Shown one piece after another: positions 1 through 49,756 of a DNA stretch of 49,756 nucleotides. The notes beneath the pieces were generated by a model. The model did not search any database, had not been told where the DNA came from, and saw nothing but the letters and a program-made list of their open reading frames with translations. The first letter of the stretch is position 1, and the number at the start of each line of letters is the position of its first letter. This DNA is from Welwitschia mirabilis (lineage: Eukaryota), in NCBI GenBank assembly GCA_051453625.1, contig JBOZIK010000001.1, positions 36,082,080-36,131,835 on the forward strand. Direction: 5' to 3'. The position numbers and the translations under genes are program-made.

Positions 1-229
1 ATTCAAGTTTCATCAAAGTAGTTTTTAACTTTTGGGATTTTATGATGGTAAGGTTGAATTTCAACCAATCTTAATACATTCTTATATCTATGACCTCAGT
101 GTCTTAAGTTATTCTATATTACCACCAATTCTGTCAAATCTGATGATTATCCTAACTATGAGCTTTACAATTTACCATTGTAATGATCAAACAATGTTCA
201 GAAATAAAAAAAGAATCTAAGCTAGTTGG

Positions 230-640
230 TTAAAAAAAAGGGAAGAAAAGAAAAGGAAAAAAGAAAAAGAAGAAGGAAAAAGGCATCATGATGCCCTACT
301 ACAAGTGCACCGAGGTNNNNNNNNNNNNNNNNNNNNNNNNNNNNNNNNNNNNNNNNNNNNNNNNNNNNNNNNNNNNNNNNNNNNNNNNNNNNNNNNNNNN
401 NNNNNNNNNNNNNNNNAAGGCATCATGATGCCCTACTACAAGTGCACCGAGGTAAATATTCTCGAGAGGAACCTTTGGTAGTGCAATATAATAGCTATGA
501 AACTCCACCAGGGTGTCAGTTAGTTATGATCTAGTTTTAGCTTGCAGATCCTTACACTCTTTACAGCGGTTGCACTTCCCTCTTTATGATGAATGGTGTT
601 CTTTAAATATCCTATTGGCTTTATTTTCCCATGACTTTAA
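230..640 (+). mobile_element. Remnant of Athila-like internal non-coding region (post-pol segment)
   Basis: An A-rich tract followed by catcatgatgccctact...ggtaaatattctcgagaggaacctttggtagtg...tagctatgaaactccaccaggg...cacttccctc aligns by eye with 21510-21725 (+) and with the reverse complements of 11800-11950 and 47560-47705. Boundaries are approximate. Confidence 0.6.
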
Positions 641-1351
641 AGCTATGACTTCACGAGCATGTAGAATAGATTGGTCATTAGATGGTAAGTTAGTAAGATC
701 TCACTTCTTCTCATAGCCGATGATTGGATTGAGTTAGAGTTTAGACACTATATTGATACTCCATAGGATAATCATAGGCATTATCATAACCACTCCTCTT
801 ATTACATGATACTTTATGTTATTTAGCATTAAACCACGTGTTAATAATATCAAACAACAATACGATCCATACCAATAGACTTTGTTAGGTTGGCATTTAG
901 AGGTGTAGAAATCAATATTCATCATGTCTTATTTATTTATCTTTATCTAACATTTTCTTGATATTCATGATTAATTACCTTAAAGTCATTGTTGTATTTA
1001 CTCTTACCTGCTTGAGATTAATCCCACTTTCCATTTAGCTTATTATCTTTTGGTATTTCTCCTTTTCACCACCTCCTTTACCATCTTACAATGTTGTGAT
1101 AATCTATTTTTCAATGTCATCACCTCTCATTCCTTTTGTTTTATTTACCCTTATCCTATATTTGAGCTTTTATTATCCATTTTTATAATTATGTTGAGAT
1201 GTCAATTATCTTTCCCATTTTCAATTATGTACATTTATCACAACTTCTCTTTCTTTACATCTTATCATCTTACATTACTCATGTCATTTTTCCATACATT
1301 TTTCATCCACTTGTGTTGCTTTGATAAAAAAAGAAAGAAGGTTGGGGGGGG

Positions 1352-1354
<3 letters not shown>

Positions 1355-1382
<28 letters not shown>
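1355..1382 (+). repeat. (AG)14 microsatellite preceded by a G10 run (1344-1353)
   Basis: Read directly from the sequence. Confidence 0.95.
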
Positions 1383-2459
1383 CACGCAAAAGCCCCAAAA
1401 AAGTATGTAATCATTTTTTGACATGAGGCTCATCTTTCTCCTCAAGCCAAAATGGGGCAACTATGATGGTAGTGCTCTCCCCTAAATGCTGCAATAAAGG
1501 CAATGATGGAGGATGGCTCTCAATGAAGGGCGGCACTAAAAAACAAGGTGTACAAAAAGCAAGGCAGCACCCAGAAAAAAACAAATAATAGATCAAACAA
1601 AAGATCATAGATAAAAATGCAAATAGGAGACAATCAGAGATAAAAATGTGCTCACAAAAAAGAGAATGCAAGAGAACAAAGAAGGTATTTCTAGAATAGA
1701 AATAGCAGTGAGAGAAAATGCAAATGATGCATTGGATCAAAAGTAGAAAAAACATGAACACAACATTATTCAGGGGAAGAACAGCAATAGAAACAAAAAT
1801 AGATGATTGGCAACACAGACACAACGATGTTGGTTTTAAGGTTTTTTTTTTAATATGTCTTTTAAATATTTATTTATAATGGTATTTTAATTTTTTTAAA
1901 AAAAGAACCCTTTAAAATTATTTTTTAACATTATAAAAGCTGTAAAATATGGAAGTTATACATTTGAAATACATTGTTTTTCTTTTTTTAAACAATAAAG
2001 ATATTTTTCTTAGATAGGAGTTTTCCTTCAAAAGTATTAATTAGAATTAGAGCATTATCTTATGTTTACATAAAATAACTCTTTTTTTTTTGGGGAGGCC
2101 AAAAACCTTTTTTCGAAATCATGTTCAAATCTAGTCTTTGTCTAGTTTAGACATCAAATTTTGTTATTATTGGCACCCCACTTTGCTCATTTTTCACTCT
2201 CTTAAAATCACCAAAAAACTCACAAAAATTTCTCTATTCCAAAAAAGGAAAAAAAATATTTTGTTAAATTTTTACCATTATTAAATCATAAATTTTAATT
2301 AGATTACAACCTAGATATATGCATTTAAATTTCTTTATAAGCAAAAACCTTAGGCTTAAAATAAAAGAGGGTTGTAGGCGAAATATCTTCCAATTCACAA
2401 TCAAAATTAAATTGCAAGAAAATCTCACAACATTAGGGCCAAGTTCCCAAGCTTTGTTC

Positions 2460-2735
2460 AAACAAAGTTAGTTAATCATAGTTAACTTAGTTAAAGTTAG
2501 TCAAGGCTTTGTCAAAGTTAGCCAAATTTGGTTAGCAACATTATAATAACTTATTCAAACTTGATCAAATAGTCAAGTTTAATTAAACTCAATCAAACTT
2601 AGTTAAAATGAAGTTAGTCAAGGTTATTCAAAGTTAGTCAACCTCAGTTAACCCTAGTCAAACTTAGCCAACTTTAGTTAAACTAGGCTAAGTCATTAAG
2701 TTTAGTTTAAACACATTCAAATCACTATCAAATTG
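2460..2735. repeat. Degenerate array of short (AAA)GTTAGTCAA / AACTTAGT motifs
   Basis: Many imperfect copies, e.g. aaagttagttaa, aaagttagtcaa, aaagttagccaa, aagttagtcaag, ccctagtcaaacttagccaa. Confidence 0.65.
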
Positions 2736-2755
2736 CCAAAATCACCTGTCATCAT

Positions 2756-3800
2756 GTAACATTAGAAGTAATCCACCATTTACGAGAAATAGAAAAATCT
2801 TGTAAATAATTGGGATTAAAATAGAAAGCCAAATATTCATTAACAATCACTATGTAGATGACATAATCATCATAATTTGAACATCCTTCCAATAGGCAAG
2901 AGATATCAAAAATACTATGAATCATTTTGCTAAGGCCATAGAACTTAGGGCTAATTGGAATAAGTCTAGAATTCATATCATTAAAAAACGTCATAGGAGG
3001 AGGGGCGATATTGCTAGAATATTAGATGCTAAAATTAGAGATCTATATAACATCTACCTAGGAGTTCCTCTTAAAAATTATCATAAGTCCCTAACTTAGG
3101 ACTTTATCTTGAAGAAGATTCAGAGCAAATGTAATACTTATCTTAATAAATTTTTTTCTTTAAAAGTCAGGACTATCTTAGCAAATACCTATCTAATTAC
3201 TTCCTTCAGGTACATGGTCTTTATTATTATCCCGCCAAATTTATAATCTAAAAAATCAACAAAATACTAAATGAGTTTATTTGATCTAGAAGTAAGGATA
3301 AAAGTCACATACACCTCTACAAATAAAACTTTATTACTTACCCAAAGGATGCAAAAGAAGGGGGAATTCATAAACTAGAAGACTATTTACTCACAGAGCT
3401 CATAAAATTTTTAAGAAAATGCTCATAAGAGGATAATATTTAAGTGAACTTATCAATTATAAATACCCAAATTGAATCATAATTAGAGGGGAGTCTTACC
3501 TTTAGAATCATCTTTCTAATACCAAGAGATATTTGATTATGCTAGGTACCACCCATTAAGACATAGCTAAATCAATTTTAATTAAGAAGCATGATAAAGA
3601 TAAAGTTAACAAAAGGTTTTGACACTGGTAAATCCCTAACAAGTTAAAGATATTTTACTAGCTCAAGGATCATAATAGACTTCTAATAAAAGATCAATTA
3701 ATCAAATGTAGCATCCAATCTTCTTTTACATGTGTAATCTACTAGTCAAATCAGGAAAATATTCATCATTTCTTTCATCAGTATAAATTGAGTACAGATT
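2756..3800 (+). pseudogene. LINE ORF2 remnant: reverse transcriptase C-terminus plus zf-RVT zinc-binding region
   Basis: YVDDIII at 2851 (YADD motif), ELRANWNKSRI (cf. SGLxxNxxKS), YLGVPL at 3055-3072, FSLKVRTILAN (cf. LSxAGRxxL), FI*S, PKDAKEGGI, IPNKLKIF...HNRLLIKDQL...CVIY...ENIHHFFHQ. Many stops and frameshifts. Confidence 0.88.
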
Positions 3801-5040
3801 TAATGGAATTAATGATAACTTATTATAAGATTAAAAAGCAACTGCAAGATGAATGTAGGATGGAATCTATCTAATAGTCTAGTATATTTAGCATACTACA
3901 ATGGGCTAATTTTAAATTATTCCCCTCTTCCCTTTCCTCTTAATACAATAAGAAGAATTCTATGGTATCACTTGAAAATTTGGATGGTAATAAGGGTCAC
4001 TTCAATACACAAACTATTAAATTTGAGTCTCTTGAGGAATGCTTAGCTCTATGGAATAAAGTGCATGCTTTGGGATAGGAATCCCTACTGCACAATCTAA
4101 AGGGAAGCTTGACTCCAATATTACCCCATTTTATAGATGATGAAGAGGTAATAGAACCATCTTTAGAAGAATACCAATCAAGCTCATCAAAGAATTATTG
4201 GCTTATCTACTAAAAATCCCTATGAAATGGAAGATGATTTCACTTAATTGCAAAAGGAAAAGGAAGGCTTTTTATTTCTTTCTAGGAAGCATCCCTAAAC
4301 TCTCAAGTGAACACATAAGTAGAAAATTGTTTCCACTCCCTTCGGGTTTAGGGGCAGAGCTAGTAGATAGATACTTCATTTAGTTAGGCTACTACTATAA
4401 GCTTTTTGACCTACACTTCATCTTTCTTAAGGTTTTAAACCTAGGCCATCATATTAACCTACCTTACTTCTTCATTGAAATGCTAAAAAGAAAGGATATG
4501 ACTCGAAAATCTAAACTCATAATGATTATTTGGAGAGTAATTTGGGATACTATGATGAGAAGGAAGGTCCCAATACTCCCCATATTATTTCCCATGTCAT
4601 AGGGTAATGACTAAGGCCTAGTAGCCAAATTAAAACAATAAGAATAAGACTAAGAATAACAAAAGTTCACAGAAAAAGCAGGAGAATGAGTCAGGTGGTT
4701 CATAGTTCTAGAGGGAGGTGACTCCACCCTCATCCTAGGAAACTCTTGAATAGATAGAAGTGATTCCACTCCCTAATAAAGATCTTATGACAAAGAAAGA
4801 GGAGGTGCAAGCCTATCTTGATTAGGACTAAGCGAAAACTCTTCCAAAAAAGTCAAAAATCCTTAGGTCTAGCAAGGAGACAATATCTCAAAATGAAATG
4901 AACTCCAATATAAAGGAAGAAAATCAAGTAGCTCAAGATGACATTGGTATGGAGCAAGTAAGAAGGGAGAACCTATTTACTATTATTTAATTTTTAAAGA
5001 AATATCCTTTCCTAATTCTTAGCATACTCATAGAGCTTTT

Positions 5041-5178
5041 TTCAGTGCCATCAAATCAAGCTTTTATAAGAAGGTGCTGAGACTCCATCCTAACAAAAAC
5101 AAAGTAGGAGTGAAGGAGTTTAAAGAGATGAACCAAGATTTCAAGATCATGATGGATGAAATTAATCAACTTCTAATA
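5041..5178 (+). pseudogene. DnaJ/Hsp40 J-domain-like segment at the 3' end of the LINE coding region
   Basis: Frame +1 translation FSAIKSSFYKKVLRLHPNKNKVGVKEFKEMNQDFKIMMDEINQLLI matches the J-domain helix II-loop-helix III pattern IKKAYRKLALKxHPDKN..x.xxFKEINEAYEVLSD. HPN at 5086-5094 is one G>A change from HPD. Confidence 0.7.
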
Positions 5179-5559
5179 TAACACCATCATAGTCACTTAT
5201 TCCCTAGCTATAGGAAATATTAATCTGCTTGTTTTCTCATATTTTAGTTTAGTTCTTGTCTAATTTTTTTATTATTTGCATTAGTCATATGAATGAAACA
5301 TATTCATCCTTGTTTTTATTGTACATGCCTTCTATACTTATTTTAGGACTATTTGCATGGATACTTTGATGCCTAATTTTATTGTAGTCAATTCTACTTG
5401 TATTTTCCTACAAATGGGTACTTTCACCCCTATTTTGTAATTACTTCTTTCTAATATAATTTTTTTTTCCTTATTAAAAAAAACTATGCATGATTAGAAT
5501 TTCATTATAAGTCCATACCCATTAGTTGCCTCTAAATAGGTATGGATGTCCACATGATG

Positions 5560-6885
5560 CATAAACTATGTGTGACTAAGTGAATTATCAATTTTGATGT
5601 ACTTTTAATGATAATTATAGCAAAGATATTTATTATGATAATAGCATGTGTTTCTATGGCTACAATTAGCCTCTTTGATTACATGAATGAGGACATGTCT
5701 TCATGTAAGACATTAAGAATGACTAATTGAGATGTGTAGTGAGATTCTAACTATTAAGTTTTATGATATTATTTTTTATTCTAACCTTATGCAAAATCTC
5801 TTTCTTAGGTCATGACTTTTATAACTTCAAAATGGATACCATTAGTTATACATGTTTCATGTTTATCTAGTGGCTTACTATTTTCTATTTACTAATAATA
5901 CATTATTATATTTATATTTATTCCTCAACCTTGGAGTAAGGCCCTTTTGAAAAGTGATATAACTATTACTGATTCCAATGTATCACAAAAAGTCCACAAC
6001 CATGCTACTACACATTAATGATAATATAATCACTATATTGACATTATTTCTTCATTAGATATGAGATTATAGGTGATTTCCTATAATAATTATAGTTATT
6101 TTCATGAAGGTTAATAAAAAGAAAGAGTTAAAGGCTTTGTTCATAATCCTAATGTGTATTTAATTTGTATGCTTTATTTAATAATGTAAATTAATAATTG
6201 ACTTTCATGATTATGTTAGTGAGAAGGGGTTCCTACCTAGGACACTGAGTGTAACTAATGAAGTTATTTATTTTGATATACTTTAATGATTATTATGGTA
6301 AATATATTAATTATGATAGTAGCATTTGTTTTTATGCTCATGAGTGACCTTTATGGTTGTGTTGTGGGGATGAGCTCCACATGGCACATTGATCACGATT
6401 GTTAGAGATCTATGATGAGGTTTTTACTATTAAACTTTATAATATTTTTTATAATTCTAACCTTATGAAAATAATTTTCTCAAGTAATAGCTCTCATAGT
6501 TTTAAAATTGATGTCATCAGTTACTTATCTTACATGTTCATTTATTGGCTTATTAATTTTCATTTACTAATAATATGTTATATTATTTATATTTTTCTCT
6601 TAACCTTAAGGTAAGTCAATATTAGAGTGTGATATCATTAACACTAATCTCCATCTACTAAACTAAAAATCCTCCATAGAATATCTAAGGCCATGCTATT
6701 ATATGATGATGATAACATAATTACTATGCTAACATCATTTCTCTTTTAAGCATGAAATTATGAGTGTTTTCTTATAATAATTATAGTAATTATGCAAGAA
6801 TATTAATGAATGGTAATGTTTAAAAGTTTTACTTATAATCCTAAGGTGTATTTTATTCTTATGATTTATTGATTAATGTAATTTT
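5560..6885. repeat. Diverged direct tandem duplication, two units, period ~680-690 bp
   Basis: Matching anchors: attttgatgtacttttaatgataattat (5591) vs attttgatatactttaatgattattat (6270); ttctaaccttatg in both units; ataatcctaatgtgtattt (~6144) vs ataatcctaaggtgtattt (~6835). Confidence 0.8.
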
Positions 6886-7729
6886 ATAGAAAATGGCCTT
6901 TAAAGATATATGTTTGTACTTACGATTAGAAGAATAGATAGATTAAAATAATAATTAGATAATAATTTTAATGAACAATTTAGTTAATATGACCATTTAG
7001 AACTAATTGATTAGTCACTTAGGTATTATATGTATAGTAGTATTCTTTCTTAATCTTGATTCTTTCATAAAAGTTGAACATAATTCTTATGATTGAATGG
7101 TTTTTATGCTAATCACTTAGGTAAAATTTTAAATTATATGTATTCTTAGGGGATTTATTAAGTTACATATTATGGATTCTTCTAATTTTTTATAAATTAA
7201 TTTTTATGGTTCTGATAAATAATCTTCATCTCTTGCTTAAGTCTTTTAAATTTCTTTCTCTTTGCTTCTTTAGTTCATAGATCTTTCCTTACTTCTAGAA
7301 TTAAGTTAGTGCCTTATTGTTCCTTTAGATTATTAAGTTCCATTTGATATACTAAGAGTTTAAATATTTTCCTTGAATCTCCACATAATAAAGAAAGCAT
7401 TACATACCTTAATAACTAACTTGTTTAAAATAGATTTTATACTACAAATTTATTTATTCAAACTTCCTTTATTATTTCATCTACAGTCTCATTAAAAACT
7501 ATGAGATCTTTTTGTTAAGTAATTTACCTAATAGTTTCATTAGTTTTATATACTATTTTTGTAATTTTTTTTTGCAAATATGTATGGCTTCTTACTTCTA
7601 TTCATTAGTTCTATCTTCATCATAGTGAATTTTTATAGTTTCTTATTCATTTTAATCAAAAATTATGAGGTCTGTATGCTTTTATTCCCATAACAATTTT
7701 ATCTCTTATTTAGTCTCTCAAATTCAATT

Positions 7730-8974
7730 TGTTGCATTATCAAATTATATGTATCTGATAGGGTATTTTAAGTAGTTTTGTAAGACATTAGACAGGTATG
7801 TTAAGTTTCAATGATAATGGAGAGCTAAGGAAAATGTTATAAAAACATGCAATATTCATTACATTTGATAGCATTTAAAGCAATGTATAATACTTTTTAT
7901 ATGAAGCAATAATCTTGTAATCAAAGAGATTAATCTAATATAAGAAATACTTTACATAAATCCATCATCCCCCTAATCATCCAAACAACTATGTGAACAA
8001 CATAACTACTTAAGCTGAGGATGATGCTTACTAGATTAATCTTATAGTTGATGTAGAACTTGCATGATATGGCATCATCTCCTATGATGTTCAAATGACC
8101 AGTAGGATGATACCTAAAAATAATGCTTCACCAGAATTCACCAAACTGTACATCTTCTTACATATCTATTAGAGTTTTTAGTGCATTTATTAGTGCTTGA
8201 TGATTTTAGAGTTTGCTTTGTAATAAATACCTCATTTTTCCATGACTCCATTTTGACCTTTATTTGTAATGGAAATTCTTATGATAGGAGATTGAATGGC
8301 TAGAGATCCATTCATTATTATTATAGAGAGACATCTTCCTTGGTATTGAGCTATGTATCCTTTATTAAGGTTTTGTTACTTTGTAACACGGATGTTGGTT
8401 CTCTTTTAATCAAACCTCTATTTTTCTTTTTATATTTTCTATTTTGTGCATGTCCCTTATGATTTGTGTTGCTTCAAATTTCATGATAGCTTATTTGGTG
8501 ATATAGATCATGAGGACAACGTTTATTAAGATTGAAATTATTAGCTTAGGTGCATTGCATTTCTTTTCCTAGATTAACTTTGCATTATTTTCATATTTTG
8601 TTTAACATACCTAATAGCTTAGATTGGATTTTTATCTAATGACAACATTTCTTAATTAATCTAGATTATACAATATAAATCTCTATGATAGGTTAATTTG
8701 TTAATTGAATGAAAGTTGCATCTAGAGACTTGTATTTCATTTGCATAGTGTATTTGCATTATTATTTTACATTGTTATTTTATTCTACTCTAAGAAGACA
8801 TGGTGTTTTATTTTTTAAATTAATTCTCTTTCTTTTACCTATGCCTTCAACATGAATATAATATTTGGGTCACTCCAGTCTATATTAGTTTGTTATGTTA
8901 TGTAAAATCTATATATTTGTAATTTATAAAATTTACTTATGGACCTAACATTTGTATAAAAATACATCACAATG
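7730..8974 (+). repeat. Isolated Athila-type LTR (solo-like, no TSD seen)
   Basis: Starts TGTTGCATT and is colinear over its length with 25069-26420 and the reverse complement of 43049-44154. Ends aaatacatcacaatg (cf. aaatacataccacaaca). No PPT upstream and no PBS downstream. Confidence 0.85.
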
Positions 8975-8999
8975 TTCCCTTCATCTGATCATAATGAAT

Positions 9000-10260
9000 T
9001 CCTAGTGGACTATAGGCTCAAGTGTAGGAGAAGAAGAGAAAGGATGCCTAGGATTAGTAAGGAAATAGTGGTTAAGTGATGTCATGATAATCTACATTAT
9101 CTTATCTTCCTGTACTCATATTGTCTCTAAAATACTCACTATCGCATTGTGCTCTATTTGTAGTATGTAGTATTGTATATCCACTAACTACTCCTTAGTT
9201 TACTATACTTTTCTATTAACTATCTAGATCATCTACTCTAATGTAGAGATGCCTCAGTCTACAATCTCTCTAATAGTCTCTAGGGTCTATACAAGAGGTT
9301 CTAAATCTACTCTAGTAAAGTGCCAACCATAGGTTTCTGAACCTAAGATCTCTCTGTCTCTCCTAATACCTAGGTACCCATCTCCTATAGGTAATGAGCT
9401 GAAGCCTATATGTGCATGCATCACTGTTCTTTTACAAGATATAGTATACTAAAGTATCTAAAAATGGCTGAGAGGAGTTATAGATGTCTTAGAGTCTGAA
9501 GTTATTAAGCCTTTACCATATACCTGAGTCTCTTCCATATGAATGTGGGTAAGTCCATCTACTCACCCTACTTGAATAATATTAGTATCTATAAATATAC
9601 CATCATAGCATGGCTATTATAAAAGAATGGACTAATGTTATGAATCAGGCCTCTGTGCAAAATCCAGTAGGTAGGAGTCAATTGTGTCACCAAAACACCT
9701 CATTTATCCAGAGTCAGATCTACCGGTATAACTAGTGCAGTGCCATATGTATGGTGCTCCTCTATCCTATTAGCTGAATGTATATGAATGCTCCTAATAC
9801 CACTAAGATTTGTTACTTCTATAATATGGTTTGAAAGGATGATAATCTCATGGCCCTGAATCATAACTATAATCATATCTATGAGCTAGCCATAGGCATC
9901 AAGATGATACTTCATATGCATGGTGTCATAAAACCCCCTAATCTCAAACACATAATATGTCCCCCATGCATCTAAGGTCTACAGGAGATATAAATCTATT
10001 AATTACTAGTTCACCTATACTCATGTAGCTTATGAAGTTATCAAATTACCTTCTAACACAAATGGTCATGATTTGAATAGTCAAAAATCAAGCATGTCGA
10101 GGTGGAGGATAGACTAACTTTACTCACTCAATCTATAGTGATGTTAATGGGTCCATCTCCTACTCAATAACCTTGGCCTCTATCTTGACCTATCTAGCTC
10201 TACATGTGTATGAAGTACTCAATCATAAATACATGATACATCACATAAGATTAGGTAAAT
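9000..10260 (-). pseudogene. Athila env-like extra ORF remnant (copy 1)
   Basis: Homologous to 23290-24535. Reads LRHL*LLSAIFRYFSI and the coiled-coil GISTLE*MI*IVNRKV**TKE*LVD. Boundaries are approximate. Confidence 0.65.
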
Positions 10261-12329
10261 ATAGCTAAATATGTTACATGGATGTTTAAAATGACATCAT
10301 AATCTAGTTTAAAACATATAAAAATTGTGAAAATATGTCTTGTCTCATACATCCCGTATTGTCTAATTATGTAAAGAAAAACTTGAAATAAGTAAAAAAG
10401 TTAAAACATGTATTTTATGTAGGCCCCACATAAAGTGGAAAAATGAAAATCCTGAAAGGTTTACTACATTTTGATTTATTATTTGGAAGAAAACAAGGTT
10501 TAAAGTGAAAAACCTAGTTCTACCTCATAAAGTGCACACTTCATTATAACTTTTAAAATATGTAGCAAAAATTAGATCTGTAAGTTCCTAATCAAAGAGA
10601 TTGAAAAACTAAATAAAATATGTGGAAAATACACAATGAAAGATTCACAAATAACAAAAAATTTTTTTAAAATAAGGGAGAGAAAAACATACCTCATTTT
10701 GAAGAATTTACTAAAATCTAAAAATCTGGTGGATGAATTTAATGGGGATAAGTTCCAGTACATTGGCAGGAAGTATGAGTACTTTTGTCTATCAAGAAAA
10801 CCAATAAAAATAAGAGAAAATGAAAGAAAAATAAGGAAAAAAAGTCACACCATGATTTTATTACACTATCATTCGATCACATCATCTAGATAACAGCCCT
10901 AGGACGACTATAAGAAAAAATCCTAATGTCATTTCTAGTGTTGTCTAATTGACAACGTGGATAATGGAACTTTGAAAAAATTCTGAAAAAATAAAAACAT
11001 CAGTTACACAAGTTAAGCTTAGAAGTATGAAGGTATCAAAATGTATCAGAAAACATGAAAAATAGGAAATTGTGAAAAGTCATGATAAATGAAAATGAGA
11101 AGAAAAATGTAAAAGAATTAAAAGATAGGGTAATGAAAAATGAACTAAGGAGGATGAAAGCTATTAAAGAAAATTGAAAAATATGTATGAAATAATAAAT
11201 AAACTTAAAATATGTATAACTCCAAAAGACTCAAAGGAAACTCATAAAAATCATGAAGAATAAAATACAATTATTTGATTAAAATGCTAAAAGAAAATTA
11301 ACTTGTTATTGAAAGAAATAACATAAATAACGATAAGGAAACTATTGAATAATAAGGTCTCAAATGTTGATGAAAAAATATGGAAATGACTTTGAAATGA
11401 TAAAATAAAGAATCAAATAAAAGCATAATGAGAATGAACACAAGTAATACAAGGAACATGAATAAGATAGCTTTCCTACCATAAATTCTAACCTAGCAAA
11501 CTCCCGTAGAAGACATCATAAATCCACCTAAGTAAAAATGCATAATAAAAGATATAGACTCCATAAAGCTCCATTTGATAAGGAAGTAATTGTAACAATA
11601 TTAAATATTAAATGCTCAGAATAATAAATGATAAAATCAAAAGCTATTCAAAAATGAACTTATTTACTTACACCCCAAAACACACCTGAATCCTCAAAAG
11701 TAAAATGATCATGTACGAATGTTAAAAGTTTAGGAAATAAGCAATGCTTCTGATGATACTAAGAACACCACTGATCCCATAGCCTCAAAGTTTTATTACT
11801 ACTTTTCATGATGAGGGAAATGCATCCACAATCATAGAAGTTAAGAGGGCCAACTAATCCTCCAGTGAATTTTCTGTAACATGGCTAAAGGTTTCTTTTG
11901 AAAAAATTTACCCTAGTATGATAGAATGTTATGGTGAATATGTATTCTAGCATAGATATAATAGATCATGGTCATATCCTTCCTCTTTTTTTTTTTTTTT
12001 GATTTAATATAAATAATTCCTACATGATCATACACTCAAAAAGATAAAGGTGAATAACTAAGATGAAAGACAGAAAAGAACATACCTAAATAACCAAAGA
12101 CCTTACACTATTAGGGAAAAAAGTAAAAGAACAAAGGCATCTACCTTTAAAGTAAAATTCATAGACATGTGAATGTTTTAAGATTAAGTCAACCTAATCT
12201 TATCACTATAAAAATACCCAAGTATAAATACTAAATATGGAAACTTCATAAAGTAAGCACATAAGTCAAGTTTAAAAGATGATCAAGTGACATTATAACA
12301 TCCACTAAAGGAATAAGCTAAGAGAGAAT

Positions 12330-13445
12330 TTAGAAAATAATAGAATGGAAGTCCTCCTCATTGAGGAGAACCTCCAAAACAATTATTCTATAATGTTCAA
12401 AGTTGTATTAAAAGGTTTTTCATATATTTTCAACTTTTGACTATTAACTTTCTGAATCTCCTAAATTAGAAATCTCAAAAGAGCCATTAAAATTTACTTT
12501 CTCTATAAGATAAGGATCTAATCATTTATATGTCAACTTGTTATGGAAAATATGTATTGTAGTATTATCTAAAAGGATAAGTTAACCATGTTTAAACTTT
12601 ATATGAAGTAACTTGCTATCATGTTTAAACTTAGCTTGGGCTTTATGAATTAGTTGACAATGTATAACATGAGTATGTTATTCATCTAAGTGATGTAGTT
12701 AAGCTAATATATGTTTAAGATTTTAATGAAGGTCTAAATATTAAATTGATAAGAAGATTGATAAGAGTTATAACACATATCAACAGGTAAAATACAAACT
12801 TTTTTGTATATAAGTTCATAAAGTGAAAAATGAATAGAATTATACCAAGTAGTATGGTAATTCCAAAGACCAAAGAATGTTGTTAAACTTATAAGTTCAA
12901 GATTTATTATTAACAAATATAAGTTTTTATAGCATTTTCTTTATTTATTTATTTGCATTTTCAACTTAACCATTAGTTTATAGATGATAATCATAAGCTA
13001 CTCTATGTTCAATTCCAATGGATAAAAGAGGTTTCCTAAAAAGTTAATTAATAAAATGAGTTTTTTAATCACTAATAATAATAATCCTTGGGAAACCAAA
13101 ATATTGAAAAATATGAGTTCTAAGAAAAGTACAAATAGTTTAGGTGTTATTTATAGAAGTAGGAATAGCCTTAACTCATTTAGTAACATAACCAATAGCC
13201 ACTAAAATATAGTTATTATCATTAGAATGTGGTTTAATAGGGTCTATGAAATTAATTTCCCAATAATTAAAAAGTTCACATTTAAAAATAGGTTTAAAGA
13301 GCATCTCTTAAGAACAAATAAGGCTACCATAACATTGGCAAGCATCGTACCTTCTAGTAAAATCAAAAGAATCCTTAAGAAACTATGCTAATAAAAACTA
13401 GACTTAATAATTTTTATAGTTATTTTTTATCCACTAAAATGTCCT
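12330..13445 (-). pseudogene. Ty3/Gypsy integrase remnant
   Basis: The reverse complement matches the 20110-21183 integrase (FY.., IISD..THF, YHL*TNG*, C-terminal LEVLLNEEDFH). Stop at ~12330. Confidence 0.8.
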
Positions 13446-13545
13446 NNNNNNNNNNNNNNNNNNNNNNNNNNNNNNNNNNNNNNNNNNNNNNNNNNNNNNN
13501 NNNNNNNNNNNNNNNNNNNNNNNNNNNNNNNNNNNNNNNNNNNNN

Positions 13546-14137
13546 AATGTTTGGTTCAACTTAATTAAAATTGTTTTTTCATTTTTATATCTTTTGTTAT
13601 GTGTATCTCCCTTATGGGTTATGTTACATATGATTTTGTGACAGCTACATCTAAGATATAGATTAGAAGGACAAGCTTTATTAATGTTGACATTGTTATT
13701 TAGGTATGTTGCATTTCATTTTCTAGATTAACTTTTCATTATTTTTATATTCGTTTAGCATACCTAATAGATTAGGTTGATCTTGATCTGGTGATAGATT
13801 TCCTTGATTGATCTAGGTTATATAAGACCAATCTCCATGATAAGTTGATTTTGTAATCAAATAGAAGTTGCATCTAGAATAGAACTTGCATACCATTTAC
13901 ATAGTGTATTTATTTGCATTGTTATTTTTCATTATTATTATTCCACTTTAANNNNNNNNNNNNNNNNNNNNNNNNNNNNNNNNNNNNNNNNNNNNNNNNN
14001 NNNNNNNNNNNNNNNNNNNNNNNNNNNNNNNNNNNNNNNNNNNNNNNNNNNNNNNNNNNNNNNNNNNNNNNNNNNNNNNNNNNNNNNNNNNNNNNNNNNN
14101 NNNNNNNNNNNNNNNNNNNNAAATACATACCACAACA
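13546..14137 (+). repeat. 5' LTR (3' part) of the Athila-like element
   Basis: Matches 25745-26420 and ends cacaaCA at 14137, followed by a PBS. Contains the gap 13952-14120. Confidence 0.85.
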
Positions 14138-14158
14138 TCTTGGTGTTATTATCAAAGA
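14138..14158 (+). promoter_or_regulatory. Primer-binding site, decayed tRNA-Asp type (copy 1)
   Basis: tcttggtgttattatcaaaga is derivable from the Athila PBS TTTGGCGCCGTTGCCGGGGA mainly by C>T/G>A changes and lies directly after the LTR CA end. Confidence 0.75.
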
Positions 14159-14569
14159 AGGTTACTTGGAGATAAGAGATTTTCATTGCTTAGATAAGTG
14201 CTTTGGATTTTGGTTTAGGTATTTGTCTATAGTGGCATTGGATTATTATACTAGAAATATAGATCTGATGATATCTTTCCTTAATTGATCTAGGTTATAT
14301 AGGACAAATCTCCATGATAGGTTGATTTTGTAATTAGATAGAAGTTGTTCTTAGAATAGAACTTGCATCCCATTTACATAGTATGATTAGCATGCTATGT
14401 GTGTTTATTTGCATTTTTATATTTCATTACTATTATTCTACTTTAAGGTTACATAAGTGTTTTGTTTTAAAATTAATTCTCTTTCTTCTCATATGTGCTT
14501 TTGATGGAATTACAACATTTGAGTCACTCCCATTCATATTAGTGTATTTTATAAATACACACTACAACA

Positions 14570-14590
14570 TCTTAGCATCATTATCAAGGA
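14570..14590 (+). promoter_or_regulatory. Primer-binding site, decayed tRNA-Asp type (copy 2)
   Basis: tcttagcatcattatcaagga follows a second LTR end (actacaaCA at 14569). Confidence 0.72.
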
Positions 14591-15289
14591 AGGTTGCTTG
14601 GAGTTCAATGATTATCATTGCTTAGATAAGTGCTTTGGATTTTGATTTAGGTATTTGTCTACAGTAGCATTGTATTCTTACACTAGAAATGTAGGTTTTT
14701 CTTTCCACTTTTTTTTATTTTGCATTCCCAAAATAATGCCTTATTATCCTCCTATCGTCTAGATAACCTATGGCAATAATAACTTGTGAAACCTAGGTTT
14801 ATTTTCTTAAGAATGATTATTTTTATCTTATCATTTCATTAGTCACCCAAATGACTTATCGGATGATGAGCAGCTTTTATTCGATGTTTTTTCCCCCCTA
14901 TTTTAGGTTTTTTATGTCTACTATTGTTTAGGTACATTACCTAAAATGACCATACAAATAATGCTTCTAGAAAAAGAACTAAGCATGTTGGTATATAGTA
15001 AACTTTGATAAAAAGATAAAATATCAAAGAGAGTAACTATTGATTAAAGAAAATATTTAAGAAGTTTTGATCAACTATGAACTTAGCCTAGGTATGCATA
15101 CCCCAGGTATGCAAAATATTCCAAGAATTGAGCAAGAAGATTTTTATTCATTTATTATTTCTAAATTTAATTTTTTTAAAAAAATTTAAAAGAAAATTTA
15201 GAAGGAAGTCATTTTATTATAATTTTGAATTCATCACAAAATCAGAAATAGGTTAATTCACTTAATTCCCTTATTTTGATCAAAACTTG

Positions 15290-18200
15290 TATAATTCCCA
15301 TAAATCCAAATGCTAATGTCACCCTTAAAGAAATGATTTCAAACAAGAAATGTAAAATTCAAAACTCTTTAACCTATCTTCTGGAGATGATGTCAAGTTA
15401 AGAAATTTAAATGCTTACCTTATTTATACTAGAGAAAACAATATAGCTAGCATCAAATACCTGGTTCTTACTTCTAGAAATGGTTAAAAAAATTAGTGAT
15501 TGTACTTACAGGGTTATTTTCCTCATTACTTTAAAAAGAAAATCAAAATTATGGTTAAGAACTATTTCGCATAAAATCTTAAAACATAGAATCAAGTTTA
15601 AGAAGCATTTCTAAAATAATTTATGAGTAAAACAATAATAAGAAAAAGAAAAAAAAGAGGTGATAAATTTTTAATAACAACTCAATGAAGATTATGCCTC
15701 CAATTATAAAAATTTTTTTATTGCTATACATTTTAATTATATAGATGCATTCACTCAAGAAGAATTAGTAGACCACGTCTATAGTGGAATTAAGAGTGAA
15801 ACTAAACAACCTAAGTATTTTTGATGTGGAGTAAATTTGATGAATCTCACTTTAGAAAATGCATGGATGTTATTGAAAGAACTATTAAAAGTAAGTCAAA
15901 CATGACCTAAACCAATACCTAAAGAAACTTGTACTATAAGTCAAATTATAAAATATCTAAAAGAAGTAAAACAAGAAAAGGAGGAATTAAAGATAGAAAA
16001 AGAACCAACAATTTTCATTAAGGATTTCACAACAATATTATAAAAATACACTCAAATGATTTTAGATACAAAACTAAAAATCAAAAAGAGTGTGGTTCCA
16101 ACTTGTGTTTGATTTGAAGACAGCTATCATGTAATAAAAAAGTATCCTTTATTACCTACTTACAAAGCAAATATTTATGAGTGGATGTGTGCATTCAACT
16201 AAAAGTATTCAAACTTTAGAACCCAAAATAAAAATTAAAATTAAAACCAATTTCAACTTATGATGAATGGATAACCAAATTCTTAATCTTATAAAAACAA
16301 ATTTAATATCTTTTAAGCAAATCATCTAAATTTTTAACCATTTAGAAATAAATTTAAGAATGCTAGCTTTTAAATAAACAACTCAAAATTCTAATCAAAA
16401 AATTCAAATTATCAAGCAATGACATCAAATCCACAAAACTAAGATGATTCACTTCTAAATTCCATTGATGAATTAAGAAAATATTAAGAAAAGACAAATT
16501 CAAACATTAAAATCCTTGTTAATATTCTTTAATAAACTATGCTTACAAATCAAAGACCACAAGAATCACTTGTAACACAACCTTTATCAAATTCTAATTA
16601 AGTAAGAAAATATTGTAATGTTGTGATTAGAAGTGGAAATGAAACAATACCTCTTACCTATAAGGCTTTAACTTTGTAAAATAATAATAATGATGATGAA
16701 GAAGAGATTATTGAATTTTAGAAAATCATTCCATTCTCCTTTAAGCAATAAGTTTAATAATAAAAATTCTTCTCAAGATAAAGATAAAAAACCTGCTATT
16801 CCTTGGCTTGATAGATTAAATACCAATCCTATCTTTGATGATCATCTTAAAGCCTTAATGCAAAATGTGAGCATAAATTTACTTTTTAAATTCTTGTAAA
16901 AAATCCTAAATATTTTAAGTTGTGGAAAGATCTAATTAAGAGAAAATAAAAACAAACCATACCTAGTAAAGCCTTCCTAGCCTAATTTATAACCAACTTA
17001 GTTTTTCAAAAATCTCTAAAATTTAAGGATCTAAGGGTAGCAATAGTAAGTGTTACAGTAGAAGGAAGAAAAAGAATAAGAAAAGCCTTAATTAATATAG
17101 GATCAAGTTTTAACATTATTCCTTTACACATTTGTCAATGACTTGATTTGAAAGTAGCATTGAATCTACATGAATTATCTTAAAATTGGAAGATACATCG
17201 ATGATAAAACCTTTAAAATAAAAGATTTGATGATTCAAATTAAGAAAGCATTCTATCGAATAGATGTGATTTTGATTGAAGTTAAGCATAACAAAGGTTA
17301 TTCACTACTTGCAGTTAGAGAATTTTGTGCAATAATCTATTATATTATTAAAACAATAACTATAATTATGGAATATCACTTAAGAAATAAAAAGTTTACA
17401 TTAGAGTTTTTCATGCTACTAAAAAATATGTAGGTGATGAATTAAATATTGAAGGAGAAATTAAGTCAACTCTATTTTTTCAGCATCATCCACTTGAAAA
17501 AAGATGGTTAATGCTTTATGAGCTTATCTTGTTCAATGATTCACTTAGAGTAGAAAACTTGAAGTCTTTTGATGATGATCAACTCAACTATGATCATTTA
17601 GGTATTAACCATTTTAATTAGAATATTAAAGAAACTAAAACTATAAATTAATGAAAACTAAAAATAACTGAGATTTTATATTTTGAGGGATATCATCCAT
17701 CCTAGTCATCTAGATGATAGTCAATGTTAATAAGAAATTAATGAAAACTAAAAATATGAAATTAAATCTAAAACCTCTATCTAGTGGACTAAAATATATC
17801 TTTTTGTGTGATGATCAAAACAAACCTTTAATAATAAATGAGAATATTTCTCCTTAATAAGAATTTATTTTAATTTCACTTTTGAATACTAAGATTAATG
17901 CATTTACTTAGTCCCATAAAGATTTAATAGCCCTTCCTACTATCATTATTCAACATAAAATCTACCTTGTGGATAATGCAAAATCTATTAGGCAACTCTA
18001 ACATCGACTAAATCTAGCCCTTAAATAACTTGTAAAGGATAAAATCATTAAATTAATGGATGCTGAAATTATTTATGCCATATCCTATAGTGAGTGGATT
18101 AGCCCTTTGATGGTAGTACCTAAGAAAAATGAAAAGTAAAGAATGTGCATTGATTTAGAAAATTATATAAAGTAACTAAGAAATATCATATCCTTTACCT

Positions 18201-21183
18201 TTTCTTAACTAGATAATTGATAAAATCCAAGAATATGCCTTTCGGACTTTGTAATGCTCTTGGTGCTTTTTAGCATGTAATGATAGGTATATTTTCTAAT
18301 ATGTTAGAGGATTCAATTGAAATTTTTATGGATGACTTCTTAATCTATAGTGAAAACTTTGAACAAATCTTAGAAAGGTTAGAGAAAGTCTTAAAAAAAT
18401 GTATTAATAGTGGTTTACATTTAAGTTGGAAGAAGAGTTTCTTTTTAGTTAATAATGGAATTATCTTAGGTTATCACATTTCTAATAAAGGAATTAGAAT
18501 GGACCTTGAAAAAGTAAGCATAATTAAAAACCTAACTTCTCTAATAAATGTAAAACAAGTTTGATTTTTCCTTGGTCATTGTGATTTTTATCATCATTTN
18601 NNNNNNNNNNNNNNNNNNNNNNNNNNNNNNNNNNNNNNNNNNNNNNNNNNNNNNNNNNNNNNNNNNNNNNNNNNNNNNNNNNNNNNNNNNNNNNNNNNNN
18701 NNNNNNNNNNNNNNNNNNNNNNNNNNNNNNNNNNNNNNNNNNNNNNNNNNNNNNNNNNNNNNNNNNNNNNNNNNNNNNNNNNNNNNNNNNNNNNNNNNNN
18801 NNNNNNNNNNNNNNNNNNNNNNNNNNNNNNNNNNNNNNNNNNNNNNNNNNNNNNNNNNNNNNNNNNNNNNNNNNNNNNNNNNNNNNNNNNNNNNNNNNNN
18901 NNNNNNNNNNNNNNNNNNNNNNNNNNNNNNNNNNNNNNNNNNNNNNNNNNNNNNNNNNNNNNNNNNNNNNNNNNNNNNNNNNNNNNNNNNNNNNNNNNNN
19001 NNNNNNNNNNNNNNNNNNNNNNNNNNNNNNNNNNNNNNNNNNNNNNNNNNNNNNNNNNNNNNNNNNNNNNNNNNNNNNNNNNNNNNNNNNNNNNNNNNNN
19101 NNNNNNNNNNNNNNNNNNNNNNNNNNNNNNNNNNNNNNNNNNNNNNNNNNNNNNNNNNNNNNNNNNNNNNNNNNNNNNNNNNNNNNNNNNNNNNNNNNNN
19201 NNNNNNNNNNNNNNNNNNNNTAAGACAAGTTCAATCTTTCCTTGGTCATTGTGATTTTTATCATCATTTTATTTAGGATTATACTAAAATTTATAAATCC
19301 CTTTTCTTTTTACTTGAAAAAGAAGCTAAATTTAAATGGAATGAGTCATGTCATCTTGCCTTGAAATACTTAAAGATAAAATCTCTTCTATATCTATTGT
19401 AATAAGACCCAATTAGAATAAAGATTTTAAGTTAATGTGTGATGCTAGTAATATTATCATGGTTGGAGTTCTTAGATAAAAGTATATAAATTATTTTAAT
19501 ATTATATCTTATTATAACAAATCTTTATCTAAAGATAAATTGAATTATACTACTGCTAAGAAAGAAATATTAGCAATAATGTTTTACCTAAATACACTTA
19601 GATACTATCTTTTAGGATTTGATACAAATTTTTATACTGATCATGCAGCTATTAGATACTCTATGATCAAGAAAGATTCTAGTGGTAGACTAATTAAATG
19701 GATCATTCTCATATATTAATTTAATCTTACCATCATTAATAAAATAGGAAATCGTAATAGTGTAGTAGATCATTTATCACATCTTTCTTATTTTTTTAAC
19801 GATCTTATGATTAATGACTCTTTTCCAGATGAACAACCTTTTGCTATATCTTTTACTCATCCTTCTCCTTGATATGTTGATGTAGCTAATTATTTTGTTA
19901 CCATGAAAATACCAAAACATTAGACTCATAATTAAATAAAATACTTTTTTTCCATAGAATAAACTATTATGAATGGATAAATCCACATCTTTACCATAGG
20001 AGAAAAGACCAAATCTTGAGAAAATGTATGAATAAATGAAAAAAATTAGACATCCTTTATCTTTGTCATGGTGATGTTTATTAATGTTATTATATTGGAT
20101 AGAAAACAACAATAAAAGTCCTTCATTTTGGTTTTTATTGGCCTAGTACTTTTTAGGACTCTTTGAATTTCTAGAAGGTGTGATGCTTACCAACATTATG
20201 GTAGCCTTATTTGTTCTCATGAGATACTCCTTAAACTTATTCTTGAATGTAAACCTTTTAATTATTATGGAATTAATTTTATAGGCACTATTAAACCACA
20301 TTCTAATAATAAGAACTACATTTTAATATCTGTTGATTATGTTACTAAATGGGTTAAAGCTATTTTTACTTTTATGAATAATGCCTGAACTATTTGTACT
20401 TTTGTTAGAACTTTTGGTTTTCATAAGATTATCATTAGTGACTAAGGAACTCACTTTATTAATCAACTTTTTAAAAAACCTCTTTTATCCATTAGAATTA
20501 AACATAGAGTAGCTTGTACTTATCATCCACAAATTAATGGTCAAGCTAAATATGCAAATAGAAAAATAAAGAAAACACTATAAAAACTTATTTCTATTAA
20601 TAATAAATATTAGGCTTCTAAGATTAATAATATGTTTTAGGCTTACCATAATACTTGGCATAATTTTATTGATTTTCCACCTTATGAACTTGTATATTAA
20701 AAAGTTTGTATTTTACAAGTTGATCTGTGTTATAACTCTTATCATTTTTTAATAAACTTAATCTTGTAAACCTTTATGAAAATATTAAAAATATATTAGC
20801 TCAACTTAATCACCTAGATAAAAAAATGTACACATGCTATACATTATCAACTAATTCATAAAGCCCAAACTAATTTCAAATACGATAGAAAGTTACTTCA
20901 TAAAAAGTTTGAACCTAGTTAATTTGTTCTTTTATATAATTCTAGATTACATCTTTTACATAACAAGTTGGCCTCTAAATGGTTAGATTCTTATCTTATA
21001 GAGAAAGTACATTTTAATGGCTCCATTGAGATTTCTGACTTAAACACTAAGGAGATTTAAAAAGTTAATGAATAAAAGTTAAAAATATATGAAAAACCTT
21101 TTGATGTAATCTTAAACATGATAGAAGCAATTCTTTTGGAGGTTCCCCTTGATGGGGAGGACTTCCTCCCTACCATTATCTAA
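15290..21183 (+). pseudogene. Athila-like gag-pol polyprotein remnant (Gag, aspartic protease, RT, RNase H, integrase)
   Basis: Gag KSKLWLRTI..KT*NQV*EAFL (~15540) and TLENAWMLL; VIRSG (~16625); protease KALINIGSSFNIIP (~17082); LKPLSSGLKYIFL; RT EWISPLMVVPKK, MPFGLCNA, IEIFMDDF (ORF 18280-18564); RH LMCDASN, NYTTAKKE, YTDHAAIRY; INT FGFYWP, VDYVTKWVKA, IISD*GTHF, YHPQINGQ; stop 21181-21183. The start is approximate. Confidence 0.92.
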
Positions 21184-23289
21184 GTTTTCTCTTAGCTTAT
21201 TGCTTTGATAAATATCATGATGTCACTTAATTAGTTCTAAAACTTATCTTAGGTATTTACTTTATGAAGTTTCCATGACTAGTAATCATGCTTGAGCATT
21301 TTGATGGTGATAAGATTCGATTCACCCAATCTTAAGACATTCATACATCTATGAAATTCACTTTAAAGGAATATGCTTTGGTTCTTGTACTTTCTTTTAA
21401 TAATGTGAGGTCTTTAGTTGTTTAAGTGTGTTTTTTTTCCCTATCTTTTATCTTACTTCTTCACCTTTATTTTTTTGAGTGTGTAATCATGTAGGAATTA
21501 TTTGTGTCAAAAACAAAAAAGAGAGAAAAGAAAATAATAACCATGATCTATTTTATCTATGTTAAAATACATGATCATCATGATGTCATACTATATTAGG
21601 ATAAATTTTTTTGAAAGAAGTCTTTAGCAGTGTTGATAGCTATGTGAACTTTACTAGGGATTAGTTGGTAATGCTTCACAATTCCTTACTTCTTTGACTT
21701 TAACTACACTTCCCTCATCATGAAAAATAGTAATAAAAATTCAAAACTATAGGATCAGTGATGTTCCTGGTATCATTATAGGCATTACTTATTTCTTAGA
21801 GTCTTAGTATTTCCACATGATCATTTTAATTTTGAGAATTTAGATGTGTCTTGAGGTGTGAATAGGTGACTCAATTTTTTAGTAGCTTTTGACCTTATCA
21901 TTTATTATTTTGAGCATTTGATCTTTTGTGTTATCATAATCACTACCTTTTCGAGTAGAATTTTATAAAGTTAATACATTTTGTTATGCATCTTTACTCA
22001 AGTGGGTTTATAATGTTTTCTAATGGGATTTGATAGGTTAGAATTTAGAGTAAATAAGTTATCTTCTTCATGGTTCTCATGTCCATTTTCATTTTATTTT
22101 TCTTTGGCTTTTAGTTTATTATCTTAAATTCATTTTTGTACTTTTTTGTTATCATCTAGAACCTTATCATTCAGTAGTTTTCTTGTAATTATTCATGTTA
22201 CTTTTATCACTTACAAGTTGATTTTCTTTTAGCATCTTAATTAAATGATCCTCTCTTATTATTCATAATTTTTATGAGATTCCTTTAAGTTATTTGAAGT
22301 TCTACATATTTTTAAGATTATTTTTTTAATTTGGGCACATTTGTTTAGTTTTCTTTGATAGTTTTTATTCTACTTAGTATATTTTCATCATCTTATCTTT
22401 TGATTCTTTTAAGTTTTTGTCGTTGTCCTTGTTTATCATAATTCTTCATCATTCCCTATTTTTTGAGTTTTTAATACAATTTGATACCTTCATGCTGATA
22501 TCTAAGCCTAACTTATTTGGCTGACACTTTCACTTTTAAGTACTCTTTCAAAGTCTTAATGTCCCTAAGGTCATCCACACAATAGGGAGGATAACACTGA
22601 GATTTTTTTTAATAGTTGTCCTAGGGTTGTTGTTCAAATGACGTGACCAAATGATAATTTGATAAAACCACAGGCCACATTTTTTCCCTTTATTTTTTTA
22701 GTTATTTATTATTTTATTCATTTTTTTAATAGATGACGATGAATCTAATTCATACAGACATTTTGAAACTATTCCTAGTCAGATTCATTCCCCAGATTGT
22801 GAATTTTTAGTATATTTTATAAAATGAAGTATGCTTTTATCTGCCTTGTTATTTTTAATGTTTTCTCTTATTTTTGAACTTTCATCATGTAGTTTCCATG
22901 TATATTATTTAGTTTTTTGTGATCTTCAATTTGGAACTTACAGATCTAACTTTCACTATGTATTTTATGAGATATATCAAATTGTGTATTTTACAAGTTA
23001 AAATTAGGTTTTTTTACTTTAAAACTCATTTTCTCACAAATCATAAGTCGATACATAGTGGTTCTTTAGGGAAAATTGATTAATAATGTGCTCTTCAATT
23101 CTAGTGAATTAGATTTTTTAATTGATTACTTTCATTTTTTACCTTATGTGAGTCCCACCTGGTTTACACTTTTCAAGATTTTCACATGTTTCTCATTTCT
23201 CTTTGCATGATTAAGTAATATGAGACATGTTGATGCTTTTTAGAAGGGGTAGGACATATTTTTATGATTTTTACACATTAAGAACCAAT

Positions 23290-24535
23290 TTATGGGGTCA
23301 TTTCAAGTATACATGTAATACATTTTAGCTATCTTTACTTGATCTTAGATGATGTGTTTTGTGTTTATAACTGATTAGGCCATACACACATAGAGCTAGA
23401 TAGGTTAAAGTAGATCTTAAGGCTATAAAGTAGGAGACAGGTTCATTGGCACCACTGGAGGTTAAGTGGGCAAAGCCAATCCACCCTTCACCTTGTTACA
23501 TTAGGTCTCTCTTTATTTAGATAGTCATTATTCATGTAGAGAGACATTATGGAGATTTCATGAGCCATACAGAGCTGAACATGAATTAGAGGCTAACTGA
23601 TCTATAGCTTAGTGGATTTTAGAGGCATGGGGGAATATTATATATCAAAGATCAAGAAATTCTATGAACCTATCCATATAGAGTAATGCTTAGCTTGTCG
23701 ACATGATTATAGCTATCATTCAAGGACCCGAGGTCATGATTCTTTTGAATAGTATCAAGAGAATACTTATTCATTCAACTAGCAAGATAAAGGAGTGTCA
23801 TGCTTATAGTATGGCATTAGATATTCTAGTTGACTTGACTATGGATAGGCAAGGAGTTTTGGTCACTTAATTATCACCTACCTATTGGATTTTCATATAG
23901 GACTAATTCATAACATTATCCTATCATTCCATGATAGTCATGCAATGGTTGTACATCTCTAGATATTAGCAATATTTAGATAGGAGGAGCAGATAGAGTT
24001 ACTAACCTTTATTTGAAGGAGACTCAGGAGTATTATTGAGGCATAATAGCTTAAACTCTAGGATATCTATGCCTTATCTTAGCCATGTTTAGATGCTTCA
24101 GTATACCCAAGCCTATGGACAAGTAAAGACTTACACATATTCAAACTTCAATTCATTACTTATAAGATATGGGTATCCAGATACTAGACCTACAGTCAGC
24201 ATGATTTTAGAGTAGATTTAGACTCTCCTCGCAAAAACTACATAGACCATCAGAGAGATAGTAGACTAAGGCATCTCTATGCTTAAGCAGAGGATCTTTA
24301 TGGTTGAGAGAAGAGTACATTACACTAAGGAGCAGCTAGTTGATGTGCAATAGCATATCTTATGATCAAGCACAGTGTGATAGTAGACCTCCCAGAGATA
24401 GTTAGAGTGCAGGAAGATGAGATAGCATGCATGATTATAATACCACTTGACCATTGTTTCCCTATATATCCTGAGCATCCTCCTTCTTCTCCACCTATTT
24501 TTGAGCTTATGGCACATCAAAAATTTATTATGACT
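23290..24535 (+). pseudogene. Athila env-like extra ORF remnant (copy 2)
   Basis: More GC-rich coding-like block between pol and the 3' LTR. LGYLCLILAMFRCFSIPKPMD (~24058) resembles the LxYPxLIxxL motif of plant retroelement extra ORFs and is followed by heptads. Boundaries are approximate. Confidence 0.65.
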
Positions 24536-25068
24536 AAATAAGGAAGTGATTTATTTATATTGTATTATGTATCTTCCTCTCTAGAAATTGTATAAAACTC
24601 ATGATTTATATATAAACATATCATTTTAGAGTATCATCAAGGTGTACATCTTTATTGTTAAATATTATGCGTATTTTTACAAATCATTTTTAACACTTCA
24701 TAATGAGGATTATTTATGTTATACATAATTATTTTTCATTATTTATTATACATTTAAGTGGAGGACTATAAATATTGAATGCATTTTAATGTTTGTCATA
24801 GGCTTTTCTTTTCCAAGACTAATTTTTCAGCCTATCCTTGTCTCCACAATCTGGATGAATACTAAAATGATAATATGGCCAATTATATTACACAAGTGAA
24901 AGATTCAATTATTTATTTTTGATATTTTTGTTTTACATTCTAAGATTTCTAAAATTCTTTCTAGGTTTATCTCATAGTTCTCTAGTTGATTTATTATTAG
25001 ATAATTTGGCTTACAATCATGGTTGTTTGCTTGATTTTATTAAGAACTAATAAGGCTAATTGGGGTCA

Positions 25069-26420
25069 TACTATACTAGTAAATTGTATGTATTTTATAG
25101 GGTATTTTGAGTATTTTTATAGCACATTAGATAATTGTATGCTAAGTTCCAATCATAATGAAGAGTTAAGATAAATTTCATGTAAACATGCAATCTTCAT
25201 TACATTTGATAGCATTTGAAGCAATCTACAATACTTCCTATCTAAAGTAGCAATTTTGTAATCAAAGAGGCTAATCTAAAACAAGATATACTTTACGCAA
25301 TCCTATCATTTCCCTAGTCATCTAGACAATTGTATGGATGACATAACTACTTAAGCTGAGGAAGATGCTTACTGGATTAATCTTATAGCTAATGTTTAAC
25401 TTATATGATGTGGCATCATCCCCTGTGACATCCAGACAACCAGTAAGAAGATACCTAAAAATAATGCTTTATCAAACTTCATCAAACTCTAGCCATATGT
25501 CCTACACCATCTTGCACAACTTTTAGGATTGTTAGCATGTCTGTTACTATTTGCTAACTTTAGAGTCTATTTTGTAATAAATACCTCCTTCACCCTCAAC
25601 TCATTTTTGTCTTATTTGATATTAAAAATTCTCATAACAAGAGATCGAAAGGCAGGAAATCCATCATTTGTTTTTGTAGAGACATATCTCCCTTGGTATT
25701 GAGTTGTATATCCTTCATTGAGATGCTACTACTTTGTAATACAGATGTTTGGATTGACTTAATAAACTCTATTTTTCTTTTCATATCTTTTGTTATGTAT
25801 ATCTTCCTTACGGTTTATGTTTCTTATTATTCTTTGGTAGCTTCATCTGTGATATAGATTATGCGGGTAGCCTATATTAAGATTGACATTATTAGTTTAG
25901 ATACATTACATTTCATTTCCTAAATTAACTTTGCATTGTTTTCATATTCCTGTTTAACATATTTGATAGCTTAGGTTAGTCTTGATCTAGTGATGGCTTT
26001 CCTTAATTGATCTAGGTTATATAGGGTTGACCTCTATGATAATTTATTTTGATAATTAGATAGAAGTTTCATTTAAAATAGAACTTGCATCCTATTTACA
26101 TAGTGTATTTATTTACACTGTTATTATTCTACTATAAGGTTACATAAGTGTTTTGATTTGACATCAATTCTCTTTCTTCTTATCTATGCTTTCAATAGAA
26201 TTATGACATTTGGATTACTTCTATCTATATTAGTGTGTTATTTTATGCTATATATGTGTGNNNNNNNNNNNNNNNNNNNNNNNNNNNNNNNNNNNNNNNN
26301 NNNNNNNNNNNNNNNNNNNNNNNNNNNNNNNNNNNNNNNNNNNNNNNNNNNNNNNNNNNNNNNNNNNNNNNNNNNNNNNNNNNNNNNNNNNNATGTTTAC
26401 ACAAATATGCACTGTAATCA
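25069..26420 (+). repeat. 3' LTR of the Athila-like element
   Basis: Follows the PPT-like aattgggg (25058-25065). The start tactatact is a decayed TGTTGCACT and the end is cactgtaatCA. Contains the gap 26261-26392. Confidence 0.87.
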
Positions 26421-28789
26421 ATTCCACTTAGTGTTAAACATTACAATGTCGGTTTCATGCATTTGGAGCCAATACTAAACTTATTTAATTTCTTGTTAAG
26501 CATAATAAGTCTCTATTGAGTAGAGTTTTACATCATGTCTTAAACCAAATTGTTTCATTTATAAAACTTAATCATCACCTCCTAATTCTTATAGGTAGTT
26601 TTTTCCAATATAAGACCAATAATTTGTAGTATAAAATAAGATTAAAAATAGTTAATTTTCCATGGTTCTATTTTTTTATCAATTTCTTCTTTAGGATCAT
26701 ATTCCAAGCTATAATGTCTAATATTAAAACTCTTTCACAATCCTTTAATACTAAATTAATGCAATATAACTTAGATGAAATGATAACTATAGTTTTATTA
26801 TTTGGGAGGATTCTCATGTTAATCACCTATATAGCTATTTAAAATTTTTTAAATAAGTTATCAATTTCAATTATTTTATTTTCTTTAATTTGTTTAGGAT
26901 TCTTTTATTTTCTTAGAGTAAACATGTACTTTAAATCCTCATGGATGTAAGGCTCGAACTTTTCATCTTCTTTGAGTTATATAAGAATTTTATTATATTC
27001 ATTGCAAAGGACATGGAATAATTCACTTTTTATCATGCATCTAGAAAAATATATCATATTTATATGCCATGATAATTTCATTCTTTTATGTTTATTGAAG
27101 ATAAGAAGTATGATCTTCATCAACCTCTAGATTTTCACACTTTTTATACTTATATAAATTAAATCTATTAATAAATTTAGTGAAATCCTAATTTAACATC
27201 AAGGTTGGTGTAAGATTCATATTGATAAATAAAAAGGATAGAACTAGCTACATTTAGATAATGACTTATTTCAATCATAGTCTTATCAACTTTTGTGATA
27301 AGAGTACAGTAGATGTAAATCTTTCTCTTTGATATTATGTACAATAAAGTAGAGACTTCATAATAATCATAAAAACATTAGAACAAATAAAAAATTAATC
27401 ATAAGAGAATATAAAATAATGTAACTTATAGTAATTCTTCCAAGAATCTAGACTATGAGGGTGCACTATGCTTTAAAGCTATTAGGGATTCACTTAAATC
27501 ATTCAAAATGTGAAGTGAAACTTATTTTGAATCTAATTTTTAATTTTGTAGAGTTTTAACATTGATTATAATGCACATGCATGCACTTAAAATGTGTCAT
27601 TTTATCTTTTACTTTTTAAAGCTTCTATGTTTTTCATCATTATGTTACATATGTTATCAAATTTCATGAAATTTGATTTTAGGATTGATTTGAGTTTAAA
27701 GACTTTTATTTAGAAATTAAAGAAAAGTATGTTTATGAGGTATATAGTTATATACGAATGTATCTCTTAAACAAGATAATAAAAGTCTTTGGATGTTTTT
27801 AGTTTCAACCCTAAACATCTTACTTGATAGTTTATAGCATAAAAACCATAAGAAAAATTTAAAGTCTCTTTGAATCCATAAGAATCTTCTTAATTATATT
27901 GAGATTTTATGATGGATGTTACTAGATTTTCCATGTGGTCATCAAGCTTATTTTATTCTTTATCTGTGCCATAAATTCTGTCAACTCTCTTTTTAGTTTT
28001 ATGATAATATTTTAAAAGTTAGAGCTTAAGCTTATTTTTGATTTTACTTTATTATAGGATTTACTAAAATGTTATATTCCTCAAAATCCTACATGGTCTC
28101 ATGGAAGTTATTTCATTGAGTGGGTGAATGCAACTACCCGTTACCCCCACCCAAACCCACCACAATCCTACCACCAACTACAACTACTTACATAACTAGG
28201 TACCCCCTATTGTCTTTAGATTATGAATGCTACCTTTTAATTAATTATATTACTATGATATTTTATCTCATATTTCTCAATGGTAATTCCTACTTATTGA
28301 TAATAATTTAGCATCATGCACTCTTCTTTCTTCTTTTGATAGTTGATTCCATAAGTGTTTTTATCAATTACATCCATTAAAATCACATTTCTTTTGTATC
28401 ATATCAATTTCATTTCATGATTTGCTATTTTAACTTTCTTTTACCACTATTATTTTATTTATTTAGCTATGGTTATAAATCTATCTTTCTACTCCCTAAT
28501 ACTCTATTAACATATTTCATTTGATATGATGGGATGGTCTCAGAGTAAATGACTTTCTTGATTAATTATAGTTAAATAGACAAATGTAAAAGAAAAAATG
28601 TTTTAAGGTCATATATTGAAAATTAAAAATTAATGAATAACTAATATTTGATAAATAATATATGAATAGAATGCAATGGTATGATATTGAAATAAGTATC
28701 ATGGAAATTTGTATCTCTTGATAATATTAACGCCTTAGTTTCTATATTATTGATTACATTAATTACTTATTACATGATCATTTTTTATA

Positions 28790-29030
28790 ACACTTATTTC
28801 CAGAAAAATCCTATCAAGATATTTTAAAATTTTAACTAATGAAATAAAGAAGTAAAGACATATTCATAAAAGTTTACAAATACTTCTTTAAGGGCTAGCC
28901 TCAAGCACTTTAACGAAGAGGATATCATAAGATTTCTTGATGATCTTACGTATAATATTCAACAAGAATTACTTTTATTATTTTTTAATGTTTTTGATAA
29001 AGCATATCAACTGATGGACATTAGATCTTA
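28790..29030 (+). pseudogene. Ty3/Gypsy gag (retrotrans_gag-like) remnant of an unrelated family
   Basis: LFPEKSYQDILKF*LMK*RSK, then after a frameshift YS*KFTNTSLRASLKHFNEEDIIRFLDDLTYNIQQELLLLFFNVFDKAYQL, resembling the gag pattern L.Q...V.EY..EF..L..R.....E...RF..GL...IQ.EL.......AYQ.A. Confidence 0.5.
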
Positions 29031-30101
29031 TTTAATCTTATGGATAGAAAACCATATATTTTTTTTGGTTGATAATAGAATGGTCAGTTCTAGTTTATAA
29101 CTTAAAATAGACACAAATTATTAGATAGAATACAATTATGTTATTATTTTCCTTTTATCATTAGGTTAATATCATTCTTCTATCTTTAAAAAAATATTAG
29201 AAAATTCTCTACATAGCTACCTATAACTTAAATGCTCATTTTAAAAGTAATGAAAGTTAAAGAAAAGATTGAGAGGTAAAGAAATATGTTTCCAAGAGGA
29301 ATAATTAAACATAATGTTAAATAACGAGATTAATAAAGGAATATAAAAACTTTACACAATGAAAGTAAGTATGAAGAGCACACTCGAAGCTTTAGAAATA
29401 AAGAAAACTTTAAAGGAGGAAGAAATGAATGAATAAATAAAGGGTTCACATGCTTTGAACGTGAAGGAATGGAATATAAATTTAGTAAATTTTCCATAAA
29501 GGCTTAAAAAATCATAGATGTTAAATAAGAAGTGACATTGAGGATACAAAAAAAATGAAGTACAATAGAATGAGTTAACAACTTAAACATGTAATTATTA
29601 TGAAGATCATGATCTCTTAATCCTTCTGAAGGCAAAGAACATCTCATGTCTATGTTTAATATTTATTTGTTAAGATTGATAAATGTAATTTCTTAGTTCA
29701 AGGGATATAACCCATGAAAAATAAATTATAATAAATAAGAAAGATTGTCTTTGTATGAAACAACACAACAACTATTTAACTTTATTAAAAACATAGTAAA
29801 GGAGGGATGTAGAACATGCATGAGTTTTTCATTGGTATATTAGTCCTTAATGAATTGGCCTGGCCTCCTAATGGATTCATAAACTAGACCTTAAAAGTAG
29901 TATGACCTGGTTGATTTAACCTTCAAATCATAGTGTTTAACATGGGAAAGTTTCATATTTTTGAATCATTAATAAAGCATAATTATTATTTCTTTATTTT
30001 CATATTCTTTATTATAAGTTCCTTTGAAATATTGTAGTCCTTAACTATTTTAGTTCTCAAGCAATAAAATTTCTTTAAAAATAATTATGTATCATTACAA
30101 T

Positions 30102-30114
30102 TGGTATCAAAGCC
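30102..30114 (+). promoter_or_regulatory. tRNA-iMet PBS of an older LTR element (LTR ends CA at 30099)
   Basis: attaCA-at-TGGTATCAAAGCC, cf. the canonical TGGTATCAGAGCC. Confidence 0.7.
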
Positions 30115-30142
30115 ATATGTAGAATAGTAAATAGCTACCTTT

Positions 30143-31286
30143 TGTAACTAGAAGGTTTCAATGATGCCAAAAGTTATAAGAATTAAGTGAAAATATGGTA
30201 ATCACTCATCACAGTTGCATTAAGAAGCTAACTTTTGCATGTGGATGTCTCCACTCAAAATAGCGTAGACGTTCCCTCTTCTTACGAGAAAAATGTATCT
30301 ATGATAGGTCTCAGGGCCAGACATCCCTACTCAAATAGGGCTAACATCCCTTCTCCTTATGAAAAACATAATTGTCAATTCTCAAGTGTGGATTTCCCCA
30401 TTCCACATAGCCCAAACACTCCCCCTCTATTTAGTATTTCCTCAATTTGCACCTATGGCAGATGCAGACATCTGCTCCTGTCTAAAGAAAATGTCCCTAC
30501 ACTTTTAGTAGTGTGGACATCCACACTACTTTTAAGGTAGACATCTGCCCCTTTAGGAGTGAGGACATCCTTAGTTTTTAAGGTGAACATCCTCTTTTTA
30601 AACTGTTAGAAAAACGGTCGGCTACAGGCAAATGCACGATGATTTTCAATGGCTATTCTCTTCTAGCATGTCTTTTAATCATGTTGGAAACATAAATTTA
30701 TTTAAAACATCAAATTATCATGTCTTGAAATCATCATTTAGGGTTTTCCTTTAATATCTATTTTTTCCTTCTCTTTAAAAGGGTTAAAATATGCTTTGTT
30801 ATTAAACATATATACAATTCTGTGAAGTGAACTCAAACTAATCTTTGGTGATCTATCTATAACTTGTTATCCTACTTTATGTGATTATTCTATTTAGATC
30901 ATACGTTGTTTCATCCATGCTTGAGGCATAATTTTATTTCCTCTCTTTTTCTTGTGATTGAGTTTAAGCTTTGAAAGACTCTAAGTATGAAAGATTGATG
31001 ATAAGCCTAGAAAATCATCATTAAATAAGGGATTAATGATTAGCTAGAAAAGCATTAGTTCAAGAATAATAAGAAAACCAAGATAGATGACATATTTGTC
31101 TTTCCTTGAAAAGTGGAGGAGGCACATTACCAAACCACTATAAATCTTGTGGGTTAATTATTTTTTTGTTTTGTAATTTTTCTCAGATATATTTTTTGTT
31201 TGGAAAGCTAACTAATTTCATTAAAGAATAGGTTTTTATATTTAATATTTATTATTTTTCCTATTCATACCTCTCTAATAATTTCA
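30143..31286 (+). repeat. SIRE 5' LTR (1144 bp)
   Basis: TGTAACTAGAAGG...AATTTCA, colinear with 41399-42518. Confidence 0.93.
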
Positions 31287-31288
31287 AT

Positions 31289-31300
31289 TGCTATCAGAGC
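31289..31300 (+). promoter_or_regulatory. SIRE PBS (tRNA-iMet)
   Basis: tgctatcagagc is one change from TGGTATCAGAGC and lies 2 bp after the LTR. Confidence 0.88.
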
Positions 31301-31341
31301 AAGGTTACTCTTAATAAAGCTTTACTACTCTGAGTGATCTA

Positions 31342-34300
31342 ATGAGGTTTATCACTTATGAAGGCAATTCTATCTTAAAGTCATCTTATTTTAATGGATT
31401 AAACTATCCCTTTTGGAAAACCAAAATGATAATATTTTTGAAATCTCTTGATTTAAATATCTAGAATACTATTGTATGTAGTTATTCTAAACCTTTCTTT
31501 AGCAGGTTCAATTGATGAACAGAAAGAGGAAGCTAATCTCAATGTAAAAGCTATGAATGCTTTAATTTATGCCCCTAGTCTAGAGGAGTATAGCTAAGTA
31601 GTTTAGTGTTCCTCTATAAAGGAAATCTAAGATACCCTCAATATCACTCATGAAGGTAGACTATTGTGAAAAATTCTAAGTTATAATTATTAACAATTCA
31701 ATTTAAAAATATTAGAATGAAGGAACAAGAATCTATCACTAAATATACCACCAAGGTCATGGACATTGTAAACACAATGTGAGATCTTAGAAAAATATTC
31801 CTGAGTAAAGAGTTGTAATGAAAATCTTAAGAATCTTACCCAAGTGTTTCAGATCTAAGATTACTGTAACTAAAAAGAGCAAAAATCTAAATACCATGAG
31901 TCTAGAGGAGCTTAAGGAATCATTGATTGCATATCAAGCTCTCATTATGGATGATGAGGGATCCAAGAGAAAAAATATTACCTTGAAATGTTCAAGTCAA
32001 TGAAAAGAATATTTTAGCAATGAAGAAGATAATAAGGACTTAGCCCTTTTATCTAGAAATTTGAGAAGATTATTAAGAAAATAAAAAGATGTAAATGAGA
32101 ATCAAATAAAGAATAAAAATTTCTTCAAGAAATTTGGTAGAAATAAGAAATCCCTATAATGCTTTGAGTGCAATATCTTTAGACACACAACGGTTGAATG
32201 TGCCAATACAAAAAAAGCTAAAAGAAAAGGAAAGAAGGCTCTAAAAGTCACTTGGGATGATAAGGAAGAATCTAACTCAGAGGTATTTCAAGATGAAGAA
32301 GAGAAGTATAGATTTCTAGTCCTCACCAAGGGATATGACTTCATATCAACTATCAAGGATTAGCATGCAATCTCTAATGATAATGAGGTAGTTACTAAAA
32401 ATTTTAAAAATATTGAAGAAGCTTATAAATAATTATATTCTTATTGTGAAGTTGTAGCTTGTAGAAATAGAGATTTAAGATCTAAATTATTGTCTTTATA
32501 AACTAAACTTGACTTAACTAACAAAGATCTGGATAAGGCTATTAAAAGTCTTGTAGGTGTTTTACTATTAACAAGGGATTTAGAGGTTGTAAAGAAACTC
32601 AATTCTACTACCTCATACCACTCTAATAAGGTAAATTATGATCACAAGAGGTATGCTTTTAAGTCTAATAATTAAAAATTTTTTAATATCTAATTTTTAT
32701 ATTGTGGAGGATTAGGACATGTTAGATTTTCTTGTCACATCAAAAAGGGAAATTTTTTATATTATAAAAGTGGCAGGTACTTATGAAGATCAAAAGCAAT
32801 GAATAATTAGCCTCTCATCAAATAAAGATGGGTTAGAAAGAACTTAGTTAAAGGGATGTTCATTTAAACTACTCTTAAAGTAAAGGAGCATCCTAGATGG
32901 TTTCTGAATAGTGGTTGTTCAAGACACATGATAGGTAATAAAAGAAGGCTTCATACACTTGTCAACTATGATGGAGAAAAGGTTTTCTTTAGTAATAATC
33001 AAAAAAGCAACCATCAAGGGAAAAGATATGGCTTGTGAATATGATCTTCTAAAAATTAATGATGTTTTATATGTAGAGGGTTTTAAGCATAATATTTTAA
33101 GTATTATTCAAATGTGTGATAAAGGGAATATAGTTTTTTTGTGATAAACATAAGTGCATGGAAAAGAGTATTTCTAGTAATAATAAACTTTTAGTTGCTT
33201 CTCATCAAGAAAACTTGTATCCTATACGAGAAAAATCTAATGATGAAGAGCTGTGTAGTTTCACTGAAGATATTTAAGAACATATCTAGCATAAAGAATG
33301 GATCATTCAAATGTTGCAATCTTGAGAATCATTTCTTAATAAGAGTTGGTTAGAGGCTTTCCCAAATTAGCTTTTTCAATTCTGACTTATGTGAATATTG
33401 TTAAGTAGGAAAAATCATAAAATCTTCTTTTAAACCTAAGCCTGAGATATCTTCTAAAGAACCTCTAAATATGTTACACTTAGATTTAGTAAGACCTATA
33501 AAAGTTTGAAGTCTAAGTGGCAAGAGATATTCTATGGTGGTGGTTGATGATTTTACATATTATAACTAGGTTAAATTTTTACATTTTAAATCTAATTCTT
33601 TTGATAATTTTTGTTATCTGTGCAAAAAATTCTGAATGAAAAGGGCTTTACCATTAAGAAAATCAGGTATAATCATGGAATTCTTAGGGCTATAAATGAA
33701 AACTAACACTTAACTTTTCTAACATTATATAAAGGGAATTTAAAATGAGCATGCTTGGGAGCTCAATTTTTTCTTAAGCTTGTAGATTAAATAGCTTAAG
33801 AATGGTATTTTTCTTAGTTAATTGAAGTATGTCAAGAAGCTTCTAAAGAAGTAGAAACTCAATCAAGTGAAATAGATTTACACTCTGATGTTCACATCCA
33901 TAAAAATGAGCAAGGTGAATCAAGTAAACCTATAAATTAGTTCATGTATCACGGTATGATTGGTAGTTTATTATATTTAATATTTAGTAAACTTGATATT
34001 GCATTTAGTATTGGCATATGTGCTTGATATTAATCAAATCCTAAGGTATCTCATCTCTCTTTAGTCAAAAGAATTTTTTGATATCTTAAACATACAAGCA
34101 ATTTTAGTATTTGGTTTTTTAAATATACCTCACTTGATCTAGTTGAATATAGTGATGCAGATTGGATTGGATGCATACATGATAGGAAAAGTACAAGTAA
34201 AGCATGTTACTTTCTTGGGAATTATCTTGTGACTTGGACTTCCAAGAAACAAAGCTCGATATCCCTCTCCATGGCTAAAACTAAGTACATATTCGCTAGA

Positions 34301-34615
34301 ACCTACTACACTCAATTGTTATGGATGATACACATCTTACATGATTATAGAGTTAATATGACAAGCATTTAACTCCCTTTTGATAATACTGGCATCATTA
34401 ACATTGTTGAGAACCCTGCGCAGCATTCTAGAACTATGCATATTGACATTAGATATCACTTCATTAGAGAACATGTTCAAAGAGGCATAATCAGGCTTGA
34501 TCATGTATCCACAAATAAATATCTTATCAATTTGTTTACCAACGCTCTTTTAGAAGCAAGATTCAAACTTTTAAAAGTTGAGTTAGGCATAGGAACATGC
34601 CCAACTAAAGTATGA
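31342..34615 (+). pseudogene. SIRE gag-pol remnant with an internal deletion spanning the integrase C-terminal half and most of RT
   Basis: EGNS...YFNGLNYPFWKTKM; KILRILPK; MSLEELKESL; zinc knuckles CFECNIFRHTTVEC (~32160) and YCGGLGHVRFSC (~32700); protease WFLNSGCSRHMIG (~32898); INT LNMLHLDL, VVDDF, IRYNHG (33662); then abruptly RT EFKMSMLG; RH YSDADWIGCIHDRKST, HIDIRYHFIRE; stop 34613-34615. Confidence 0.92.
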
Positions 34616-35100
34616 TTTTTTATGTGTCATCAATACCAAAATGTATACATATTAATCACAAGTTTGATTGCATTAAGAGCATCATTTTTCCACTTTTGGT
34701 GTCTTATGTCATCTTGATTTAGTTTTTGTTCAAACTTATTATTCTTAGCTTCTTGTCAGACCACTCTAACATTCTAGGGATTTAGACGTCTGCACTCTTA
34801 GGATTCCAGACATCTGCACATCTAAGAGTGGGCTTGTAGGCTAAGTGAAGGATGGACATTCACCCTTAAAAGCCTAGATATCTGTGCACCTATGCAGATA
34901 TGAATACATGATTAAAATCATTGAAACCCTCCTCAGTCATCTACCCCTATATAATCAGTCATCCTCCCTTTGTTTTATCTCATCTTGTCGTTTTCTAGTG
35001 CTCCAGCCTCTAGAAGTAAGTGTTCCTCTCTCAATTTATTTTCTTGGTCTTCTTCTTCTTAGATATCTTATATATTTCTCTCTTCTTCTTCATTTCCATC

Positions 35101-36127
35101 ATGCCAAGGCAAAAGATTCCAATTTCAAGAAAGAATAGAGGCAAAGATAACAAAGGAGAGTTAGTTTTTTTGACTCCTAGGGCAAAGGTGATGTGGACTT
35201 AAAGTTTTAATAAGAAGCCTCTTACTCTAAAGAGGGTTATTCTGCATGATACATTCAAGCATTATTTTAATATTTTGCCTAGGGTTTAAAGAGTTAGGTT
35301 GGACATACATTCTAAACCCTCATACTCATGATCTGGTAAATTTAGTTGACATGTTTTACTATAATGATTCTTATTAGTATAAGCAAAATCAGTTTGTATC
35401 AAATTTGTATGGTATTGATATTGAGATTGATTCTAAAATGATTTCCAATACTACTACATTTCCACTAGACTATGTAGAATATGTGCACATTACTTCAGTT
35501 TCAATTTTAGATAGTTTAGTTTCCAGAGATGAACTCAATGAATTTTTGTGTGAAAGACAAGAGGGATGGAGAACTACCATTCTGACTCAAATTTTGAGGC
35601 AAATTTACAAGGTACTTTTTCACATCATCTTCAACAATATCATTCCAAAGCTTGGCCACATGGATGAAGTGTCTGTTATGTATGTGTATGTCATGTATTA
35701 TTCTGCTCAAAGTATCTAAATTAACTTACCTTAGTTGATTTTGTAAAACATGACTTCCTACACATCTATGAGTTTAGTAGCACTACCATACAGAGGTCTC
35801 ATTACTAAGATGTATCATGATCAGGTAGCTCTACCAAAAGTCAAAGATGAAATTCTAAAACTGCTAAAGCCATTTGATAAATCCTCACTTATCCGAATGA
35901 AAATTATTGAAGGCTCTCCTGTAGCTCCACCTTCTTCTCCATCTAGGCAATTCAAGCACATACGACCTAGTGAGTCTTTAACAGGTACCTCCTCAACTAA
36001 AAAATAGCTCAAATGGATTTCATCTCATCTATCCAAGATAAAGAAGGCTCTTATTGATTTTGGATTGGAGGTGGCATTCACCTCTTGTAGTAGTAGTAGA
36101 AGTGGTAACATGATGGAATCTGGCTAA
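35101..36127 (+). pseudogene. SIRE extra (env-like) ORF copy 1, putative plant transposon protein (Transposase_32-like) domain
   Basis: MPRQK...ELGW...MFYYN...LYGIDIEI...LFHIIFNNIIPKLGHMDEVS...INLP...ALPYRGLITK. Corresponds to ORF fragments 35020-35202, 35405-35719 and 35750-36007. Confidence 0.8.
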
Positions 36128-36389
36128 ATATGTCTTTAAACTCTCTTTCATATTTCTTCTTCTAATCTTATCTCTCTTATATCTTTTTTTATTCTCTACT
36201 ATGTTTGTGTCTATGTTAGTCCATTTGCTCTTGCTCTTATATACAGTAAACTATGATGAGTATGTAATTCATCTTTTTAATTAATGGTAAATATAATGTC
36301 TATTATTTTCATATATCTTTTTATTTTGTTCACATGATTTTCACGGGTATTGTGGTATATCTTTTATTTGATTTTTCCTTTCAGAATCA

Positions 36390-36559
36390 ATGATGCCAAA
36401 AGGGGGAGTAATAATATCTAATATATGATAGATTTATCATTTAAATTTTTATCAAATAGGAATATCAAACTTAGGGGGAGCTACTATACATCTCAGGGGG
36501 AAGTTATTTTGAAAAGGCCCTTCAGACATTGGATTTATCATCATTGAAAAGGAGGAAAT
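36390..36559 (+). promoter_or_regulatory. Sirevirus multiple polypurine tract signature
   Basis: gatgccaaaagggggag, cttagggggagc, ctcagggggaag and tcatcattgaaaaggaggaaat immediately before an LTR. Repeated at 41225-41398. Confidence 0.85.
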
Positions 36560-37421
36560 TATAAGTAGAAGGTTTCAATGATGCTAATAGTCATAAGAAT
36601 CAAGTGATAAGATGACAATATCTCATCTCAGTTGAGTTAAGAAGCTATCTTTTGCATGTGGATGTCCCCACTTAAAACTAGGTAGACATTCTCTCTTCTT
36701 ATGGTAAAAATGTATCCATGATAGGTATCAGGCTTAGACTTCCCCACTCAAATAGGATATATGTCTCCTCTCCTTGTGGTAAATATGACTGTTAGTTCTC
36801 AGGTTGAACATCCCCACTCCAAATAACCCAGACATCCCCCTTGCATTTAGTTATTCCCTTAGTCTTCACCTATGGTAGGTATGAATCTCTACTTCTTTCT
36901 AGGGTGGCATTCCCATACTTTCAGTAGTGTGCATGTCTACACTACTTTGAGGATAGACGTCCATCTCCTAGGAGTGAGAATGTCCCAATCTTTTAAGGCA
37001 GATATCCCCTCTTTCAACCGCCAGAAAAATGGTCATCTACAGGTGAACATGTGGTGGTTTTCAATAGCTATTTTCTTCTAGCGCACTATTCAATTGTGTT
37101 GAAAATACAAATTTATTTGAAATCTCAGTTTACCATGTTTTGCAATTATCATTATAGGTTTTCTTTTAATAGCTATTTTTCCCTTCTCTTTAAAAGGGTT
37201 AAAATCTACTTTGTTTAGGATTACACACATATACGATTCTGTGAATTGAACTCAAAATTGATCTTTGATGATCTTTGTAATTTGTGATCCTACCTTGTGT
37301 GATCATTTTAATTAGCTCTTACACTATTTCATCCATGCTTGAGGTATAATCTGATTTTCTATCTCTTTCCTATGATTGAGTCTTAGCCTTCAAAAGACTC
37401 CAAGTGTAAAAGGTTGATGAT
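36560..37421 (+). repeat. Internal SIRE LTR, 3'-interrupted
   Basis: Starts tataagtagaagg after the PPT, is colinear with 30143-31001, and homology stops after gttgatgat. Confidence 0.88.
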
Positions 37422-37898
37422 TATCATGTTCCAAATTTCATACAATCAAGATTTAAGTACAAAATATTTTGATAAATAAGTTAAAAGAGAATAAGAAATT
37501 TCATAAGGAAAATATTTTATGTTATTAGTTAATAGTCCCATAATTATTATTTTATGCTTTGGCTTATTCATTTAATTACTCATTTTGGAAAATGTCAATG
37601 AGTTGTGGATTTGAATTTGAAATTATTTTGAATAAAGATGCTTAATGTATAGAGTTATTATTTTTAAATATTACCAAAATTACTATCATATCTATGGAAT
37701 ATTTTTGTTGTTGCTAACGTCTCGTAATTTGTTAATTATGATAAGCATAAGTATTATTTATTATACCTAGTGGCCTGGCAAGCTAATGGAATCTCCACCA
37801 TATAACCACCCCCATTTACGACGTTTTGTCTTTATATGCCTATGACTCTTCACATTTCAACAAATCTTAATATAAATAGGACCCTCCTCCTCCTTCTC
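37422..37898 (+). mobile_element. Probable 5' part of an unrelated LTR (chromovirus/Tekay-like) inserted into the SIRE LTR
   Basis: Begins tatcatgttccaaattt (readable as decayed TGTCACGxCCCAAATTT), has TATAAATAGG at ~37871 followed by a CT-rich tract, and runs into a gap. Confidence 0.45.
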
Positions 37899-37998
37899 NN
37901 NNNNNNNNNNNNNNNNNNNNNNNNNNNNNNNNNNNNNNNNNNNNNNNNNNNNNNNNNNNNNNNNNNNNNNNNNNNNNNNNNNNNNNNNNNNNNNNNNN

Positions 37999-38397
37999 TG
38001 GGAATTATCTTGTTACTTGAAGTTCTAATAAATAAACCTTGATATTCCTCTTCACAGCTAAAGTTGAGTACATATCTACTAGAGCCTACTGCACTCAATT
38101 GTTATGGATGATGCATACCTTATGCGATTATGGAATTGATATGACAAGTAGTCAACTCTTATGTGATAATACTAGTATCATTAACATTACTAATAACCTT
38201 ATGCAATAATTAAGAACTAAGCGTATTGATATCAGATATCACTTTATTAGAGAACATGTTCAAAGAGGCATAATCAAGCTTGATCATGTATCTATAGATA
38301 AATAGCTTGCTGGCTTGTTTACCAAGCCTCTTTCAAAAGCTAGATTTAATCTTTTAAGAGTTAAGTTGGTCATAAGAACATGCCAAACCAAGGTAAG
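37999..38397 (+). pseudogene. Second SIRE RNase H fragment
   Basis: Matches 34216-34615 (GNYLVT.., LCDNTSIINI, RTKRIDIRYHFIREHVQRG). Confidence 0.88.
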
Positions 38398-38883
38398 ATT
38401 TTTCTTTACTATTAATACTAAAATTTATACATATTAATCACAAGTTTTAAGCATATTAAGAGCATCATTTTCCCCTTTCTAGTGTTTTTTTTGTTTTGCT
38501 TTTATTTTGATTTAAGTATATCATTCTTTTCTTGTTGTTAAACCTCCTTTATACTCTAAGGATTCAGTTATCTACTTCCTTAGAAGGCAAGACGTCCATC
38601 CACTTGAGAGTGGGTTTGCAAGCCAAGTGAATGCCAAATGTTCACCCTTAAAAGGCCAGATGTTCATGCATCTATGTGGATGTGAATCCACATTTTAACT
38701 CAGTAAAAGCCTCCTCACTCATCTACCTCTATATAATCAATAATCCCCACATTTCTTTTATCTTATCTTTTTATTTTCCAATGCTTTAAACTCCAGAAAT
38801 AAGTGTTCCTCTCTTAGTTTATTTTCTTGTTCTTTTCTCTTTTTGATAGCTTGTATCTTTTTCTCTTCTTCTTCATTTCCATT

Positions 38884-39864
38884 ATGCCAAGGTAGAAGAT
38901 TCTATTTTCAAGAACGTATAGAGGAAAAAAAGGAGAGCTAGTTTTTGTAACTCCTAGGACAAAGGCAATGTAGACTCAAAGTTTCAACAAGAAGCCTCTT
39001 ACTCTAGAGAAGGTTACTTTGCATGACTCTTTCAGGCATTATTTCAATATTTTGCCTAGGTTAGAAGAGTTAGGTTAGACATACATTATAAATGCTCATA
39101 GTCGTGCTTTAAAAAATTTAGTTTGCATGATTTATTATAATGATTCTTATCAATGTAAGCAAATTTGGTTTGTACAAATTTATATGGTATTGATATTGAG
39201 ATTAATACTAAAATGATTTCCGATGATAGTGGGTTTCCACTAGACTGTGTAGAATATGTACACATTACTTCAGTTTCAGTTTTAGATAATTTAGTTTCCA
39301 AAAATGAACTTAATAAATTTTATATAAAAGGTAAAAGAAATAAAGAACTATCATTTCCACTTGTATTTAAGGCCAACATACTCTTTCATATCCTCTTTAA
39401 CAATCTCATTCCATAGCTTGACCACATGGATGAATTGTCTCCTCTGTGTGCATATGTCATGTATTGTTATGCTCAAATTATTTAACTTAACTCACCTCAG
39501 TTGATCTTGAAAAATAGGACTTCTTATACATTGATGAGTTCATCAGCATTACCATATGGAGGTTTCATCACTCGTATGTATCATAACTAGGCAGCTCTAC
39601 TGAAAGTCAAAGATAAAATTCTAAAACTTCCAAAGCCATTTGATGAGTCTTCTCTTATCTGGATGAAAATTATAAAAGGAACCATTCCTATAGCTCTACC
39701 TTCTTCTCCTGCTAAGAGATTCAAGCACATGTAACCTAGTGAGTCTTCTAGGGGTACCTCAACAACCAATAAGTGGCTTAAATGAATTTCATCTCAACTA
39801 TCTAAGATAAAGAAGGCTCTTGTTGATTTTGGATTAGAGGTGGCATCCACCTCTTGTAGTAGTA
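38884..39864 (+). pseudogene. SIRE extra ORF copy 2
   Basis: ATG at 38884, colinear with copy 1 (ORF 39165-39416; ALPYGGFITR), runs into a gap. Confidence 0.82.
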
Positions 39865-39964
39865 NNNNNNNNNNNNNNNNNNNNNNNNNNNNNNNNNNNN
39901 NNNNNNNNNNNNNNNNNNNNNNNNNNNNNNNNNNNNNNNNNNNNNNNNNNNNNNNNNNNNNNNN

Positions 39965-40986
39965 AAGTAGAGGATTCTACTTTCACGAAAGTACAGAGGC
40001 AAAGATAAGGAATGAGAGCTAGTTTTTGTGACTCCTAGGGCAAAGGCTATGTGGACTTAAAGTTTTAATAAAAAGCCTTTTACTCTAGAGAGGGTTATTC
40101 AACATGATAATTTCAAGAATTATTTCAATATTTTGCTTAGGGTAGAAGAGTTAGATTGAACATATACTCTCAACACTCATGTTTATGCTGTCATAAATTT
40201 AGTTTGCATGTTTTACTATAGTGGTTCTTATCAGTGTGAGCAGAATCAATTTGTATTAAATTTGTATGGTATTGATATTGATATTAAACTTAAAATAATT
40301 TCTAATGCTACTAGGTTTTCACTAGACTGTGTAGAATATGTGCGTATTACTTTAGTTTTAGTATTAGATAGTCTAGTTTTAAGAGATAAACTCAACGAGG
40401 TTTTTTATGAAAGACAAGAGGCATGGAGAACAACCATTTCCACTCACATTTTAAATTTAATATACAAGGTACCTTTTCATATTATTTCTAGCAATCTTAT
40501 TCCAAAGCTCAACCACATGGATGAAGTATCCCCTCTGAGTGTGTATGTCATGTATTATTATGCTCAAAGTATCCAACTCAACTTACTTTAATTGATTTTA
40601 TAAAAATAATTGGCTAAACATCAATGAGTCAAGCAGCATTACCATATGGCAGTCTCATTACTAAAACATGTTATGGCTAGGCAACTCTATCAAAACTAAA
40701 AGATGAAATTTTGAAACTGCCAAAGCCATTTGATAAGTCCTAACTTATCCAAATGAAAATTTTATAAGGCCCCACTCTTGTAGCTCTACCTTCTTCTCCT
40801 ACCAAATGGTTCAAGTGCATGTGGCATGGTGAGTCTTCAAGGGGTACCTCATCAACTAAAAAATGGCTTAAATGGATTTATTCTCAGCCATATAAGATAA
40901 AAAAGGCACTCATTGATTTTGGATTGGAGGTGGCATCCACCTCTTATAGGAGCAGTAGCAGTGATCACATGATGAAATCCAACTAA
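39965..40986 (+). pseudogene. SIRE extra ORF copy 3
   Basis: Starts at about codon 2 after the gap, includes ORF 40208-40591 and ALPYGSLITK, stop 40984-40986. Confidence 0.82.
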
Positions 40987-41398
40987 ATATGTCTTCAAAC
41001 TCTTTTCCTCATTTCTTCTTCTAGTCTTATCTCTCCTGTACCTTTTTGTTCTCTATTATGCTTATGTATGTATTAGTCTGTTTGCTCTCACTCTTATGTA
41101 CATCAAACTATGATGAATATGTAAACCATCTTTTGATTAATAGTTAATATAGTACCATTATTTTTGTTCACATTCTTTTCACAAGTATTGTGTCATATTT
41201 TTTTATTTTTTTTTATAATTAACGATACCAAAGGGGGATTAATTCTTGTAAATCTATATCACATATTATAGCTTTATCATTTCAATTTCATCACACAGGG
41301 ATGTCAAAGTCAAGGGGAGCTAGTCTACATCTTAAGGGGAGGTTATCTTGAAGAGTCCCTTTAAACATTGGATTTATCATCATTAAAAAAGGTGACAT

Positions 41399-42518
41399 TA
41401 TAAGTATAAGGTTTTAATAATGCTAAAAATCATAAGAATCAAGTAATAAAATGCAATTACTAGTTACAATTATGTTAAGAAGCTAACTTTTGCATGTGGA
41501 TGTCCCCACTCAAAACAAGGTGTATGTCCTCTCTTATTTCTGAAAAAATACATTTGTAGATCTCAGGCCCAGATGTCCCCACTCAAATAGGGTGGAAGTT
41601 CCCTCTTCTTGTGGGAAACATGACTGTCAGTTCTCAGATGCAGATGTTCCCATTTCAAATAGCTAAATGTTCCCCCTCTATTCAGTTTTTTTCTTAGTTT
41701 GCACTTGTGGTAGGTGTGAACATCTGCTTCTTTCTAGGACAAACATCCCAACACTCCCAGTAGTATGAAAATCTTCCCCTTAAAAGTGAGAACATTTCCA
41801 ATTATTAAGGCAGACATCCTCTCTTTGAAAATTTTAAAAAATGATTGGCTACAGGAAAATGCATGACAATTTTCAATGGCTATTTTCTTCTAGTGTACCT
41901 CTCAATTATGTTGGAAATATAAATTTATTTGAAATATCAAATTATCATGCCTTGGAATCATCATTTAGGGTTTACCTTTAATAGCTATTTTTCCCTTCTC
42001 TTTAAAAGGGCTAAAATCTTTTTTATTGGGGTTACACATATATACAATTTTGTGAAGTAAACTCAAACTAATCTTTGGCGATCTCTCTATAATTTGTGAT
42101 CCTACCTTATGTGATTCTTTTATTTAGATCTTACACTATTTCATATGTGCTTGAGGTACAATTCAATTTTCTCTCTTTTTCTTATGATTGAGTCTAAACC
42201 TTTGAAAAACTCCAAGTGTGAAAGATTGATGATAAGCCTAGAAAATAATCACTATTGTATAAGGGGTTGATAATCAGCCAAAAAATCATTAGTTTAAGAA
42301 TGATAAGGAAACTGGGGAAGATGACATCATTGTCTCTTCTTAAAGAGTGGAGTAGGCACATTATTGAACCACTATAAATCTTATGGGATGATTATTTTTT
42401 CTATTTTATAATTTTTTTCAAATATATTTTTCATTTGAAAAGCTGATTAATTTCATTAAATAATAGGTTTTTTATTTAATTTTTATTACTATTCTTATTT
42501 AACCCCCTAGGAATTTCA
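41399..42518 (+). repeat. SIRE 3' LTR (1120 bp)
   Basis: Follows the multi-PPT region, ends GAATTTCA and is followed by the TSD CCTTT. Confidence 0.93.
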
Positions 42519-43048
42519 CCTTTTAAATGATTTAAAAAGCATTAAAAATTTTCTCATTTTGTATCATAAATATTATAACTTTTTATTTAAGGAGGAGAAA
42601 AAGATAATATCAAAGATACAAATACAAAGATAATCAAGAAGTAATATAGAAATGTTCCATCATTACATCAAGGTTCATTCTAATCAAGAACTACATGAGA
42701 GGAAGGGTCACTAGAAGAAGGATCAAGAGGATTAGGAAGAATATCCTCTTATTCATCATCAAGGAGTAGATAATCCAAAGTGATTGATCAACTATAGTAA
42801 TAATTAAGAAAAGTAACAATACATTTTAAAGAATTTGCTAAATATTTCTTCAACACTTAACGTTGATGATATAATGTGCATAAATCTTTCTTGATAATAA
42901 TAAGCCTTTTAAAAGAACGATTTAACACCCATTCTAAATAACTAATGTGGAAAGTTTCATCCCATTCTATGCTTGTTTATTATGGAGAGACTAATTTTCT
43001 AAATAGAGAGACTGATTTTCTAACTAAATAGAATCTAGCTTAGCCTAC

Positions 43049-44154
43049 TGTTACAATGCGTATTTGTGTAAATAATTACACTTAATAAGATCCTATTATT
43101 TACAAATAGATATAGATATTTTGCATAACATAACACACTAATATAAATGGGAGTGAACCCAAATGTTATAATCCATTGGAGGCCTAGGCTAGAAGAAAGA
43201 AATTGATCTTAAAAAGAAAGACTTACATATTCTAGCAATAGAAATAAACTACAATGTAGAAAATCATAATGAAATGCACTTATGCAAAGTTAATCTAGGA
43301 AAGAAAAGGAACAACACACTTAAACCAATAATGCTTGATCTTGACAAAGGTTACCTTCATAACCTATATCACTAAAGAAACTATCACAAAATTAGAAGTA
43401 ACATAAACTATGAGAAATAAGTAATAATAATCCTAGGAAATGAAAAAGAGTTCTTTGTATTAATCTCGAACCACATCCATGTTACAAAGTAGTCATACCT
43501 CAATGAAGGAAGCACAACCCAATGCCAAGGAAGATGTTTCTTTGTAACTACCAAGGATAGATCTCTGGCCCTTTAGTCTCCTATCATAAAAATTTCTAAT
43601 ATAAGTGAAGGCCAGATAGAGTCGAAGGTGAAATCGATACTTATTGACAAACAAACTCATAAATAATAAGATAGACAAACAGTCACAGGTACAACCCTAA
43701 TATCCACATAATAAATACAAAGATAAATGGCAAAATTTAGGTGAATGTTTAGTTAAGTGTTATAATAGATGTCGTCGTGCTAGTTGTCTAGATAATACAA
43801 AGGATAATGCCACCTCATAAATATTTCATGTCATCTACCAAATTGATTATGATCATTATCTTCATTGGCTTAATTATTCCATCATCCATACAGTCGTTTA
43901 AATGATGGAGGGGATGATAGTTTTTTAACAAGTTTTCATGTAATGCATTAGCCTCAATATTTGTAAGAAGTTTGCTTTAAAATAGAAAATATTGTGAACT
44001 ACTCTAAATGCTACAAAATATCATGGGGATTGCATGCTTTTGTATCTTTAATCTCATCTCTCCATTATCATGGAAATCTAGCGAAAACCTATCTAATATC
44101 TTTCAAAACTACTCAAAATACCTTGTTAAACACATGCAAGTTGGCAGTGCAACA
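43049..44154 (-). repeat. 3' LTR of the minus-strand Athila-like element
   Basis: The reverse complement starts TGTTGCACTG after the PPT AAGTGAGGGATTA (44155-44167) and ends CATTGTAACA. Confidence 0.9.
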
Positions 44155-44699
44155 TAATCCCTCACTTAGCCCTATTAGTCCTTAATAAAACCAGGCAATA
44201 AACTATGATTGTGAACCAACTTATTCAACAATAAAAAAAATAACTAAGGTACTAAAAAAATTATCTCAAAAATATTTCAAAAATATCATAGATACAGACT
44301 GAATTATGAAAAATCAGAAAACTAAATGTTTTACCTAATTGAATAACTAGCCATACCATCATCTAGATCATCATTTGGATAATAAGGGGATGATAGATTC
44401 AAAACTGGTTCTTTAAAGATAGAAATCTATGACAAAATTTTTCAAATAGATATCAGTAAATATGCATTCATAATTAAAATCCCTCCACTAAAATGTATAG
44501 TAAATGAGTAAAAAGATCATCCACATATAATCAATACTCATCATAACATGTGAAAAGAAAGATAAGCATGAAAATTAGATAGAATACATCGTGTTGAAAA
44601 CTTAAAATAATGATGAATATATATATGATCATGAGTTCTAGTACAAAAAAACATAGAAGGGGATATACAAAAAATATAACAAAATCACTTCCCTTAATG

Positions 44700-45950
44700 T
44701 TACATAATAGACTCTATCTGTGTAGCTGGCTTAGGTGCAGAGGGAGAAGATGAAGGATGCTTAAGATTAGCAAGGAAAGGAAGGTCCAAACATTTGGAAA
44801 TAGAATGAACTATCTCACCTCCTTAGACACAAACAGCCTTTAAAATGTCAACCATAACACTCTGCCATATGGATGCAATGCATTGGTGCATATCAACTAT
44901 TTGATCCTCAAAGTGCTAGACTCTCCTCTGAACTATCAGGATCCTTTACTCTAATGTCTAAGTTCTTTGATCTAGATCCTAGATCCTCTGATCTAAAGTT
45001 TGAATACCATGATTGATGAAACCTTTGATGATCTTGGTGGTTTCTGTTAGGAGGGCCTGGATCTGCTCGAGTATAATACCAACTGTAGGTCTCTATACCT
45101 GTAGTTGCTTTGCTTCTCCTAGTACCTAAATACTCATATCCTAAATATAGTAAGTAGAAGTTTGAATATGAGAAAGGCACTGCTCATCCATGGGCTCTGG
45201 TATCCCAAATCATCTAAATAAAGCTGACAAGAGGTATGGATAACTCAGAGTCTATAACTGTCATGCATCTATCATCGACTTCAGTCTTCTTCAAATGAAT
45301 GTTGGTAGATCCATCTGCTCTCCCTACCTAAAAGATATCAAAATCTATAAGAATGACCATCACATGGCTATTATGGAATGATGGGATAATGCTGTGAATC
45401 AACCCTATATTCAATTCTCTATATGCGAAGGTCAACTAAACAATAAGGATGTCATGCCTATTCAGCGTGAAGTTTGCTGGGATGTTAAGTGCTATGTCAT
45501 ATGTGTGATAGTCCTTTATATCTCTAGCTGAATAAATATGTAGACTCCCAAGGCCATTTAGATCTATGACTACTGCAATGTAGGATGGAAGTATGGCAAT
45601 CTCATGATCCCGAATTTAAGCTACGATCATATCAATCAAGTGATCACAAGAGTCTGGATAGTGGTTAATGTACATCCAGTAGAGCTATAAGTCTATGTGT
45701 CTCTAATCACCTTGAGCTCTAACTAGCTTATAAAGTCTCCAAAATGTTACTCGAAATGAATAGTAGCAGTCTAGATTGCCAATGAACATCCATGTTGAAG
45801 TAGAGGATGTATAGGCTTCACATGCACAACTTCTCATAGTACTAAAGGACCCAGCTCTTGCTTTATAACTTCAGTCTTAGCCTTATCCTATCTAGATCTA
45901 TGTGTATAAGTCCTTCTCAATTAAAAATAAACAAAAAACGTCATGCAAGA
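44700..45950 (-). pseudogene. Athila env-like extra ORF remnant (copy 3)
   Basis: TLSYPYLLSALFR*FGIPEPMDE (~45185-45250), then heptads QTLDQRI*DLDQRT*TLE*RILIVQRRV*HFEDQI and a Pro/Ser-rich tail. The start is approximate. Confidence 0.72.
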
Positions 45951-48097
45951 TCGAATAGACATGTTAAATATGTTGCATGGATGCCCAATAATGACCCCAA
46001 AATTGATAAAAAAATGTAAAAAATGATGAAAATACATCCTACTCCCCCTAAAAGTTTTAATAAATCTTATATTACCTATTCATAGGAAGAAAATTGCGAA
46101 ACGCACAAAAATGANNNNNNNNNNNNNNNNNNNNNNNNNNNNNNNNNNNNNNNNNNNNNNNNNNNNNNNNNNNNNNNNNNNNNNNNNNNNNNNNNNNNNN
46201 NNNNNNNNNNNNNNNNNNNNNNNNNNNNNNNNNNNNNNNNNNNNNNNNNNNNNNNNNNNNNNNNNNNNNNNNNNNNNNNNNNNNNNNNNNNNNNNNNNNN
46301 NNNNNNNNNNNNNNNNNNNNNNNNNNNNNNNNNNNNNNNNNNNNNNNNNNNNNNNNNNNNNNNNNNNNNNNNNNNNNNNNNNNNNNNNNNNNNNNNNNNN
46401 NNNNNNNNNNNNNNNNNNNNNNNNNNNNNNNNNNNNNNNNNNNNNNNNNNNNNNNNNNNNNNNNNNTTTGAAAAATTTGCAAAAAACTTGGGAATCTAGA
46501 AGTGAAATCAACCAGGATAAAATCCAAGGTGCTGATAAGATTTAGAGGAGTCATCATCTCTTAGAGGAATGGGAAAAAATGATAAGAAAATGAAGAAAAA
46601 TAAGGAAAAAGTGTTTATATTATTGTTTTATCACACTATCATCCATTCGAATTGTCCGAATGACAGGCCTAGGATGATCCTCGGAAAAAATCAGACTATC
46701 ATCTGCCTAGTATCATCTAGACAACTAGGTGGACAATGGAATTTTGAAGATTTTTTCAAATATAAAGATGTCAAATAAGAAATTTAGGCTCAGATATAAT
46801 CATGAAAGTATCAAATTATATCATAAAGCTTAAAAAAAATAGGAAATAAGAAAGAAAATCATGAAAATTAAGATAAAGTGGAAAAAACTTAAAATAATTA
46901 AAAACTATAACTAAGAAAAGAAACTAAGTGGGCTAAAACCTAACAATAAAAAATGAACGAATGTGCCCAAATTAAAAAGTAAAACAAGAAAAAGCATAGA
47001 ACTTCAAAAAATACAATGAATCTCATTATGAAACATAAAAGATGTTCTAATTAATTCAAATGCTAAATGAAAATAATATTACATGAATGAATAACAAGAA
47101 AACTACTAAATGATAAGGTCCTATGTAAATATGAGAAAACGAAAAAATGACTTTGAAATAACAAACTGGAAAACTAAGGAAAAGGTAGAATAGAAACATA
47201 CACAAGGAATAAGGAGAAGATTGCTTATCTATCCTAAATTCTAACCTAGCAAACCCCCTAGGAAGATATCATAAAGTCACTTGAGTAAAAATGCATAATA
47301 AAATGTATAAAATCCATAAAGCTTCACTCAAAAAGGTATTGATTATGGTGATACCAAAACTTAAGTGCTTAAAACAATGAATGATAAGATCAAAAACTAT
47401 TCAAAAATGACTCACTTGCTCACACCTCACAAACACACATGAATCCTCAAAAGTAAAATGATCATGTGGGAATACTAAAAATCTAAGAAATAAGTAATGC
47501 CTCTGATGACACCACTAATTCCATAGCCTCAAAGTTAATTACAACTTTTCTATGATTAGGGGAATGCAACCATAGTCAAATAAGTAAAGACTCATAAAGC
47601 ATGACTATCTAACCCTCCAGTGGAGTCCTCATAGCTACCAATACTACTAAAGCTTCCTCTTAGAAAAATTTACCCCTGTGCAGTAGGACATTATGATGAC
47701 TATGTATTTTTATTTGAAGCATAAAATATAATAGAGCATGATCATTATTTATTTTTTCTTTTCTTTTTTTAAATTTTTTAAAAGAAAAATTCCCACAGGA
47801 TCATACACTGAAAAAGACAAAGATGAATAAGTGAGATGAAAGACATAAAAGAACACTCCTAAATAACTAAAGACCTCATACCATTGAAAAACGCATAAGA
47901 ACTAAGGCATCTTCCTTTAAAGTGAAGTCCATAGATATCAGAATGTCTTAAGATTGAGTGAATCTAATGTTACCACTATAAAATGTCCAAGTATGAATAC
48001 TAGTCATGAAAAACTTCATAAATAAACACATAAGTTAAGTTTAAAAGATAATCAAGTGATATCATAACATCCATTAAAGAAATAAGCTAAAAAAAAT

Positions 48098-49756
48098 TCA
48101 GTCAATGATAGGATGAAAGTTATCCTCATTGACGGGAACCTCTAAAACAAGTGCTTCTATTATATTCATGATTACATCAAAATATCTTATGTATAGTTTC
48201 AACCGTTGTCCATTAAATTTCTGAATCTCTTTAGTTTCTAAGTCAAAAGTCTTAATAGAGCCATTAGAATGCACTCTCTCTATAAGATAAGAACTTAACC
48301 ATTTAGAGGTGAACTTTTTATTTAAAATATGTACTCTAGTATTGTATTAAAAAATAAGTTGATCAGATTTAAACTTTTCATAAAGTAACTTTTTATCATA
48401 TTTGAACTTATCTTGGGCTTTATAAATTAATGTATGGTGTGTATAAGTACGTTTTTCATCAAGGTGATATAATAAGGGTAATCTATATTTAAGGTATTTA
48501 TGAAGATCCACAAGATTAAGTTGATGAGAAGCATGATAAGAGTTATAACACGCATTAATATGTAAAATACAAACTTTTTCATACATAAGTTTTAAGTTAA
48601 AAAACCATGAAAACTATGCCAAGTAGTATGATAATCCCAAATAACATCATTAAGCTTAAAATCCCAATATTTCTTATTAACAGAGATATGTTTTTGTAAC
48701 ATTTTCTTAATTTATTTATTTGCATTTTTAGCTTGACCATTGGTCTGAGAATGATAAGTACAAGTCACTCTATGTTCTATTTGAATAAACAAAAGAAGTT
48801 TCTTAAAAAGTTAATTTATAAAATGATTTCTTAATCACTAATAATAATCTTTGAAAAACCAAATTATTGAAAAATATGAGTTCTAAAAAATGATAAATAG
48901 TTTGGGCATTATTCAAAGAAGTAGGAATAGCTTCAACTCATGTAGTGATGTAATTTATGGTCCTAAAATATAATGTGTACTATGAGAAGGTGGGTGAACA
49001 GGACCTATAAAATTAATACTCTAATAATAAAAAGGTTCATATTCAAGAATGGATCTAAAGGGAATCTCTTGAGCATAAATAAGACTACCATAATACTATC
49101 AAGAATCACACATTCTTGCAAAATCAAAAGAATCCTAAAAAAAGAGTAGGCTAATAAAAACTAGAATGAAGAATTTTTATACCTATTTTCTATCCACGAA
49201 AATGACCTCCATAAATATTACCATGATCAAGATGAAGGATATCAGATTTTTCCTAATCAAGCACACATTTTTGCATAATTTGATCTTTACACCTATAATA
49301 CAAATGTGGCTCTATCCACTTATAATCACCTATTCTATAGAGAAAAGATTTGTATTGATTACAAATATAATGTTGTAGTGCTTTTATGATAATAAGATAA
49401 TTAATAATATTAGCATATCAAGGAGGAGAATAAGTAGAAGATATAAATAAAAGTTGCTCATTTGGAAAAGAATCATTAATAATAGAATCATCAAGAGAAA
49501 AAGAGAGACGAGACAAATGATTAGTAATACAATTATGATTTCTTACTTTATCAATGATGGTCAATTTAAATTCTTACATGAGGAGGATCCATCTAATCAA
49601 TCTAGCACTAAAATCTTTCTTAGTCATAACGTAACAAATCATAGCATGATCAGTATAAACATTTGTGTGAAAGTCTAAAAGATAATGTCTAAGCATATTA
49701 AGGTAAAAGATGATTACTAACATTTTCTTCTCAATAGTAGTGTAATGCATTTGAGT
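48098..49756 (-). pseudogene. Ty3/Gypsy RNase H C-terminus and integrase remnant
   Basis: TQMHYTTIEKKML, HAMICYVMT, LD*MDPPH (WILL region), SFPNEQLL, TYHSQTNGQAK, VEVPVNEDNF; stop ~48098. Confidence 0.88.

Follow-up and report, generated by a model that had tools for sequence, protein, structure and literature searches.

LINE 3′ transduction and template-switch chimeras carry host sequence. ORF2 of plant L1-clade LINEs contains a reverse transcriptase (RT) and a zf-RVT zinc finger, and in some elements an RNase H has been added at the C-terminus (Smyshlyaev et al. 2013, as cited in PMC4686597). The latter source describes insect R1 LINEs in which an additional SF1 helicase domain forms the C-terminus and is preceded by a spacer longer than 300 amino acids. 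Such a spacer with a foreign domain at the extreme C-terminus is also the layout that was originally predicted for a locus of Welwitschia mirabilis, where ORF2 of an L1-type LINE appeared to end in a DnaJ/Hsp40 J-domain. According to PMC4686597, the R1 elements have an intact ORF with a full-length domain in several species, whereas continuity, completeness and function are all putative at the present locus. The stretch of DNA analyzed, referred to here as the window, comprises 49,756 nucleotides (assembly GCA_051453625.1, contig JBOZIK010000001.1, positions 36,082,080 to 36,131,835 of the forward strand), and positions given below are those of the window.

The upstream part of the locus is a real L1 remnant. 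A 5′-truncated L1-type RT remnant, corresponding to the C-terminal part of the enzyme, occupies positions 2756–3250 on the plus strand, and translation in the frame of 2701 revealed a YVDD box (2851–2862) as well as a YLGVPL-type motif. A search of PDB sequences with this remnant yielded a weak colinear match to residues 685–802 of human LINE-1 ORF2p (E 0.34–1.9), and L1 ORF2p or RT proteins accounted for five of the seven sequences listed. The read-through cost of the remnant was 5, compared with 9.0 ± 1.8 for shuffled sequence. The Pfam profile search gave no match of RVT_1 to 2756–3250, and a word-indexed protein search that included longer proteins returned 127 candidates for the piece at 2782–3246 with no relative among them. 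On the same strand, the zf-RVT region of ORF2, interrupted by stops and frameshifts, was detected at 3581–3781, where Pfam PF13966 matched over profile positions 11–77 of 85 with 27.8 bits (cut-off, 27.5) and an E value of 4.1e-6; the finger that had been predicted from the sequence is thus borne out. The read-through cost of the interval 3251–3810 was 11, as against 11.0 for shuffled sequence, and, given that the zf-RVT region is no better than shuffles in this respect, the LINE copy must be regarded as heavily decayed. Past the zinc finger lies a probable ORF2 tail with a broken frame (3811–4143, plus strand), in which a W..W..RN-like motif was recognized by eye at approximately 3950–4020. 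This segment had no Pfam match, and its read-through cost (4 vs. 5.6 ± 1.5 shuffled) was not significant.

In comparison with plant L1-clade LINEs, the window copy shares the YVDD box, the zf-RVT finger, their arrangement on the same strand and a candidate A-rich tail, but its 5′ truncation leaves it without an endonuclease and without ORF1. Unlike some plant L1 elements, it also showed no match to an RNase H profile in Pfam. A DG.../AE.../N..A..LAK-like order within 4076–4640 was read by eye as what we assumed to be RNase H-like, and this candidate was dropped because the motif order was supported by neither Pfam nor PDB sequence searches. The distance from the zinc finger to the end of the unit is about 1.7 kb in the window copy, whereas shorter distances are usual in plant L1-clade elements.

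Between the zinc finger and the 3′ end, the original prediction had placed approximately 1.4 kb that looked coding, with many stops that could be decayed Gln codons. Neither point was confirmed. Over about 460 codons, the three frames of 3800–5180 contain 36, 38 and 40 stops, or 7.8–8.7 per 100 codons, and base composition predicts 7.7, so that no frame departs from the stop frequency of random sequence. TAA and TAG together make up 69–74% of these stops, compared with 76% expected from composition alone, and the decayed-Gln argument therefore carries no information. Given that the zf-RVT region of the L1 copy is itself equally random, decay alone could account for a spacer without a frame, and a former ORF may have extended through it.

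The only significantly open part of this stretch was 4144–4602 (plus strand), a frame of 79 + 72 codons interrupted by a single stop, for which the read-through cost was 2 compared with 7.1 ± 1.7 for shuffled sequence; a value as low was reached in 0 of 200 shuffles and in 1 of 170 background windows. It matched no Pfam family, had no relative among 1.84 billion representative proteins in a full HMMER scan, and gave no match in the ESM Atlas (recognition 1234). The likeness of 4396–4560 to a vWA domain, with anthrax toxin receptor 1 as the sole PDB match (E 0.016–0.043) and no Pfam VWA match, was taken as chance. For the longer interval 4144–5181, with stops written as X, the word-indexed protein search, which is weak on decayed sequence, gave 709 candidates, none at E ≤ 0.01, and the single match in the full HMMER scan of 1.84 billion representatives (P0001, E 1.3e-4) was to a repetitive protein rich in Gly and Arg, aligned in nine short stretches, and was rejected as spurious.

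Downstream of this open frame, 4603–5022 (plus strand) is a spacer without a reading-frame signal, its read-through cost (8 vs. 7.1 ± 1.6 shuffled) being that of random sequence, and without a Pfam match. Within it lies an A-rich stretch at 4625–4686 (plus strand), which represents either the decayed A-rich tail of a LINE or a linker rich in Lys and Asn. With 58–62% A, it is the A-richest 60-nt stretch in 3800–5483 and belongs to the top 1.1% of 60-nt windows in the whole window. Summed contig depth was minimal near this position (9–60), and the stretch could be the 3′ tail of the L1 copy itself.

The J-like peptide that had been predicted at 5041–5178 was recovered inside a stop-to-stop ORF of 52 amino acids at 5023–5181 (plus strand), which comprises helix II, a loop and helix III and ends in TAA. 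The loop tripeptide at 5086–5094 is His-Pro-Asn (CAT CCT AAC) rather than His-Pro-Asp, with the Asn codon AAC at 5092–5094, as had been noted. Pfam DnaJ (PF00226) matched the ORF with an E value of 3.7e-6 and 27.4 bits, 0.4 bits short of the curated cut-off of 27.8, and aligned residues 8–46 (nucleotides 5044–5160; 39 residues) to profile positions 15–56 of 63. Bacterial DnaJ models aligned in the same register, and a J-domain profile match was thus obtained as anticipated, albeit slightly under the Pfam cut-off. Helix I had no profile match, in keeping with its earlier description as poorly recognizable, and neither did helix IV with PF00226. In the PDB sequence search, 19 of the 21 sequences listed were named DnaJ or Hsp40, the best being 2och_A (E 3.1e-5, gapless). 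The word-indexed protein search with the ORF, again including longer proteins, gave two candidates and no relatives. In comparison with class A/B J-domains, represented by Caenorhabditis elegans dnj-12 and human DNAJA1, the block has in common a basic helix II, an H-P-x-K-N loop and an FKE...-type helix III, all in register and without gaps, with a loop as short as that of DNAJA1. It differs from these domains in having Asn in place of the catalytic-loop Asp, in its unmatched helices I and IV, and in its position, given that it sits in dead repeat DNA rather than being the N-terminal domain of a chaperone.

A score just below the Pfam cut-off over 39 residues, together with the missing Asp that defines the loop, raises the possibility that a Lys/Asn/Phe-rich ORF in DNA of 29% GC resembles by chance the basic helix II and the helix III of a J-domain with the HPD loop between them, the block being a non-coding part of a repeat. 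In addition, the ORF is not significantly open, with a read-through cost of 1 vs. 2.4 ± 1.0 shuffled that was equaled by 26% of background windows, and the match had been picked out visually in a large scan, which makes the real search space far larger than one ORF. The DnaJ match nevertheless retained an E value of 3.3e-4 when it was evaluated within the whole 933-residue frame, and no Pfam family was found in nine control frames of the same AT-rich DNA (15,066 residues), nor in the third plus frame of 2703–5498 (932 residues). Chance is likewise countered by the gapless alignment, in which the loop is as long as in class A J-domains, by the Pfam and NCBIfam matches, all of which were to J-domain families (four of four in NCBIfam, in the same register) with the exception of the overlapping DUF4028, and by a language-model search of the ESM Atlas, in which recognition was 2901 and the first match (0.93) lay in a set tagged DnaJ. 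We consider a chance resemblance unlikely. As judged by these sequence comparisons, the block is J-domain-like, and its homology to J-domains appears likely despite the near-miss score in a decayed copy. The partial nature of the similarity, which is confined to profile positions 15–56 of 63 and includes HPN, is as expected of a captured fragment.

Structure models did not discriminate further. AlphaFold2 predicted a helix-loop-helix for the J ORF, with the loop at HPNKN (pLDDT 79), and, for a 71-residue read-through of 4966–5178, an additional short helix that precedes helix II and is formed by IYYYLIF (pLDDT 62.5). Foldseek searches of the PDB with both models gave no matches, and a wide VIA-align search recovered no J-domain, its matches all being helical hairpins of a generic kind (best Z, 7.5). 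A two-helix hairpin is a non-discriminating query for such searches; their outcome would suit a chance resemblance, and the fact that J-domains were not singled out counts against a working domain.

Diverged copies of the J block were present in DNA contigs of two organism labels, and the likeness stopped at 5483. As would be expected from its original assignment to a LINE family, the block is thus not private to the window copy but recurs in diverged form elsewhere in the genome. Two diverged contigs (records 6 and 15) matched 5152–5483 with 64 of 332 letters differing and then continued with 537 and 48 unlike letters, and records 6, 7 and 15 placed the end of the unit at 5461–5483. The J block is therefore repeated, and the repeat unit, whose non-coding 3′ part (5182–5483, plus strand) was delimited with the diverged contigs and ends in A8, terminates at 5483. 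With regard to the poly(A) tail that had been predicted, a terminus does exist at which diverged copies stop matching, but the run itself consists of just eight A's (5476–5483); this run and the A-rich stretch at 4625–4686 are the two candidate 3′ ends. No shared word of at least 8 nt, as in a target-site duplication, was found between 2600–2900 and 5440–5600, and blastn and tblastx detected no further copies inside the window.

Near-identical contigs had a depth of approximately 5, as did the flanking bin 5519–5600, whereas contig depth at 5149 reached 106.7 and 105.9, or about 20 single-copy equivalents at a likeness of at least 80%. A variant at 4947 was carried by 20 and 26 contigs, and transitions dominated among the differences between copies. 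Summed depth, which is not equivalent to copy number, was 414 and 317 in the bin 5075–5185, compared with 9–75 in 4520–4963. In other copies, collinear joints connected 3830/3835 to 4074/4118, 4138/4146 to 4344/4361, and 4758 to 5025, with shorter sides of only 21–33 letters that were flagged as unreliable.

The copies also bear on whether the block is a decayed exon of a host gene or pseudogene for a J-protein, adjacent to the L1 copy by coincidence, with no transposon carrier and with the additional copies constituting a gene or pseudogene family. Such an exon would be preceded by an intron-like GT...AG pair (4949 to 5045), and a GTAAG...TTTTTTCAG pair recognized by eye does bracket 4949–5045; moreover, the onset of similarity at helix II would suit an exon border, and the likeness of one diverged copy (contig record 5) begins at 5025. 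The likeness between copies, however, runs for about 300 nt beyond the stop to a sharp, retroposon-like end at the A-run at 5483, and the roughly 20 single-copy equivalents exceed the number expected for J-protein paralogues. Two RNA runs contributed only 16 and 32 reads that overlapped the stretch, each of them lying on it in part and none with a likeness of at least 95%, which also speaks against a host exon. We regard this explanation as highly improbable.

Our preferred reading, which we advance tentatively and to which we would give not quite an even chance, is that the block is a dead passenger, derived from a J-domain and carried in the tail of a retroposon, rather than a demonstrated working domain of ORF2. 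A 5′-truncated and heavily decayed L1 copy, consisting of the RT C-terminus and zf-RVT, would span 2756 to about 4100–4680, and downstream of it, in the same orientation, would lie the terminal 0.5–0.8 kb of a dispersed repeat unit, apparently of non-LTR type, that ends at 5483. This terminal unit would hold the relic of a J-domain coding sequence with helix II, an HPD loop that has become HPN, and helix III. A fragment of a J-protein gene or mRNA from the host would have entered the 3′ part of the retroposon by 3′ transduction or RT template switching, and would subsequently have been copied along with it. Both the capture mechanism and the view that the relic was carried along without serving as a functional domain are what we infer; the arrangement resembles LINE 3′ transduction and template-switch chimeras in that a host-like coding fragment lies just upstream of a retroposon 3′ end and is copied with it. 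The terminal unit may represent a long 3′ part typical of this L1 family or, with about equal probability, a second 5′-truncated retroposon inserted head-to-tail at the A-rich stretch (4625–4686).

Several observations count against a passenger. The J block is among the better-conserved parts by summed depth, as would fit selection on a coding domain, and the ORF stops exactly at the end of the J-domain and is followed by 3′ non-coding sequence and an A-run, a layout expected of a true C-terminal domain. The AAC codon could be a G>A-decayed GAC in DNA ridden with transitions, although position 5092 does not figure among the 40 variants listed out of 1083, and the collinear joints hint at one unit that extends from zf-RVT to the J block. 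These features would also fit active masters of the LINE family, or of a second LINE family represented here by its tail alone, that encoded a working J-domain, either as the C-terminal end of ORF2 or as an additional ORF in the 3′ part. Such a domain would lie behind a long, variable spacer after RT and zf-RVT and would recruit Hsp70 to the protein or RNP of the element, with the window copy having decayed and HPD having changed to HPN by a G>A transition. The J-like ORF indeed closes the last coding-like block, with about 300 nt of non-coding sequence remaining to 5483, and it occurs in many diverged copies with a summed depth above that of its surroundings. The weak collinear joints from zf-RVT to downstream blocks and the predicted short helix at IYYYLIF would be compatible with such masters, and, by analogy, the C-terminal helicase of insect R1 and the RNase H of plant L1 elements, as described in PMC4686597, may serve as precedents. 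An ORF2 running into a working J-domain, as originally envisaged, received no positive support, however. Frame continuity is absent from the window copy, with 4603–5022 being frameless; the candidate L1 tail at 4625–4686 separates the two parts; the loop reads HPN; and the profile leaves helices I and IV unmatched. Neither the block nor the architecture was found in any protein by the word-indexed searches or by the full HMMER scan of 1.84 billion representatives, and no paper on a LINE with a J-domain was found in the literature covered, which lay mostly outside subscription journals. We judge a working J-domain in the masters to be unlikely.

In Arabidopsis, silencing of methylated transposons that depends on a J-protein has been described for MBD5/6 with the J-protein SILENZIO (PMC8616336). 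A plant L1-type lineage that had kept an acquired host J-domain as a working module might have had its RT or RNP folded or activated by Hsp70, or the module might have interfered with such J-protein-dependent silencing, the window copy then being a fossil; we hold this scenario to be a rather doubtful one. We know of no retrotransposon that carries an Hsp70-recruiting module, and polyomavirus T antigens, which carry a J-domain, offer a parallel. If true, a LINE-encoded J-domain would be the first module of this kind known in a retrotransposon, paralleling the T antigens, and would provide a direct handle on the service that chaperones render to reverse transcriptases. On present evidence, the locus is ordinary decayed repeat DNA with a likely captured gene fragment, capture near retroposon 3′ ends being a common fate of host sequence, and it is chiefly valuable as a pointer to its repeat family.

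On the plus strand, the frame of 2701 includes a YVDD box (2851-2862), followed downstream by RT-like motifs, and the Pfam zf-RVT zinc-finger profile matched nt 3581-3781 in the frame of 2702 (E 4.1e-6; 27.8 bits vs a cut-off of 27.5). Among PDB sequences, residues 685-802 of human LINE-1 ORF2p showed a weak colinear match to the RT piece (E 0.34-1.9), and five of the seven sequences listed for this piece were L1 ORF2p or RT. The YVDD box, the colinear LINE-1 ORF2p match and the zf-RVT match bear out the claim of an L1-type LINE remnant, which is 5'-truncated and decayed. Both zf-RVT and Transposase_32 are plant families. Transposase_32 ('putative plant transposon protein') matched two plus-strand open frames elsewhere in the window, at 35378-35719 (113 amino acids; E 8.6e-6) and 40160-40591 (143 amino acids; E 3.3e-5), both under the 45-bit cut-off; a third open stretch begins near 34082. 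The window has a G+C content of 29% (13,937 of 48,082 called bases) and contains N gaps. An identical 37-nt sequence at 280-316 and 417-453 flanks a 100-N gap and appears to be an artefact of assembly or gap filling. At 18524-19309, the frames leading into a large N gap contain FLGHCDFYHHFI-like sequence on either side, which we take to resemble a putative Ty3/gypsy polyprotein motif.

The peptide for which a J-domain had been proposed was found within a stop-to-stop ORF of 52 amino acids at 5023-5181. Residues 8-46 of this ORF aligned with positions 15-56 of the 63 in the Pfam DnaJ profile (E 3.7e-6; 27.4 bits, 0.4 bits below the curated cut-off of 27.8), the E value being 3.3e-4 when the whole 933-residue frame was the query. 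With phmmer, 19 of the 21 PDB sequences listed at E <= 10 were named DnaJ/Hsp40 proteins; the best, C. elegans dnj-12 (2och_A, E 3.1e-5), aligned without gaps, with a short loop like that of DNAJA1-type domains. All four NCBIfam matches (E 0.008-0.057) were J-domain families in identical register. AlphaFold2, given the single sequence, predicted a helix, a loop at HPNKN and a second helix (pLDDT 79). The top match in the ESM Atlas (recognition 2901) scored 0.93 and belonged to a set comprising 20 of the 30 matches, whose leading cluster has DnaJ in 12% of its members; this is a lead only. As a composition control, Pfam was run on nine other frames of the same DNA, namely all three on the minus strand of 2701-5500 and all three on the plus strand of both 430-2700 and 5501-15501; these 15,066 residues yielded no family. 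This result argues against a chance resemblance, which we consider rather unlikely; given the profile, PDB and NCBIfam matches together with the empty control frames, the J-likeness probably reflects real homology.

Contigs from two DNA runs with two organism labels (X1 and X2), as well as raw reads from two RNA runs, were aligned to 2300-5600 at a likeness of at least 80%. Near-identical contigs had a depth of about 5-6, and the flanking bin 5519-5600 was alike (5.3 and 5.5). Single-position depth within 2300-5600 lay far above this flanking level, amounting in X1 and X2, respectively, to 108.5 and 65.5 at 2991, 297.3 and 179.5 at 3393, 163.7 and 112.4 at 4111, 59 and 61.7 at 5025, and 106.7 and 105.9 at 5149, within the J block. 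At 4947, the same other letter was present in 20 contigs of X1 and 26 of X2. Diverged contigs aligned to 5152-5483 with 64 of 332 letters differing; past 5483, two of them continued with sequence unlike the window, over 537 letters in record 6 and 48 in record 15, and in a third (record 7) the match stopped at 5461. The repeat unit therefore ends at the A8 run, 5476-5483. The J block is repeated, at tens of single-copy equivalents, with summed depth not equal to copy number, and it is quite improbable that the block is an exon of a host gene or pseudogene beside the LINE. The unit is followed immediately by a tandem duplication of two copies (about 5600-6890, plus strand; period about 675-692 nt; copies 70-85% alike). 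At 2400-2750, TTAGTCAAAG-type units repeat every 21 nt in a satellite-like array. This array directly adjoins the point of 5' truncation in the L1 remnant and had the highest summed contig depth of 2300-5600, up to 3,393 (X1, bin 2633-2743); the next bin, 2744-2854, which includes the start of the remnant, reached 3,427 in X2.

According to the original prediction, ORF2 ran into the J block as one protein whose HPN loop had decayed from a working HPD. The three frames of 3800-5180 contain 36, 38 and 40 stops per about 460 codons, as predicted from base composition (7.7 per 100 codons), and the argument that many stops are C>T-decayed codons adds nothing, given that TAA and TAG make up 69-74% of them vs 76% expected. 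Read-through was scored by dynamic programming (stop, cost 1; frameshift, cost 2) against shuffles. The spacer, 4603-5022, gave no frame signal (8 vs 7.1 +/- 1.6), and the openness of the J ORF was not significant (1 vs 2.4 +/- 1.0). The genuine zf-RVT region, 3251-3810, also cost the same as shuffles (11 vs 11.0). A frame can thus be lost through decay alone, and the null result is a weak one. Neither stop counts nor read-through costs supported a single ORF from the LINE into the J block. That the LINE encodes a functional J-domain is unlikely, given the His-Pro-Asn loop (AAC at 5092-5094), the partial likeness, with helices I and IV unmatched, and the lack of frame signal in 4603-5022. The observation held in part: the L1 remnant and the J-like block exist, and the block recurs. 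The interpretation is likewise supported in part. It survived its own refutation tests, since a DnaJ profile match exists and depth and diverged contigs place the J-like segment in further copies; an uninterrupted ORF2-J product carrying a functional HPD, its central claim, gained no positive evidence.

Only 4144-4602 (plus strand) stood out in read-through (cost 2 vs 7.1 +/- 1.7), a cost this low being reached in 0 of 200 shuffles and in 1 of 170 background windows. With one internal stop in 152 codons, this frame ranks among the most open of the window. It matched no Pfam family, had no relative among 1.84 billion protein representatives in a full HMMER scan, and was not recognised by the ESM Atlas (1234). 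Its sole PDB match, to a vWA domain (E 0.016), was taken as chance. Given its G+C of 34% vs 28-30% in the L1 part, this stretch may postdate the L1 remnant or be foreign to it.

The most A-rich 60-nt stretch within 3800-5483 is 4625-4686 (58-62% A; top 1.1% of the whole window), which coincides with a minimum of contig depth (9-60) and lies about 0.85 kb past the zinc finger, presumably where the L1 3' end is expected. A second retroposon inserting head-to-tail at a pre-existing A-rich tail is a well-known pattern. Joints in other copies, from 3830/3835 to 4074/4118, 4138/4146 to 4344/4361, 4249 to 4347 and 4758 to 5025, would instead join the blocks collinearly into a single unit; those listed are 15 of 428, with shorter sides of 21-33 letters, a length flagged as unreliable. 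A target-site duplication was looked for and not found. We regard a single unit and a second retroposon inserted at the A-rich tail of the L1 as about equally probable.

In about a quarter of each RNA run, 16 and 32 reads touched 2300-5600, mostly in the zinc-finger region; given that all overlapped in part only and none reached 95% likeness, these samples gave no sign of transcription of the window copy. No relative emerged from word-indexed searches of proteins or from the full HMMER scan (1.84 billion representatives), whose single match was rejected as spurious. No description of a J-domain in a LINE or RT was found in the literature searched, whose coverage excludes most subscription journals and supplements. 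Foreign domains at the C-terminus of LINE ORF2 have precedents: an SF1 helicase in insect R1 elements, preceded by a spacer of >300 amino acids, and an RNase H in plant L1 elements (PMC4686597). Our preferred, though tentative, reading of the Welwitschia mirabilis block is that it may be a dead, J-domain-derived passenger carried in the 3'-terminal region of a family of retroposons.
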